DNA of 64,000 nt. It comes from Candidatus Latescibacterota bacterium (lineage in GTDB: Bacteria; Latescibacterota; CBDEFO01). The position numbers were made by a program, and so were the translations under genes. The stretch lies in assembly GCA_965248755.1 (NCBI GenBank), contig OZ252149.1, forward strand, positions 960,001 through 1,024,000. The letters are read 5' to 3'. Shown one piece after another: positions 1 through 64,000 of this stretch (position 1 is the stretch's first letter; each line of letters opens with the position of its first letter). The notes beneath the pieces were generated by a model. It was given only the letters and a program-made list of their open reading frames with translations, searched no databases and was not told the DNA's origin.

Positions 1-1055
1 TGTGCTTGCAATTTTTTCGCGCTTGTCAGCAGGTACTCGCCCTGCTGCGCAGCCTGCTCAAGAATCTCCTCCTCCTCTATGATGTCCAAGACCTCCAGTC
101 CGGCTCTCGTAGCTACGGGGTTATTAACATAGGTGAAAACGTGGGCGAAGGGTTCGCCGCTCTCGGCAAAGCTGTCGCGAATTTCTTCCTGAAGGATCAC
201 GCCGCCCAGAGGACAATAGCCGCCGCTGACCCCCTTGCCAAAGACAATCATATCCGGCACAATACCCCAGTGCTCGATGGCAAAATACCTGCCTGTTCGG
301 CCAAAGCCGGTGACTATTTCATCCGCAATAAAGAGTATTTCGTATTTGTCGCATATTTCGCGGATCAGTGGATAGTAATCAGGCGGCGGGACGCCAATGG
401 CGATCCCCGCATTCACCACCGGTTCAGCGATGAAGGCAGCGACATTTTCCGGTCCAGCCTGCAAGATTGCCTCTTCCAGTTGGTGGGCACAGGTCAGGTT
501 ACATTTCCCCATGCAGCCTGCAAAGGTGCAGCGGTAGGGATAGCAGGGCGCTATATGCGGAAAATCGCACAGCAATGGGGCAAAGGGGGAGCGCAATGAC
601 GGCAGGCCCGTGGCCCCCAGCGCACCCAGCGTAGCACCGTGGTAGCCACGCCAGCGAGCAATGATTTGGTACTTCTGCTTATTGCCGCGCTGTACGTGGT
701 ATTGGCGGGCTATCTTGATCGCTGTTTCGACGCCTTCCGAGCCGCCGGAGACGAAGTATACGTAATTGAGGTCGCCAGGGGCCAGTGCCGTAATGCGCTC
801 AGCTAAGTCCAATGCTGGCTGGTTGGTAAAATTGCCGGAGAAGCAGTAAGCCAGAGTCTTTCCCTGCTCGGCCATCGCCTCTACGATACGTTGGCGGCCG
901 TGTCCCAGGATGACGTTGCTCACACCGGATATACCGTCCAGGTAGCGTTTTCCGGTATTGTCGTAGAGGTAAATCCCCTCCCCACGCACTATAATGGGAT
1001 AGTTGTAAGTCAAATCGCGATGGAACAGAGAATCGGTCTGCTCTGTAGCGGACAT
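1..1055 (-). CDS. Class III PLP-dependent aminotransferase (3' end runs off the window)
   Basis: Manual translation from ATG at 1055 (SD AAGGGAGG): MSATEQTDSLFHRD...RGEGIYLYD...YLDG...SGGSEGVETAIK...YHG...FIADEIVTGFGRTG...DMIVFGKGVSGGY, the class III aminotransferase signature. Absent from the ORF track because there is no stop in the window. Confidence 0.92.
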   Translation of the reverse strand, partial: MSATEQTDSLFHRDLTYNYPIIVRGEGIYLYDNTGKRYLDGISGVSNVILGHGRQRIVEAMAEQGKTLAYCFSGNFTNQPALDLAERITALAPGDLNYVYFVSGGSEGVETAIKIARQYHVQRGNKQKYQIIARWRGYHGATLGALGATGLPSLRSPFAPLLCDFPHIAPCYPYRCTFAGCMGKCNLTCAHQLEEAILQAGPENVAAFIAEPVVNAGIAIGVPPPDYYPLIREICDKYEILFIADEIVTGFGRTGRYFAIEHWGIVPDMIVFGKGVSGGYCPLGGVILQEEIRDSFAESGEPFAHVFTYVNNPVATRAGLEVLDIIEEEEILEQAAQQGEYLLTSAKKLQA

Positions 1056-1185
1056 TTGGCTGCCTCCCTTTCCGTTGTAGATAGGCCCATCTGCCTCATC
1101 GGCAGACAGTTGATTCACAAGCTCTCTATGCAGGCAAGTCGTGCACTCTCCCACCTGCGCTTCCTCAAGACTGTGAAGAATCAAT

Positions 1186-1206
1186 CCCCGATTGAGTCTA
1201 TCGGGG
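1186..1206. repeat. 21-bp palindromic dispersed element CCCCGATTGAGTCTATCGGGG (family member)
   Basis: Related copies at 13444, 24936, 25854, 40256, 48639 and 59747; shorter variant at 55595 and 61774. Confidence 0.85.
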
Positions 1207-1542
1207 ATCCATCAAATCCTATGGCGTGAAGAAACGATGCGAACTGATCCAATCCTCACGCAATATCCCGAAATAAGCCATACTTTATTTGGGTTCATGG
1301 TTATGCCACAAACATGACCTTGAAATCCCTTCCTTTTGCATATGGGAAAAAGGCTACTCCATCAGTATCAGAAAGTGTAATCCGTCTGTGTATCCCGCAA
1401 AATATTACCCGAGCGTCCAGAAGTCAACCCAAAACTGCATAGTACTACTTTAAGAATCATCCATCTCTATAGATAGTAGATGACGTTTCTGGCTTCAAAA
1501 CTGTCTTACAGTAGAGAAAATATAACAGACTTAACCTAAATC

Positions 1543-3885
1543 TCAGAGTCTATCCACAACAAACAGGATATCAAAAAGATTAATTACGCCATCAGCTCCA
1601 TCTCCTCTTCCGTCCACGGCATCCATAAGGAATCTCGTAACTCTATCCGCTCCTGATATCACGTCCGATACACCAGACTCAGAAATCCTGCTAAGAACTA
1701 CATCCACCAGAAAGTCCAAATCCTCCGTGCCAATCTCACCGTCCGATACTCCTCTCTCAAAAGGTGAGAACCTCGACACATCCCCCATAATCCCCGTCAC
1801 AGTCCGTATCATAAATCCTCCATCACCTGTTATTCCCACAAAATCAGAGCCCCGTCTCCAGCGTGTCACTCCTCCGATTTCATCAAACGTCCAGCTCTTG
1901 CTTGGCTCAAGACCGATATTTACTCCTATTGAAGGACCACCAGCGGAAGATAACTCCATAGCTATGAACAGAGTTTGTCCCTGAGTGATTCCTACACTGA
2001 CTCTGCCATCCTCAAACCTCGTGAATCCTTCTGATGCAAGCTGACTGAGACCTCCAGCAGGATCTATCACCTTACTTGTCAACGACACTCCCGGCTCACT
2101 GCCGCTGGCGTCAAAGACCTTCGCGACAAAGGGATTAAGTGCTACAGTGACATTATAACTCACAGCCAAAAGACTATCCCTCAATGTCCCGGCAGTGTTG
2201 ACCTTAACCGTATCTATCACGGTCTCAATAGCCGCCCTGTCCCCCACAGCATCAAAGGAGACAGTATCGGTTATCGCATCAATAGAAACAATAGTAAATC
2301 CGTTAGAGAGCGTGTCTGCCTGACCATCTGGATTTGTGACTATGACATCTACAGTACCGGCAGGATGAAGGGGAATCACAGCGGTAATGATACTATTTGA
2401 CACTACGACTACACTATCGGCTGCACTACCATCGAAAGTTACGGTCGCTCCGCTTTGGAAATTTCTCCCTGTTATCGTCACAGGCGTACTGCCCAATTCC
2501 GTGCCGGAAAGAGGATCAATAGATATCACAACAGGTACCTCCAGGACAATGAAGAGAATTTGACCGATCTCGATGTTGTCGACGAATTCGCCGCGTACGG
2601 GGTCGAATTGGTCAGCGTAACCAGCGAACAATTCGCTGCCAACTCCCCGGGCAAATATTGGTATCAGGGCATTAGTATGACCTATGCTATGCCATTCCAT
2701 GCCGGGCAAGTTGCCTTGACCGTTGTTGACCAGAGTATTCCAGACGGGTCCTGCTTCACTCTGTCCCGAACCAGGTCCGGTGAGATAACCGGTCTCGTGA
2801 TCTCCAGTCACAATTACCAACGTCTCGTCCCAACTGCTATTATCTTCTACCCAGGATACCACCACTTCCACGGCATTGTCAAAATCAATCTGCTCTTCGA
2901 TCATGCGCCCCGATAGGTTTTCATGGCTGGCCCAATCAACGGCGCCACCTTCCACCATCAGGAAGAATCCGTCCGGATCGTTGTCGAGCACATTCAGCGC
3001 CGCCCGGGTCATCTCCTCCAACGTAGGCACTGTCTCCATCAGTGGAACGACGTACGGATCAGCACTGGGGTCTCCTTCGCGCATCTCCTGCAGAGTCGAG
3101 CGCACCTTCGGCACGCCGATAACTCGCTTGGGCGTTGCCCCCGACATCAGAGACTGAAATTCAGATCGGTCCTGAATCAAGGTCCATGCATCTGCTACCC
3201 CATCACCGTCCGCATCGTTCCCAGCTGTGCCCACAATTAGAGCCTGCCAGGTAGACTCCCCACCTACGTACTTGAAGTTAGGGACACCCACAGCCATCCC
3301 ATTGTCAAAGAAGTAGGGATGGCCAGCGCCCATGATCACGTCTACCTTGCTGTCAAAAATCATTTCCTGGGCAATGTCAACGGAATTATCGCGGCTAACG
3401 TTATGCGCAACGAACCCGGCTGGAGTAGCGTGACTGAGCTGCACACTGGTAATCACCCAGGTGGCTTTACCTAACTCTTCGGATCTTTGGACGATGTTTT
3501 TCAGAGGCACTCCAGTGGCATCTACTCCGATAGCGCCGTTATTTGTCTTGACACCGGTCGCCATGGCGGTAGCCGCAGCCGCCGAATCCGTGAGTTTTTG
3601 CTTTTGATTGTCGAACTGACCCCAGGCTTCTTGAGGGTCATAGCTACCTCCGCTAGCAAAGGTGGACATAGCATATTGTACTGGAAAGCCCGCGTACACC
3701 TGGACGCCTGTCTGACCATGCTGGTATATGCTCGCAGCATCAACGTGATTGTAGCCCCAGCCATCGCAGATCAAAACAATAACGTTTAGGGGAACATTGG
3801 AGGGTGAAGCGAAGGCGTAAGATCCAGTACAAATTGAAGAAGCAAAAAGTATCGTTTTGAATAGGATTTTTGCATAATCTTTCAT
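1543..3885 (-). CDS. Secreted alkaline phosphatase with IPT/TIG domain and C-terminal dockerin-like domain
   Basis: Signal peptide; ICDGWG, TDSAAAATA (phospho-Ser), HATPA, FFLMVEGGAVDWASH and TGDHETG motifs. IPT domain (ISIDP..G...VTITGRNF...TVDVIVTNPDG). Paired GDV..DGEIGTEDL / DGADGVINLFDI loops. Start moved to MKDYAK (SD AGGAG). Confidence 0.88.
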   Translation of the reverse strand: MKDYAKILFKTILFASSICTGSYAFASPSNVPLNVIVLICDGWGYNHVDAASIYQHGQTGVQVYAGFPVQYAMSTFASGGSYDPQEAWGQFDNQKQKLTDSAAAATAMATGVKTNNGAIGVDATGVPLKNIVQRSEELGKATWVITSVQLSHATPAGFVAHNVSRDNSVDIAQEMIFDSKVDVIMGAGHPYFFDNGMAVGVPNFKYVGGESTWQALIVGTAGNDADGDGVADAWTLIQDRSEFQSLMSGATPKRVIGVPKVRSTLQEMREGDPSADPYVVPLMETVPTLEEMTRAALNVLDNDPDGFFLMVEGGAVDWASHENLSGRMIEEQIDFDNAVEVVVSWVEDNSSWDETLVIVTGDHETGYLTGPGSGQSEAGPVWNTLVNNGQGNLPGMEWHSIGHTNALIPIFARGVGSELFAGYADQFDPVRGEFVDNIEIGQILFIVLEVPVVISIDPLSGTELGSTPVTITGRNFQSGATVTFDGSAADSVVVVSNSIITAVIPLHPAGTVDVIVTNPDGQADTLSNGFTIVSIDAITDTVSFDAVGDRAAIETVIDTVKVNTAGTLRDSLLAVSYNVTVALNPFVAKVFDASGSEPGVSLTSKVIDPAGGLSQLASEGFTRFEDGRVSVGITQGQTLFIAMELSSAGGPSIGVNIGLEPSKSWTFDEIGGVTRWRRGSDFVGITGDGGFMIRTVTGIMGDVSRFSPFERGVSDGEIGTEDLDFLVDVVLSRISESGVSDVISGADRVTRFLMDAVDGRGDGADGVINLFDILFVVDRL

Positions 3886-4237
3886 TCTTCTCCTTCTTTT
3901 ATAGCATCCCACACTTGAAACCGAATAATTAGTTCACAAATTCGAGGCGTTTACCATCACAGCGCATGGCACTACAGTTGTGTGTGTCGACACTACAGTA
4001 GAAAGGAACACCAAGACAGAAAAACTTACCAACTTCCCCTTCCATTAGGGAATCATTAGATTCTTTTCTGAAGGGTGGTAATCAGCCTTGTGAGGTCAAA
4101 TTCACTTTTTAAACGAAGTTTATGAATTAATCGGGTTAGAAACTTATTCGGATGACTTCACGTTTATGGGAGTCTACCACGCCGACTTGGAGTTTTCCAC
4201 CACCACCTCACGAACGAATATGGAATGCGTCAAAACT

Positions 4238-5065
4238 CTACGCGTTAGGCGCATGTTGATCCCTGCGAGGTGGAATCTCTGTCCCTCTCAATTCTCTTAT
4301 TAATTCAATGAGTCCCTCAATTGCCGCTTCTAGAAACTTCTTCCCCTTTTCCACAGTCGCCTTGGTAGCATCACCCATCACGCCGCTTGCTGTCTGTGAA
4401 CTCCAGTAGGGTATCAAACGTGCAGCCGAACCTTCAGGATGAGCGCCACCGGCCAGGATGTCGATCTTGAAGCTGGGCGGAAGAGGCGATCTCTCATCAA
4501 CAGCCTTGCTCATATCTACAAGCTCGGGTTGTAATGCAAGATAGAGGGATGTTTCAAATTCCCCTGCATGTCCCGTCCCTCCATAGTCCGATTCTCTTAT
4601 AGCATTACCAACTTCTTTGACTCTCCGAAGATCCCAGTGGTTGACCGATGCGCAGAGTATCTTTCCATCGTACTCCATATTGGATAATCGCGCCGAAAGG
4701 TCTAATGGGGAACTATTACTTCCGTGACCGTTGACGACCAGAATTCGCTTGAAACCGTGATGGGCAAGGCTGCAGCAGACATCCTTGACATATTTGATAA
4801 AGGTATCCCAACCGATCGTGATCGTGCCGTGAAAATCCATGTGATGTGGGCTGTAGCCGTGTGTCACAGGGGGTGCTAAGATGGCTTCAGATGGGATGCG
4901 CGCCACCGCGCGTTCTGAGATCTGTGTGCAGAGGAGAACATCAGTATCAATAGGGAGGTGTGGGCCGTGATCCTCGTACGTTGCAACGGGTAGAACTGCC
5001 ACGCGATCCTGTTCCGCTGCCTCTTTGCACTCGTACCAGATCATCTCAGCATAGCGGTATTTCAT
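4238..5065 (-). CDS. Creatininase/creatinine amidohydrolase family protein (paralog 1)
   Basis: EDHGPHLPIDTD, NGHGSN and HAGEFETS motifs; start moved to MKYRYAEM after AAGGAG. Confidence 0.9.
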   Translation of the reverse strand: MKYRYAEMIWYECKEAAEQDRVAVLPVATYEDHGPHLPIDTDVLLCTQISERAVARIPSEAILAPPVTHGYSPHHMDFHGTITIGWDTFIKYVKDVCCSLAHHGFKRILVVNGHGSNSSPLDLSARLSNMEYDGKILCASVNHWDLRRVKEVGNAIRESDYGGTGHAGEFETSLYLALQPELVDMSKAVDERSPLPPSFKIDILAGGAHPEGSAARLIPYWSSQTASGVMGDATKATVEKGKKFLEAAIEGLIELIRELRGTEIPPRRDQHAPNA

Positions 5066-5201
5066 ATCTCTCTCCTTGGTTTCAGGCGGGTTAGTGTTGT
5101 CAAACTGCCCCACACCCGAGAGTCCCGGAAGCGTCTTGCGCCGACGAGGCGTCTTCAATCTGTTCCAGCCGATTCGACCAGCCCATTCAAATAGAGGAGA
5201 G

Positions 5202-6221
5202 TTACGATGCGTCCGGCGATGCTTCCAGCAGGGCGAGGAGATCTTCGGCTTTCTTGCGCTTGGCCGGGTCAGGGTCGCGAGCGACAATCCGCTGAAGCAC
5301 GGAAAAGGCGCGTGGGTCACCGTCCTCGGCCATTTCAAAGGCCAGCCGATCGCGCTTTTCCTGGTAGCTGCTGTCGTACGCCTTGACCTTCAAATCCCAC
5401 TTTTGCCAGTAGTACTTCAACTCGCTGGGCGGCCAACCGGCGTAAATCTCCTCCCAGGTGTTCGGCTGGCTGTGCGGCTCCAGGCTGCCGGGCGAGATGG
5501 GGTCGCTGACTTTCTGGTACCTGCCGTCCACAGACATCCTAAGTCGGTCTGACGTGCAGGGCAGCCCCTTGTGCACGGCCATGCTGTGAAAGATAAGCAC
5601 GTCCGACTTCCTGAACGGATTGCTCACCCAGGTGCCTTCCAGCGGATCGGTAACCTCCGTACCTCCGGCGCCTAAGGACGGGCGAAAATCGTAGATGCCG
5701 TGCCGGTGCGAGCCGGCCGCAATCTGAAGGCCCCCTAATTCGGGCGGCACATCACTCAACGGGATCCATGCGGTGTAGGTATCGGCGGTGCCCTGGATAG
5801 GGATAAAGTCCTGATGCGGCGGCGTGGTAAACGCCTCCCGCTGAGGGAAGATCGTCCTGCCGATGATGCGTGGGTGCGGCATCACCGGCTCGCCCAACAT
5901 CCGCTCAAAGATCGCGATTAGGTTGGGATGATGCTGCAGCGCGTGGAACTCCCGGAGCTTGTACATATGGTAATAGACCTGCATGTACTTCGGCTCAGGC
6001 TCGACACAAAAGCCGTTCAGGTCTGCAATGGCGTCTTCCAGAGATGTATCGGCCTTGACCCAACCCGCCTGACGCGCGATCTCTAGCAACTGCATCCGCA
6101 GGCTCTCCAACATATCGTCGGGCAGCAGGGAGCGGATGAACAGGTACCCGTCTTTCTGCATGCGCTTCTGCAGTTCAGAACCGTTATCTACGATGTCTGT
6201 CGAATCCAGAAAAGGTTGCAT
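5202..6221 (-). CDS. Phytanoyl-CoA dioxygenase (PhyH) family Fe(II)/2-oxoglutarate oxygenase
   Basis: TPPHQD, TAWIPLSD, GGLQIAAGSH, FHSMAVH and RMS motifs. Confidence 0.88.
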   Translation of the reverse strand: MQPFLDSTDIVDNGSELQKRMQKDGYLFIRSLLPDDMLESLRMQLLEIARQAGWVKADTSLEDAIADLNGFCVEPEPKYMQVYYHMYKLREFHALQHHPNLIAIFERMLGEPVMPHPRIIGRTIFPQREAFTTPPHQDFIPIQGTADTYTAWIPLSDVPPELGGLQIAAGSHRHGIYDFRPSLGAGGTEVTDPLEGTWVSNPFRKSDVLIFHSMAVHKGLPCTSDRLRMSVDGRYQKVSDPISPGSLEPHSQPNTWEEIYAGWPPSELKYYWQKWDLKVKAYDSSYQEKRDRLAFEMAEDGDPRAFSVLQRIVARDPDPAKRKKAEDLLALLEASPDAS

Positions 6222-6512
6222 GTGTTGCTCTCCGTATGAGGGTTTCAGGGGATGGACTGTGCTGTTGCAGGATAGACAGGGAATTACTTTCCTACAGGTG
6301 AAGCCCCTGCCGGCTCATCGCCTTTAGCATCCAGAATTTCCACGATTCCGCACCCAGATACTGCGTCGGCGTTGATTAAGCGCTTCTTTCCACTGAGGGG
6401 AATGGATTCGCCTGGTGTTATCGGAAGCAGGCCAGACGATGAATATGCTCCATTAAGTAAGCAATCCAGTTTTCAGAAAAACCACGATCTTGCATCTCTA
6501 TTGCCCTCATAC

Positions 6513-6554
6513 CGTTAAGCCTAATACGTTAAGCCTAATACGTTAAGCCTAATG
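6513..6554. repeat. 14-bp tandem repeat CGTTAAGCCTAATA x3
   Basis: Three consecutive units, the last ending in G; no spacers. Confidence 0.9.
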
Positions 6555-6629
6555 CCATTAAGCCACTTCAGCCGCAGACGAATCGTGCACCGAGTTGGCA
6601 ATCTGCTGCAAGAGACAGTTGGAGATGCA

Positions 6630-7100
6630 CTACGCAAAGTACGTAAGAACCTGCTCGGCGAACTTCTCCCACCCCAAGGCAGTAAGCGCTATCGGACGAA
6701 CTCGGCGTACGGTATTGATCGCCTCGTTAGGAGACAGACCAGAATGCTGCATGAGGAAATAACAGAGAAAAAGCCCCGTTCTATCTTTGCCCGCCGAGCA
6801 GTGAACCAAGACTCCACGATCCTTCTCTATCTGCGCCCTGACGAACTCATAGGCTTTAGGGAGGGCGTCCAGGCAGATTTTGTCGTCACCTGGAAGTGGG
6901 GGCGCGTGGTTGGACAAGGGCACACAGGCGTAGCTAATATCATATACCTCGAAGTCCTCTCGATTGCACAATAGGCCGTCGTTCACAGACAGGACAGCGC
7001 CAATGCCGCCCTCTCGCAAAGATTTCAGGTTCCATGGATACTGATCAGGCCCAGCCCGACCAGCCAATTTTTCAGGTATTATCCAGAACAGTTTGTCCAT
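6630..7100 (-). CDS. Dual-specificity/protein-tyrosine phosphatase
   Basis: VLVHCSAGKDRTG (CX5R) motif and C-terminal AINTVRRVRP. Confidence 0.9.
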   Translation of the reverse strand: MDKLFWIIPEKLAGRAGPDQYPWNLKSLREGGIGAVLSVNDGLLCNREDFEVYDISYACVPLSNHAPPLPGDDKICLDALPKAYEFVRAQIEKDRGVLVHCSAGKDRTGLFLCYFLMQHSGLSPNEAINTVRRVRPIALTALGWEKFAEQVLTYFA

Positions 7101-8101
7101 TTCCCCCCCCCAATTTAGGCAACCGTAAACAAGTAGATAGAGCTACCCCCTGCTCCCTCTATCTGCTAATCTTGCAACTCACCTCGTCATGTGGGGGATG
7201 AAGACAGTAAAAATGGGTCCGAATGCAGTCTTGTAGCAACGGCCATTAGTGAGCTAATCAGACCTTAGCGTTTTCACTCCGATATGGTTCACAAGATAGG
7301 ACAAAACATGATAAATGTCAATGAAAATCATGCAGGCATTGACAGACAGAAAGGTATATATTATCTTGAATTTTATCTACACTTAACTTGGTAGTAGATA
7401 CGCCCCACCTACTGTCCACTGGAAACGTGGATGCACTATGCTGAGGCCTGTTGCTCACAGGAGATTTTCCGGTGGGATATTGAGGGACTATCTGGATCAG
7501 TTGCCGTCAGATCAGAGGTAATCAGGATCCAAAACATTCGTGTGGCGGCTGTTCAACTGGCATTGTTGTCGGGTAAAGGCACATGGTATCCATCCTTGAT
7601 AAAGATAGAGAGAAGAGAGTCAAGAATCAAGACTGGGAAGTTAAAAAGTTGAGGGTCGAGGTTTTCTGTGAGTGTATGTTCGATTGCTATCTGGAGAGGG
7701 GTTTTGGATTCTTTGTAGCTATTATGTCTTTGGGTATTGAACAGCCATTGATAAGTCTGGAGTTTCCGGCAGAGGTTGGCACGGTTGGTAGTCTTGATGG
7801 TGTCGTAGAATTCATATTCGATTAGGCCGTGGGCGCGTTCTACATCGGATTGGTATGTGGTAGCCCCTGGTGGGATGCGTTTATGTTCTATGCCTCTTTG
7901 TTGGATGAGGTCGGTAAAGAGGGTCTTTTTGAGGGCATCCTTATGTATTGACGAATTCGCTGCCGTTGTCGGTTTGGATCTTTCGTGGATAGACCTATTG
8001 GTCTTCCAGGTGTTGGAGTAATGCTTCGGCCAAGATGCAGGAGTTGATCAGGCTCATACTGCTCCCCTTGACAGAGCGACAAATATTTCGCAAATTGGGG
8101 T

Positions 8102-8431
8102 TTGAGAAGGGAGGTCAAATTGTCAAGCCCCGAAGTGAAAGATGGTAAGCGCTGGACGGCGACCCGTAAGGTAGAGGTGGTGTTGGCTGTTTTGAAAGGA
8201 GCGAATGTATCAGAGGTGTGTCGGAAGAATGGAATTAGCCAGTCACAGGCGTATGCTTGGCGTGATAGTTTCTTAGAAGGAGGCCAGGAGAGTCTGAAGT
8301 CTCGGCGTGGTCGCAAGGATCCGAAGGAGCGGGAGGTCAGCCGGTTGGAGCGTAAGTTAGGGCAGTTAACCCTCCAGTTGGAGATACTCGAGGAGGTAGC
8401 CCGTCTAAAAAAAACGAAGCGGTTGCCTTGA
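8102..8431 (+). CDS. IS3-family transposase OrfA (HTH + leucine zipper)
   Basis: KRWTATRK...SEVCRKNGISQSQAYAW; A8 slippery site at 8407-8414. Confidence 0.9.
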   Translation: MRREVKLSSPEVKDGKRWTATRKVEVVLAVLKGANVSEVCRKNGISQSQAYAWRDSFLEGGQESLKSRRGRKDPKEREVSRLERKLGQLTLQLEILEEVARLKKTKRLP

Positions 8432-9291
8432 GTGGGCGGTTTTTGGGTCGAGGCTATTCCCATAAGGTGGTAGCTATGGCTTTGGCTTTGCATCGTTCGA
8501 CTCTGTATAGGCTCAGGGATAGAGGTGTCAGTTCTTCTGTCGAAGAGTCTGTGATAGATGAACAGCTTGCTTTTCGTGTTCGAGGGATACTCGACCAAGA
8601 AGAGGTATTTGGTCACAGGCGGGTTTGGGCGCAACTTCGTTTCAAGGAAGGGGTATGTGTCAACATCAAGAAGGTTCATAGGATAATGAAGCTTAAGGGG
8701 TGGCAGTGTAAGCTGTGGAATCGTCCCGGGAGAAAGGGGCCACAGGTTGCCCAGAAGCGTTCTGTGATGGAGCGTCCTGACAGTCTCTGGTCGGCTGACT
8801 TGACCAAGATCTATTGTGGGGAAGACGGTTGGTGTCCTCTTATTGCGGTGGTGGACAACGGGAGTCGGGAGGTTCCCGGGTATCGTTTTAGTCGAAAAGA
8901 GAGGGCGATGGAGGCCACAGATGCCCTGGATCGGGCCGTGATCTCTCGATACACTTCCAAGGAGGCTGTCCCCCAGGGTCTCACTGTGCGCTCTGACAAT
9001 GGTTCCATCTTTTTGGCTCGGGCCTATTTGGCCAGTACCGAATATTGGGGAATTCGTCAGGAGTACATACCAAGTGGTAAGCCCGATTGGAACGGTGTTG
9101 TAGAGCGTTTTTTCAGGACCCTCAAGCAAGAGTGTGTTTGGATTCACAATTTTGAATCCTTTGAACAGGCTGAGAAGATCATATCTCAGTGGATCGATAA
9201 TTACAACAAGAACAGGCTTCATTCATCCCTGGGATATAAGACCCCAGAAGAGTGGAGAAAACAATTCTATCTACTACCCCAGGTTGCTTAA
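8428..9291 (+). CDS. IS3-family transposase OrfB (DDE), -1 frame relative to OrfA
   Basis: WSADLT, RSDNGS and ERFFRTLKQE motifs; YN..RLHSSLGY. Confidence 0.92.
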   Translation: MSGRFLGRGYSHKVVAMALALHRSTLYRLRDRGVSSSVEESVIDEQLAFRVRGILDQEEVFGHRRVWAQLRFKEGVCVNIKKVHRIMKLKGWQCKLWNRPGRKGPQVAQKRSVMERPDSLWSADLTKIYCGEDGWCPLIAVVDNGSREVPGYRFSRKERAMEATDALDRAVISRYTSKEAVPQGLTVRSDNGSIFLARAYLASTEYWGIRQEYIPSGKPDWNGVVERFFRTLKQECVWIHNFESFEQAEKIISQWIDNYNKNRLHSSLGYKTPEEWRKQFYLLPQVA

Positions 9292-10085
9292 TTTGTGTCG
9301 CTTTCCTAGGGGGGCAGTACAGGCTCTGTTCGTCTGCCAGGCTTACGAAGAGACCTCCTGTCTTGATATCTCTGGCAGTATACTCAAACATAGGGAGTTG
9401 AGCACCTGTTTTGTAGTGTTGTTTCAGGTAGTTGGGGATATCGCACAGATGTTTGACATCGATCTGGATATATTCAAAGGGGCGTAGTTTCTTTTTCCAC
9501 TGGCACACAAGTTTCTTTCTCCTCCATTTTCGCCTGCGTTTCTTTATGAGATTGTGTTTTTTCCAGATAGCATAGGCAGTCGGCTTGGAGGGGATTTGAT
9601 CAGTTGGAACATTTTGTTTTTGCAGAAAGCCCAATAGATAGGGATATCCCAAAGAACGATGGGTCTGTCGGAACTTTACGATGATCTTTCTGATCTCCTC
9701 CGGTAACAAATAGTGAGGGTTTATGGGTGCTTTCGTATGATTTTCTAGACTCTTCAAGGATCGGTCTTCAAGATAACGTTTGAGCCATTTCCTTACGCTT
9801 TTGCGTGTTGTATTAAAAGCCCTTGCAGCATACGAGACACCGTATTGTTGAGCAGTCTGAACCATCTTGATACGAAGATCAACAGGATTACGATTAAGAA
9901 CAAGAACATCACTATAAGTGATAGCATTCTCCATGGTATCTACCCTCCTTTTTTCAGTCCTCACCTAAATATAGGCAAAATTATCCCATAAGGGTGCATA
10001 CCATGTGTCTTTACTCTTCTGTTTTGTGATCTTTCCCTGTTCATTCGAGATCCTCCGCAATTGTTTTGCACCTGACATTTGTTTC

Positions 10086-10114
10086 TTGACAAGACGAGCG
10101 ATATAGATTACAGT
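10086..10114 (+). promoter_or_regulatory. Putative sigma70 promoter of the 10168 ORF
   Basis: TTGACA-17 nt-TACAGT. Confidence 0.4.
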
Positions 10115-10167
10115 ATACTATACTAAGGTACACTATCACACGAGTTATCAAAAAAAGGGGGTTAACG

Positions 10168-10563
10168 ATGTCCAAGTCCGGACCGTATTTAGAGAGGCTG
10201 TTCAGGGAGTTTCATGAGGATATGGAGAGGCTTGATAGGGAAGATCCGCAGGAGTACGAGAGGCTTCAGAACGATCCAGGTGAGCTGGACATACCGGAGG
10301 AGGAAATACAAGCGTTTCTGGAGGAATTTAAGAGGGAAGGTCCAGAGGGATATAAGAAGCTTCAGGAGGAGGTCAGGAAGGAGTGGATGGTCGAGGCTGG
10401 AGAGGCATACGGAGCGTATGTCAAAGGGTGCCAAGAAAGGGGGCTTTTCCGGGAGAACAAAACAAAGTTTGGAAGACGAATGGGAGAAAGATTTGAAAGG
10501 CGCAGGTCACATGGAAAGACGTACTATCTTGGCCTGAGACTTAGGAAAGAGGGGGATATTTAA
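10168..10563 (+). CDS. Small protein whose C-terminus resembles the winged-helix tail of P4/D5-type phage/plasmid primases
   Basis: AYGAYVKGCQERG...KTKFGRRMGERFERRRSHGKTYYLGLRL recognised by pattern; G-rich SD upstream. Confidence 0.55.
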   Translation: MSKSGPYLERLFREFHEDMERLDREDPQEYERLQNDPGELDIPEEEIQAFLEEFKREGPEGYKKLQEEVRKEWMVEAGEAYGAYVKGCQERGLFRENKTKFGRRMGERFERRRSHGKTYYLGLRLRKEGDI

Positions 10564-10567
10564 AGCA

Positions 10568-10780
10568 GCACCCGACCTGCACCCGCTACAAGCCCCGTAA
10601 CTGCTGCACCTATGCCAAACGGGTGCAGGTGGAGCAGGTTTTTCGGTATTGTTGTATTGTAAATGATACTCAAATATATACAACAAGATACTGCAAAAAC
10701 CGTGTAAACCCGTACCCAGGTGTCTTTTAGAGAGTCCTGACGCGGGTTCTGGCGGGTGCGGGTTGGGTGCAGGTTCCGGG
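10568..10780. repeat. Iteron-like GGGTGC(A/G)GGT repeats in both orientations around an AT-rich core
   Basis: ACCTGCACCC at 10575; GGGTGCAGGT at 10621 and 10765; GGGTGCGGGT at 10754. Confidence 0.6.
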
Positions 10781-10781
10781 T

Positions 10782-11789
10782 CTACTGTCTGCTTGTCTCC
10801 TCAAATCGTTCGCTCAAGGTCCAGATGGACATCTTATCTGTCCATAGATAGTAGAAACCCAGGATATTGGTAAGGATCCAGTGCAGAAGGTGTATCACCA
10901 CAGCGTAACTTACGGCTAAATTCGGATCTCTTATCCCGGCAAACGAAAGACCCTCTCTACAAAACCAGTGGAACGTCCCTATGAACCCCGGAGCCGACGG
11001 GATTACCACTCCCAAGGTGGTTACCACTTGAACCAACAAGGCGTCAGCGAGTCCCAGATCCATCGAAAAGGAGGACATGACAAAGTAGAAGGAAGCCGCG
11101 GCTGAAGCCCAAAAGCACAGGGAGCAGGCTATCATCAGCCAGAAGTCTTTGGGACTCTTGAAGAGATTCAGATTGCCGATAAACTCGTCGGCCATCTTTG
11201 CGGCCCTTTGGGCGATTTTGGATGATACGGGTCTCAGCAATCTGTCCAATAGATTGATAGTGACCCTCCTGTACTTATACGTTCCCCATATCCCTCCTAT
11301 CAAGAGAAGATTCATAAAAAGCAGGCTCAAACCCCATTCTCTTATAACGTCAGAACTCCGAAAAGCGAGCGATCTGTAAAAGACCAGACATCCCCCCAAA
11401 AGGAAGAGCAATATGGTCACATCTGTCACCCTTTCCACAAAGACAGTGGAAAAGGCGGACGAACCGCTTAAATTCTCTTTTCTCCCCACAAGGTAGGCTC
11501 TTCCGAATTCACCTGCCCTGGCAGGAAGTATATTGTTCAACATAAGTCCCACAGACAGAATCGGAAAGAGACGACCTGTCGGAATATCCTTAAGACCTAA
11601 CAGAAGATACCGCCATCTGAGCGCCCTGAAGTATACGGACGAAAGAAAGAAGACAGTGCTCGGGATCAGAAAACCTGCTCTGATGTCCTTTACTATCTCA
11701 AATCCTCTCACCAGATCCACATCCCTGAATGCCTGCCACAAAAGTATGCCGCTTACAACTATCCCTAAGTAAACCGACCATTTTTTCAT
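10782..11789 (-). CDS. Lysylphosphatidylglycerol synthase TM / flippase-like (UPF0104) membrane protein
   Basis: RALRWRYLL, NNILPARAGEFGR, VERVTD and PSAPGFIGTFH motifs; multiple TM segments. Confidence 0.88.
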   Translation of the reverse strand: MKKWSVYLGIVVSGILLWQAFRDVDLVRGFEIVKDIRAGFLIPSTVFFLSSVYFRALRWRYLLLGLKDIPTGRLFPILSVGLMLNNILPARAGEFGRAYLVGRKENLSGSSAFSTVFVERVTDVTILLFLLGGCLVFYRSLAFRSSDVIREWGLSLLFMNLLLIGGIWGTYKYRRVTINLLDRLLRPVSSKIAQRAAKMADEFIGNLNLFKSPKDFWLMIACSLCFWASAAASFYFVMSSFSMDLGLADALLVQVVTTLGVVIPSAPGFIGTFHWFCREGLSFAGIRDPNLAVSYAVVIHLLHWILTNILGFYYLWTDKMSIWTLSERFEETSRQ

Positions 11790-12493
11790 ATACCCTTGAA
11801 AATCCCGTGCTTGAATATAGTATATAGAATCTTCGCCCCCGCCAGAATCGTCCCTTTGAAGGTTCCAGTTATCTTGGAGGTTCCAACTCTCTTTCGATAG
11901 CTTACGGGGATCTCCTCCACCCTAAGTCCCATCTTTGCCGCTTTGATCTGCATCTCCACAGTCCATCCGAAGCTCTTATCCTCCATGTTCATAGCCATAA
12001 GATCTCTATACGAAATGGCCCTAAAGGGTCCTAAATCCGTATATCTCGTTCCGAAAAAGATTCCGATTAAAAGGGAGGATAAGGCGTTACCGAATCGGGC
12101 TTGAGGCAAGAGAGCGCCCTTTTCTCTTTTGCCCAAAACTCTTGAACCTATCACCATCTCGGCTCTGCCGGACAGAATGGGCTCGACTACCTTTGTCATC
12201 TCATCAGGATAGTCGCTGTAGTCCGCATCTATAAACACCACCACATCCGGCGATTCTAAAGCCGCTATCCCCGCAAGACACGCATATCCGTATCCTCTCT
12301 TTTCCTCATAGACCACCTTAGGTCCCATACGCTCTGCTACCCGGGCCGTGTCGTCTCTCGATCCGTTGTCCACTACCACAATCTCATCCGCCAGCCCATC
12401 GGGAATATCGCCCAGGACCTTCCCAATGGAATCCGCCTCGTCTAAGGCCGGAATGACGACAGATATTCTATGTTTTCGGCGACTGATGGACAA
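11786..12493 (-). CDS. Glycosyltransferase family 2 (DPM synthase-like)
   Basis: VVIPALDE, VVDNGSRD, FIDADYSD and TDLGPFRAI motifs. Confidence 0.9.
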   Translation of the reverse strand: MSISRRKHRISVVIPALDEADSIGKVLGDIPDGLADEIVVVDNGSRDDTARVAERMGPKVVYEEKRGYGYACLAGIAALESPDVVVFIDADYSDYPDEMTKVVEPILSGRAEMVIGSRVLGKREKGALLPQARFGNALSSLLIGIFFGTRYTDLGPFRAISYRDLMAMNMEDKSFGWTVEMQIKAAKMGLRVEEIPVSYRKRVGTSKITGTFKGTILAGAKILYTIFKHGIFKGI

Positions 12494-12619
12494 CTTCTCC
12501 GCTGCTGCAAAGGCTCAGGTAAGACACAAAGACGCTAACTCTAATATCTTTGCGCCGTGGTGCTTTAATGGCTGAAGAGTCTTAGGCTCTGCCTTTCCCT
12601 GTCTGCTGAATACTTTCTA

Positions 12620-13384
12620 CTAGCTTGTCCTGATGTCTGAGACAATTCTCTTACAGGCGTTGAGGAATATAGCCGTATCCACAGAGATAGATACGTATTG
12701 TATTCCTGCATCTATCCACATCTTGGCGGACTCAACGTCGTCTGCGAAGGTTCCCACCGCCATCTTGGCATCCCGAATCTTTGAGACTGCCTCTTTCATA
12801 TGGTTTATTACTCTGGGATCTTTCACCTGTCCTGGTATTCCGAGAGACTGAGACAGATCATATGGGCCTAAGAAGACGACGTCTATATCGGATACAGTAA
12901 TTATGTCAGCCAGATTTTCTATGCCCTTTATCCCCTCCACGTGGATTACCGTCATCGTCTCTTCGTTCAACTCATCCGTAATCTTCGTACCCCGCGCTGA
13001 GTAATCAGTAGCCCGGACGTAGGGAGAGAGCCCGCGCTCGCCCGATGGGCGATATTTGGCGGCCCTTGAAGCGGCTTGGGCGTCCTCTTTGCTCTCTATC
13101 TGAGGGATCTGAACGCCCGCTGAACCGATATCGAGGGCTCTTAATATCTGAGGTGGATCGTTCTTCCTGACTCGAATTATGGGAGCAAGGCCTGAAACAT
13201 CCGCAGCGCGGCACATGTCCTCCACTAAACGAGCATCCAGCGGGCCGTGCTCCATATCCAGAATAGCAAAGTCGAACCCAGCGTATCCAATTATCTCCAC
13301 CGTGCCCGGATAGGCCCCCGCTACAAATGGCCCAAGAACGACCTTTCCGTCTTTCAGCATCTTTTTGACTCTGTTTTCTTTCAT
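12620..13384 (-). CDS. HpcH/HpaI aldolase/citrate lyase family protein
   Basis: GFDFAILDMEHG, RALDIG and FLGPYDLSQSLG motifs; start moved to MKENRVKK because the upstream extension is repeat-derived. Confidence 0.9.
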   Translation of the reverse strand: MKENRVKKMLKDGKVVLGPFVAGAYPGTVEIIGYAGFDFAILDMEHGPLDARLVEDMCRAADVSGLAPIIRVRKNDPPQILRALDIGSAGVQIPQIESKEDAQAASRAAKYRPSGERGLSPYVRATDYSARGTKITDELNEETMTVIHVEGIKGIENLADIITVSDIDVVFLGPYDLSQSLGIPGQVKDPRVINHMKEAVSKIRDAKMAVGTFADDVESAKMWIDAGIQYVSISVDTAIFLNACKRIVSDIRTS

Positions 13385-13891
13385 AGCCGCCTCACAAGGG
13401 TTATAAAGACAAGTAGCAAGAGTACCACTCTCCCATCCCTTGTCCCCGATTGATTCTATTGGAGATTGGGGGTCGGGTTGGCGAAGCAATCTCACTTAGA
13501 CTGCCTCTCTCTCTGCTGTCCACATTTTTCGTTTAGGCTTCGTCTATCTCCTTATGGACTTGGCCAATTTAGCACACTGGATGCCATCTGTCAAGCTAAA
13601 TGCGGCTAGAACCTGCTTTGGGATCATAGCATTGGCTCTTGTTAAATTCGAGCGTTCAAAAAACTGTTGACTTATCAAACTTTACTCTGTAATTTTCAAG
13701 ATATAAATAGTGGGTGCAGACACGCGTTTCTGACCTCAAAACCTGGGCAAACCCCTGCGTGGTTTGTTGCCGACTCTCGTCCAACCTACCCACTGCTTGG
13801 CCTGCTGCGCCATCGTCTTCTCAACTGCCACACGGGTTCGCCCCTACATTCTGGTATTACAAATGGAAAACACACAAACAATGGAGATTAG

Positions 13892-14665
13892 ATGTCTTCC
13901 AGATGGGATCTTAAAAATATAACCTTCAAGGTTGTCCAGGAAAAGAAATACAGGGTCGCAGTTTTGCCTGTGGGATCCACGGAGCCTCACGGCTTTCACC
14001 TTCCTTACGGCACAGATACTATAGAAAGCGAAGGGATCGCCAAGAGAATATGTCAAGAGGCTGAGGCTAGAGGAGCTAATGTCGTTCTCCTTCCCTCGAT
14101 CCCTTACGGGGTGGACTCCAATATGATGGAATTCCCAATGACAATAAATGTGCATCAATCGACGCTGAACACTCTAATTGGGGATATAGTCAGGTCGTTA
14201 GATTACCATAAAGTTCCGAATTTAGTAATATTAAACGGTCACGGTGGAAACGAGTTTCGCCCCCTTTTGAGGGAACTTTCCAATGAGACTGATGTATTCA
14301 TATCCTCGGTCGATTGGTGGAAGGTGGGACAGGACGTGTACCATGGGATATTTGAAGAAGGCGGCGAACACGCCCACGAAATGGAAGCCGCTGTCACCCT
14401 GGCTTTGTGTGAAGAAGTGGTTCACATGGAGGACGCTGGCGATGGTAAAGTGAGAAAGAGCCGCTTTGAAGCTGTAGATAAGGGGTGGGCAGTGATAACC
14501 CGGCCGTGGCACCTTCTGACCGATGATTCTACCTTCGGGAACCCTAAAAAGGCGACTGTTGAGAAGGGGGAGAGATATATAGAGATTATAGTCGAAAGGA
14601 TCAGTAAGTATATAAGGCAACTTTCGGATTCACAAAGGGATGAAACGTTTCCGTTTCTGTCCTGA
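13892..14665 (+). CDS. Creatininase family protein (paralog 2)
   Basis: GSTEPHGFHLPYGTD, NGHGGN and HAHEME motifs. Confidence 0.9.
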   Translation: MSSRWDLKNITFKVVQEKKYRVAVLPVGSTEPHGFHLPYGTDTIESEGIAKRICQEAEARGANVVLLPSIPYGVDSNMMEFPMTINVHQSTLNTLIGDIVRSLDYHKVPNLVILNGHGGNEFRPLLRELSNETDVFISSVDWWKVGQDVYHGIFEEGGEHAHEMEAAVTLALCEEVVHMEDAGDGKVRKSRFEAVDKGWAVITRPWHLLTDDSTFGNPKKATVEKGERYIEIIVERISKYIRQLSDSQRDETFPFLS

Positions 14666-14688
14666 ACATTCATCTATGCGAGGAGAAT

Positions 14689-15147
14689 ATGGACGAAGCG
14701 AAGGTAGGCATAGTAATGGGCAGCAGGTCGGATGAGGAGGCAATGTCGGCTGCCGCGAAGACGTTAGAAAAGTTCAATATACCGTACGAGATCGTAGTTA
14801 CATCGTCCCACAGAAATCCTGAACGGACGGCCCAATATGGATTGTCCGCCGAATCGAGAGGACTTAAGGTTATAATAGCTGGAGCAGGTCTTTCGGCGGG
14901 GCTGCCCGGAACCCTTGCGGCCAATACCTTAATTCCGGTCATAGGAGTCCCCATAGACGTAGGTCCCCTCTCTGGAGCGGATGCCCTCTATGCCATAGTG
15001 CAGATGCCCAGAGGAGTCCCTGTAGCGACAGTAGGTATAGGAAACTCCGCAAACGCAGCGATATTAGCCGCCCAGATCATAGCCCTCTCCAACGAAGGGG
15101 TGAGGAAAAAGCTTTTGGAGTACAGGGCAGAGATGTCCGAAAAGTAG
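14689..15147 (+). CDS. purE: N5-carboxyaminoimidazole ribonucleotide mutase
   Basis: IVMGSRSD, SSHRNP, IIAGAG, PVIGVP and VQMPRGVPVATV motifs. Confidence 0.95.
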   Translation: MDEAKVGIVMGSRSDEEAMSAAAKTLEKFNIPYEIVVTSSHRNPERTAQYGLSAESRGLKVIIAGAGLSAGLPGTLAANTLIPVIGVPIDVGPLSGADALYAIVQMPRGVPVATVGIGNSANAAILAAQIIALSNEGVRKKLLEYRAEMSEK

Positions 15148-15822
15148 GTGTATGACGTGACTAGCCGATTTACCTATTTCCAACGGGAAGGACGCGATAC
15201 TCCCACAATTAGAGTCGATCCCAGAGATCCCGACAAGGAACTTCTGGAGAGAGCTGCGCACACAGTAAGATCAGGCGGAGTCATAGCATATCCCACGGAG
15301 ACCGTCTATGGCCTGGGCGCTGACCCTTTCAATATCCCTGCTATTGAGAGAATCTTTGGAATCAAAGGTAGATCTCCCGAAAAAGCTATCAGCATACTCG
15401 TCCCGCACCGGGATATGCTCCCAGATCTCTGCGAAGAAATCCCATCCGATATAGCAAAACTTATCGACAAATTCTGGCCTGGACCCTTGACTGTTGTGTT
15501 TAGAGCCAAAAACTCTCTACCGAAGGAACTCTTGGCAGGCGGGGATTCTGTAGCCGTCAGATTGTCCAGCAATCCCTTAGTTGAAGCCCTGATGAAGAAA
15601 CTTCAATCCCCGATCACATCTACAAGTGCCAACATCTCAGGCTATCCTGCGTCTAGATCAGCCTCGGACGTTGCCGGTCAATTCAAAGACAAAATCGACC
15701 TGATAATAGATGGAGGGATCAGCCCAAGCTCAAAGCCATCAACAGTGATTGCCTTTTTGGAAGGAAAGGTCCAAATTCTCAGGGAAGGTGCTGTGACGGC
15801 AGATGAAATTAAATCTGTATAA
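15148..15822 (+). CDS. tsaC: L-threonylcarbamoyladenylate synthase (YrdC/Sua5)
   Basis: YPTETVYGLG, KGR, WPGPLT, TSANISG and PSTVI motifs. Confidence 0.93.
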   Translation: MYDVTSRFTYFQREGRDTPTIRVDPRDPDKELLERAAHTVRSGGVIAYPTETVYGLGADPFNIPAIERIFGIKGRSPEKAISILVPHRDMLPDLCEEIPSDIAKLIDKFWPGPLTVVFRAKNSLPKELLAGGDSVAVRLSSNPLVEALMKKLQSPITSTSANISGYPASRSASDVAGQFKDKIDLIIDGGISPSSKPSTVIAFLEGKVQILREGAVTADEIKSV

Positions 15823-15875
15823 AGATGAGAAGCAAATAAATCGTAAAAACGGACATTGGAAGTGAAGATGTAAGA

Positions 15876-16079
15876 CGCAAAGCTAAAAGAAAGGCTCCCA
15901 AAATTGTTCTGCGGGACGGCAAGCCAGCAGCAGTAATCCTGGATATTGATGAGTACCGGGGAATGTTAGATCGGATAGAAGATGTGGAAGACCTGGAGAT
16001 GTTGGGGGAGATGAGAAAGAAGTCCCTTCCGTTCAGGAGGTTAGAGGACTTCCTAAAGGAATATAGTCCGAGTGTATGA
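15876..16079 (+). pseudogene. Phd/YefM-like antitoxin, start codon not evident
   Basis: Open frame RKAKRKAPKIVLRDGKPAAVILDIDEY...LEDFLKEYSPSV* overlapping the relE start; no ATG/GTG/TTG between the upstream in-frame stop and the domain. Confidence 0.65.
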
Positions 16080-16326
16080 GGTCTATCTTGAGCGCGCGGC
16101 TGAACGGGACCTCAGGCGGCTTTCAGCAGAGCAGTTTTACCGCATCATTTCCGAAATTCAGACTTTAGCCAAAGACCCACGTCCTGCTGGATGTCGTAAA
16201 ATCACCAGCTCAAAGAGTGATTGGCGGATTCGGATTGGGGAGCATCGAGTCATCTATGAGCTTGATGAGCAGGCAAGGGTGGAAAGGGTGATGCGGGTCA
16301 GACATCGGCGAGAGGCATATCGATAG
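16072..16326 (+). CDS. Type II toxin, RelE/ParE family
   Basis: MYEVYLERAAERDL...DPRPAGCRK...WRIRIGEHRVIY...RVRHRREAYR. Confidence 0.88.
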   Translation: MYEVYLERAAERDLRRLSAEQFYRIISEIQTLAKDPRPAGCRKITSSKSDWRIRIGEHRVIYELDEQARVERVMRVRHRREAYR

Positions 16327-16655
16327 AAAATGGCACTTATTGAGATAGACCAAAAAGTTAAACAAGCCATCCAGATCAGCCTCGGACGTTTCCGGTTAAT
16401 TCGAAGATAAAATAGACCTGATAAAAGATGGAGGGATCAGCCCAAGCTCAAAGCCATCCACAGTGATTGTCCTTTGGGACGGAAAGGCCCAAATTCTCAG
16501 GGCAGGTGCTGTAAGAGCATATGAGATTAAATCTTGCATCGCCCTATAGCTTTCTTATGTTCTCGCCCAGAATCTCCTTTTTTCCTCATACGAAAGTTTA
16601 GCGTAATATGTTCTGTTAAGCGCCATTGCAGCGTTGGAGAAAGAGGAAAACGACT

Positions 16656-17459
16656 ATGCCTGAGCTGATAGACCGAAACTACCTGCTGACAGATCAGTAT
16701 AAGGGAGCGTCGAATCTCAATGCGCGGTTTCAGCTTCATGAACGCTTCAGCACAAATAAGTACGGTTGGCACCCGCGGGTCTTTGATCAGTTCAATCTAT
16801 CTTCAAAGAGCTGCATCCTTGAATTAGGCTGTGGACCCGGCCTTTTATGGCTCACGAATAACGACCGCGTTCCTGAGGGCTGGTATATTACTCTGTCAGA
16901 TTTATCGAGGGGAATGTTGCAGGAGGCCCGACAAAACCTTCGCGAGGGCCATCGGCATTTCAAATTTTCAGTGGTTGATGCCCAGTCGATCCCTTTTGAG
17001 AATAAAACCTTTTACACCGTTATTGCCAATCATATGCTCTATCATGTGCCGGATAGGATGAAGGCATTTTCGGAGATCCGTCGGGTCTTGAAAACCGCTG
17101 GACGCTTCTATGCAGCGACAAATGGTCGGGACAGCAACCGAGAGCTTCGAGAATTGGTAGAGAAAGTTGATCCGAACGCCTAAAGGGCCATTGACAACTC
17201 TGAGATGTTCATCCTTGAGAATAGTTGCACTGAGCTCTCCCGATGGTTTTCAAAAGTCACACTACGTCGATATAAGGACGTTCTTGTCGTTACAGATGCT
17301 GAGCCTCTGGTTGCTTATGTCCAGTCGGGAAAGTTTCTTGTTGATAGCAAGTTAATAGAATTTAGAAGACACGTAGAAAAGGAAATAAAATTACACGGCG
17401 CCGTTCGTATCACCAAAGCTCCTGGTATCTTTGAGGCCTGTCGGGACGATAGTGCTTAA
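16656..17459 (+). pseudogene. Class I SAM-dependent methyltransferase with internal stop
   Basis: ILELGCGPG and ANHMLYHV motifs; in-frame TAA at 17181-17183, after which the same frame continues to 17459. Confidence 0.8.
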
Positions 17460-18226
17460 AACGAAGCATCGTCGAATGTGCCAGCCATAGGATACTAGAT
17501 ACGTCCTTTCTACTTCACGCACCCCAAGCTTCTCAGATATTCGACGGACTTTGCGACCCTCACCTACGTCTGTGGGTGCGTGAGTAGCAATATCACATCC
17601 GAAGCTATATGTCGAGCGAAACGAATGGCTACAACGACAGAATATGTCGTAATTCTATCAAGGAGTAGGTTTTCTGTTTCCCCTCGAATTCCTTCCGTTG
17701 GTTGTTCGCCAGATGTAAATACCGTTGGCTATAAGCAGGACTAATCCGAGGGCAGTAACATCGTAGACATAGGTAAACCATTCTCCGAAGAAATATCCCG
17801 TATGAATCGAATGTACCACATCCCAGAGCCCATTTGATTCATCCTCCTTTTCCAACCATCGCCAGGTTTGGCCTCCATTTGAACTCGACAAAGCGCCCTG
17901 AGATGTATTCAACCAAATCGTCCCTTGGGGGCCTAAAGCCAGACTTCTAATCTGAATTCCTTCTGCAGCCGGTACAAAGGGCAGATTTAGATGCTCCCAT
18001 ATCCTCCCGCCGTCATACGACCGTATCGTTCCGAAATCTTTTATAGCCACGTAGACTGTATTTGTCTGATCCGGTGCAAAGGTTACGTCCACTACATTTT
18101 CAGATGGAAGCAGCATGGGAACTTCATTCCAGCTTTCGCCGCCGTCCGGGGACAGGTACAATCCCATGTTAGTACCTTTGAACAACCTTGTGTGATCTGT
18201 ACTGCTTCCCAGGAAAGCGACACCAA

Positions 18227-19090
18227 TTAAGCAACCTGGGGTAGTAGATAAAATTGTTTTCTCCACTCTTTTGGGGTCTTATATCCCAGGGATGAATGAA
18301 GCCTGTTCTTGTTGTAATTATCGATCCACTGAGATATGATCTTCTCAGCCTGTTCAAAGGATTCAAACTTGTGAAGCCAAACACACTCTTGCTTGAGGGT
18401 CCTGAAAAAACGCTCTACAACACCGTTCCAATCGGGTTTACCACTTGGTATGTATTCCTGACGAATTCCCCAATATTCGGTACTGGCCAAATAGGCCCGA
18501 GCCAAAAAGATGGAACCATTGTCAGAGCGCAAAGTGAGACCCTGGGGGACAGCCTCCTTGGAAGTGTATCGAGAGATCACGGCCCGATCCAGGGCATCTG
18601 TGGCCTCCAGTGCCCTCCCTTTTCGACTAAAACGATACCCAGGAACCTCCCGGCTTCCGTTGTCCACCACCGCAATAAGAGGACACCAACCATCTTTTCC
18701 ACAGTAAATCTTTGTCAAGTCACTCGACCACAAACTGTCGGGACTATCCACCACAGAACGCTTCTGGGCAACCTGTGGCCCCTTTCTCCCGGGACGATTC
18801 CACAGCTTACACTGCCACCCCTTAAGCTTCATTATCCTATGAACCTTCTTAACGTTGACACATTCCCCTTCCTTGAAACGAAGATGCGCCCAAACCCGCC
18901 TGTGACCAAATGCCTCTTCTTGGTCCAGTATCCCTCGAATACGAAAAGCAAGCTCCTCATCTATCACAGGCTCTTTAACAGAAGAACTGACACCTCTATC
19001 CCTAAACCTATACAGAGTCGAACGATGCAAACCCAAAGCCAAAGCTACCACCTTGCGGGAATAGCCTCGACCCAAAAACCGCCCACTCAA
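18227..19090 (-). CDS. IS3-family transposase OrfB
   Basis: Near-identical paralog of 8428..9291 with DDE intact. Confidence 0.92.
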   Translation of the reverse strand: MSGRFLGRGYSRKVVALALGLHRSTLYRFRDRGVSSSVKEPVIDEELAFRIRGILDQEEAFGHRRVWAHLRFKEGECVNVKKVHRIMKLKGWQCKLWNRPGRKGPQVAQKRSVVDSPDSLWSSDLTKIYCGKDGWCPLIAVVDNGSREVPGYRFSRKGRALEATDALDRAVISRYTSKEAVPQGLTLRSDNGSIFLARAYLASTEYWGIRQEYIPSGKPDWNGVVERFFRTLKQECVWLHKFESFEQAEKIISQWIDNYNKNRLHSSLGYKTPKEWRKQFYLLPQVA

Positions 19091-19416
19091 GGCAACCGCT
19101 TCGTTTTTTTTAGACGGGCTACCTCTTCGAGTATCTCCAACTGGAGCGTCAACTGCCCTACCTTGCGCTCCAACCGGCTAACCTCTCGCTCCTTCGGATC
19201 CTTGCGACCACGCCGAGACTTCAGACTCTCCTGGCCCCCTTCTAAGAAACTATCACGCCAAGCATACGCCTGCGACTGGCTAATTCCATTCTTACGACAC
19301 ACCTCAGATAGATCTGCTCCTCTCAAAAGAGCCAACACAATCTCTCCCTTACGGGTCGCCGTCCAGCGCTTACCATCTTTCACTTCGGGGCTCGACACCT
19401 TGACCTCCCTTCTCAA
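19087..19416 (-). CDS. IS3-family transposase OrfA
   Basis: Near-identical paralog of 8102..8431; A8 site retained. Confidence 0.9.
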   Translation of the reverse strand: MRREVKVSSPEVKDGKRWTATRKGEIVLALLRGADLSEVCRKNGISQSQAYAWRDSFLEGGQESLKSRRGRKDPKEREVSRLERKVGQLTLQLEILEEVARLKKTKRLP

Positions 19417-19699
19417 ACCCCAATTTGCGAAATATTTGTCGCTCTGTCAAGGGGAGCGGTATGGATCTTCAGGGTCCACAGCTATCGAAAGAGTCTTCTC
19501 GGCTGCGCCTCCCAAGAGTCCAGGATAGTGCAAAAGTAACCCGCTTACAGAAACCAGGAATACGAAGACAGCGCTTGAGGCTCCTATATACCGGAACCTG
19601 CTTGGTTATATCCTTACGTCTCTTTATAGCTCCATTAGATTTGTTGACAAGAGTGCCTCTCTTGGTCGGTTTATCTATTCTTACTTGCGCCATTTCCCT

Positions 19700-20317
19700 C
19701 CCTCATATAGAGTTCGTCTATCAGGGTCAAGACCCTCTTGGTGCCAGCAATCACAGCCCTAACAGATAGAGTAGCCCCTGTGATATTGATAATATCCCTG
19801 TTCATTCTGATTTTGCTATGAGAACTTTTTCCGAAAAATTGGTGCAAAAAACGCTTTCTTTTAACTTCTCCTCCGCTCTATTCTCTATACACTAGAATAG
19901 CCATATTCGCTATTTTCCCTTCGGGATCGACCTTGACTATAAAGGTGATGGGTCTGTACATACCTATCTGGTTCGCTATCATCGAATAGCCGGCGATCTT
20001 CCCTTTGCTCCATCCGATAGAGACCTTGAACCGGTTCTGTTCCAATCTCCATCCCAAACGTCCCTCTATCTCCTTCTTCTCCTCATCGCTCAAAATATGT
20101 ATTCGAGAGAGACGCTGTCGGTGTTCGGAAACATCTTACTTAAGGCCTCCTCCTCGGTCAGATAGACCTGGATAGAACCTATCTCCTCCTCGCTCGGTCT
20201 TTCCTCTTGAGCGTAAGCAGATCCCCATGGAAAGCTCAATATCACAACGCACAGGAAAATTCTGATTGCTTCTGTTGGCTCGCAATGACATTGCTTACAG
20301 ATTCTGATCTCCTCCAC
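19700..20317 (-). pseudogene. FMN-binding domain (flavinylation substrate) protein, frameshifted with internal stop
   Basis: VYLTEEEAL...PITFIV..DPEG..ILVYRE*SGGEV...FLHQF...INITGATLS; frameshift near 20095 and TAG at 19878-19880. Confidence 0.8.
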
Positions 20318-20323
20318 ATTTAT

Positions 20324-21483
20324 CTAAAAATAGGAAGCTATCGAGAAAAAGAAGCGGTTCTTCGGCTCGCTCCGAGTGCTAATATTTTCGCCCCTCTCCC
20401 AATTGAACTGCCAGTCTATCTTGAAGACAGAATCTTCCACAGGTCTAAAATTTAAGCCCAATGTCAGTCGTTCCTCATCATCGCCCTCTATATCCGCATC
20501 GAAATCTACGGAGTCCCATCTGACCACGCCTGTAGATACAGAGCCGGGCAAGATGACGTCGTGTAGAAAATGATAGCTTCCCTGAAGGTAATATCCTTGC
20601 TGAGACCCTGCGGCGTTCGGTAAATCAGCCTTTCTATATCTATCTCCGCTCTTGCATACTCGCCCAGAAGGTCTAAGGCTCCTCTGGTATATGCTCCGTC
20701 CAGAGCGAAAATCGTCAGATTGTGTTTGCCCTCGTCGTCGTAATCCCCCGTATGAACAGATGCTCCCAAATCTATGCCCAATTTCGGACTCAAGTTCACC
20801 CTTGCTGCAATCGCCTTATCCTCGTTGTTATCGTTTTTTTGACTCCCTCTTCCGCTCCTGATCCTGATATCACCGTCCCTTATAATCCCGTTATTGAAGC
20901 CGTTCACCACATATATCTCATAGCCCAAAAGTGAAAGATCAGTCGGATAGAGCGTCCCGTAGATACCCATGCCCGATTCGCTCAGGCTCGTGGGGATAAT
21001 CTGTCTGTCGACCATAGGTCTGTCCGTAAGATCGTTTATTGGGCTGTCGTGTATGAGATTAAATTTCCCAAGCGGGGACAATATGACTCCGCCGCGGATG
21101 TTCAACCATTCGTCTATCAGAAAGTCGAAGGTAGCAAACTCCAGCTTTATCTCGCCGTCTGTATCCCCTTTTCCCTTTACCAATCCTCCGTGCTCGTACT
21201 CTATCTCTGCGGATATGTGGATGCGGTCTGTAACCTCTGAGTAGATAAAGGGGAGAAACCTGTGCTGATCGAAGGTCTTATCCCCGTCTTCGGCCCACTC
21301 CAATTCGTGGTCCATGTATCCCCCTAGCACAGTAGCCCTTCCGGCTCGCCGTATATAGGGCTTGTCGTATATCCCCCCTGGCACTGACAGACGTGGCTTT
21401 TCAACCTCCTCCGCCCATATCGCTCCGCTGCAAGCAACAAATATGAATACTGCAGCAGACACCACCCACCACCTTGAAAGCAT
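20324..21483 (-). pseudogene. Outer-membrane porin-like protein (iron-operon type), frameshifted
   Basis: FDQHRF, EIEYEHG and NLIHDSP motifs; frame switch near 20620 to QQGYYLQGSYHF...LGLNFRP...SIASYF (terminal Phe). Confidence 0.78.
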
Positions 21484-21579
21484 TTCGATATCCCCCTCTT
21501 GTTTTTTGTTGTTACAGAGAGTCATTATCCATAGATTAAGAGTGATCCAGGAACTCCACTCGTAAAAAGGGCAAGTACT

Positions 21580-21933
21580 TTACGGCTCCTCGATTCTGAC
21601 ATATACCTCGTCCGCCATCTCGCTGTCCACCGCAAATTGAGAATGCTCCACCTGAAATACAAAAGAGTGGAACCTTCGAATAAAATCTAACGACATCACC
21701 GGAAGTATCCCCATAGACATAAGCTTTTGAAGTTTTTGAGAGTCGTGAGAGTGAATATAAACTATCTTCCCGCTCTTGCCGACATTCGGATTCCCTACCA
21801 GCGCTACTTTTCTTAGCCCGTTTGACACCCCATCATCCAGACGATGCTCACAGGGAAGACCTAAACATTTCATAAGTCCTGTCGAAAGAGATTCCATTTT
21901 GGGCATCAATTCACCGTAAGCGAGAAAAATCAC
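21580..21933 (-). pseudogene. FeoB N-terminus/FeoA chimeric relic
   Basis: KVALVGNPNVGKS (FeoB G1) fused directly to FeoA-like GKIVYI...QKLMSMGILP...FAVDSEMADEVYV. Confidence 0.65.
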
Positions 21934-22023
21934 CTCTTGTTATATAGTTTACGGTTGATCAAGATGTGGGAGAGATTCATTATACGATAATATAGAATGG
22001 CATCCATTTCGATTGGAACTCTA

Positions 22024-22545
22024 TTAGGACTGATGCATAAGGCATTCGCCCTCGTCGCACACGGGACATTTCTCCAAATCGGTACATCCGTCTTGGTGTT
22101 TTTCAAACGCAGCCAGGAATGCATGAGTCTCTTTATTATCCTGAAATAGGAATCGTAAGAAGCTCAGAAGCTTTTCAGCCGTTTGGTCGCTGATCAAGTG
22201 TTCCACCTTGCAGGCGTCTATCTCCGCCTGCACCGGGCTCACTTTTAGCACTTCATCGAAGAATTTTATGAATATCTTTCTCTTGGACTGGATAGCCTGT
22301 GCAAGATTCTCCCCTTCAGGCGAAAGTTGGAGGAATTTGTTACTGTCTTGAAGGATATATCCTCTCATCTTAAGTGGTCTGAGAGTAATAGATACACTTC
22401 CCCTGGTTATGTCTAAATTCCTGGCAATATCAGATACACGGGCGTATCCGTGGGCCTGAGTCAGTTCCAAGATTGACATCAGATGATGCGCCACGCTGTG
22501 AGTGATATTGTTCTCGTCAAAGCTCTTCCAAACCTCTTCTAACAT
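22024..22545 (-). CDS. DtxR/MntR family metal-dependent transcriptional regulator
   Basis: GYARVSDIARNLDITRGSVS HTH, AEIDACKVEHLIS, C-terminal CPVC; start moved to MLEEVW. Confidence 0.9.
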   Translation of the reverse strand: MLEEVWKSFDENNITHSVAHHLMSILELTQAHGYARVSDIARNLDITRGSVSITLRPLKMRGYILQDSNKFLQLSPEGENLAQAIQSKRKIFIKFFDEVLKVSPVQAEIDACKVEHLISDQTAEKLLSFLRFLFQDNKETHAFLAAFEKHQDGCTDLEKCPVCDEGECLMHQS

Positions 22546-22790
22546 TTTGATCACTTCCCCAGTTAGTTTGGTATAGTTATCGCATGATTTATTATTAATA
22601 CATATGACATAACTATAAAACACTTATATCTGTCTGTCAAGGTATTTTTGCTAATTTTTGAGAATTATATAAGCCTATAACAAACCGCTTGACTTTGACT
22701 CTCTTCCAGTCTAATTTAAGCTTATGTTTCTGGCTACCTACTGATCTTTTCTTTCTGCTAATTTGGTATTCTTTTAGGAGTCAAAAGACG

Positions 22791-23978
22791 ATGACTGGAC
22801 CCTTGAGAGGAGTGAGAGTCTTAGATACAAGCAGAGTCCTGTCAGGGCCCTATGCCACGATGATCTTGGCTGACATGGGGGCCGAGGTAATTAAAATTGA
22901 GCTTCCAGGGACAGGAGATGAAGCAAGGGGCATAGGTCCTTTCAAGGACAAAGAGAGCACCTACTTCATCAGTATAAATAGGGGCAAAAAGAGCGTAACC
23001 CTGGACATGAGAAAGAGGGAAGGCGCTGAAATTTTGGCGAAATTGGCCCGCAAGTGCGATGTGCTCGTGGAGAACTTCACACCGGGGACGATGAAGAAGT
23101 TTGGGCTCGATTACGAATCTCTAAAAGGTGAAAATCCAAGACTTATATACACCTCTATATCGGGCTTCGGACAGACGGGTCCCTACTCAGAGAGACCCGC
23201 CTACGACGCCATCATACAGGGAATGGGGGGAATAGCCAGTCTAACTGGAAGAGAGGGAGATCCGCCCATCAGGGTCGGCACATCTATAGGTGACCTGGGA
23301 GCGTCTATGTACGCCGTGGTGGGTGTAGTTTCCGCTCTTTACGCCAGAGAGTTCACGGGCGTGGGACAACACATAGATATAGCCATGCTGGACTGTCAGG
23401 TCTCGCTTCTGGAGAATGCCATCGCTCGCTATGCTGTAAATGGAGAAGTTCCCAAACCGCTAGGATCCCGTCATCCGACCATTACGCCCTTTGAATTCCT
23501 CCAGACCAAGAACGGATACATAGTAATAGCTGCGGGCAATAATACGTTGTGGGCAAAGCTCTGCCAGGTGTTGGGACTCCCACACTTAATTGAAGATAAG
23601 AGATTTCGAACCAATGCCGACAGGACGGATAACTATGAAGAACTTCGACCTATCCTAGCCCAAAGTCTTCTAACCAAGACCTCTCTGGAGTGGGAGGAGC
23701 TGCTTCAGCGGGCAAATGTCCCCTGCGGTCCTATAAATACAATAGACAAAGTTGTGGAGGACGAACACGTTAAGGCTAGGGAGATGATATTGGAGTCAGA
23801 ACATAAGAAGATCGGAAAGCTCAAGGTTGCAGGATCTCCCTTGAAATTCTCAGAGGATAGAGTGGAGATAACCGACTCTGCTCCTCTTCTGGGGGAGCAT
23901 ACTGATGAGGTCTTAAAGAACATTGCAGATTTGAGCGACGAGGAGATAGCAGATTTAAAGAAGAAGAAAGTCATCTAA
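22791..23978 (+). CDS. CoA-transferase family III (CaiB/BaiF/Frc)
   Basis: PLRGVRVLD, LADMGAEVIKIE, NRGKKS, VENFTPG, SISGFGQTGP and APLLGEH motifs. Confidence 0.92.
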   Translation: MTGPLRGVRVLDTSRVLSGPYATMILADMGAEVIKIELPGTGDEARGIGPFKDKESTYFISINRGKKSVTLDMRKREGAEILAKLARKCDVLVENFTPGTMKKFGLDYESLKGENPRLIYTSISGFGQTGPYSERPAYDAIIQGMGGIASLTGREGDPPIRVGTSIGDLGASMYAVVGVVSALYAREFTGVGQHIDIAMLDCQVSLLENAIARYAVNGEVPKPLGSRHPTITPFEFLQTKNGYIVIAAGNNTLWAKLCQVLGLPHLIEDKRFRTNADRTDNYEELRPILAQSLLTKTSLEWEELLQRANVPCGPINTIDKVVEDEHVKAREMILESEHKKIGKLKVAGSPLKFSEDRVEITDSAPLLGEHTDEVLKNIADLSDEEIADLKKKKVI

Positions 23979-24004
23979 CCCGATAAATTTATAAACTTGG
24001 TGGA

Positions 24005-24125
24005 GTCATTGCGAGGAGCAACGCGACGAAGAAATCTCAAGGTTTTATGGTAGTCGCCTATGAGAGCCGGAGAGTCTTACATCTACCACAGAATCGAGAT
24101 TGCTTCGCCTTCGGCTCGCAATGAC
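24005..24125. repeat. MITE-like palindromic element GTCATTGCGAG...GAAGCAATCTC / GAGATTGCTTCG...CTCGCAATGAC
   Basis: 11-bp terminal IR. Related copies or halves at ~13480, 20264, 25842-25988, 40163-40288, 46554, 53783-53862, 55581-55679 and 63078-63161. Confidence 0.85.
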
Positions 24126-24226
24126 ACCGAAGGTAGTTAAACGGCATAACTATAATATCTTACAATCCCTTAATTAGTACACGGCCTTTTTTTGTGAATT
24201 ATTCGGGCTAAAGGAGGTAAAAAGCT

Positions 24227-24400
24227 GTGGAATGTACGCCGAGAATTATCAGAGAAAGAAAACAGGTGGGAAAGTTTCCCGGAGACAAGTCGCAGACGAT
24301 AGTTAAGATATACTGCCCCATCTTGGGAGAGATAGTTCTCAGAGGAGAGCAGGCGGAAAAAGCGGTCAAGAACATAAGAGAAAAAGGCGGTAACTTCTAA
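24227..24400 (+). CDS. Small hypothetical protein (57 aa)
   Basis: Strong SD AAAGGAGGT 8 nt before GTG; MECTPRIIRERKQVGK...IYCPILGE...KGGNF; ends 13 nt before the ECF gene. Confidence 0.55.
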   Translation: MECTPRIIRERKQVGKFPGDKSQTIVKIYCPILGEIVLRGEQAEKAVKNIREKGGNF

Positions 24401-24413
24401 GGTAGAGAGTTCT

Positions 24414-24935
24414 ATGACCACAAGGGAGCTTGCCAGATTGTCTCTGCTTACTGCCCTGACCGCTGTGGCTACCATGATCATAAAGGTTCCTACTCCAGCT
24501 ACCAAGGGCTATGTGAACCTGGGCGATTCGATGGTGTTCGTCTCGGCCCTTCTGTTCGGGGCAAAAACTGGAGCCATAGCAGGGGGCCTGGGATCATCTT
24601 TAGCTGACCTTTTGGGAGGATACTTCCTTTGGGCTCCGATGACACTATTTATAAAGGGGATAGAGGGACTCTTGGTCGGAAAACTTTTCAGTATGACTCG
24701 AAAGTCGCTTCTGGACAGAACCGGCATCCTTCTGGCTATTCCCATAATCCTTCTGGGCGGCGCCTGGATGCTGTCCGGCTACTTTATGTGTGAAACTCAG
24801 CTGTTCGGGTGGGGCGCCGCCTTGGGAGCACTGCCCGGCAACACCTTTCAGGCGATATTGGGGCTCGCAGTGTCCATTCCTACAGCAGCGGCGCTCACGA
24901 GGATGGGAATCGGTCAGGACGAATATATGGAGTAG
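24414..24935 (+). CDS. ECF transporter S component
   Basis: GYVNLGD, GLGSSLADL and WAPMTLFIKG motifs; hydrophobic. Confidence 0.88.
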   Translation: MTTRELARLSLLTALTAVATMIIKVPTPATKGYVNLGDSMVFVSALLFGAKTGAIAGGLGSSLADLLGGYFLWAPMTLFIKGIEGLLVGKLFSMTRKSLLDRTGILLAIPIILLGGAWMLSGYFMCETQLFGWGAALGALPGNTFQAILGLAVSIPTAAALTRMGIGQDEYME

Positions 24936-24980
24936 CCCCCGATTGAATCTATCGGGGGTAGATTGAAATCGGAGAATTAA

Positions 24981-25787
24981 ATGGATCTTTGCCGAAGGAT
25001 ATTGCCTCTTTTTCTTACCTTTATAATCTTCCTTACAGCTTATGAACCCGTCTACGCACAGAGGCCATTTATCACAGAAAACGCAGAACTCCTGGCTCCG
25101 GGCAGAATAGAACTGGAGATCGGCTTTGAGTATTGGGGCAAAAGCTACAACTTCCAAACGGACGCTAAATCAAGAACCCAAGTCAGATTGGGCGTCCTCG
25201 GAGCAAATATCGGAGTCGGAAAGATAGTCGAAATACAGCTCGCCTTCCCCTCCGCAGTCTTACAAAGTGACGACATCATCGGGAACGACAGGGACGTCGG
25301 TGATGCGACGTTCTTCACGAAGGTGAGACTCTTCAAAGAACGAGGATCCTATCCCTCAGTAGCAGTCAGGTTCGGAACGAAGCTACCCAACGCCGAAGAG
25401 GAGTTCGGCATTGGCACAGATGAAAACGACTTTATGGGATCGTTCCCGATCACCAAGAATTTCGGCTCGCTGCGCACTTCTTTGGACTTGGGGTTAGGCA
25501 TCCTCGGAAATCCGACAAGGAACAACGCCCAGCACGATGTCTACACTTTTGGACTGTCGCTTATGTACCCGTCGAAAGGGACTTTGAGCTTTCTGTCGGA
25601 GATATACGCTAGAAAAGGGACATCACGGTTCGATGACCTCTTATCCGTCCGCGCCGGTCTTCAGTTCAAGAGCAAAAAGGGACACAGATTAGATGTAGTG
25701 GGGAGCATCGGAATGGCTGAAGAAAGCCCCGAATGGGAGATTACTACCGGATTGGCGTGGGATTTCAAGGCGTTCAGCCTGCAATAG
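24981..25787 (+). CDS. Exported outer-membrane beta-barrel protein (MetA-pathway transporter-like)
   Basis: Signal peptide, RPFITENA start, GDATFFTK, alternating beta-strands, C-terminal GLAWDF. Confidence 0.65.
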   Translation: MDLCRRILPLFLTFIIFLTAYEPVYAQRPFITENAELLAPGRIELEIGFEYWGKSYNFQTDAKSRTQVRLGVLGANIGVGKIVEIQLAFPSAVLQSDDIIGNDRDVGDATFFTKVRLFKERGSYPSVAVRFGTKLPNAEEEFGIGTDENDFMGSFPITKNFGSLRTSLDLGLGILGNPTRNNAQHDVYTFGLSLMYPSKGTLSFLSEIYARKGTSRFDDLLSVRAGLQFKSKKGHRLDVVGSIGMAEESPEWEITTGLAWDFKAFSLQ

Positions 25788-26063
25788 CCCGAAAATGGTA
25801 GACAGCAAACAGGGACTCCCCCTGCTCCCTCCGGTCTACGACATTGCTGCGGGCCCCCGATAGATTCAATCAGGGGTCACCCCTCGCAAAGACTAAGGGT
25901 CGAATCCCAGCACCGTCACTCCGAGCACGTCCTGTGTCATTGCGAGACAAAGCCCAGAGCGTAGCGAAGGGTCAGCGAAGCAATCTCAAGGGGTGGGAGG
26001 AAGTACCCCCTGTCTACTAACTGCTGTCTACTTGGTAGGGCTGGGAGGAGATGGAGAAATATA

Positions 26064-27173
26064 GTGAGACCCGCGTGGATAGAGGTGGACCTTGAGGCCG
26101 TAAAGCAGAACATAAGGAGCATTAAAAGCGTTGTAGGGGATAAAACCCAGGTCATGGCCGTGACGAAAGCCAACGGCTACGGGCACGGGTTAATAGAGGT
26201 CTCCAGGTCATCCCTCCAGGCGGGGGCGACGATGCTCGGGGCGGCGATATTAGACGAAGCGCTTGCGATCAGAGAGAACGGTATAAAAGACCCCATACTC
26301 ATCTTGGGATGTCCTCTCCCCGATCAAGCCCCGGATATAGTAAATAATTACATCTCTCACGTAGTAACGAACATAGAAGCGGCGGAATCCCTTTCAAGGG
26401 AAGCGGTAAAAAGAGGTATCCCAGCTAAGGTTCACATAAAGATCGACACAGGGATGGGAAGAATCGGGGTGACTATGGATAAAGCCCTCAGCTTTGCTCA
26501 AGAGCTTACGGCTCATCCCGGAATAGAGATAGAGGGTGTGATGATGCATTTTTCCAGTGCCGACCAGCCCGACCTGAGCTTTTCAAGGCAGCAGATTGGT
26601 AAATTCGCCGATGTTCTTTCGAAGCTCTCCTGTGCAGGCATAGCTCCCAAATGGAGACACACAGCAAATAGCGCCGCCATAGCCTTCTTACCTGAGTCCC
26701 ACTTTGACATGGTCCGCCCCGGGCTCTTGATCTACGGGATACCGCCGACTCCAGAGTCGTGCGATATCCCTTTGAGACCCGCTATGACCATTAAAGCGCG
26801 CATAACGCAGATCAGGAGTGTGCCGAAGGGCCAAAACATAAGCTACGGCAGGAGCTTCGTAACAAATAGGAAAAGCGTGTTAGGAATAGTCCCACTGGGC
26901 TATGGAGACGGCTATTCCCGCGCGCATAGCAACAGAGGAAAGGTGTTGGTCAAAGGCACGTTTGCCCCGATCCTGGGGAGAGTCTGCATGGATCAGTTCG
27001 TCGTAGACCTTACGGATATTCCCCGGGTCGCGTTGGGAGAGGAAGTCGTAGTTATGGGGAGGCAGAGGCATAATCAGATAACCACCTGGGATGTCGCAGA
27101 GTGGATGAACAGCATCCCCCACGAGGTAGTTTCAGCGCTCGGGACTCGGCTCCCAAGGGTTTTCATAAGCTGA
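26064..27173 (+). CDS. alr: Alanine racemase
   Basis: AVTKANGYGHG, KIDTGMGRIG, ANSAA, VRPGLLIYG, GYGDG and GRVCMDQ motifs. Confidence 0.95.
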   Translation: MRPAWIEVDLEAVKQNIRSIKSVVGDKTQVMAVTKANGYGHGLIEVSRSSLQAGATMLGAAILDEALAIRENGIKDPILILGCPLPDQAPDIVNNYISHVVTNIEAAESLSREAVKRGIPAKVHIKIDTGMGRIGVTMDKALSFAQELTAHPGIEIEGVMMHFSSADQPDLSFSRQQIGKFADVLSKLSCAGIAPKWRHTANSAAIAFLPESHFDMVRPGLLIYGIPPTPESCDIPLRPAMTIKARITQIRSVPKGQNISYGRSFVTNRKSVLGIVPLGYGDGYSRAHSNRGKVLVKGTFAPILGRVCMDQFVVDLTDIPRVALGEEVVVMGRQRHNQITTWDVAEWMNSIPHEVVSALGTRLPRVFIS

Positions 27174-27182
27174 GGAAAAAAC

Positions 27183-27917
27183 ATGAAACTTGCCCAACTG
27201 AATTGGCCCGACATGGAGAAGGTGTCAAGAGACCTTGTAGTGATATTCCCTATAGGATCATTCGAACAGCACGGTCCACACCTTCCGTTCGTCACTGACA
27301 CAGCCGAGGTAACGGTGATAGTGGATCGTCTGGATGAAACGATACCGGATGATATTCTATGCCTGCCCACGCAGTGGCTCGGTTACTCTCCTCATCACAT
27401 GAGGTTTAAGGGGACAATAACTGCGAAGTCGGAGACACACATAAATATCATCGTGGAAACTGTAAGCTGTATGATAGATGCTGGCTTCAACAGGATCATT
27501 GTCCTCAACGGACATGGGGGAAACGTACCTAATATGGGAGTAGCGCTCCAGAGACTCATGGAGGCATGGCCTGATGCGAACGTCTACGGGATAAATTGGT
27601 ACGAATTTGACGAGTTGGAGAAGATAAGAGAGGCAGGGCCCCACGGATGGGGACACGCAGGCGAGATGGAAACGTCCGTTATGATGACGGCCCATCCCGA
27701 TTTAGTCAAGACGGACAGGTTCCAGAAGGACGGCTTCCCGCCTAAATCAAAATTAGCTTCTAAGACCTTACTATTTAAGAAGATAGATCATATTACTGCC
27801 AGAGGAAACTACGGAGATCCAAATTTTGCCTCAGCAGAGAAGGGAGAACGTTTCCTGAAAACCGCGGTGGATGTCCTCATCGGGATCGTCGAAGATATTA
27901 AAAAGGGAGCCTTATAG
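27183..27917 (+). CDS. Creatininase family protein (paralog 3)
   Basis: GSFEQHGPHLP, NGHGGN and HAGEMETS motifs. Confidence 0.9.
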   Translation: MKLAQLNWPDMEKVSRDLVVIFPIGSFEQHGPHLPFVTDTAEVTVIVDRLDETIPDDILCLPTQWLGYSPHHMRFKGTITAKSETHINIIVETVSCMIDAGFNRIIVLNGHGGNVPNMGVALQRLMEAWPDANVYGINWYEFDELEKIREAGPHGWGHAGEMETSVMMTAHPDLVKTDRFQKDGFPPKSKLASKTLLFKKIDHITARGNYGDPNFASAEKGERFLKTAVDVLIGIVEDIKKGAL

Positions 27918-28067
27918 GCCCGCCATTTCTGACGAGCCGGATGTTCCAGACTCCGTGGGCTTTTATGAAAACGACACAACGTCGCACAATGTTTTTCGAT
28001 CCATCTGCCTTCATTCGTTACTGAACTGGAAAGTCTAACTCTCAAAGTTAGGTTGCTTCCTCTGAGT

Positions 28068-29063
28068 CTACAGCCTTTCCCACTTCCATATCTTGACCCA
28101 CCCCTCAGCTGATTCCGGCCCCCAGTTTGGATGAAATAGCTGTAACTGATATAGATTCCCATTTCCATCTACAACAAAATCATCACCATCACCTGGTCTG
28201 GGTACGGTTTTCTTAGGACATTCAGGAATTTTCCCAAGGTACTCTCCACCACTACCGTAAATTTCCATACTAAACTTTCGCTCATCTAGTGCATTAACAA
28301 ATGAGTTGCCTTGTCCATCAATTGCGACTAGATCTCCCACGCGTGAGCCCTGCTTAGTAAATGTTACTGGCAATCCAGAGATGCCTTTTTCAGGGCGTTG
28401 CGCATATCGCTCAAACGCTCCCCAAGGGTCTCCGCCTTCCGGATAATTATGTAACAAAGTATAATCAGAAAAGGCTGAGGTAGTTATTCGGCGAACATAT
28501 CCCCTTGATAGCACAGTCGTGCCTTCCTTGTTAAGAAATAGAGCACGTGAGTCACCGAATATGGATATATCCCCCTTAGAATTAACGCGCAGGGAAAGCT
28601 CAGTAAAACGTCCAAACTCACACTGAAAGTGGCTCACAAACTTAGCCTGATTGTCTAATTTAGAGCCTCTCAAAACCTCCATCGCCCTATTCTCAGTCAC
28701 TACATAAATGTTACCCTGGTTATCCGCCTCCAAACTTGCCCCTATGCGTATCCGCCATCCATCTTCAGGCGGCCTCCATGCAAGTATGAACTTTCCATTC
28801 CTGTTAAACTTCTGTATCCTAGCATTCACATCGTCTTGAATCCAGAAGTTACCATTGGAATCAACAGTAAAATCATACGGATATACAGGCTCACCTTCTG
28901 GCTTTGGCTCACTCCGTCCAAACTCTCCTGGATTTGCCCCTTCTGGAGCGGAGAAAACAACTTTGGGGTTTTTAAACAGAATCTGGGCTTTGGCTGAGGC
29001 AATACAACAGCACAGTAGCGCCGCTGTGATTCCTACGGAAATAGAGAAAATTCTTTGCTTCAT
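28068..29063 (-). CDS. Exported NHL-repeat/beta-propeller protein (candidate partner or immunity protein of the NlpC/P60)
   Basis: Signal peptide ending AKA-Q; PYDFTVDSNGNFWIQDDVNARIQKFNRNGKF and further DxxGN repeats. Confidence 0.75.
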   Translation of the reverse strand: MKQRIFSISVGITAALLCCCIASAKAQILFKNPKVVFSAPEGANPGEFGRSEPKPEGEPVYPYDFTVDSNGNFWIQDDVNARIQKFNRNGKFILAWRPPEDGWRIRIGASLEADNQGNIYVVTENRAMEVLRGSKLDNQAKFVSHFQCEFGRFTELSLRVNSKGDISIFGDSRALFLNKEGTTVLSRGYVRRITTSAFSDYTLLHNYPEGGDPWGAFERYAQRPEKGISGLPVTFTKQGSRVGDLVAIDGQGNSFVNALDERKFSMEIYGSGGEYLGKIPECPKKTVPRPGDGDDFVVDGNGNLYQLQLFHPNWGPESAEGWVKIWKWERL

Positions 29064-29149
29064 ATGTATAACTCCTAGTATTTACCGAAGTCTTTCAGGA
29101 CCGAATCCTATATGAAGGAACACATTAACTATTTAATTCAGTACAGTGA

Positions 29150-29740
29150 TCAACACCCCTTGGGTCTTAGAACTACTCGATCATGGGTTGAATTCTCACC
29201 CCAATAGGTGTTAGTTGACATATTTCTATCATTTTTTTTGTTAATGCTGTCAGGATCGTCATTATTCTGGTTACCAGATGCTGTGTGTATATCGACCACA
29301 TTATTGCCTTCCAGTTTTGTAATAATTCCACCGTGGGTAAATTCATTGCTATCAACTTTTAAGGCAATGATATCGCCTCTTTTATAGTCGCCTGTCGCTG
29401 TGACTTCATCGAAGTGAGTACGGTTATTAGCGATACCGTCCATATTTGTGTCGCCAATATCTTTCCCGGACACTGCAAGAGTCGTAAGGACAAGTCCTGA
29501 ACAGTCCAAACCCTCATCACAAGTACTCGTGAACTCGTTGTTATTATATTCATCTTCCCGTTCAGAGGGTGTACCGTGTCCTCCTCCCCAAGTATAATCA
29601 CAACCATTCAGGTTTTCCGCAATGTCTGCTATACAATCGCCTATGCTAGAGCAGCCGCCACCAGAGCTCCCTATCTGTTTCAAACTAACTACGCAAAGCA
29701 AGCAAATCAGCGCTGTGAGAAGAAATAACCACTTTTTCAT
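29150..29740 (-). CDS. Exported NlpC/P60 (C40) cysteine peptidase
   Basis: YTWGG, GLDCSGLV, GDII, THGGI and IHTAS motifs; N-terminal signal peptide. Confidence 0.85.
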   Translation of the reverse strand: MKKWLFLLTALICLLCVVSLKQIGSSGGGCSSIGDCIADIAENLNGCDYTWGGGHGTPSEREDEYNNNEFTSTCDEGLDCSGLVLTTLAVSGKDIGDTNMDGIANNRTHFDEVTATGDYKRGDIIALKVDSNEFTHGGIITKLEGNNVVDIHTASGNQNNDDPDSINKKNDRNMSTNTYWGENSTHDRVVLRPKGC

Positions 29741-29770
29741 ACTGTAACCCTCCTTATTGTCAAGACTTTA

Positions 29771-30080
29771 TAACGTCCCACCGCTTCTTTTATGTATCAT
29801 GAGCAAGACTCTCCTTGATTTCCGCACTAGTTCTGGATAATTCACATGCTCGTCTATCAGCTTCTCCAGAATTTCTTTGGCTTGTTCGTACTCGCCCACT
29901 CTAAAATTGATTTGACCTATCGAGTAACGTTCCACCGCTTCTTTTATGTATCATGAGCAAGACTCTCCTTGATTTCCGCACTAGTTCTGGATAATTCACA
30001 TGCTCGTCTATCAGCTTCTCCAGAATTTCTTTGGCTTGCTCGTACTCGCCCACTCTAAAATTGATTTGACCTATCGAGTA
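29771..30080. repeat. 154-bp tandem duplication of the variable 3' tip of the TPR gene
   Basis: 29771-29926 vs 29925-30080, two mismatches, TA microhomology at the junction. Confidence 0.92.
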
Positions 30081-31718
30081 TTGAGCCAATGCTACAAGGT
30101 TGGGATATAACTCGCCTACTTTATGATATTGGGCAATGGCATCCTTGTATTTTCCCTGTTGTTCATAAACGTACCCTAACGCCATTAGAATTGATACCCC
30201 GCTTTCCCCGAGGGAATCCCTTCTTTGCGCCAAAACCTTCCAAGACTCCTCATACATCTTCGCGACTTGCTCGAGTCCTACGAGTTTGATCCTGGGATGC
30301 ACTGTGTGTACGACATCAAACTCATATTGGGCAATGGCATCCTTATATATCCCTTGTCGATAAGCATCTCCAAACGCTATTAGTCGGGAACCTTCTCGCT
30401 CCTTCCAGACCTCTTCATACAACTGGAAGCCTTGATTATATTCTCCCAGTTTGATCTTATATAGCCCCATTTCTACGGTCGCATACTTTGCCAAATATGA
30501 ACCTGAGTCCACAATATTGAGTATCTGCTCACAACTCGTAATAGCTTTTTGATATTCCCCCAAGGCATCATACGCATTAGCCATCACCTGTTGGGCCTGG
30601 CATCTTACAATCTCTGATGATGAAAGATGCACAAGTCTTTCCATTGTCTGAATCACTTTCTGATACTGTCCAGACTGCCAATAAAATCTGCCCAGAAGGT
30701 ACACCGCCCGTCTTCTTTGCCTATCTTCCTTGCGGATCTCGACCCACTCTTCCAATTTTGCCTGAGCTTCAGTTATCTTGCCTTCGGAGATAAGGCCATA
30801 AATATCCTGAAGTTCTAAGTCCTCCTGCGGCTCCATGGTCACCACCAGCTCCTGTGAACCTTGTTCTACTTTCACCTTCCCGACGACTAAGTCTACCATC
30901 TCCGAAGACTCTGTAACACCTTCTATCTGTACCACCCCGTAGGGACCCCCACTCTCGGTTCCCATCTGTACGACCTCGTAGGGATACCCACTCTCGGTTT
31001 CCTTATACCTAATCCAACTTAATACATTATCACGTTCTCCCCCATCATCATCATCTACAATTCTCACATTCAAACCGATTTGAGTTCCTTGAACGAATTG
31101 CCTTAAACCTAATACTTCTTTTGGTATACGCACTTCAACTGTATATCCGGTATCTGTCTGCTTAACTCCTGCCTCTACTCCTAAAAGCTCCCATATATAC
31201 GGAATCTCCTGCGCATAGGGATATGGCTCGACATTGAAAAAGACACCCGCACCTTCCAGATGAACCTTTCCCGGTGCGTCCATCACAATCCGTATCTCCC
31301 CGTCGTTGAGATCAAAATAGTCCTTCTCTTTCCCCCGCAACACTTGTACGTTCCCGTCCAGATCCCCATTAAAAGACACCTCCACAACATCATCCTGAAA
31401 CCATTTTCTGCCCCATGTAGTGCCTGAACAGACCAGGTCGTCGCTTACCTTAACCCCTATATACAGGTGATCCCTTCCCACAAAAGTCCGGAATCTTCCC
31501 GAAATGTCTGCCGCATCTGCTGTGGGTCCAAACCAGAAATGTTCAATATTGACTGCCTCTAACCCTATCTTGTCCCAGTCTGCTAAATCCCCATTTAGAG
31601 TAATCTTTAGATCTTCAACCAAAATGGTGGAGTAAGTTGTTCCTACAACATCGGACCAGGCTGAAAAAGGGAACGAAAGTGCAAGCGCCAAAGCTACTAT
31701 ACTGATCTTCCAATCCAT
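29901..31718 (-). CDS. Exported CBM9-like (DOMON-like sugar-binding) + TPR protein, copy A
   Basis: Signal peptide MDWKISIV (SD AGGAGG); ITLNGDLADW, LYIGVKVSDD, DVVEVSF, YTVEVRIP and GLNVRIVDDD motifs; multiple TPRs. Confidence 0.85.
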   Translation of the reverse strand: MDWKISIVALALALSFPFSAWSDVVGTTYSTILVEDLKITLNGDLADWDKIGLEAVNIEHFWFGPTADAADISGRFRTFVGRDHLYIGVKVSDDLVCSGTTWGRKWFQDDVVEVSFNGDLDGNVQVLRGKEKDYFDLNDGEIRIVMDAPGKVHLEGAGVFFNVEPYPYAQEIPYIWELLGVEAGVKQTDTGYTVEVRIPKEVLGLRQFVQGTQIGLNVRIVDDDDGGERDNVLSWIRYKETESGYPYEVVQMGTESGGPYGVVQIEGVTESSEMVDLVVGKVKVEQGSQELVVTMEPQEDLELQDIYGLISEGKITEAQAKLEEWVEIRKEDRQRRRAVYLLGRFYWQSGQYQKVIQTMERLVHLSSSEIVRCQAQQVMANAYDALGEYQKAITSCEQILNIVDSGSYLAKYATVEMGLYKIKLGEYNQGFQLYEEVWKEREGSRLIAFGDAYRQGIYKDAIAQYEFDVVHTVHPRIKLVGLEQVAKMYEESWKVLAQRRDSLGESGVSILMALGYVYEQQGKYKDAIAQYHKVGELYPNLVALAQYSIGQINFRVGEYEQAKEILEKLIDEHVNYPELVRKSRRVLLMIHKRSGGTLLDRSNQF

Positions 31719-31736
31719 GCTAATCCTCCTTTGCAT

Positions 31737-32404
31737 TTATTTTAGCAAAACCATTTTCCTTGTCTTCACAAATTTTCCTGCAGCTAGTTTGAAGAAATAC
31801 ACTCCGCTGGCGACCTTCTGTTCCTGATCATCCAAGCCATTCCATATGACGGAGTAATAATCAGGCGCCTGGGGCTCATTCACCAATGTCCGTATCTTCT
31901 GCCCCATAATGTGAATATCTTCAATTGCGTGGGAACAGTTTCAGTTCCTCCCAATGTATACTGAATCACTGTAACTGGATTGAACGGATTGGGTGCGTTC
32001 TGCGTGAGCGCGAAGGACTTTGGACGAGCCTTTTTAATCTCTACCAACACCTCGAATGTCCAAGTACGGCCATCCGCAACGCTTAACACTATTGGTAGCT
32101 CGAAGGTTTCACCCACCACTTCTTCCTCCACATACATGGGAATCGTTAGTTTTTCTGTTCCAGTAGACCTTTTAGGTATATCTATCCGCTTCACTAGTTC
32201 TCCGATCTGAACCCACTCGGGTAGATCTTTCGCTCTCACTTCAACCCCTACCCCCTTTAAAGTCAATTCTCCCTCATTTACTACTGAAAGAAATACTAAG
32301 TTATCACCTTCATATAAACCCAACACCGGCAATTCATCTCCCTGCACTACTCCAAGAAACATTACCAGCATCAATAATCCTATGAAATAAATTATGCGAA
32401 TCAT
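31737..32404 (-). pseudogene. T9SS-type C-terminal sorting (FlgD-Ig) domain protein, copy A, 1-bp deletion
   Basis: Paralog of 36604..37272; one T missing near 31910 (ATAATGTGAAT vs ATAATGTTGAAT); 668 vs 669 nt. Confidence 0.88.
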
Positions 32405-33015
32405 CGAACCCTCCTTCTTTTGTAGGCTTACTAATTCATAAGAAATTCTTTTTTTTTCTACTAGAATAAATACGTCTTCTCGATCACATCTGCCATCGAC
32501 AATACTATAGTACAATTCCAACCCTTTTTTGATGATAAAATATATATATTTTACAAATATTTAGTATTTATCAATCATTCTACAAATACTATAAGAAATT
32601 TATATCACTGTCATAGTATAGATACGTGAGAGAGACAAAACATCCAAAACTTTTTTGAGTTTTTATAAATTCAAGATAGAGTACAATACCTTAAAGAAAG
32701 TATTAATAAAATTAAGAGTTTAGATGATATATAGAATTTTTGAGGACTTTGAGTGATTTCACAGATTTCAGCCTTTAATCAGCTAGAGTCACTGGAAATG
32801 GAGAGATTTCGCCTACAGATAAACTTAAGGGAAGAGGAAAACAATGTGGGTGAAGTAAGGATGATTTGCCTAAAAGAAATTAGCCTGTGAAAGTAGATAC
32901 GTCAACTGGGGATGGGATCATGCACTTCTTCAAGAAAATCTGACACAGTAGCATCGATTTTAGAAGAGTGCAATTCATACCACTTCGATCTGGAAATATG
33001 GAATCCATACATATA

Positions 33016-33843
33016 TTACTCAGAATTCACAGGGCTCTGTGACTCGTTTTTTGATTGCCGGGCAGCTCTTATCTTTTCTATAGCCTTCTTTGCATAGATC
33101 CTGTTCTCGTACCTACCACTGTTAGGTTGAACATATGGATCTTGCGCTGCTATCTTCTGCAGAATAGGAATAGTGGAAGCATCCCCAAAAACCTCTAATG
33201 CCACGATATTGGGTGTCCTATATGTGACCTTCGAATCCCCTAAAAGAGAATGAAGACGCTCCCTGATATTATCTTTATCTTCTTTAGTCAAAAAGTTGGG
33301 ATCCAACGTAGCAATCTTCCTGAGTGTTAACATAGCTCCCCTTCTTATTCTTCGTCGGGTACTACCTAGCGAATCAATAATGTCAGGCACTACGGAGCGT
33401 CCAAGTTCCATCAAACCCCAAGCTACTCCTCGTCCATACTTCATGCCTTCAAGCTGAATAGCTTTGGAGCGCTCATCGCCTATTCTACCCAACAGCTCTA
33501 GAATTCCTAATGTACTTTCCGCTTGTAATTCCCCTGGTGGCCCCTTTAATAGAGGTTCCGTCTCTAGTTCATTGAATCTGTATATTAACGCAGGCACAGC
33601 TGGCCTGACTGCGTCTTTACCCTCTCTACCGAGAAGTCTCCACAATTTAGTAATCACAATGCTTGCAGAACGAAGATCGCCGTGCTTGATTATTTGGGCA
33701 TCATCATCTGAAAAAGACCAGCCCTCCACATCAAATAAGGTTCTTTGCTCTTGAGCATCCCCTTGTGTACTTAGCCAATTGGTAGCGGAGAGAACTAAAG
33801 TGACACATACGAAGAAAAGTAGCAGAGAGTATTTTCGTTTCAT
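33016..33843 (-). CDS. Exported HEAT-repeat protein (candidate partner or immunity protein of the M15 peptidase)
   Basis: Signal peptide; PAVPALI, LLGRIGDER, ALEVFGDASTIPIL and AKKAIEKI HEAT-like helices. Confidence 0.72.
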   Translation of the reverse strand: MKRKYSLLLFFVCVTLVLSATNWLSTQGDAQEQRTLFDVEGWSFSDDDAQIIKHGDLRSASIVITKLWRLLGREGKDAVRPAVPALIYRFNELETEPLLKGPPGELQAESTLGILELLGRIGDERSKAIQLEGMKYGRGVAWGLMELGRSVVPDIIDSLGSTRRRIRRGAMLTLRKIATLDPNFLTKEDKDNIRERLHSLLGDSKVTYRTPNIVALEVFGDASTIPILQKIAAQDPYVQPNSGRYENRIYAKKAIEKIRAARQSKNESQSPVNSE

Positions 33844-33947
33844 CTTATATTCCTTTCGAGGATCTTTAAACTCATCTTTGGAGATGGAAGCGAAGAAGGT
33901 AAATTCTCAATATTCCATCAGCTTGCACATATATCCATGTCCACCTG

Positions 33948-34493
33948 TTAGCAAGGAGGGACAGAACCAGTTCTTAAATGAAGATGATCAGACTTCTTTT
34001 TTACAAAATCAAAGTAAAGATTAACTCCGGTCTCAATTCTATCCCTTTCACTATCAGATGATAGGGATTGCCATAAAGTATCCCCTACACCATACTTCCA
34101 ACCATCACCAGCTGTACCATACATATGGCGACTTTTTGGTGTACCACCTTCATTATCATTCCAATCGGGAGTTCTGTAAATACTTGAGGCAGTAACCTTG
34201 TCATCATACCATTCTCGAAAGCAATCCATGTTATCCATGTGTTCTTGGTTCCATACCCAGTAGTTAGCACCATCGTTACTATTCATCTCGTTCTCTCCGA
34301 AATAAGTAGATGTTTGATCACAAGTAAATTCTGCCCTATCAGGTTCTGGTAAACCCAGAGCTCCGTACTGTGATTGTATCTGATGAATCTCGTCATGCCA
34401 CGAATAAGTATTGCTCCACAAAAGCGCTGCTACTAGTAACACGACAAACAGAATTATGATTTCTCTTGGCTGCATCTTTATCTCCCTTTCCAT
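33948..34493 (-). CDS. Exported peptidase M15A-like (Zn D-Ala-D-Ala peptidase, LAS fold)
   Basis: SSIYRTPDWNDNEGGTPKSRHMYGTAGD (SxHxxGxAxD) and HLHL motifs; signal peptide. Confidence 0.82.
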   Translation of the reverse strand: MEREIKMQPREIIILFVVLLVAALLWSNTYSWHDEIHQIQSQYGALGLPEPDRAEFTCDQTSTYFGENEMNSNDGANYWVWNQEHMDNMDCFREWYDDKVTASSIYRTPDWNDNEGGTPKSRHMYGTAGDGWKYGVGDTLWQSLSSDSERDRIETGVNLYFDFVKKKSDHLHLRTGSVPPC

Positions 34494-34605
34494 TTCACGT
34501 TAAGGTTAGCAACCTTATGGTGTTCTGCTTCGCTATGGACTTGTAGTTCATAAAGATAATACTCCTCTCTTCTGCCGGGAATCTAAGCCAGGATAATTGT
34601 TAGTC

Positions 34606-36585
34606 TTACTGTTCAATTCCCTGCAATTGCAGGAATTCGGAGAAGACTTCCTTAAACACTCCCCGTTTGCGGAACATATCCCCTACAGTGCGAATGAGTC
34701 GGCCATTGAGGCCCTCATGAGCATGGTCAAGGAGATCTTTATATATGGTTGCAGCTTCCTCATATCTGCCAGCATTCACCATATCCAACGCATTTCCGAC
34801 TACCCTCCATTCCTCTCCGGGATAATTTCTTCTCATAGCATAGAGTTGTTCCAAATAAATTTGTGTATTAGCAAGGTACTCTTTAGAAATAACGTCAGCA
34901 TAATTATCCAGTACCTTTTCGAACTCCACGATAGCACGATCAACTTCAAACAGTAACCAGTAATTGTAGCCTATCGAATATTGAGCCGATGCTTCAAGGT
35001 TGGGATATAACTCCATAACTTTCTGATATTGGGCAATGGCCTCTCTATGTCTTCCCTGTTTTTCATAAACAGATACTAGCGCCATTAGAATTGATACCCA
35101 GCTTTGCCCGGGGGAATCTTTTCTACGCTCCAAAACCTCCCAAGACTCTTCATACATCTTCGCCACTTTCTCAAGTCCTACCAGTTTGATCCTGGGATGC
35201 ACTGTTTGTACGACATCACTCTCATATTGGGCGATGGCATCCTTATACATACCCTGTCCTTGATAAGCAGCTCCAAACGCTAATAGTCGAGAACCTTCTC
35301 TTTCCTTCCAGGCCTCTTCATACAGCCGCAAGCCTTGCTCATATTCTCCCAGTTTGATCTTATATAGCCCCATTTCTACGGTCGCATACTTTGCCACATA
35401 TGAACCTGAGTCTACAATATTGAGTATCTGCTCACAACTCGTAATAGCTTTTTGATATTCCCCCAAGGCATCATACGCATTAGCCATCACCTGTAGAGCC
35501 TGGCATCTTACAATCTCTGATGATGAAAGATGCACAAGTTTTTCCATTGTCTGAATCACTTTCTGATACTGTCCAGACTGCCAGTAAAATCTCCCCAGAA
35601 GGTACACCGCCCGTCTTCTTTGCGTATCTTCCTTACGGATCTCGACCCATTCCTCCAATTTGGCCTGAGCTTCAGTTACCTTTCCTTCGGAGATAAGAGC
35701 AGAAATAGCGTGCACTTCTGAGCTCTCCTGCGGCTCCATAGTCACCAACAGCTCTTGTGAACCTTCTTCTACTTTCACCTCCCCAACAACTAAATCTACC
35801 AACTCGGAAGCCGCTGGAACTGCTTCTACCTGTACTATCCCATAGGGTATCGTACCCTCGGTTTCCTTTTCTCTAGTCCAACTTAAAACATTGTCATGTT
35901 CTCCCCCATCATCATCATCTATAATTCGCACATTCAAACCGATCTGGGTTCCTTGAACGAATTGCTCCACACCTAATACTTCTTTAGGTATACGCATTTC
36001 AACTATATATCCTGTATCTGTACGCTTAACTACTGCCTCTACTCCTAAAAGCTCCCATGTATACGGAATCTCCTGATCGTAGGGATCTGTCACGGGATAG
36101 AAAAAGACTCCTGAACCTTCCAGATGAACCTTTCCCGGTGCGTCCGCCACAATCTGTATCTCCCCGTCGTTGAGATCGAAATAGTCCTTCTCCCATATCT
36201 CAAACACCGGTATCTTGTCAGCGTCCAGATCCCCATTAAAAGATATCTGCACGACATCATCCTGAAACCATTTTCTGCCCCATGTAGTGCCTGAGCACAC
36301 CAGGTCGTCGCTTACCTTAACCCCTATATATAGGTGATCCCTACTCACAAAAGTCCGGAAGTTTCCCGAAATGTCTGCCGCATCTGTTGTGGGTCCAAAC
36401 CAGAAATGTTCAATATTGACTGGCTCTAACCCTATCTTCTCCCAGTCTGCTAAATCCCCATTTAAAGTAATCTTTGGATCTTCAACCAAAATGGTGGAGT
36501 AAGTTGTTCCTACAACATCGGACCAGGCTGAAAAAGGGAACGAAAGTGCAAGCGCCAAAGCTACTATACTGATCTTCCAATCCAT
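34606..36585 (-). CDS. Exported CBM9-like + TPR protein, copy B
   Basis: Highly similar to copy A up to AQYSIG, then an unrelated ~120-aa tail. Confidence 0.88.
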   Translation of the reverse strand: MDWKISIVALALALSFPFSAWSDVVGTTYSTILVEDPKITLNGDLADWEKIGLEPVNIEHFWFGPTTDAADISGNFRTFVSRDHLYIGVKVSDDLVCSGTTWGRKWFQDDVVQISFNGDLDADKIPVFEIWEKDYFDLNDGEIQIVADAPGKVHLEGSGVFFYPVTDPYDQEIPYTWELLGVEAVVKRTDTGYIVEMRIPKEVLGVEQFVQGTQIGLNVRIIDDDDGGEHDNVLSWTREKETEGTIPYGIVQVEAVPAASELVDLVVGEVKVEEGSQELLVTMEPQESSEVHAISALISEGKVTEAQAKLEEWVEIRKEDTQRRRAVYLLGRFYWQSGQYQKVIQTMEKLVHLSSSEIVRCQALQVMANAYDALGEYQKAITSCEQILNIVDSGSYVAKYATVEMGLYKIKLGEYEQGLRLYEEAWKEREGSRLLAFGAAYQGQGMYKDAIAQYESDVVQTVHPRIKLVGLEKVAKMYEESWEVLERRKDSPGQSWVSILMALVSVYEKQGRHREAIAQYQKVMELYPNLEASAQYSIGYNYWLLFEVDRAIVEFEKVLDNYADVISKEYLANTQIYLEQLYAMRRNYPGEEWRVVGNALDMVNAGRYEEAATIYKDLLDHAHEGLNGRLIRTVGDMFRKRGVFKEVFSEFLQLQGIEQ

Positions 36586-36603
36586 GCTAATCCTCCTTTT
36601 CAT

Positions 36604-37272
36604 TTATTTTAGCAAAACCATTTTCCTTGTCTTCACAAATTTTCCTGCAGCTAGTTTGAAGAAATACACTCCGGTGGCGACCTTTTGTTCGTGATCATCC
36701 AAGCCATTCCATATGACGGAGTAATAATCTGGCGCCTGGGGCTCATTGACCAATGTCCGTATCTTCTGCCCCATAATGTTGAATATATTCAATTGCGTGG
36801 GAACAGTTTCAGTTCCTCCCAATGTATACTGAATCACTGTAACTGGATTGAACGGATTGGGTGCGTTCTGCATGAGCGCGAAGGACTTTGGACGAGCCTT
36901 TTTAATCTCTACCAACACCTCGAACGTCCACGTACGGCCATCTGCAACGCTCAACACTATTGGTAGCTCGAAGGCTTCACCCACCATTTTTCCCTCCACA
37001 AACATGGGAATCATCAGCTTTTCTGTTCCAGTAGACGTTTTAGGTATATCTATCCGCTTCACTGCTTCTCCGATCTGAACCCACTCGGGTAGATCTTTCG
37101 CTCTTACTTCCACCCCAACCCCCTTTAAAGTCAATTCTCCCTCATTTACTACTGAAAGAAATACTAAGTTATCACCTTCATATAACACCAATACTGGCAT
37201 TTCGTCTCCCTGCACTACTCCAACAAACGTTACTAGCATCAAAAGTCCCGTGAAATAAATTCTGCGAACCAT
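36604..37272 (-). CDS. Exported protein with T9SS-type C-terminal sorting (FlgD-Ig) domain, copy B (intact)
   Basis: Signal peptide; QNAPNPFNP...YNIMGQKIRTL-type segment...WNGLD...ATGVYF...TRKMVLLK. Confidence 0.88.
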   Translation of the reverse strand: MVRRIYFTGLLMLVTFVGVVQGDEMPVLVLYEGDNLVFLSVVNEGELTLKGVGVEVRAKDLPEWVQIGEAVKRIDIPKTSTGTEKLMIPMFVEGKMVGEAFELPIVLSVADGRTWTFEVLVEIKKARPKSFALMQNAPNPFNPVTVIQYTLGGTETVPTQLNIFNIMGQKIRTLVNEPQAPDYYSVIWNGLDDHEQKVATGVYFFKLAAGKFVKTRKMVLLK

Positions 37273-37626
37273 CGAACCCTCCTTACTTTTATAGGGTTAC
37301 TACTTCATAAGAAATTCTTTTTTCTTCTACTAGAATATATACGTCTTCTCGATTTATCTTTAATCACCGACAGTATACGACAAGTTCAGTCCTTTGTCAA
37401 GACTTTTTTTGGTATTATTTTGATAATACCTATATATTTTACAAGTTGTTATATATGTCCAGTATTCTATAAATACTACAATAACTATATGTAAAAATAG
37501 ACCATCCCTGCATTAGATTACTGCCCCTGTATGAGAGCAATCTTAGATGGACACTTTGTCGAACACTACCGGGAAATTATCTTCCAACCTGTTTCTCTTC
37601 CCTATAGTCTATCATCTTTTTCAGCA

Positions 37627-39054
37627 TCATATCCTGTCAGCCGTAGAAAGGAGGAACGACTCGATCTCCTCCCTGTATTCACACCCCTTCTTCGATTCCC
37701 TGAATGTCGTAAGCCACGTTCTCATCTTTTTTGATCCCTCTGCTTTTCCGTTCAACTCGATCAGGCCCTGCAAGATGCCCTTGAACGCTCTAAAAGGTGT
37801 CATTACCCCGATGTGCAGAGCCTGTGCTTCCTCAGATTCCGCATCTGTCGCCTTTAACGTTATCAATCTATGAATAAATTCAGGAACGTCCACACCGTCC
37901 TCGTAGCCCTTGACCATAGTCAACTTAACGCTGATTTCCCCCGCAGTGGTCTGACCACCTGTAGCCGAGTTCCGCCTGAAGACAAAATCCCCGCCGTTGA
38001 TCCATAGCCCCTTGGACAGAATCGACCGCCCCTTTTCCGGATCGGAATAGATAGTCAAGATCTTGGCGATCTCCTCGCTTACGCTGCCCGAATCCTCCTC
38101 ATCCAGCAACTCGTGATCATCCTTGCTGTGCCACACTATAAACCTATCACCATTTTCCGAATACTTCATGTGTAGCTCTTTATATCCATCCAGCCACTCT
38201 TCAGCCACAATCCCGATCTTGATAGATTCCTGGCTCCTTTTCGCTTGGGAAAACCCGAATAAGTAGGGCTGGGGCACATAGCTGCCATTTACGGCGTAGC
38301 ATTCCGCAGCAGTCCGATACGCTCCGAGCAGCACATCGCTGCTTGGTTCGTTTTTGGCCGCGTGCAGGGCGAACTCTGCGTTCTGTTCCCTGTCCTTTAG
38401 CTCCACCCTTATATGAAAGACGCCTGTAAATTTCCCCTCAGCTATAGACTGCATCTCTACATCCCTAATGTCTTTAAGATCCACCCTCTCTCTGAGAAGG
38501 CACTCAAGAACATGCAGGAGATACCTCGCCCCGTCTCCGGACAGATGGCGATGGACCACAGCCCTCATCTGCTGCGGAGCGATCCCCTCTTCCAAATAGG
38601 CGTTGATGTCGAATCTCTCCTCTCCTCTATCAGGATAGAAGGGCTTAGATTTGAAAGCCACCTGCTCTCCACGGGCGTCAATTATTCTCCAATATCGGCC
38701 TATTTCCATCTCAAACTGACGAATCTTGAGATAATCAGACGCCTTAAGAAACGCTGTAAAGGCTCCATAAGAGGCAAGCTGACCTAAACACTTCATAACG
38801 CCCTGAATGCGCTCCTCTAACGTCTGATCTTTCAATAATATCAGCTTCTCGACAAGCTCTTTCTCTTTGCTGTTCGCCTTCAACCATCCATCCAGATATG
38901 AACTCCGTCCATCCGCTTCCGTTCCATTGAAGACATCTATGGCGTCTACCAGTAAGACGCTAATTGAGATCCAGGGGTCCATGTCGGGGTTGATCCCCAT
39001 GAGACGATCATATAATGGATGTTGTCTGATGAAGCGATCCATGTAGCCTCGCAT
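37627..39054 (-). CDS. Hypothetical protein with possible atypical kinase-like C-terminal domain
   Basis: Long ORF in operon after oppB; IAEGKFTGVF, FALHAAK, VPQPY, AEEWLDG and NGGDFVF segments. Confidence 0.6.
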   Translation of the reverse strand: MRGYMDRFIRQHPLYDRLMGINPDMDPWISISVLLVDAIDVFNGTEADGRSSYLDGWLKANSKEKELVEKLILLKDQTLEERIQGVMKCLGQLASYGAFTAFLKASDYLKIRQFEMEIGRYWRIIDARGEQVAFKSKPFYPDRGEERFDINAYLEEGIAPQQMRAVVHRHLSGDGARYLLHVLECLLRERVDLKDIRDVEMQSIAEGKFTGVFHIRVELKDREQNAEFALHAAKNEPSSDVLLGAYRTAAECYAVNGSYVPQPYLFGFSQAKRSQESIKIGIVAEEWLDGYKELHMKYSENGDRFIVWHSKDDHELLDEEDSGSVSEEIAKILTIYSDPEKGRSILSKGLWINGGDFVFRRNSATGGQTTAGEISVKLTMVKGYEDGVDVPEFIHRLITLKATDAESEEAQALHIGVMTPFRAFKGILQGLIELNGKAEGSKKMRTWLTTFRESKKGCEYREEIESFLLSTADRI

Positions 39055-39094
39055 CTTCCCGTGGAAACGGGAATCCAGCCTTATTATTTCACAA

Positions 39095-40105
39095 TCACTG
39101 CATCCTTACCCTGGGATCAGTTAGTGCGAGCAGAATATCCGCCAGCAGATTCCCGGCTATCAACAGCATAGCCCCCATGGTCAGACTCCCCATTACCAAG
39201 AACATATCCTGACTCAACACAGCATCCAGGATAAGCTTTCCGAGTCCCGGCCACGAGACGATAGCCTCCGTTATTCCCGCTCCGGATAATAGACCCGATA
39301 TTTGATACCCGAATATGGTCACAAAGGGATTTATGGCGTTCCTGAGAGCGTGCTTGTAGATGACGATCTTCTCCGACAGCCCCTTGCTCCTGGCTGTGGT
39401 CACAAAGTTCTCCTTCAACGCCTCAAGCATGTAGCCCCGCATCAATCTCACCAGCCCCGCCATTCCCCCTGTGCCCAGAACTACCGTAGGAATTATAAGA
39501 TAATGCAGCCTTTGCAGGATCTTCCCGAAGGCGCTGAAAGAATCGTAGTCCGAGCCGTACAGTCCCCCTATGGGGAACCATCCCGTCACAGATGCGATAT
39601 AGAGGAGAATGAAAGCCAGAAAGAAATTGGGCACCGACATGCCAAAGAAGGCTAAAAAGGAGAGGATCCTGTCCATCCACGTATGCTGATGAACCGCAGA
39701 GTAGATCCCTATCGGGATAGCCAGACCCCACGAGAAGACCATCGCACAGAGGGACAGGATCAAAGTGTTTACTAAACGTCCCTTTATCAGGGTAGATACA
39801 GGAACGTGGTATGTGAAGGAATAGCCAAAGTTGAGCTTAGGCCGTATAATCGGAATGCCCCATACCCTATCTACTATTGGAACTAAAATCTCCTTGAGCC
39901 ATCTGACATACTGTACATAGACAGGCTTATCCAGGGCAAATTCCGCCTCCATCTGCCTTATCGTCTCCTCCTTGATCTCGGGATTCATCTTCAACTGCGT
40001 AAAGTAATTGCCCGGCGCAAGCTGGAGGATCAAAAACGAAAGCAGAGTTATCCCGAACAGAAGGGGGATCGTATGGAGCAGGCGTCTTGCTATGTACCCG
40101 ATCAT
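39095..40105 (-). CDS. Oligopeptide/dipeptide ABC transporter permease (OppB/DppB family)
   Basis: FVTTARSKGLSE...HALRNA EAA motif; WPGLG; DPRVR. Confidence 0.92.
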   Translation of the reverse strand: MIGYIARRLLHTIPLLFGITLLSFLILQLAPGNYFTQLKMNPEIKEETIRQMEAEFALDKPVYVQYVRWLKEILVPIVDRVWGIPIIRPKLNFGYSFTYHVPVSTLIKGRLVNTLILSLCAMVFSWGLAIPIGIYSAVHQHTWMDRILSFLAFFGMSVPNFFLAFILLYIASVTGWFPIGGLYGSDYDSFSAFGKILQRLHYLIIPTVVLGTGGMAGLVRLMRGYMLEALKENFVTTARSKGLSEKIVIYKHALRNAINPFVTIFGYQISGLLSGAGITEAIVSWPGLGKLILDAVLSQDMFLVMGSLTMGAMLLIAGNLLADILLALTDPRVRMQ

Positions 40106-40323
40106 ATTTGACTACCGAATAAGTTGGTAGAACAGACATTTTTGTCTGTTCAGTAGACAGGTGAGATTGCTTTGTCAGACAGGAATGTCTGACCCACCAG
40201 GTTTCACCCCTTGCGATGACTGAAGGCCAAAGCCAAGCAACGTCATTGCAAGCAACCTCCGATTGAATCTATCGGGGGGAAGCAATTTACGTTAGACTGC
40301 CTCTCCTCCCTGTATGCTGTTTA

Positions 40324-42111
40324 CTATATGCTGTCTACTGTTTTGATGAATATCTCCTCGATATTATGCAGATAGCCGCCGTATGCCGTCGGCTTCAGAT
40401 TTCCAAATTTGTTTCTAACCGCCATCAAGCTGGCGGGACTAGCTGTGTAGATCATCGGAAGTTGCTCTGACACTATCACCTGCCAGTGATCGTAAAGCTC
40501 TTTCCTCTTATCTTCATCTAACTCGACGGCTCCTTTTTCGAAGATCTCATCTATCTCTTTTTCCCACTCTGTCTCAGGGGAGTCTTGCTTTGGATTCCAC
40601 ATGTGCAGATGGCCGCTTGAGTGCCAGACATTTTTGCCACCGTGAGGCTCAATACCTCCCGTCAGACCAAGGATTATGGCGTCGAAGTCGAACGTGGCGT
40701 CTATACGGATCACTAACGAATTGAAAAGGATAGCGGCGTAGTTCACCTTCATACCTATCTTCTTGAGATCGTCCTGTATTATCAGTGCGATGTCCTCTCT
40801 GACCTGATTCCCGCTGTTAGTCAAAAGGTTGAATTCAACTGTGTTTCCATCTTCATCCTCTATCCATCCATCGCCGTCCCTGTCCTCATATCCCGCCTCT
40901 TCAAGGATAGCTTTAGCCTTTGAAAGATCGTATTCATATTTCTTCGTGTTGGGATTAGAGAAGAACTTCGCGGCCTCCGACACAGGGGAGTCCTGAGGAT
41001 AGCCTAGGCCGTTCATCACGCTTGAAATTACCGTCTCCTTATCCACAGCGTGAGCCACAGCCCTGCGGAAGTTTATATCAGTAAACCACTTCAGTTTATG
41101 AGGCTGGACAAACCACTCTCCTTCATTATCCCTCCTTGAATTGTGATTGAAAAACACAAAGTTGGAGCCGAACGTGGGTCCTGCGTTGTAAATGGTGAAA
41201 TTACCCTCCTGTTCCTTCGGCTTTAGTAGAGGAAAATCCTGACCCCTTAACCGCAATCCATCTAGCTCCCCCGCCTGAAACTTCAACACCTGTATAGCCT
41301 GATTCGGAACGGTAAGGATCACTATTTGATCTAAATAAGGGAGTCTGTTCCCTTTTGTATCTTTCTTCCAGTAATTTGGGTTCCTCTCCAATATCACGTG
41401 CTGACCGGGCTTGAACTCCTTTAACTTGAACGGACCTGTCCCTATTATCTGAGATGGGGGGGTGTCTATCCCCCAGGTGGAGTTGAATCTCCCCTCCTCG
41501 ACCGACTTTTCGAGAACATGCTGTGGCATTATCTCCGTGCCGATAGACCTCAGAAAAGGAGCAAAGGGTTTAGGAGTCGTTATTCTCACCGTATAGTCGT
41601 CCACCTTTTCGACCTTAAAGAACTCCCCCTCAATGTTGAGAATGTCCCTTGCACTTGTAGGAATGTCCTCATTGTATATCAAACTGTTGAACGTAAATAC
41701 CACGTCATCCGCAGTCAGCGGCTCCCCGTCGAACCACTCAACGTCTCTCCTTAAATGAAACGTCCAGGTCTTCTTATCCTCCGCCACCTCCCACGACTCC
41801 GCAAGGGAAGGCTCAACCTCCGTAGTTACCCCATCCACAGTCGTAAGCCCCTCAAACATATAACCCGTGATGCCGGTGGTCGAGGTCTCCTTAGCTATTA
41901 CTGCATTAAAAGACTTGGGATCAGAGATAGTTGAGTAGGTAATCTTCCCTCTATATCTCCCAATCTGTGTCTTTAGCATCTCCTGCTCTGTCGTCTTTTT
42001 GTCAGAACGTTCGCTGCTAACTGCCCCTTTCGATGCCTCCTTGTCTGTTCCTGAGCACGATAGGAGGACAACATACCAGAATAATGCAAAAATCAAATAT
42101 CTGAAGCTCAT
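40324..42111 (-). CDS. ABC transporter substrate-binding lipoprotein, family 5 (OppA/DppA)
   Basis: Lipobox LLSC; DPKSFN, LAESW, TFHLR...DG.PLTADDVVFT and GTGPF motifs. Confidence 0.92.
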   Translation of the reverse strand: MSFRYLIFALFWYVVLLSCSGTDKEASKGAVSSERSDKKTTEQEMLKTQIGRYRGKITYSTISDPKSFNAVIAKETSTTGITGYMFEGLTTVDGVTTEVEPSLAESWEVAEDKKTWTFHLRRDVEWFDGEPLTADDVVFTFNSLIYNEDIPTSARDILNIEGEFFKVEKVDDYTVRITTPKPFAPFLRSIGTEIMPQHVLEKSVEEGRFNSTWGIDTPPSQIIGTGPFKLKEFKPGQHVILERNPNYWKKDTKGNRLPYLDQIVILTVPNQAIQVLKFQAGELDGLRLRGQDFPLLKPKEQEGNFTIYNAGPTFGSNFVFFNHNSRRDNEGEWFVQPHKLKWFTDINFRRAVAHAVDKETVISSVMNGLGYPQDSPVSEAAKFFSNPNTKKYEYDLSKAKAILEEAGYEDRDGDGWIEDEDGNTVEFNLLTNSGNQVREDIALIIQDDLKKIGMKVNYAAILFNSLVIRIDATFDFDAIILGLTGGIEPHGGKNVWHSSGHLHMWNPKQDSPETEWEKEIDEIFEKGAVELDEDKRKELYDHWQVIVSEQLPMIYTASPASLMAVRNKFGNLKPTAYGGYLHNIEEIFIKTVDSI

Positions 42112-42142
42112 TTTATCGTATCTCCGCTACGCTGTATTTCGT

Positions 42143-43105
42143 TCAATCTATAAGGCAATCTGAATTTCGTGATTCAGACTGCGGCTGAAGCCCTGCGGGA
42201 GTCCGCTGTAAATTCCACTTCTGGCTTCCATATTTTTTGGAGGACAGGATCTCAGCCACTTGGAACTCATCTGACGTAGGCTCTTCACATATCATCTCAA
42301 CATCCAGATGCTCTTCAAAGCCCCTCTTAAGGGCGCAGCCAAGCTGATCGAAACCTATCCGGGAAGATGAAATCTCAGAGAGACTAACTGTCGTTCTGTC
42401 CAGTTCCTCTTTTAGATCTGTTTTGAACTTATCAGAATCCCTCCGGAGAATCTCCGATATAGCCTTGTGAGCAGGTCCCATCAATATAGAACCGTGTTGA
42501 AGCATTGTATTTTTTACTCTTCGCTGTGCGCTCCCCACAAGCTTCCTGCCCCCAACTGTAATCTCATATTTAGAGGCACTGGCAAAACAGGCTGTGCGTC
42601 CACTGCGAAACGATGTCACCATATTCCTGCGGCCTGAAGAACTCACACATTCGAACTCGGCCGGTATTCCTATACTTCTAAGAGCCAAGAGCAGACACTG
42701 GCTTATCACTTTATAGACGCTCTCTAAGCTTCCCTCTATGCGGTGATGGTCTTTAAAGGGTCCGCCAAAACGTATCGAACAACTTTGTCCTATATGACCG
42801 CTTGGGGAAAGAGGGGCGATAACACTGTACGTAAGTTCCTCCCAGTGTAAGACAGCCCTTCCACCCGTTATCCGTCTAACTATGTCTATCCCCATCTTTT
42901 TGCATCTTTCTAACTCGATCTTTCTGTCCACAGGCTGAGCGTACCCGAAGGACACGGCCGGAGGGTTCCATCTATAGACGCGAAGGGTCGGAGGAGATTT
43001 GCCCTTCCGCACCGAGCTCAGGATCGCCTCATCTAAAGCCATATTAAAAAAGGCGTCTCCCGGACCTGTATTTAGGAAACGCCATCTGTTATCTTTACCA
43101 TCCAC
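42143..43105 (-). CDS. Lipoate-protein ligase A / LipM-like octanoyltransferase
   Basis: NMALDEA, RRITGGRAVLH, KLVGSAQ and QHGSI motifs. Confidence 0.9.
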   Translation of the reverse strand: MDGKDNRWRFLNTGPGDAFFNMALDEAILSSVRKGKSPPTLRVYRWNPPAVSFGYAQPVDRKIELERCKKMGIDIVRRITGGRAVLHWEELTYSVIAPLSPSGHIGQSCSIRFGGPFKDHHRIEGSLESVYKVISQCLLLALRSIGIPAEFECVSSSGRRNMVTSFRSGRTACFASASKYEITVGGRKLVGSAQRRVKNTMLQHGSILMGPAHKAISEILRRDSDKFKTDLKEELDRTTVSLSEISSSRIGFDQLGCALKRGFEEHLDVEMICEEPTSDEFQVAEILSSKKYGSQKWNLQRTPAGLQPQSESRNSDCLID

Positions 43106-43192
43106 TGTTGAGCAGGCAGTAGACAGGGGAATCCCTCCTATCCCTCTATGCTGTCTATCGTTTGCCGTCTACTGTACATTAAAGAGGTTCTA

Positions 43193-43984
43193 TTATTGGC
43201 CATCAGATTCTTTGAAAGCCCCCAATTTCTTGAGAGCCTCTTTGGCCGCTCTTTGCTCGGCCTGTTTTTTGCTTTTGCCTGTCCCTTTTCCCAGGCCTGT
43301 GCTCTCAAGGCTCACCTCGATCGTAAAGATCTTTTGGTGATCTGGTCCCTCCTCAGAGTTGACGCTGTATTCGGGCTGCCCGCGCCCATTTTTTTGAGCG
43401 TGCTCCAGAAGAGAGCTCTTGAAATTGACGTATTTGTCGTCAGAAGCGATCTCTTGGATCTTGCTGAGTATCTGGTTTGAAATAAATCGTCGAGCGCTGT
43501 CCAATCCCCCGTCTGTGTATATAGCCCCGAGTAGGGCCTCGTAGGCATCGCTTATTATTGAAGTTCTCTCTCTCCCGCCTGATGCTTCCTCTTCAGGGCT
43601 TAACAGTACGTAGGCTCCAAGATTTATCTTTCTTGCCTTGCGTGCCAGGATAGTTTTGCTCACCATCAAAGACTTTATCTGAGTTAGCTCTCCTTCGCGC
43701 TTTTGAGGGAAATTCTGATGGAGATATTCTGTGACGACCAGGTTCAGCACTGCATCCCCTAGAAACTCCAGCCTCTCATTGGAATCTATGCCGTCTTCCT
43801 CCTTGAAGTAGACATACGAGCGGTGCTTCAAGGATCGAATCAAGAGACCTATATCCTGAAACTGATAATCTATAATCGTCTGTACATCAAAAAGCATAGC
43901 CTCAAGATCTTTCTCATCCAGGGAAAACTTCCTCAGAATACCCCTGGGGATTATCCTCTTGAGCGATCGTATTAAATTCATCAC
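43193..43984 (-). CDS. rnc: Ribonuclease III
   Basis: NERLEFLGDAVL and SDAYEALLGAIY motifs; dsRBD. Confidence 0.96.
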   Translation of the reverse strand: MMNLIRSLKRIIPRGILRKFSLDEKDLEAMLFDVQTIIDYQFQDIGLLIRSLKHRSYVYFKEEDGIDSNERLEFLGDAVLNLVVTEYLHQNFPQKREGELTQIKSLMVSKTILARKARKINLGAYVLLSPEEEASGGRERTSIISDAYEALLGAIYTDGGLDSARRFISNQILSKIQEIASDDKYVNFKSSLLEHAQKNGRGQPEYSVNSEEGPDHQKIFTIEVSLESTGLGKGTGKSKKQAEQRAAKEALKKLGAFKESDGQ

Positions 43985-44062
43985 GTAAGCACAACCACGC
44001 AGGGCATAGAATCGAGGTCGGTCGTCACGAAGGTTCTGGCGGCTGTGACTTGGCCTTTAACT

Positions 44063-45316
44063 CTAACCTTTCTCATTCTTGAACCGCCCTACAGCGATCA
44101 CCGCGTTGTGTCCGCCAAATCCGAAGGAATTGTTCAAAGCCACCTTTACATCCAAAGATCTGGCCTTGTTCGGCACATAATCAAGGTCGCAGTCAGGGTC
44201 TCTATATTCATGATTGATTGTGGGAGGCACAATTGAGTGGTAGATGGACAATGCGCAGGCTATCATCTCAACTGCGCCTGAGGCTCCTAAAAGATGACCC
44301 GTCATCGATTTTGTGGAACTTGCAGCAAGCTTGTAAGCGTGTTCCCTAAATAGCATCTTTATCGCCTTGGTCTCGTTCCTGTCCCCTACGTCGGTCGACG
44401 TCCCGTGTGTGTTGATGTAATCCACGTCCTCAGGCGAAAGTCCAGCGTCCTCTATGGCCAGCTTCATCGCCCGTGCTCCGCCCTCGCCGTCGGGAGCCAT
44501 CGCCGTTTCGTGATAAGCATCAGCCGTAAACCCTATCCCTAGGATCTCTCCGTAGATCGTGGCTCCTCTCCCTACTGCGTGCTCCAGACTCTCAAGGATC
44601 ATAGTCCCTGCTCCCTCTCCTATCACGAAACCGTCCCTTTGGGAATCGAATGGCCTGCTGGCTTTCTGGGGCTCATCGTTCCTGGTAGACAGGGCCCTCA
44701 TTGCCGCGAAGCCCCCTACTCCCATTGGAGTTACCGCCGCTTCGGCTCCTCCCGTTATCATCACGTCTGCCTCTCCTCTTTTGATTGTCCTGAAGGAATC
44801 ACCTATGGCGTGAGCCGCAGATGAGCAGGCCGACGTAGTTGTGTAGTTTACACCCTTGGCTCCTAACAATATGGAGATCATCCCGGATGACATATCTGAT
44901 ATGAGCATGGGGATGAAAAACGGGCTTATTCTCCTTGGCCCTTTTTCCAGGAAATTGCAGTGTTGCTTCTCCAGGGTTGTGATCCCGCCAATTCCCGATC
45001 CGTAGATTACGCCAACTCTTTCCGGGTTATTTCCTCTTATATCGAGCTTTGCGTCCTCCACAGCATCTAAAGCGGAGCAGACAGCATACTGGGTGAAGGG
45101 ATCCATTCTCCGTGCGCGTTTCTTATCCAGATAGAGATGAGGATCAAATTCCTTAAGTTCACCGGCGATCTTGGATGGGTATTCCGAAGTGTCGAACTTG
45201 GTGATCTTATCTATCCCGCTTACACCCCCACAGATGGACTTCCAGAACTCATCAACAGAAAGACCATTAGGCGCAAGTACACCCATGCCTGTTATTACCA
45301 CTCTCTTGGGATCCAA
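44063..45316 (-). CDS. fabF: 3-oxoacyl-ACP synthase II
   Basis: RVVITGMG, SACSS, THGTST, GHLLGA and NSFGFGG motifs. Confidence 0.96.
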   Translation of the reverse strand: MDPKRVVITGMGVLAPNGLSVDEFWKSICGGVSGIDKITKFDTSEYPSKIAGELKEFDPHLYLDKKRARRMDPFTQYAVCSALDAVEDAKLDIRGNNPERVGVIYGSGIGGITTLEKQHCNFLEKGPRRISPFFIPMLISDMSSGMISILLGAKGVNYTTTSACSSAAHAIGDSFRTIKRGEADVMITGGAEAAVTPMGVGGFAAMRALSTRNDEPQKASRPFDSQRDGFVIGEGAGTMILESLEHAVGRGATIYGEILGIGFTADAYHETAMAPDGEGGARAMKLAIEDAGLSPEDVDYINTHGTSTDVGDRNETKAIKMLFREHAYKLAASSTKSMTGHLLGASGAVEMIACALSIYHSIVPPTINHEYRDPDCDLDYVPNKARSLDVKVALNNSFGFGGHNAVIAVGRFKNEKG

Positions 45317-45428
45317 AGTCCTCTCCCCTTAGAACAGGTAGACACTAGATAGTAGCAAGAGCACCTCCTGCCCTTCTCTAGGGCACCTCCTGCCCCTTTC
45401 TACTATTAGCTGGCTACTGATCTGGCCG

Positions 45429-45659
45429 TCAATGGCTCTCTAAATACCCTATCGCATCTCCTACAGTTACCATTTTCTCAGCGTCCTCGTCGGGTATTTC
45501 CAAGTCAAACTCCTCCTCAAACGCCATTACTAATTCCACCGTATCCAGTGAATCTGCTCCAAGATCGTCGATAAAGGATGCATCTTCTGCGACCTGTTCG
45601 GGGCTTACGCCTAATTGTTCAACCACAAGATCCACTATTTTTTCCTTAATCGACGCCAT
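45429..45659 (-). CDS. acpP: Acyl carrier protein
   Basis: [12 protein letters not shown]. Confidence 0.97.
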
Positions 45660-45734
45660 AGGTCCCTCCTTTTAAAATTAGTAGACAGAGACCGGGCATC
45701 CTCTCCTCCGACCTGCTATCTACCTATCTACTGT

Positions 45735-46490
45735 TTACATAATCATCCCGCCGTCCACGTTTATCACCTGCCCTGTTATATACGACGAACCCTCTGACGC
45801 CAAGAATGCCACCACCTCAGCTACATCTTCCGGCTTTCCTGGACGCCCAATCGGTATCTTATCTATAAAAGACTTATTAACTTCCTCGGGGAGACAAGAG
45901 GTCATTCTGGTCTCTATATGTCCGGGCGCAACAGCATTTGCTGTGATGCCCCTTGTTGCAACCTCCTTAGCTGTGGTCTTGGTAAGACCTATAATCCCCG
46001 CTTTTGACGCTACATAGTTGGACTGTCCGGGATTCCCGGAAAGTCCAACGACAGAAGTTATATTTATTATCCTGCCGTACTTAGCCCTCATCATCTGTTT
46101 CAGGGACGCCTTGGTGCAGCTGAAAGCCCCTTTGAGATTAACATCGATTACCCTATCCCAATCCTCTTCCTTCATCCTCACTATCAGACTGTCGCTTGTA
46201 ATTCCTGCATTGTTTACAAGTATGTGAAGTCCACCGAGCGCCTCAACACTCCTTTCTACAAACTCTCCTACCTGCTGGGGATCCGATACGTCCACCTGCA
46301 TAGCCAGAGAATTTACACCTACAGATCTTATCTCTAAAGACACCTGTTGAGCCTTATCCACACTCTGGCTTGAGCATACTGCTACATCTGCACCCTCCTT
46401 AGATAGCCGGATCGCCACAGCTTTGCCTATCCCCATGGAACCACCTGTGACTATAGCCTTTTTGCCTTTCAATCTATCCTTGCATATCAT
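45735..46490 (-). CDS. fabG: 3-oxoacyl-ACP reductase
   Basis: TGGSMGIG, NNAGIT, YVASK and VDGGM motifs. Confidence 0.95.
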   Translation of the reverse strand: MICKDRLKGKKAIVTGGSMGIGKAVAIRLSKEGADVAVCSSQSVDKAQQVSLEIRSVGVNSLAMQVDVSDPQQVGEFVERSVEALGGLHILVNNAGITSDSLIVRMKEEDWDRVIDVNLKGAFSCTKASLKQMMRAKYGRIINITSVVGLSGNPGQSNYVASKAGIIGLTKTTAKEVATRGITANAVAPGHIETRMTSCLPEEVNKSFIDKIPIGRPGKPEDVAEVVAFLASEGSSYITGQVINVDGGMIM

Positions 46491-46491
46491 C

Positions 46492-47499
46492 TTATGCCTG
46501 GAACTGGATCGTTTTAGCGACAGAATTCCGCTTCGTGTCTCCTCTAGTGGTACGATTGCTTCGCGTTGTTTGAACTGACGATATAAATTCCTTTATTTGC
46601 TCTCTATCTCCCAGTGCGATTGTCTCAACACTCTTATCGATTCGTCTTAAAAGCCCCACCAACACATGACCTGGCCCTACTTCAGCCATACTTGTGATTC
46701 CAGATGAAATTATGCTTATCATGGAGTCCGACCATCGCACAGGACTCGTCAACTGCTCGACTAAAAGCCCTCTGATCTCTTCAGGATCTTTTTCAAAATC
46801 CCCGGTCACATTTGCCACAAACGGGACTTCGGGTTCTGATAACTTAATCTGCGACAGTGCCTTTTCCATTCCACTTTTGGCGCTAGACATCAACTCTGAA
46901 TGGAACGCTCCACTGACCTCCAGTTCGACTGCTCTTTTTGCCCCTTTTTGTTTGGCTATCTCCATCGCTCTTTTAACAGCCCGCGCCTCCCCTGAAATAG
47001 CCATCTGCCCTGGACAGTTAAAGTTAGCTGCCCCAACAATTCCCTCTTCTGAAGCTTGCCGGCACACTAAAACTGCATCCTCAAAAGAGAGTCCTATTAT
47101 CGCTGCCATCGTCCCCGGACGTTTCTCGCCCGCCTCCTGCATGAGCCTTCCGCGCAGCCCTACTAAACTTAGAGCGTCAGGCAATTCCAAAGCTCCAGCG
47201 GCAAAGAGAGCCGAATATTCTCCCAGACTGTGCCCGGCTACCGACGAAGGCTTTACACCTTTGCCTTTCAGAATAAGGACTGCCGCCGCGCTGTGCACAA
47301 ATATGGCCGGCTGGGTGTATTTTGTCTGCCTTAAATCCTCCTGTGGTCCCTCAAACGATAACTTCTTTACATCGAATTCCAGTATCTCTTCGGCCCGGTC
47401 GTAGATCTTTTTAGCGACATCAAAGCTTTCGTAGAGATCCTTCCCCATCCCCACAGACTGCGAGCCCTGACCGGGGAATATAAACGCAGGACCAACCAT
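46492..47499 (-). CDS. fabD: Malonyl-CoA:ACP transacylase
   Basis: FPGQGSQ, GHSLGE and GAFHS motifs. Confidence 0.95.
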   Translation of the reverse strand: MVGPAFIFPGQGSQSVGMGKDLYESFDVAKKIYDRAEEILEFDVKKLSFEGPQEDLRQTKYTQPAIFVHSAAAVLILKGKGVKPSSVAGHSLGEYSALFAAGALELPDALSLVGLRGRLMQEAGEKRPGTMAAIIGLSFEDAVLVCRQASEEGIVGAANFNCPGQMAISGEARAVKRAMEIAKQKGAKRAVELEVSGAFHSELMSSAKSGMEKALSQIKLSEPEVPFVANVTGDFEKDPEEIRGLLVEQLTSPVRWSDSMISIISSGITSMAEVGPGHVLVGLLRRIDKSVETIALGDREQIKEFISSVQTTRSNRTTRGDTKRNSVAKTIQFQA

Positions 47500-48627
47500 C
47501 TAATACGTCCACCTTAGAAGCACACTTCCGGCAGTATATCCTGCGCCGAAACTCGTTAAGAGTATCAGGTTACCAGCCTTAAGCCTCCCCTCTTCAACTG
47601 TCTCCGAAAGACAGATCGGTATAGTCCCACAGGTGGTATTTGCGTATTTATCTATATTTATGATTATCTTTGAGTCATCGAGTCCTATCCTCTTTACGCT
47701 GGCATCTATTATCCTTTTGTTGGCCTGATGAGGGATAAAAAGGTCAATATCCTTTCCCGTAAGACTGTTGCGGTTCAATACATCCAAAGACACCTCTATC
47801 ATTCCCTCCACAGCCGCTCTAAACAGAACTCTGCCGTCCTGGTGGACTCGGTGCATATTTCTATCTATCGTCTCGTGGGTCGGCGGATTCAGACTCCCTC
47901 CTCCGGGCATGTAGAGGAATTCTCCACCAGAGCCGTCTATGTAGAAAGAAAAATCCAAAATTCCCACCTCGGGATCGTTCGTAGGCTCCAAAAGCACAGC
48001 GCCCGCTCCATCACCAAATAGAACACAGGTAGCTCTGTCATTATAGTCAACTATGGAACTCATCTTGTCGGCGCCGACTACCATTACCTTTCTTTCCGCT
48101 CCCGTCTCCACAAACTGAGCGCCGACCATCAAAGAATATATAAAGCCGCAGCAGGCTCCCAAAAGATCGAATCCCCAGGCGTTCTTAGCCCCTATTTTGT
48201 TCTGGATGATGCAGGCAGTCGAAGGAAACATCATATCGGGAGTCACTGTGCCTACTATTATCAGTCCTATCTCGTCAGGTGATGTGCCTGTAGAATCCAA
48301 CAGGCTCTGCGCGGCCTTGACAGCCATGTAAGACGTCGGCAAGCCATCGTCCAGGATCCTCCTTTCCGAGATGCCTGTCCTTGCCTTGATCCACTCGTCA
48401 GAGGTATCCGTCACCTTCTCCAGGTCCAAGTTAGTGAGCCTTCCTTCGGGAAGATACCTTGAAACTCCTGTGATCGTTGCGTTGAATGGTTTGTCAGGGA
48501 CCCCAGAAAGGTGGTGTGGCCACTTTGACAGGGTGGGGGCAGTGGTCGAAGAGCTTTTTGGGGACAAAGAAGAATCTCCCACAGCGCCCGGTTTTTTCTT
48601 CAATCTGCTCATAACTTCCTCAAACAA
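47500..48627 (-). CDS. fabH: 3-oxoacyl-ACP synthase III (start uncertain, N-terminal extension)
   Basis: RTGISERR, GACCGF, FGDGAGA, HQAN, YANT and FGAG motifs. Confidence 0.93.
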   Translation of the reverse strand: MFEEVMSRLKKKPGAVGDSSLSPKSSSTTAPTLSKWPHHLSGVPDKPFNATITGVSRYLPEGRLTNLDLEKVTDTSDEWIKARTGISERRILDDGLPTSYMAVKAAQSLLDSTGTSPDEIGLIIVGTVTPDMMFPSTACIIQNKIGAKNAWGFDLLGACCGFIYSLMVGAQFVETGAERKVMVVGADKMSSIVDYNDRATCVLFGDGAGAVLLEPTNDPEVGILDFSFYIDGSGGEFLYMPGGGSLNPPTHETIDRNMHRVHQDGRVLFRAAVEGMIEVSLDVLNRNSLTGKDIDLFIPHQANKRIIDASVKRIGLDDSKIIINIDKYANTTCGTIPICLSETVEEGRLKAGNLILLTSFGAGYTAGSVLLRWTY

Positions 48628-48729
48628 TTAGACGGTAGCCCCCAATTGAATCTATTGGGGGTCGGAGTAGTCAGGGCACATCCTCCCTTGCCTGTATGCT
48701 GTCTGAGAGTCACAATCTCCTCGATGAGG

Positions 48730-49740
48730 CTATGCAAGCGTGTAGTGGTGATCCAACGCCTCTTTGATGTGATCGTTTATCCTTCCTTCAACTGTCCTTT
48801 TGGCGACCTTTATGGCGTTGCAGATAGCTTTTGAGGATGAACTCCCATGACATATAATCGTGACGCCGTCCACTCCTAAAAGTGGAGCCCCCCCGTATTC
48901 TTCATAGTCCATCTTCCGGCCTATCCCCTTAAAGACAGGCTTTAGAAGCAAAGCCCCAAGTTTTCTGCTCAAATTTTCGCCACTCTCCTCTTTAATCATT
49001 TGATAGAACATCCCTATGATGCTCTCTGTAAACTTGAGTATTATGTTGCCCACAAAGCCGTCGCAGACCACAACGTCCGCTGTCCCTCTCAGTATGTCCC
49101 TTCCCTCTACATTTCCTATGAAGTTGAGATCAGAGCCAGCAAGCAGATTGTGAGACTTGATTGTAAGCTCATTCCCCTTGGAACTCTCCTCTCCGATGTT
49201 CAAAAGCCCCACCTTCGGAGCTTGGATACCGAGTGCACAGTCCACGTACACACTGCCCATAACAGCGAACTGTAAAAGGTTGCCAGGTTTACACTGCAAG
49301 TTTGCTCCCACGTCAAGGACCAGGCACGGCTTTCCCTTTTCTGTAGGGAAGACGCTTGCAATAGCAGGTCTCCTTACATGCTTGAGAGATCCAAGTTCTC
49401 CTAAGGAAAAGCCCACGGCCGCCCCTGTGTTCCCTGCGCTTATAACCGCCTCGACTTCCCCTTTTTTGGCAAGCGCCATTGCAACAGCTATGGATGAATC
49501 CCTCTTCCTCCTTAGAGCGTGGCTGGGGGACTCGTGCATCTGGACGACCTCTCCAGCGTGAACAATAGAAATATTGTCCACGTCTGGGAACTTGGAAAGT
49601 TCTCCTTCTAAAATATCCCTGTCCCCTGTCAGTACTATCCCAAGGTCATCCGTATCCGCCGCTTGCAAGGCTTCCACTACACCTTTGATCTGGGCATTAG
49701 GAGCCTTGTCCCCTCCTGCTGTGTCTACGGCGATTCTCAT
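48730..49740 (-). CDS. plsX: Phosphate acyltransferase
   Basis: IAVDTAGGD, SAGNTGA, DVGAN, DGFVGN and GGAPLLG motifs. Confidence 0.95.
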   Translation of the reverse strand: MRIAVDTAGGDKAPNAQIKGVVEALQAADTDDLGIVLTGDRDILEGELSKFPDVDNISIVHAGEVVQMHESPSHALRRKRDSSIAVAMALAKKGEVEAVISAGNTGAAVGFSLGELGSLKHVRRPAIASVFPTEKGKPCLVLDVGANLQCKPGNLLQFAVMGSVYVDCALGIQAPKVGLLNIGEESSKGNELTIKSHNLLAGSDLNFIGNVEGRDILRGTADVVVCDGFVGNIILKFTESIIGMFYQMIKEESGENLSRKLGALLLKPVFKGIGRKMDYEEYGGAPLLGVDGVTIICHGSSSSKAICNAIKVAKRTVEGRINDHIKEALDHHYTLA

Positions 49741-49777
49741 AACTTCTCTATCTATCCTATAATTCGTGACACTAGTC

Positions 49778-49960
49778 TTAGGCCTCTTCGACCTTCACTA
49801 TCTCTCGTTCGTTATAGTATCCACAGCTATGACAGATCCTGTGAGGGAGCTTAGGTTGATGACAGTGCGGACATTCAACTAACATCGGCCGCGAGAGCTT
49901 CCAGTTAGCTCGCCTCTTATCTCTTCTGGATCTAGATTGTCTTCTCTTAGGTAGGGCCAA
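49778..49960 (-). CDS. rpmF: 50S ribosomal protein L32
   Basis: MALPKRRQSRSRRDKRR...CPHC...HRICHSCG; SD AAGGAGG. Confidence 0.96.
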   Translation of the reverse strand: MALPKRRQSRSRRDKRRANWKLSRPMLVECPHCHQPKLPHRICHSCGYYNEREIVKVEEA

Positions 49961-50586
49961 TTGTTTTTCGCCTCCTTGCTGTTATGTTTCTGGGAACTAT
50001 CAATCCATTTTCCCAAAATATCTCTATTTATAAGTTTAGTATGATTGGATTCGGCCAGTTCGTATGCACCTTTTGTAAAATAATTATTCGTAACCACCAT
50101 AGATGCATTGCACCCATACTCCTTAATTCCGCCCACTGCGTCACTTACAGCATTTCTTGGAACAGGTGTGGCTTGTCGCTTGGCCTGAATGGAGTACTTT
50201 TTGCCGTCCTTCTTGGCCACAAGATCGACACCTTTATCTCCAGGACGGCCTGTAAGTAAAACGCCACTATAGCCCTGATGTCGAAGAAGATGCCCTACGT
50301 ATTCTGGAAACTCTTTACGTCCATCCATGTTATCTACATCCGCTATCCGAAGTGCTTGAATACGTTGTTTTTCATCGAACCTGAGAGAAAAACTTCTGAT
50401 TGTAAATATCACGTATACTGGCAATACTAGTAATGCTGGTAGCCCTTTAAGTCTGGTCCTCTGTCCTGAGTAGTATACGTCAAGCGTGAAATCTTTCATG
50501 ATTTTAAACAAGATTAGTATTAATACTGGTACTATTATTAGTTCCACTCTCCATTTTCCCCTTATTAGTGTAACGCCAAATCTCAA
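49879..50586 (-). CDS. Membrane-anchored Mrr-like restriction endonuclease (start uncertain)
   Basis: N-terminal TM segments; MDGRKEF.EYV, GDKGVDL, IQAKR and VVTNNYFT motifs. Confidence 0.82.
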   Translation of the reverse strand: MRFGVTLIRGKWRVELIIVPVLILILFKIMKDFTLDVYYSGQRTRLKGLPALLVLPVYVIFTIRSFSLRFDEKQRIQALRIADVDNMDGRKEFPEYVGHLLRHQGYSGVLLTGRPGDKGVDLVAKKDGKKYSIQAKRQATPVPRNAVSDAVGGIKEYGCNASMVVTNNYFTKGAYELAESNHTKLINRDILGKWIDSSQKHNSKEAKNNWPYLREDNLDPEEIRGELTGSSRGRC

Positions 50587-50599
50587 GAGCCATCCGAAT

Positions 50600-51115
50600 T
50601 TAGAGATTTACCTTTAGCTGAGCAAGAGCCTCCCATCTGGGATCTATCTTGGTATGATCGCATCTGCAGGGTCCCTCGTTCAGATTCGCCCCGCACAGAT
50701 GGCACAGCCCAGCGCAATCGGAAGAACACAGTGGCTTGCTCGGCACATCCAACAAGATGGCGTCCCTTATCACCGCCTTCAAGTCGATGTAAGTATCATC
50801 GAATCCTATAGTGATAACCTCGCTGTCCTCCAACTGATCTTCAGAGCGTGCCTCTTTTTCCCTCTGGAAGATCGCGCTGAATTGAGGGGCGATCTGGGAC
50901 TCAAACTCCTCTAAGCAGCGGCAGCATGACATCATAGCCATCGAGATTACGGATCCATCTACAAAGAAGGAGTTAGAACTTTTGCCTATCGTCAATTTTA
51001 CGGTCACAGGATCCATGAACCCTACGTCCTCATCCGTCAATTCCAAGCTCAGAGCCTTGGCCTTCAACTCCAGTCTATTGATCCCTTCCTCCAGCTCCTT
51101 CATCTCAATTTGCAT
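50600..51115 (-). CDS. yceD: DUF177/YceD family protein
   Basis: CCRCL, KPLCSSDCAGLC and DPRWEAL motifs. Confidence 0.9.
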   Translation of the reverse strand: MQIEMKELEEGINRLELKAKALSLELTDEDVGFMDPVTVKLTIGKSSNSFFVDGSVISMAMMSCCRCLEEFESQIAPQFSAIFQREKEARSEDQLEDSEVITIGFDDTYIDLKAVIRDAILLDVPSKPLCSSDCAGLCHLCGANLNEGPCRCDHTKIDPRWEALAQLKVNL

Positions 51116-51146
51116 AACTTACCAGCGCCCTTCTATTCAGACGGAA

Positions 51147-51572
51147 TTACACCTTGTATATATCCTTCGTTCCGAAGAAGAATGTTATTTCAACCTCAGC
51201 GTTTTGGGGAGAATCGGATGCGTGGACAGCGTTATTTTGAACATCCGTGGCAAAGTCGCTTCTGATAGTTTCAGGTTCAGCCTCTTCGGGGTTAGTGGCT
51301 CCGATGACCTTTCTTAAATACTCGACGGCATCCTCCCGCTCTAACACCATCGGAACGATCCTGCCGGACGTCATAAAATCCAAAAGGCTCTCGTAGAAGC
51401 CCCTCTCTTTATGTACTTCGTAGAACCTTGCGGCTTCTTCCCTCCTCAGAGTTGTCATCTCCATAGCTAGAACTCTAAAGCCTTCTTTTTCGACTCTGCC
51501 TATTATCTCTCCTATATGGTTTTGAGACGCAGCATCAGGCTTGATTATCATCAAAGTTCTCTGCATAAGCAT
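51147..51572 (-). CDS. ndk: Nucleoside-diphosphate kinase
   Basis: RTLMIIKPDA, IGATNP and NAVHASDS motifs. Confidence 0.96.
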   Translation of the reverse strand: MLMQRTLMIIKPDAASQNHIGEIIGRVEKEGFRVLAMEMTTLRREEAARFYEVHKERGFYESLLDFMTSGRIVPMVLEREDAVEYLRKVIGATNPEEAEPETIRSDFATDVQNNAVHASDSPQNAEVEITFFFGTKDIYKV

Positions 51573-51591
51573 ACTCTAAAAGCCTATTGGC

Positions 51592-51759
51592 TTATCGCCT
51601 CCCACGTCGTGGGCCACGTAGATATTCCCGGCTTACGAGTTTGCGACCGATGAACTTGCTGATGATCCTGCGTAGAATCCTCACCGGATTCCCCGACGTC
51701 AAGGCCTGAAGATCGGCGCTTCTTAGAGCCATCCCAAAAAGTTTTGAAGTCAAAGACAT
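51592..51759 (-). CDS. Small basic hypothetical protein (55 aa)
   Basis: MSLTSKLFGMALRSADLQALTSGNPVRILRRIISKFIGRKLVSREYLRGPRRGRR; ends 19 nt before ndk. Confidence 0.55.
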   Translation of the reverse strand: MSLTSKLFGMALRSADLQALTSGNPVRILRRIISKFIGRKLVSREYLRGPRRGRR

Positions 51760-52048
51760 TGCTCGCCTTCTCGGTTTTGAGGCCTCAACACTGTCGACTG
51801 CATTCTGATGTAACGTAGCACACCAAAACGAGCAAAGGGAGGACTACGAATTTACTCAGCCCAACGACTAACTGCATGTTACTGTCAATGGATAACAAGA
51901 TAGGCTTTTTCGCCGTTCTTGTCAATATATATTTTTCTCCCAACAACACCCGATTTCTTTGAACTGTTGGAAAAGCCATCGTGGAACACAAGGTAATTTA
52001 TCGCCTGGATAGGGTGTATCCAACGACTTCTTGTGGAAAAGGTAAGAT

Positions 52049-53698
52049 CTATTTTAGAAGCGTCATCTTCTTTTGGAAGACGCCGCCTTGTGAAGTTCTG
52101 AGGAGCGCAAAATAGACCCCGCTTGAGACCGGATCGCGGTTCTTATCCCTACCGTCCCAGTTGAGACGATAGCTCCCCGCTCGGATTATCTCATTTAAAA
52201 GGCTGGCAATTCTTTGTCCCGAAGAATTGTATATATCAAGTTTGACCTGTGTGCGATCTCCTTCGTGAGGAACGAGGAAGGTAATAAAAGTTGTGGGATT
52301 AAAAGGATTCGGAAAGTTACCTTCCAGCTCCCAGTTCGAAGGCAGAAGGCCAAAATCTGTCTCTTCCTCCTGCACCAGCGAGATGGTACTCGCTTGAGCA
52401 GAGTATCGATAGTTGCCGCCAAAATCAGAGGTCTTTGCTACAACAAGCGTTACCGTATCTGCCTCTATAGCTTCCAAAGTAGAGTTTAAGTCCTCATCCG
52501 AAGCAGGAAAGTCCAGAATCTGAGCTTTTCCGTTCCTCCTCAATATCAAACGTGGAGTAAAGCCCTCCCCCCTGAACGTGATTTTGAGGTTCTCTCCAGT
52601 TACAAACTCTATATATTGAGCCGCCCATCCTTGGACTCGACCGGAGGACGTCTCAACTGGCAGTAAATTTTCCAGGGACGTTTCAGGTTTGTCTATGTCG
52701 AGTCCGCTGTAGCCATACTTGCCGTTGCCATCCAGATAATTGGCGACTGTCCAGTCTGAGAAGATATCCTTGAATTGAGCGGCCAATTCCAGCTTCTGAA
52801 GAGTCCTATCTATCCCCAAAATACCGTTCTCTTTGGTATCCACAAGCTCCCTTACAGTGGGAAGTCCTCCGTAGTGTTCCGCAAAATACGATACAAAGAG
52901 GAAGGTCTTGTCGTAGTCCGCCTCTGTGGCTATCGGAAGGGAGAAAAATGTCAGACTGTTGTTGGGATTAGGTGGGAAGAGGGTCCCGTAGCGTTCGTCA
53001 GCGTAGCCACATATATCCTCAGCATAGCCGGACAGTCCTTCGTTGATCCAGGCGTCCTCATCAATATCGTGCGCCCAATGTATCAGATGCTGGAATTCAT
53101 GCGCCAGCGTAGCCTTGGCCAATCGACTTTCTAGATCCAGTGGATCGCTGTCTAAATAGACTATCTCCCTGCCCCTGGAGGGAACCTGATTGTTGAAATC
53201 GAAGTAACCAGCTACAAAGTTGGTCAAAGTTCCCGGCAGGTGACCGTCCTGAATGTCCAAAAGGACTATGTATATCCGGGGATCAGCGTCCACATCGGGA
53301 GGATCGCCAAAAGCAGAGATATCGATTTGGAATATCCCTTTTCCCGGATCGGCGTCTGTAGACTCGTCGAAGATATGTGCCATAAGCTCCACGTCTTCCT
53401 GGGTCACATTCAAGTTCCACTGAGAATCCTCCACAAAGACGTAGCAATTAGCTCCGACAATTCGTAAGGTTGTCTCTATATCGTAGCGCCCTGAGGTCAG
53501 GAAACTGTAGGCTTTAAACATCTCAGACTTCCCCAGGGATATGGGCTTAGATGAAGGCAAAGACAAAGGCTTTGGAGGTGAATCAGGTGATCTATCCCGG
53601 ATACGGGACGTCCCGCATATCCCTTTTGAAAAGCATTCTTCGGCTCTGGGACTGGCGGGGAAAGTTGCTAAAAGCACAAAAAGAAGGATAAGAAACAT
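52049..53698 (-). CDS. Secreted zinc metallopeptidase (M30-like) with T9SS-type C-terminal domain
   Basis: TLAHEFQHLIH...WINEGLS; C-terminal NFPNPFNP...SGVYF...KKMTLLK. Confidence 0.85.
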   Translation of the reverse strand: MFLILLFVLLATFPASPRAEECFSKGICGTSRIRDRSPDSPPKPLSLPSSKPISLGKSEMFKAYSFLTSGRYDIETTLRIVGANCYVFVEDSQWNLNVTQEDVELMAHIFDESTDADPGKGIFQIDISAFGDPPDVDADPRIYIVLLDIQDGHLPGTLTNFVAGYFDFNNQVPSRGREIVYLDSDPLDLESRLAKATLAHEFQHLIHWAHDIDEDAWINEGLSGYAEDICGYADERYGTLFPPNPNNSLTFFSLPIATEADYDKTFLFVSYFAEHYGGLPTVRELVDTKENGILGIDRTLQKLELAAQFKDIFSDWTVANYLDGNGKYGYSGLDIDKPETSLENLLPVETSSGRVQGWAAQYIEFVTGENLKITFRGEGFTPRLILRRNGKAQILDFPASDEDLNSTLEAIEADTVTLVVAKTSDFGGNYRYSAQASTISLVQEEETDFGLLPSNWELEGNFPNPFNPTTFITFLVPHEGDRTQVKLDIYNSSGQRIASLLNEIIRAGSYRLNWDGRDKNRDPVSSGVYFALLRTSQGGVFQKKMTLLK

Positions 53699-53921
53699 TT
53701 CAAGTATTAGGTCAAAATAGTCCCGACAGGATTATGAAGTTCTGAAATAATGGACAGCGTACAGGGAGAGGTAGTCTAATTAAGATTGTTTCTGGCTTCG
53801 TCCCTTGCAATGACTGGTAGTGGATAGTAGCACGTCATTGCGAGCGAAGCGAAGCAATCTCAAGGGAGGGGAAGCGGTGCCCTGTCTACTGTCTACTGTC
53901 TGCTGACTGCTATCTACTTGT

Positions 53922-54590
53922 TTAGAAGTGCTTCGATAGTCCGATGTGAATGTGGGATACATAGTCCGTCTCTACGCGGAAACTTAAGTCTCGATCCGAG
54001 GGAAGACTTCTATCAAGATCCTTTGCTACTCTTGAAGCGTTGATCGCGCTTATGGTCCTGATCAGAACACCAGCACCTATGGCAAAGAGCGATCTTCGCC
54101 GGGCAACTTCACTGCTGTTTTTGAGCTCTCTATATCTTTTTCTGGATTCTCTAGAGTTCCATTCCCACACAGAAGCCGGATCGTCCTCAGAGTAGACGAA
54201 TCCGCCGGGACCCTCATCTGCGCGGGCTGTGCTGTTGTGCTCGTACACGCTGGAGTAAAATCCGAGGTCGTCGAAGAACTCTTGCGACTTTCCCCCAGGC
54301 GACGCTTTAGCGTGCACAGCAGCAAATGTCTTATAGTCCTCTTCCCGTATGTTCCCGTACTTCCTGAAAGCCGCGAAACTAGCCCAGACTGCTGCCTCAG
54401 TACTCCAGAAGAACTTCGTCGTCCTGTTCATGCCCTGGACGGAGTATTCCCCAAGACCGGGAACGATCAATGACAAAACGAACGCTCCTTTTGAGGACTT
54501 CGTCTGGGCGCAAGCTTGCGGCGTGAACAGCATTCCGCCAATTAAACCCAGAAGAATTGCAATCTGCAAGAGCCTTCTCATCTGTCTCAT
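53922..54590 (-). CDS. Exported/membrane hypothetical protein (paralog of 54636..55547)
   Basis: AFVLSLIVPGLGEY motif shared with its neighbour; C-terminal SKHF; the ORF-track N-terminus is repeat-derived. Confidence 0.7.
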   Translation of the reverse strand: MRQMRRLLQIAILLGLIGGMLFTPQACAQTKSSKGAFVLSLIVPGLGEYSVQGMNRTTKFFWSTEAAVWASFAAFRKYGNIREEDYKTFAAVHAKASPGGKSQEFFDDLGFYSSVYEHNSTARADEGPGGFVYSEDDPASVWEWNSRESRKRYRELKNSSEVARRRSLFAIGAGVLIRTISAINASRVAKDLDRSLPSDRDLSFRVETDYVSHIHIGLSKHF

Positions 54591-54596
54591 CCGTCT

Positions 54597-54624
54597 GTCA
54601 TTTCCGCGAAAGCGGGAATCCAGT
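54597..54624. repeat. GTCATT(T/C)CCGCGAAAGCGGGAATCCAG-type hairpin repeat (related copy at 39055-39078)
   Basis: Hairpin CCGC-GAAA-GCGG followed by GAATCCAG. Confidence 0.65.
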
Positions 54625-54635
54625 GTCGGGAACAA

Positions 54636-55547
54636 TTAGAACCTCCTGGACAAATATACCATCAACACATCGCGGCCGTCCCTGTTCTCCATTCTCGCTT
54701 TGAACTTGGTCTTTCTTTCTAATAACGCGTTTCCCTTCAGGGACTTTGCATGAAGAGCCGCATCTACAGCGCTTACTACATGGTTGAACAGAACCGCGCC
54801 CGTGCTGAAGGACGCCCTTTTGAGATTTCTGTTGCTGTCGTCTCTTCTATCTTCGTATTGTTCTCGTATTACGGACGTTACAGTGTATGTACGATCGAAA
54901 GAGCCATCGCTATTGGGACCTTTACTCCTGTCCTCCCAGCCATAGACGAACTGATCGTACTTGCCTATCAGTTCGTAGTACTGCTGAATATCCTCTTCCT
55001 TGGAAGGCAGAACGTGCGTAGTATCTCCGCGGGTAGATCCTGAGCTGAGCCATTCTAAATATCTTTCTCTACCCCAGTTTTGATCGGCAAAGGCCCGAAA
55101 CTCCTTTTCTATGTCATTTCCCCTGTCTCTAAATATTCCGTACGATATCCAGGAGGCGATCTCAATCCCCAGAAAAGCTATACCCCTTTTTTTCGCCCCA
55201 CTGTATAGTTCCCCCAGCCCCGGCACAAGCAGAGAAAATAAAAACGCCTTTTTAGGAGACTTGGCACTGTAATTCATCTTTACAGGATCGGATTTACTTG
55301 CAAATTTCACCTGATGTCTTGCACCGTCAAACATATCAGGATCGATTTTCTCGGACAACTCAAATCGGTTCAGGCTACTTTTATCCACAGCCAGAAGCAG
55401 TTGTGCAGACTCAGCGAACTTCTGCGCACCAGAAATCGTATCGGACGCTCCACTGGAGACAAGTATTGACGCTACAACCTCGGAAGCTCCCGATAAAACA
55501 GCCACAGTGAGGATCGTCAGGATAGCTTTCATGTTCATTTTTTCCAT
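54636..55547 (-). CDS. Exported/membrane hypothetical protein
   Basis: KSPKKAFLFSLLVPGLGELY, QQYYELIGKYDQFVYGW and NHVVSAVDA segments; C-terminal Phe. Confidence 0.75.
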   Translation of the reverse strand: MEKMNMKAILTILTVAVLSGASEVVASILVSSGASDTISGAQKFAESAQLLLAVDKSSLNRFELSEKIDPDMFDGARHQVKFASKSDPVKMNYSAKSPKKAFLFSLLVPGLGELYSGAKKRGIAFLGIEIASWISYGIFRDRGNDIEKEFRAFADQNWGRERYLEWLSSGSTRGDTTHVLPSKEEDIQQYYELIGKYDQFVYGWEDRSKGPNSDGSFDRTYTVTSVIREQYEDRRDDSNRNLKRASFSTGAVLFNHVVSAVDAALHAKSLKGNALLERKTKFKARMENRDGRDVLMVYLSRRF

Positions 55548-55713
55548 TTAGCAACATAAAAGGAGCGATTTTGCAGGATAAGATTGCCTCGCTCCCCCCG
55601 ATTAAATCAGGGGGTCGCAATGACGTTGCTTGGCTTCAACCTTCAGTTATTGCGAGGGGTAAAACCCCGAAGCAATCTCAATCTGTCGTTGAAACAATTT
55701 TGCAATACTCATT

Positions 55714-58719
<3,006 letters not shown>

Positions 58720-58742
58720 CGTCCCCTCCCTATGTTTGCCAT

Positions 58743-58907
58743 AGGACGAACACGTGGGTTCGCCCCTACTTTGCCTTTCGCTGTCTACTATTTGCTGTTT
58801 GGTGATAAGGATCATATTTCGCTCTTTCCAAATATAGATACCACATTAAGAAATGGCACTAAAATCCAGCAATAAATAATGTAGGGGCGAGGTGATCTCG
58901 CACCTAC
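58743..58907. repeat. GTAG-type REP-like palindromes (AGGACGAACACGTGGGTTCGCCCCTAC; GTAGGGGCGAGGTGATCTCGCACCTAC)
   Basis: GTAG foot plus GC-rich hairpin; related copy at ~13830-13847. Confidence 0.6.
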
Positions 58908-58917
58908 TATACGCTGT

Positions 58918-61900
58918 TTACTTACTCACGGCCGCCTTTATGAAGACCTCTTCCTGTTTCCCGTTACCCGTAGCCTCAAGCCGAAAGATGTAAAGACCGC
59001 TTGCGTAATTGCTCATATCCATCAGGATTTCATTATCCGACACCGGTTCTAAATCGTCCTTTGACATCTCTCCCACAAGCTCTCCCGCTCCGTTGAACAT
59101 TTTGACGTTTATCCTGGCTTCTCCTCCCAGGAAGAACCTTAAATGAGCCGAATCACCATCTATGGGATTGGGATAACAGTAAGCTCTGTCCGAAGGCAGA
59201 AGACTTACAGATTGCGGGGGGGGGGATGTAACACCCGGATAGACTCCTGGATTAGCCGGACCTGCGTTTGACTGACCCCACGTTATATCGGTTCCCGTGT
59301 AGGATGAAGCTATCTTGGATATGTCCCAGACATGAGCAGTACCCGAGGCGGTCAGAGCGCACAGTTCGAGGCGGTCATCGCCATCCAAATCATCTATTAC
59401 AAGCGATGAGACGATATCTCCTATCGAGGTTAGAGGAAATCCGGAGGCTATTTGACCGTCAGAACGGAGGGCGTAGACCAGATCTTGCGATGTCCCGAAA
59501 ATTATCTCCTGATCCCCGTCGCCATCTATGTCAGCCGCGATAGGCGAAGATGCGATCCCTCCGACCTTATCCTTCAGAGGCAAAATGAGGGGAAAATTGG
59601 CCTCTGGGATGCCGTTAAACCTCCAGGCGTGCACCTTTCCCTCTCCCGTAAATACAACCTCCAAAGAACCGTCTCCATCCAGATCGGTCAAAATAGGGGA
59701 CGACCGAATATCATCTCCGATATCTGCCTGGAACAGCGGACGTTCCTCCCCGATAGACTCAATCAGGGATTTAGAATAGACAGTCAAAATCCCATTTTCT
59801 GACAGGAGGATAATTTCAACCTTCCCGTCTCCATCCATATCTCCAAGCACGGGAGAACCTGAGGGACGACCTTCGATATTGCCGACCGGAGCTTGCTCTC
59901 CGCTTCCGTCCTCTCCTACGATAAATAGTTCTCCCTCTTCGTTGACAGCAATTATGTCCTTGCCCTTTATTGCTATCCCGACTATCTTTGACCCTCCTGT
60001 TTCGACTTTGCGAAGGAGGCTCCCATCCTGGCCATCTAAAATGGCAATTGAACCGTCGTCTGAGCCTACTATAACTTCTCCTGTCGCATCCGTATCCACG
60101 TTAGAGATAATTGGAGCCGTCGAGGCACCTATCCCCTCTATTCTCCACAGTAGAGAAGTGGACTCAGAGTTCCAAGAAGATACGTCTCCGTTTTCGTGAA
60201 CCAGCACGACTTCTGGCGTCAAATCCCCATCCACATCGCCTACCGCAGGGTCGAGTAGGACACCAGAATCCGTCTGAAAGGCAGAAAGAGTCGTCCCATC
60301 CAACCTCCAGATATGCACATTGCCATCGCGCGCGACGGCTATTATCTCTTTTTCCCCATCTCCATTTACATTAACGGTCTTCGGAGACGCCACGAATCCC
60401 GACGGCAAAGAGAGCGGCCATCCTTCCTTATTTGCGTTAAACGTAATTTCCACCGTCATTTCATCTTGTAGAGAGTCCTTCACAACTATCGTAATACCCG
60501 TCACTGTCCCGGACTTGCTATCTGAACTCGGGACAGTAGAGGGCGAAAAGGCCGTCGCTCCGCCCACAAAAAAAGGATCTTTCTTTGACCCGGCGATCCC
60601 GGCGATCCTATCGAAATTAAGATTGCCGATGTCCTCATAGCCGTCTGCCTCTTCAAGGTCTATGCCTCTGTCAAAGGAATCATCATTTATACTTCCTGTA
60701 GCTCTTTTTCCCCTTATAACGGCCTTGTCTATATGCCATATCAATATCCCTGATCCGGGGATATAGGAATCGTAGCTGTCGACGGAGAGCCACACTCCCG
60801 CGCTGTCCCCTGTCGAATACTCCACATCGGGAAGTTCACCCTCCCGTCGTCTCATCTGTCTGTTTTCCAGGAGAAAGTATTCGTCGGAGTCTATGGGAAC
60901 CAAAACCGCTTTGGGGTGGTGGGACGAAATGTCTGTTGCTGCAATGGTCAGAGTCGTATCTCTGGTCACCTTTAGGGGGTCTATCCATCCGAGTTCTATC
61001 TTCGACCACGCCATGGGATAGCTCGGAACGTATCCCAGAAGCCCAGCTCCCACGTTTATAAATCCAGTATCCATCAAACTCCAGCCACCTACGGCGGGGA
61101 GATTATCTTCAAAGTTCGATAGCCCCGGAAGTCCCAGTTGATTCCCAAAGATCCGCGCCGCCGTCCCGTTCAAGCCGCCTACGCCATTTTGACTTATAGA
61201 CTCCGGAAGTATCCAACCGTTATCTATGGCGAAAGATCCTTCCTCCACAAAGACAGGACCGCCCACAAAAGTATCAAAGTCACGAGGAGATAGATAGGCA
61301 GATGGGATATCGTTCAAAGCTCCTGTGCTGCCGTCCATCCCTGCGTGGATGACCAGAAAACTGTTGTACTGCTCAAAATCTAAGTTGTCCCCTTCCACAG
61401 AATCGGCCAAGGATAAGGCGTTCTTAAACAGATCAACCAACCTTTGATCGATCTCGTCCTGATTCCTCCCGTTTCCGTAGCTTATCATTGTTCGTCGGAG
61501 CTTGTAGCTGGAGTCCTGTTTTGTCGGGAAGACATCGAATCGGATCTCTACCTTGCCCTCTGAGACTTTATCGTAGTAGTTGGCAAGGGCCTGAAGATGC
61601 CATTCGAAGTACTGGCGATTGTGCGGGGGGGTGTCGTAGGGAAATTCATACGAGGGGAGGGCTTCCTGGAAGCTCCTCAGATCAAATATACCGTCCCCTG
61701 TGGTTGTAGGATCGTCCGGCTCCTCTTTAGGGAACTCCACCCTTAGTGCCAAAATGTTCCACACGGAGTCGACCCCCCCGATTAAATCGGGGGTCGACCT
61801 CTCTTGGTCCGAGGACGAAGATGCGGCAAACGATAACACCAAGCAAAGAGCAGATAGGCTAAGGCAAAGACAGCTACGCAGTTCCTTCGCCTTTCCCTTC

Positions 61901-61965
61901 TTCTTTCTATAGTGTGGACGTTCCTTTGCCTTAGGAGCGTTGCAAGAAGGCTTTGCCATCCTCAC
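58918..61965 (-). CDS. M6 (immune inhibitor A)-like domain lacking HExxH + FG-GAP repeats + T9SS-type C-terminal domain
   Basis: ILALRVEF, VIHAG, WSLMD.G, AWSKIELGW, EYFLLENR, GILIWH and LEEADG segments; GDVDGD repeats; YCYPNP...SGLYIF. Confidence 0.82.
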   Translation of the reverse strand: MRMAKPSCNAPKAKERPHYRKKKGKAKELRSCLCLSLSALCLVLSFAASSSSDQERSTPDLIGGVDSVWNILALRVEFPKEEPDDPTTTGDGIFDLRSFQEALPSYEFPYDTPPHNRQYFEWHLQALANYYDKVSEGKVEIRFDVFPTKQDSSYKLRRTMISYGNGRNQDEIDQRLVDLFKNALSLADSVEGDNLDFEQYNSFLVIHAGMDGSTGALNDIPSAYLSPRDFDTFVGGPVFVEEGSFAIDNGWILPESISQNGVGGLNGTAARIFGNQLGLPGLSNFEDNLPAVGGWSLMDTGFINVGAGLLGYVPSYPMAWSKIELGWIDPLKVTRDTTLTIAATDISSHHPKAVLVPIDSDEYFLLENRQMRRREGELPDVEYSTGDSAGVWLSVDSYDSYIPGSGILIWHIDKAVIRGKRATGSINDDSFDRGIDLEEADGYEDIGNLNFDRIAGIAGSKKDPFFVGGATAFSPSTVPSSDSKSGTVTGITIVVKDSLQDEMTVEITFNANKEGWPLSLPSGFVASPKTVNVNGDGEKEIIAVARDGNVHIWRLDGTTLSAFQTDSGVLLDPAVGDVDGDLTPEVVLVHENGDVSSWNSESTSLLWRIEGIGASTAPIISNVDTDATGEVIVGSDDGSIAILDGQDGSLLRKVETGGSKIVGIAIKGKDIIAVNEEGELFIVGEDGSGEQAPVGNIEGRPSGSPVLGDMDGDGKVEIILLSENGILTVYSKSLIESIGEERPLFQADIGDDIRSSPILTDLDGDGSLEVVFTGEGKVHAWRFNGIPEANFPLILPLKDKVGGIASSPIAADIDGDGDQEIIFGTSQDLVYALRSDGQIASGFPLTSIGDIVSSLVIDDLDGDDRLELCALTASGTAHVWDISKIASSYTGTDITWGQSNAGPANPGVYPGVTSPPPQSVSLLPSDRAYCYPNPIDGDSAHLRFFLGGEARINVKMFNGAGELVGEMSKDDLEPVSDNEILMDMSNYASGLYIFRLEATGNGKQEEVFIKAAVSK

Positions 61966-61981
61966 AGGTGGACGATCCGCC

Positions 61982-63037
61982 TTAGAAGTTCAAGTTTACC
62001 GAAAACTTCGTGCTGTCCTGGAGGGGAGAATCCTTCGAACCGCCAGAGATGTAGGCAAAATCGAATCTCACCCAGTCGTACTTGAGACCTACGCCGAAAG
62101 TCGGGGTTTTGATCTCGCCGTCCTTGTCGTAGGTGTAACCGGCTCTCAGAGCGAAAAAGGAGTTTTGATTGGGATCCAGAAAGTACTGATACTCTCCTCC
62201 CAAGTGGATGTCAATTTCGTCTCTTTCATTCTTGAAGGATTCATCTCCCCACGCCTTGACCAAAGCTACCAGGAAGTTACTGTCCCTGGTTATTAAGGGC
62301 TTATAGAAGTCGGTCGTCAGCATTATGTCGTTAAACTCGGTGTTGAGGATCTTGTACGACGCTCCGACTACGATGTGCTGAGGTAGTGGATCTGCCTGAG
62401 AAGCATCTACGAAGCTGATTTTGGGCCCCAGGTTGCGAAGGGCGACTCCGAAGTTGATGCCGTCTTCTGAGCGCCGCAGGTAGCCAAGATCGGTGGCGAA
62501 CGTTGTGCCGACGCCATCTCCTCTCTCCTTACCGGTGCCTACACCTGCAAGATTGCTGCGGATTATCTTGAGCGTAAGACCCGCTGCACTCTCTTTAGTT
62601 ACAAACGCTCCGTACGAAAGTGAAAGGGCAAAATCGTAGCTGGAGAACGTTCCTAAATCGTTGTTGAACTCGTCTCTCCTTTCCTGAGTTCCCAAAGTGA
62701 GGAACGAAAGGTTGACCCCGAAGTTTCCCCATCCTTCAATAGGCTGAGAGTATCCGACAAACTCGAAGAACAGGTCATCCGCCAGCCCTGGAAGCCACTT
62801 GGTATGGGTAAAGGTCATATCCCTCTTTTTCTGTCCCGCTAAGCCAGCAGGATTAAAGTAGCTGGCTGTGGCGTCGTCCGCTATAGAAACGTAAGCGTCG
62901 CCTAAGGCTGAGGCCCGTGCCCCCGGCTCTATCAACAGAAAGAGGACAGCAGCCTGGCTTTCTGGCGTAGCCTCTGAAGGTGGTGCAAGAGAGAGGAACA
63001 TTATCGCTGAGATGACGATACGAATGACTAGTTGCAT
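61982..63037 (-). CDS. porV: PorV/PorQ family T9SS outer-membrane protein
   Basis: FLLIEPGARASALGDA...DATASYFNPAGLA; terminal NLNF; start moved to MQLVIR (SD AAGGAGG). Confidence 0.85.
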   Translation of the reverse strand: MQLVIRIVISAIMFLSLAPPSEATPESQAAVLFLLIEPGARASALGDAYVSIADDATASYFNPAGLAGQKKRDMTFTHTKWLPGLADDLFFEFVGYSQPIEGWGNFGVNLSFLTLGTQERRDEFNNDLGTFSSYDFALSLSYGAFVTKESAAGLTLKIIRSNLAGVGTGKERGDGVGTTFATDLGYLRRSEDGINFGVALRNLGPKISFVDASQADPLPQHIVVGASYKILNTEFNDIMLTTDFYKPLITRDSNFLVALVKAWGDESFKNERDEIDIHLGGEYQYFLDPNQNSFFALRAGYTYDKDGEIKTPTFGVGLKYDWVRFDFAYISGGSKDSPLQDSTKFSVNLNF

Positions 63038-63178
63038 TTTTACCTCCTTTTGACAAAGGGAATAAAATAATTCCTTTGAGATTGCTTCGGGGTTCCACCC
63101 CTCGCAATGACTAAGGCAAAAGCCAAGCAAACTGTCATTGCGGGCGAAGCGAGGCAAACTCAATTCTGTCCTGGTTGA

Positions 63179-64000
63179 CTATCTCATAACTACAATCTTA
63201 TCCGTCTTTTCATCTTTGTCTCCTCCAGATCCGAGGACCTCAATTTTGTAGAGATATACGCCGTTTGCTAACTTGACATCGGGTATCCAACCAGTCTGGT
63301 TGTATCCCGTTCCAGTCTCCCCCTCAAGATCGTCTATAAGTCTGCCTGAAGGTGAGAACACTTTGATCTTTACCCTCCTAGCTGGATGACTGAGTTCGTA
63401 CGTGAAGGTCGTTTGGGACGTCATCGGATTCGGATAGCACAAAAGGTTTGAAACCGAAAACTCCCTTTCGGAAGCTACCACGACCCGTACAACCTTCTTG
63501 GATGAATTGTTGAACGTATCCCAGGCTTTAACTACTATAGTATGTTCTCCTTCTGAAAGCTGCGGGAGTTGATACTTCAGAACCCCCATCTGGTAGCCGT
63601 CTTGGTTTACAAAGTTATCCGTAACCTTAAAGACCTTTTCGTCATCTATTTTGATCTGTATCTCGTGCCCTATTTCCCCTGTTACGTTTATTCCGTTTTC
63701 GTCCTGGATAGTCGCTTCTAGAATAGGAGTGCGCGATACAAAATCCCCGTCTTGAAAGCCTTTTTGTCCCTGGAATCCTATCTCAATAGTAGGTCCTGTC
63801 TCATCTTGCACGGAAGTTTCTGCAGTTCCAGTTATAGATATAGACTCAACTTCACCTGTGCCTGAGATCCTGTCGTTCCATACAAACGCGCTTATTCTGG
63901 CAAAACGCCCCCCGTATGTTATGTCCTTGGGGACCTTAAAAGCGCCCTCAAAGTGACCGTTATCCACGGGGAGGGTGCCTTTAAATATAGTAGCTCCGGG
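63179..64000 (-). CDS. porU: PorU-like T9SS sortase (C25 family), C-terminal part; 5' end outside the window
   Basis: F.VPKDITY, DETGPTI, DENGINVTGEIGH, KAWDTFNN, YPNP and ANGVYLY segments; directly upstream of porV. Confidence 0.8.
   Translation of the reverse strand, partial: PGATIFKGTLPVDNGHFEGAFKVPKDITYGGRFARISAFVWNDRISGTGEVESISITGTAETSVQDETGPTIEIGFQGQKGFQDGDFVSRTPILEATIQDENGINVTGEIGHEIQIKIDDEKVFKVTDNFVNQDGYQMGVLKYQLPQLSEGEHTIVVKAWDTFNNSSKKVVRVVVASEREFSVSNLLCYPNPMTSQTTFTYELSHPARRVKIKVFSPSGRLIDDLEGETGTGYNQTGWIPDVKLANGVYLYKIEVLGSGGDKDEKTDKIVVMR

Follow-up and report, generated by a model that had tools for sequence, protein, structure and literature searches.

Tandem carrier-adaptor cassettes with exchangeable peptidoglycan peptidases in a Latescibacterota genome: a candidate polymorphic effector-partner system with a possible T9SS-type export route

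Main Finding

In a Candidatus Latescibacterota bacterium (GCA_965248755.1), a constant pair of genes, encoding an Ig-like carrier with a T9SS C-terminal domain (CTD) and a CBM9/TPR adaptor, heads four-gene operons of under 5 kb, in which the adaptor tip, the cargo, and the exported partner have been exchanged by recombination. The best overall explanation is a modular polymorphic effector-partner system, spread over Latescibacterota and one or more other phyla, that uses a T9SS-type SprA/PorV route, a reading that we hold at about even confidence. Taken by its parts, a toxin-immunity-like function in conflict is probable, judging from the genomic patterns. That carrier and adaptor export a CTD-less cargo piggy-back, as gene order suggests, seems about equally apt to be right or wrong, and that both parts hold together is marginally less probable.

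A role of the T9SS in interbacterial killing has been proposed for the TANFOR toxins and is undemonstrated in the literature examined. Because the cassette is small and natural cognate and non-cognate pairs occur in one genome, both such killing and CTD-less export are testable in laboratory hosts. If true, the proposal would add a new delivery mode to the polymorphic toxin catalogue and new inhibitor families for wall peptidases, and possibly a means to export chosen proteins through the T9SS.

The Two Cassettes of the Window

The window analyzed here (64,000 nt; contig OZ252149.1, 960,001-1,024,000) contains two minus-strand four-gene units of the same architecture, as the first-pass annotation had observed (Table 1). 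Its description of the constant halves as near-identical was right as to homology but too strong as to degree, because the shared stretch (30070-32603 vs about 34970-37490) is 87.8% identical over 2565 nt and ranges from 64 to 98% across 150-column windows, the halves being mosaic. The variable halves had been called non-homologous, and indeed no blastn match was found between them. Signal peptides had been read on all eight products; in a simple hydropathy test, each has basic residues and then a hydrophobic stretch at its N-terminus, with no transmembrane segment further on (controls: three cytoplasmic proteins negative, one lipoprotein positive). The hydrolase genes are AT-richer, as claimed, with GC contents of 40.3% (M15) and 42.8% (NlpC) against 47-53% in the neighbors; the remaining cassette genes have 43-45%, and the whole genome 48.9%. 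Among the proposed identities, M15 and NlpC/P60 stand with Pfam matches over cut-off, while HEAT and propeller fall below cut-off on the partners' own sequences.

Table 1. Features of the two cassettes, in window numbering.
Feature	Positions	Strand	Remark
Sigma-70-like promoter ahead of unit B, TTGACA-17-TATACT	37372..37400	-	Best site in scan, 11/12 consensus matches; predicted from consensus match only
Unit B carrier: signal peptide, Ig-like domain, FlgD_ig/T9SS type A CTD, 222 aa	36604..37272	-	TIGR04183 over cut-off
Unit B adaptor: signal peptide, CBM9-like (CBM9_1), linker strand, TPR solenoid, 665 aa	34606..36603	-	
Conserved linker strand, adaptor residues 284-291, ahead of TPRs	35731..35754	-	Candidate docking element
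Unit B cargo: LAS-type Zn peptidase of family M15 (175 aa; signal peptide present, CTD absent)	33948..34475	-	Peptidase_M15_3 E 9e-11, over cut-off
Unit B partner: exported HEAT-repeat protein, 275 aa	33016..33843	-	Candidate immunity/chaperone
Spacer and AT-rich leader of unit A	32405..33015	-	Common to other genomic copies
Unit A carrier, apparent frameshift near codon 170 inside CTD	31737..32404	-	Two tblastn pieces, 1-170 and 165-222
Unit A adaptor: CBM9-like, TPR, 611 aa	29901..31736	-	78% identical to unit B adaptor
154-nt tandem duplication at end of unit A adaptor gene	29771..30078	.	Copies 99% identical
Unit A cargo: peptidase of the NlpC/P60 family (196 aa; signal peptide present, CTD absent)	29150..29740	-	E 3.5e-5, over cut-off
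Unit A partner: exported beta-propeller-like protein, 331 aa	28068..29063	-	Propeller matches all sub-cut-off

The unit B carrier has both marks of a T9SS type A substrate, a signal peptide and a C-terminal CTD of the Por_Secre_tail fold. Its CTD scores 30.3 bits against TIGR04183 (cut-off 23), the AlphaFold2 model (pLDDT 94.5) comprises two beta-sandwich domains, and the C-domain is closest to the PorU CTD (Z 10.5, rmsd 2.6 over 91). The adaptor start codon directly abuts the carrier stop codon. The CBM9-like domain matches 1i82 (TM-score 0.79 by target) and 7nwn; this likeness is one of fold, and carbohydrate binding is putative. In the linker strand, E284 is nearly invariant (12-row alignment); a comparable strand, picked by eye, is present in 24 adaptors, lying at the mature N-terminus in small TPR adaptors, and the strand is unstructured in the monomer model of the adaptor (pLDDT <50). 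The M15 cargo keeps R101, H117, D124, and H164/H166, including the H-x6-D and HxH zinc ligands, and its nearest solved structure is 1lbu (E 8e-7). The HEAT_2 match of the partner (E 1.5e-4) is under cut-off, and its two paralogs exceed the cut-off.

The unit A carrier may be broken: its frameshift is either real or an assembly error, and public contigs favor neither choice, for the frameshift or for the 154-nt duplication, two features that the first-pass annotation had overlooked. The C-terminal tip of the unit A adaptor differs from that of unit B, and the duplication lengthens this adaptor by a few residues only. The Cys-His-His triad of the NlpC/P60 cargo (C80, H136, H152) is present in sequence and alignment; a search for a close homolog of this enzyme found none. 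The unit A partner has an orphan paralog, 71% identical, at genome positions 4199624-4200616.

Distribution and Exchange of the Cassettes

The source genome has six cassettes of the carrier-adaptor type. In all, the survey identified 47 carrier loci, spread over 27 genomes from two phyla, kin genomes among them being non-independent, and the same architecture recurs across six families and the second phylum. The adaptor follows a standalone Ig+T9SS-CTD carrier at 32 of the 35 readable loci. Left out of these counts were a CBM9-TPR gene with no upstream carrier (L033) and standalone CBM9-like genes beside chemotaxis/kinase genes (L036-L041). At the 29 loci with a visible cargo region, the cargo was a peptidoglycan peptidase at 13, a Cys-His-Asp enzyme at 6, a Cys-rich peptide at 8, and none at 2. 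The peptidases belong to three unrelated families (M15, NlpC/P60, and M74), some of the calls being weak: those of M74-like enzymes in family f7 have Pfam E values of 0.012-0.1 or just the motif, the call at L150 is by motif only, and at L156 the last His pair is absent in the alignment. Catalytic residues are kept in the enzymes where examined, and each enzyme or peptide cargo is accompanied by an exported partner. The source genome pairs M15 with HEAT three times and NlpC with a propeller once, and all three of its M15_3 genes and its sole NlpC/P60 gene sit in cassettes. The first-pass prediction that homologous CTD and TPR pairs would be followed by diverse toxin genes with exported proteins was largely borne out, as diverse small exported enzymes or peptides and their exported partners do follow.

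Elsewhere, the carrier was found in none of 55 candidates from viral contigs and none of 558 from metagenome contigs, and its Ig profile had no match in 86 genomes from the phylum of a Calditrichia record or in 201 genomes sampled from the phylum of a Zixibacteria record. The ESM Atlas returned generic CTD and CBM9 clusters only. A genome-contig scan with the full carrier alignment gave 76 loci, which were rejected because the scan had drawn on the generic PNPFNP motif only and none fitted the Ig-domain profile.

Exchange is most evident between copies B and E, whose adaptors are 98% identical (dS 0.03), while the M15 enzymes are 40% (dS 1.05) and the HEAT partners 55% identical (dS 0.66); a short way into the M15 gene, DNA identity of about 90% gives way to about 50%. 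The cassette copies are DNA mosaics, near-identical carriers in two genomes (G000 and G037) precede different cargo, and at least eight cargo-class changes map onto a 26-row tree. The adaptor C-terminal tips cluster by cargo class, a grouping partly confounded by kinship, with a weak cross-family M15 tip match (11-16 bits). The M15 of L156 and the M74-like enzyme of L164 share an N-terminal region (E 2.6e-5). No gene has a dN/dS above 1 (range 0.20-0.78), which tells against the effector-partner reading; all cassette genes are under purifying selection.

Relatives differ at the window site in cassette number, from two through one to none; G001 has a single decayed cassette there, run X8 has one, and a contig of X5 has none. 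Many carriers are broken (unit A, G001, L152, L034, and L157), another point against the effector-partner reading. Swapped M15 enzymes behind 98% identical adaptors, tandem and orphan partners, and variable site occupancy make up the genetic pattern of a polymorphic toxin-immunity system.

Terminase and portal genes flank one copy, an integrase lies near another, and PHROG comparison pairs M15 with an endolysin group (E 6.5e-9) and NlpC with a tail group, as might be expected if phage lysis genes or other mobile-element debris had gathered behind a strong promoter. We consider this origin very improbable, because PHROG matches are lacking for carrier, adaptor, and partners, the architecture extends over six families and a second phylum with fixed enzyme-partner pairing, and all genes are under purifying selection.

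Partners and Other Cargo Classes

The downstream partner had been proposed to be a periplasmic inhibitor. This description is incomplete, because propeller partners are fused to the adaptor at two loci (L149 and L150), a HEAT partner is fused to CBM9 at a third (L156), and the partners of the Cys-His-Asp group carry their own CTD. Such fused partners suit a co-exported subunit equally well as an inhibitor. At L150, the HEAT family follows an NlpC-like cargo, not M15. The companion proposal, a swappable wall-lytic effector, holds for the swapping, and a wall-lytic role would cover only part of the cargoes, since 14 of the 27 cargo-bearing loci (8 Cys-rich peptides and 6 Cys-His-Asp enzymes) have no recognizable wall hydrolase.

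These fusions would also suit a secreted scavenging or surface-remodelling complex, in which all four proteins are exported to digest wall or protein debris with the partner serving as a subunit for binding or folding; the CBM9-like fold of the adaptor and the at least 82 CTD-bearing gene ends of the host fit such a complex too. It is nevertheless unlikely in our judgment. Partners occur as diverged tandem paralogs at four loci (55-93% identical) and are retained where no intact enzyme remains (L159, L161, L166, and genome positions 2.92 and 4.20 Mb), enzyme and partner are swapped as a pair, the cassette is dispensable and often decayed, and the peptide cargoes are accompanied by C39 and BlaI/BlaR genes.

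For the Cys-His-Asp cargo, solved structures gave no match and Pfam none that convinced, the best being Transglut_core (E 0.043, in one of seven); "transglutaminase-like" is for this reason a label taken from the motif. Seven loci of family f6 encode Cys-rich GG-leader peptides with C39-DUF1573, five of them also with BlaI/BlaR1, and at L035 the partner domain recurs at the end of a BlaR1 (E 5.6e-68). These loci would suit kin recognition or signalling, with a Cys-rich double-glycine peptide, or an enzyme freeing wall fragments, as the signal and a receptor-like domain in the partner. We find this improbable, given that the BlaR1 fusion occurs at just one of five BlaR1 loci and that 19 of the 27 cargoes are enzymes. 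Autoinduction, moreover, is also usual for bacteriocins.

Secretion Machinery and Export

The host has the SprA translocon (625 bits) and PorV shuttle of a Bacteroidota T9SS, its PorV-family gene scoring over the PorV_fam cut-off and under that of the PorV equivalog; SprA is found in 163 of 168 genomes of the phylum. Searches for GldM/GldN had no match in the host and were likewise silent in the three control genomes. A co-fold of the carrier (residues 23-222, 79-row alignment) with the adaptor strand and TPRs (206 residues, 24 rows) scored 0.00 and counts neither way.

In the preferred reading, all four proteins would reach the periplasm by Sec, where the partner would bind the cargo enzyme and spare the producer's own peptidoglycan. 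The variable TPR tip of the adaptor would bind the cargo and its conserved strand would dock on the carrier, whose CTD would carry the CTD-less cargo out via SprA/PorV. Outside, M15 or NlpC/P60 would cut stem peptides in competitors' walls, while spare partner copies might guard against relatives' variants. Against this reading, no domain for entry into a target periplasm is visible in the window enzymes. In its broadest form, the proposal is that a T9SS-type route exports a CTD-less polymorphic arsenal, comprising enzymes of four families as well as cysteine-rich peptides, via a dedicated Ig-CTD carrier and an exchangeable-tip TPR adaptor. The arsenal would serve conflict between bacteria in phyla that may have no T9SS motor, and its cognate immunity partners would in some cases have both a periplasmic and an exported form through a frameshift; this version we advance tentatively, as somewhat less probable than its simpler counterpart.

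Effector-partner logic could also operate with no piggy-back at all, carrier and adaptor forming an unrelated surface structure and the cargo leaving by vesicles or lysis or acting in the producer periplasm. No CTD-less T9SS cargo turned out to be described in the literature searched, GldM/GldN went undetected (as in the controls), and the cargo of unit A is intact behind a frameshifted CTD. Against this arrangement, which we rate as having a small chance, stand the carrier-adaptor linkage with its abutting stop and start codons, the exchange of the adaptor tip together with the cargo, and the intact carriers elsewhere in the source genome (87-95% identical), which could act in trans.

Comparison with Known Systems

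Literature searches returned no matching description of the cassette architecture, and none of a carrier-adaptor route for CTD-less cargo. Among known systems, the cassettes are closest to the TANFOR polymorphic toxins of Bacteroidetes, yet are not a member. In the available portions of the source, T9SS export of these toxins is hypothesized without demonstration, signal-peptide proteins without their own CTD lie beside CTD-bearing genes with immunity genes downstream, and the toxin is sometimes in a separate downstream gene (PMC7073777). The cassettes likewise have a CTD-bearing gene nearby and T9SS genes in the genome. They differ in having no TANFOR or Fn3 domain (TIGR02542 had no match among six window proteins, NCBIfam E<=0.01), in a cargo that is a small standalone enzyme or peptide and not, as in the TANFOR text available, the tip of a large protein, in a CTD gene of one dedicated 220-aa family, in the CBM9/TPR adaptor with its cargo-linked tip, in exported partners, and in a Latescibacterota host.

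Polymorphic toxins at large, as far as the available text goes, are marked by exchange of cassettes in which the partner gene comes after the enzyme gene, and by immunity paralogs in strings; they share a constant 5' trafficking part followed by an exchangeable 3' toxin-immunity pair, HEAT repeats as immunity, and NlpC/P60 and transglutaminase-like toxin domains; the terms "T9SS" and "Por secretion" are absent from that text (PMC3482391). The cassettes have the constant trafficking part and exchangeable 3' effector, and by genomic pattern the co-varying candidate immunity gene after the effector and the tandem and orphan copies. However, the toxin-trafficking fusion is missing: the window cargoes are standalone (175 and 196 aa), a shared N-terminal extension is confined to L156- and L164-type cargoes, and the constant part is two separate genes. 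M15/M74 and peptide cargoes behind one module are a further difference.

Tae/Tai pairs are T6SS peptidoglycan effectors with exported immunity. NlpC/P60, M15, and MepA-like domains also occur beside signal-peptide genes among the T6SS effectors (WHIX) described in the accessible part of PMC12135965. T6SS effectors are injected and bear T6SS domains, whereas the cassette enzymes have Sec signal peptides behind a CTD carrier. The carrier resembles T9SS type A substrates in CTD fold and profile, judging from the available accounts of the PorU, PorZ, and mirolase CTD structures (PMC10994853, PMC10202324), but a single Ig domain is all that precedes its CTD, with nothing catalytic or adhesive as a passenger, and its presumed passengers are separate proteins.

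Double-glycine bacteriocin clusters are characterized by C39 processing and autoregulation, and the f6 cargo is similar to their peptides, being rich in Cys, having a GG leader, and occurring together with BlaI/BlaR1 and a C39 peptidase. The f6 peptide differs in having a Sec signal, its C39 domain is fused to DUF1573 and not to an ABC transporter, and its operon is headed by the same carrier-adaptor pair.

Cassette architecture

The two minus-strand four-gene units claimed in the first-pass annotation are present, each consisting of a carrier (Ig plus T9SS-CTD), an adaptor (CBM9-like plus TPR), a small cargo enzyme and an exported partner (see the table). In unit B the cargo is a peptidase M15 (Pfam E 9e-11), in which the zinc ligands H117, D124 and H164/H166 as well as R101 are all in place and for which the nearest solved structure is 1lbu, and the partner is HEAT-like; in unit A an NlpC/P60 enzyme (E 3.5e-5; C80, H136, H152) is followed by a propeller-like partner. 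Signal peptides had been assigned to all eight products, and 8/8 were positive in a simple hydropathy test. The hydrolase genes are AT-richer, as had been noted (40-43% GC, the lowest in the cassettes, versus 48.9%), and the cassettes overall are higher in AT than neighbouring genes. The constant halves, previously described as near-identical, do share a long common stretch, but its identity is 87.8% over 2565 nt. An apparent frameshift within the CTD of the unit A carrier gene and a 154-nt duplication overlapping the 3' end of the unit A TPR gene had been overlooked. The window also contains a single-copy 475-aa ORF without Pfam match, which is kept upstream of the cassette in another genome (G001), and a REP-like palindromic repeat.

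Locations of cassette genes, related loci and other features (window positions unless a locus or genome is named)
Feature	Location	Strand	Remark
Unit B carrier	36604-37272	minus	
Unit B adaptor	34606-36603	minus	
Unit B M15	33948-34475	minus	
Unit B HEAT-like partner	33016-33843	minus	
Unit A carrier	31737-32404	minus	
Unit A adaptor	29901-31736	minus	
Unit A NlpC/P60	29150-29740	minus	
Unit A propeller-like partner	28068-29063	minus	
475-aa ORF	37627-39054		
REP-like repeat	24929-25883; 40251-40278		28-30 nt, three copies
T9SS-related stretch	58918-64000	minus	
PorV-family gene	61982-63163		
Host tandem array (L005)	G000:C1:3963920-3976979		3.1-kb units
Host copy E (L004)	G000:C1:3032922-3045163		
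G001 cassette	L027:6037-10320		
-1 frame junctions	L005:7355 and 13555 (G000 ~3.967 and ~3.974 Mb); L151; L153		hairpin right after stop

The carrier was modelled confidently as two beta-sandwiches (pLDDT 94.5), the first a generic Ig fold and the second best matched by the PorU CTD (Z 10.5), while the adaptor is a CBM9 fold followed by a TPR solenoid. Long and short adaptors alike retain a short hydrophobic strand ahead of the TPRs. At the mature N-terminus of the short forms it is the sole element that is not helical, and it lacks structure in the adaptor monomer model; we infer that it is a candidate docking strand. It was chosen by eye and an alignment was trimmed on it, so that alignment lends the strand no independent support.

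Copies and relatives

The host genome carries five carrier-adaptor pairs (84-95% identity among carriers, 73-98% among adaptors) and a distant sixth. M15 with HEAT occurs three times, NlpC with propeller once, and redoxins with propeller and a Cys-rich peptide once; there is also one four-fold tandem array of a small TPR, a Cys-His-Asp enzyme and a partner, whose units are mosaic and which was apparently amplified through CTD-coding ends. In the M15-HEAT copy at 2.92 Mb, an IS-rich insertion parts cargo from adaptor and brings in a Cys-rich peptide gene; the M15 start is lost and HEAT is intact. All three M15_3 genes of the genome and its sole NlpC/P60 gene sit within cassettes. For 66 CTD gene ends an ORF starts closely downstream; at 9 of them it encodes an adaptor, all nine lying within these cassettes, and at two others a large TPR-type protein that is unrelated and scores weakly. 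Copy E has a phage portal gene on one side and the gene for a large terminase subunit on the other.

A profile of the carrier Ig domain found 44 loci in 24/168 genomes of the host phylum, and three among 167 genomes of a second phylum; two further phyla, represented by 86 and 201 genomes, yielded none. Against 1.84 billion representatives it gave 192 matches (E<=0.001); among the 150 listed, 78 are standalone proteins of 206-237 aa and the others are either fragments or large proteins matched over part of their length. Contig edges cut 12 of the 47 loci. A tabulation of the genes after homologous carrier-adaptor pairs, as the first pass had proposed, revealed diverse cargo and exported partners. 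A TPR and/or CBM9 gene directly follows the carrier at 32 of the 35 readable loci (exceptions L152, L172 and L173), and cargo is absent from two of 29. These 29, tallied by hand after setting aside three loci that stop after the adaptor, carry M15 (6), NlpC/P60 or like (2), M74/MepA or like (5), a Cys-His-Asp enzyme (6), a Cys-rich peptide (8) or none (2). The Pfam cut-off is exceeded by four of the M15 enzymes and by one each of NlpC and M74, and the seven remaining peptidase assignments come from weaker scores, motifs or homology. The carrier-adaptor cassette is a real, recurrent module, undescribed in the literature searched.

Five loci (L156, L161, L164, L165 and L166) have longer cargo enzymes with a common N-terminal region before M15 or M74-like domains; in all five this region contains an LPE-x-x-V-x-A motif, which we take to resemble a TonB box. 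Elsewhere (L028-L032, L035, L154), signal-peptide-bearing Cys-rich double-glycine peptides occur with a 320-aa LolA-like partner, C39-DUF1573 and BlaI/BlaR1. Standalone CBM9-like periplasmic genes, kin of the adaptor N-terminal domain, lie immediately upstream of chemoreceptor/sensor-kinase genes (L036-L041).

Exchange of cargo and partner

Between copies B (unit B) and E the adaptors are 98% identical (dS 0.03), whereas M15 is 40% (dS 1.05) and HEAT 55% (dS 0.66) identical, and DNA identity falls from ~90% to ~50% immediately past the M15 signal peptide. Each constant half is a mosaic in which stretches of 99-100% identity link now one pair of copies, now another, and the halves part ways at the adaptor C-terminal tip. 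Tips sort by cargo class, which partly reflects kinship: five M15-linked tips are mutual best matches (the cross-family one weak, 11-16 bits), eight peptide-linked tips cluster together, and six small TPRs spanning two phyla all have a Cys-His-Asp enzyme next. Because dN/dS is 0.20-0.78 across all genes, these patterns indicate exchange and not detectable positive selection. Near-identical carriers head differing cargo in the host and in genome G037, and cargo class changed at least 8 times (minimum possible 4; shuffled 15.4) on a 26-row carrier tree, which omits G001, L159 and L157, where carrier or cargo is not intact. At the corresponding site, G001 has a single cassette whose four genes are all broken, contigs from sequencing run X8 show one cassette, and a contig from run X5 shows none. 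The three in-frame stops in the G001 cassette are TAG where homologs appear to carry Trp.

Separate exported partner families accompany every cargo class. Tandem partner paralogs (55-93% identity) occur in L159 (3), L166 (3), L164 (2) and L171 (2); L159 has partners and no enzyme, and in L161 and L166 the enzymes are broken and the partners intact. Several arrangements are complications for a toxin-immunity reading, namely propellers joined to the adaptor as one protein (L149, L150), a HEAT-CBM9 fusion (L156; E 7.7e-19), a HEAT-family partner after an NlpC-like cargo (L150), a partner domain at the end of BlaR1 (L035, one of five BlaR1 loci) and, in the Cys-His-Asp group, three junctions with the partner fused in frame to its own CTD. 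At four further junctions of this group, in two families, the partner stops at T TTT TA(A/G), an ending found in 19/2732 long ORFs, and a T9SS CTD follows in the -1 frame; judging from sequence, a programmed frameshift yielding periplasmic and exported partner forms is possible.

Relation to known systems and proposed mechanism

In polymorphic toxin loci the toxin gene precedes its immunity gene, immunity genes form strings and cassettes are exchanged (PMC3482391), and the cargo-partner order, tandem partners and exchange seen here in the genes are alike. In the literature covered, TANFOR of Bacteroidetes is the closest known system: CTD-less signal-peptide toxins adjoin CTD genes, and T9SS export was hypothesised (PMC7073777). 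No TANFOR domain was found in six proteins of the window searched against NCBIfam (E<=0.01). WHIX effectors share the enzyme families and signal-peptide neighbours, yet are delivered by T6SS (PMC12135965). The literature searched, largely outside subscription journals and including passages of T9SS papers, yielded no description of a carrier-adaptor system. The module probably works like a polymorphic toxin-immunity system, belongs to no named family tested, and its export principle is possibly new.

We consider it probable that the cassette serves conflict, and the chances that CTD-less cargo leaves piggy-back on carrier and adaptor seem evenly balanced. All parts would be exported by Sec, and the partner would inhibit the cargo in the producer's periplasm, since a signal-peptide-bearing wall peptidase must cross there. 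The adaptor would bridge cargo and carrier, the CTD would drive exit, and the cargo would attack the walls of competitors, exposed walls being a simpler target for the window enzymes than that of a diderm. T9SS transports folded as well as very large proteins (PMC9251779).

GldM and GldN gave no match in the host genome, and the control genomes were equally silent. SprA was found there and in 163/168 genomes across the phylum, and a PorV-family gene lies inside the window, in a stretch that also holds a PorU-like 3' end and a 1015-aa CTD protein, then a TolB/Omp85-like gene.
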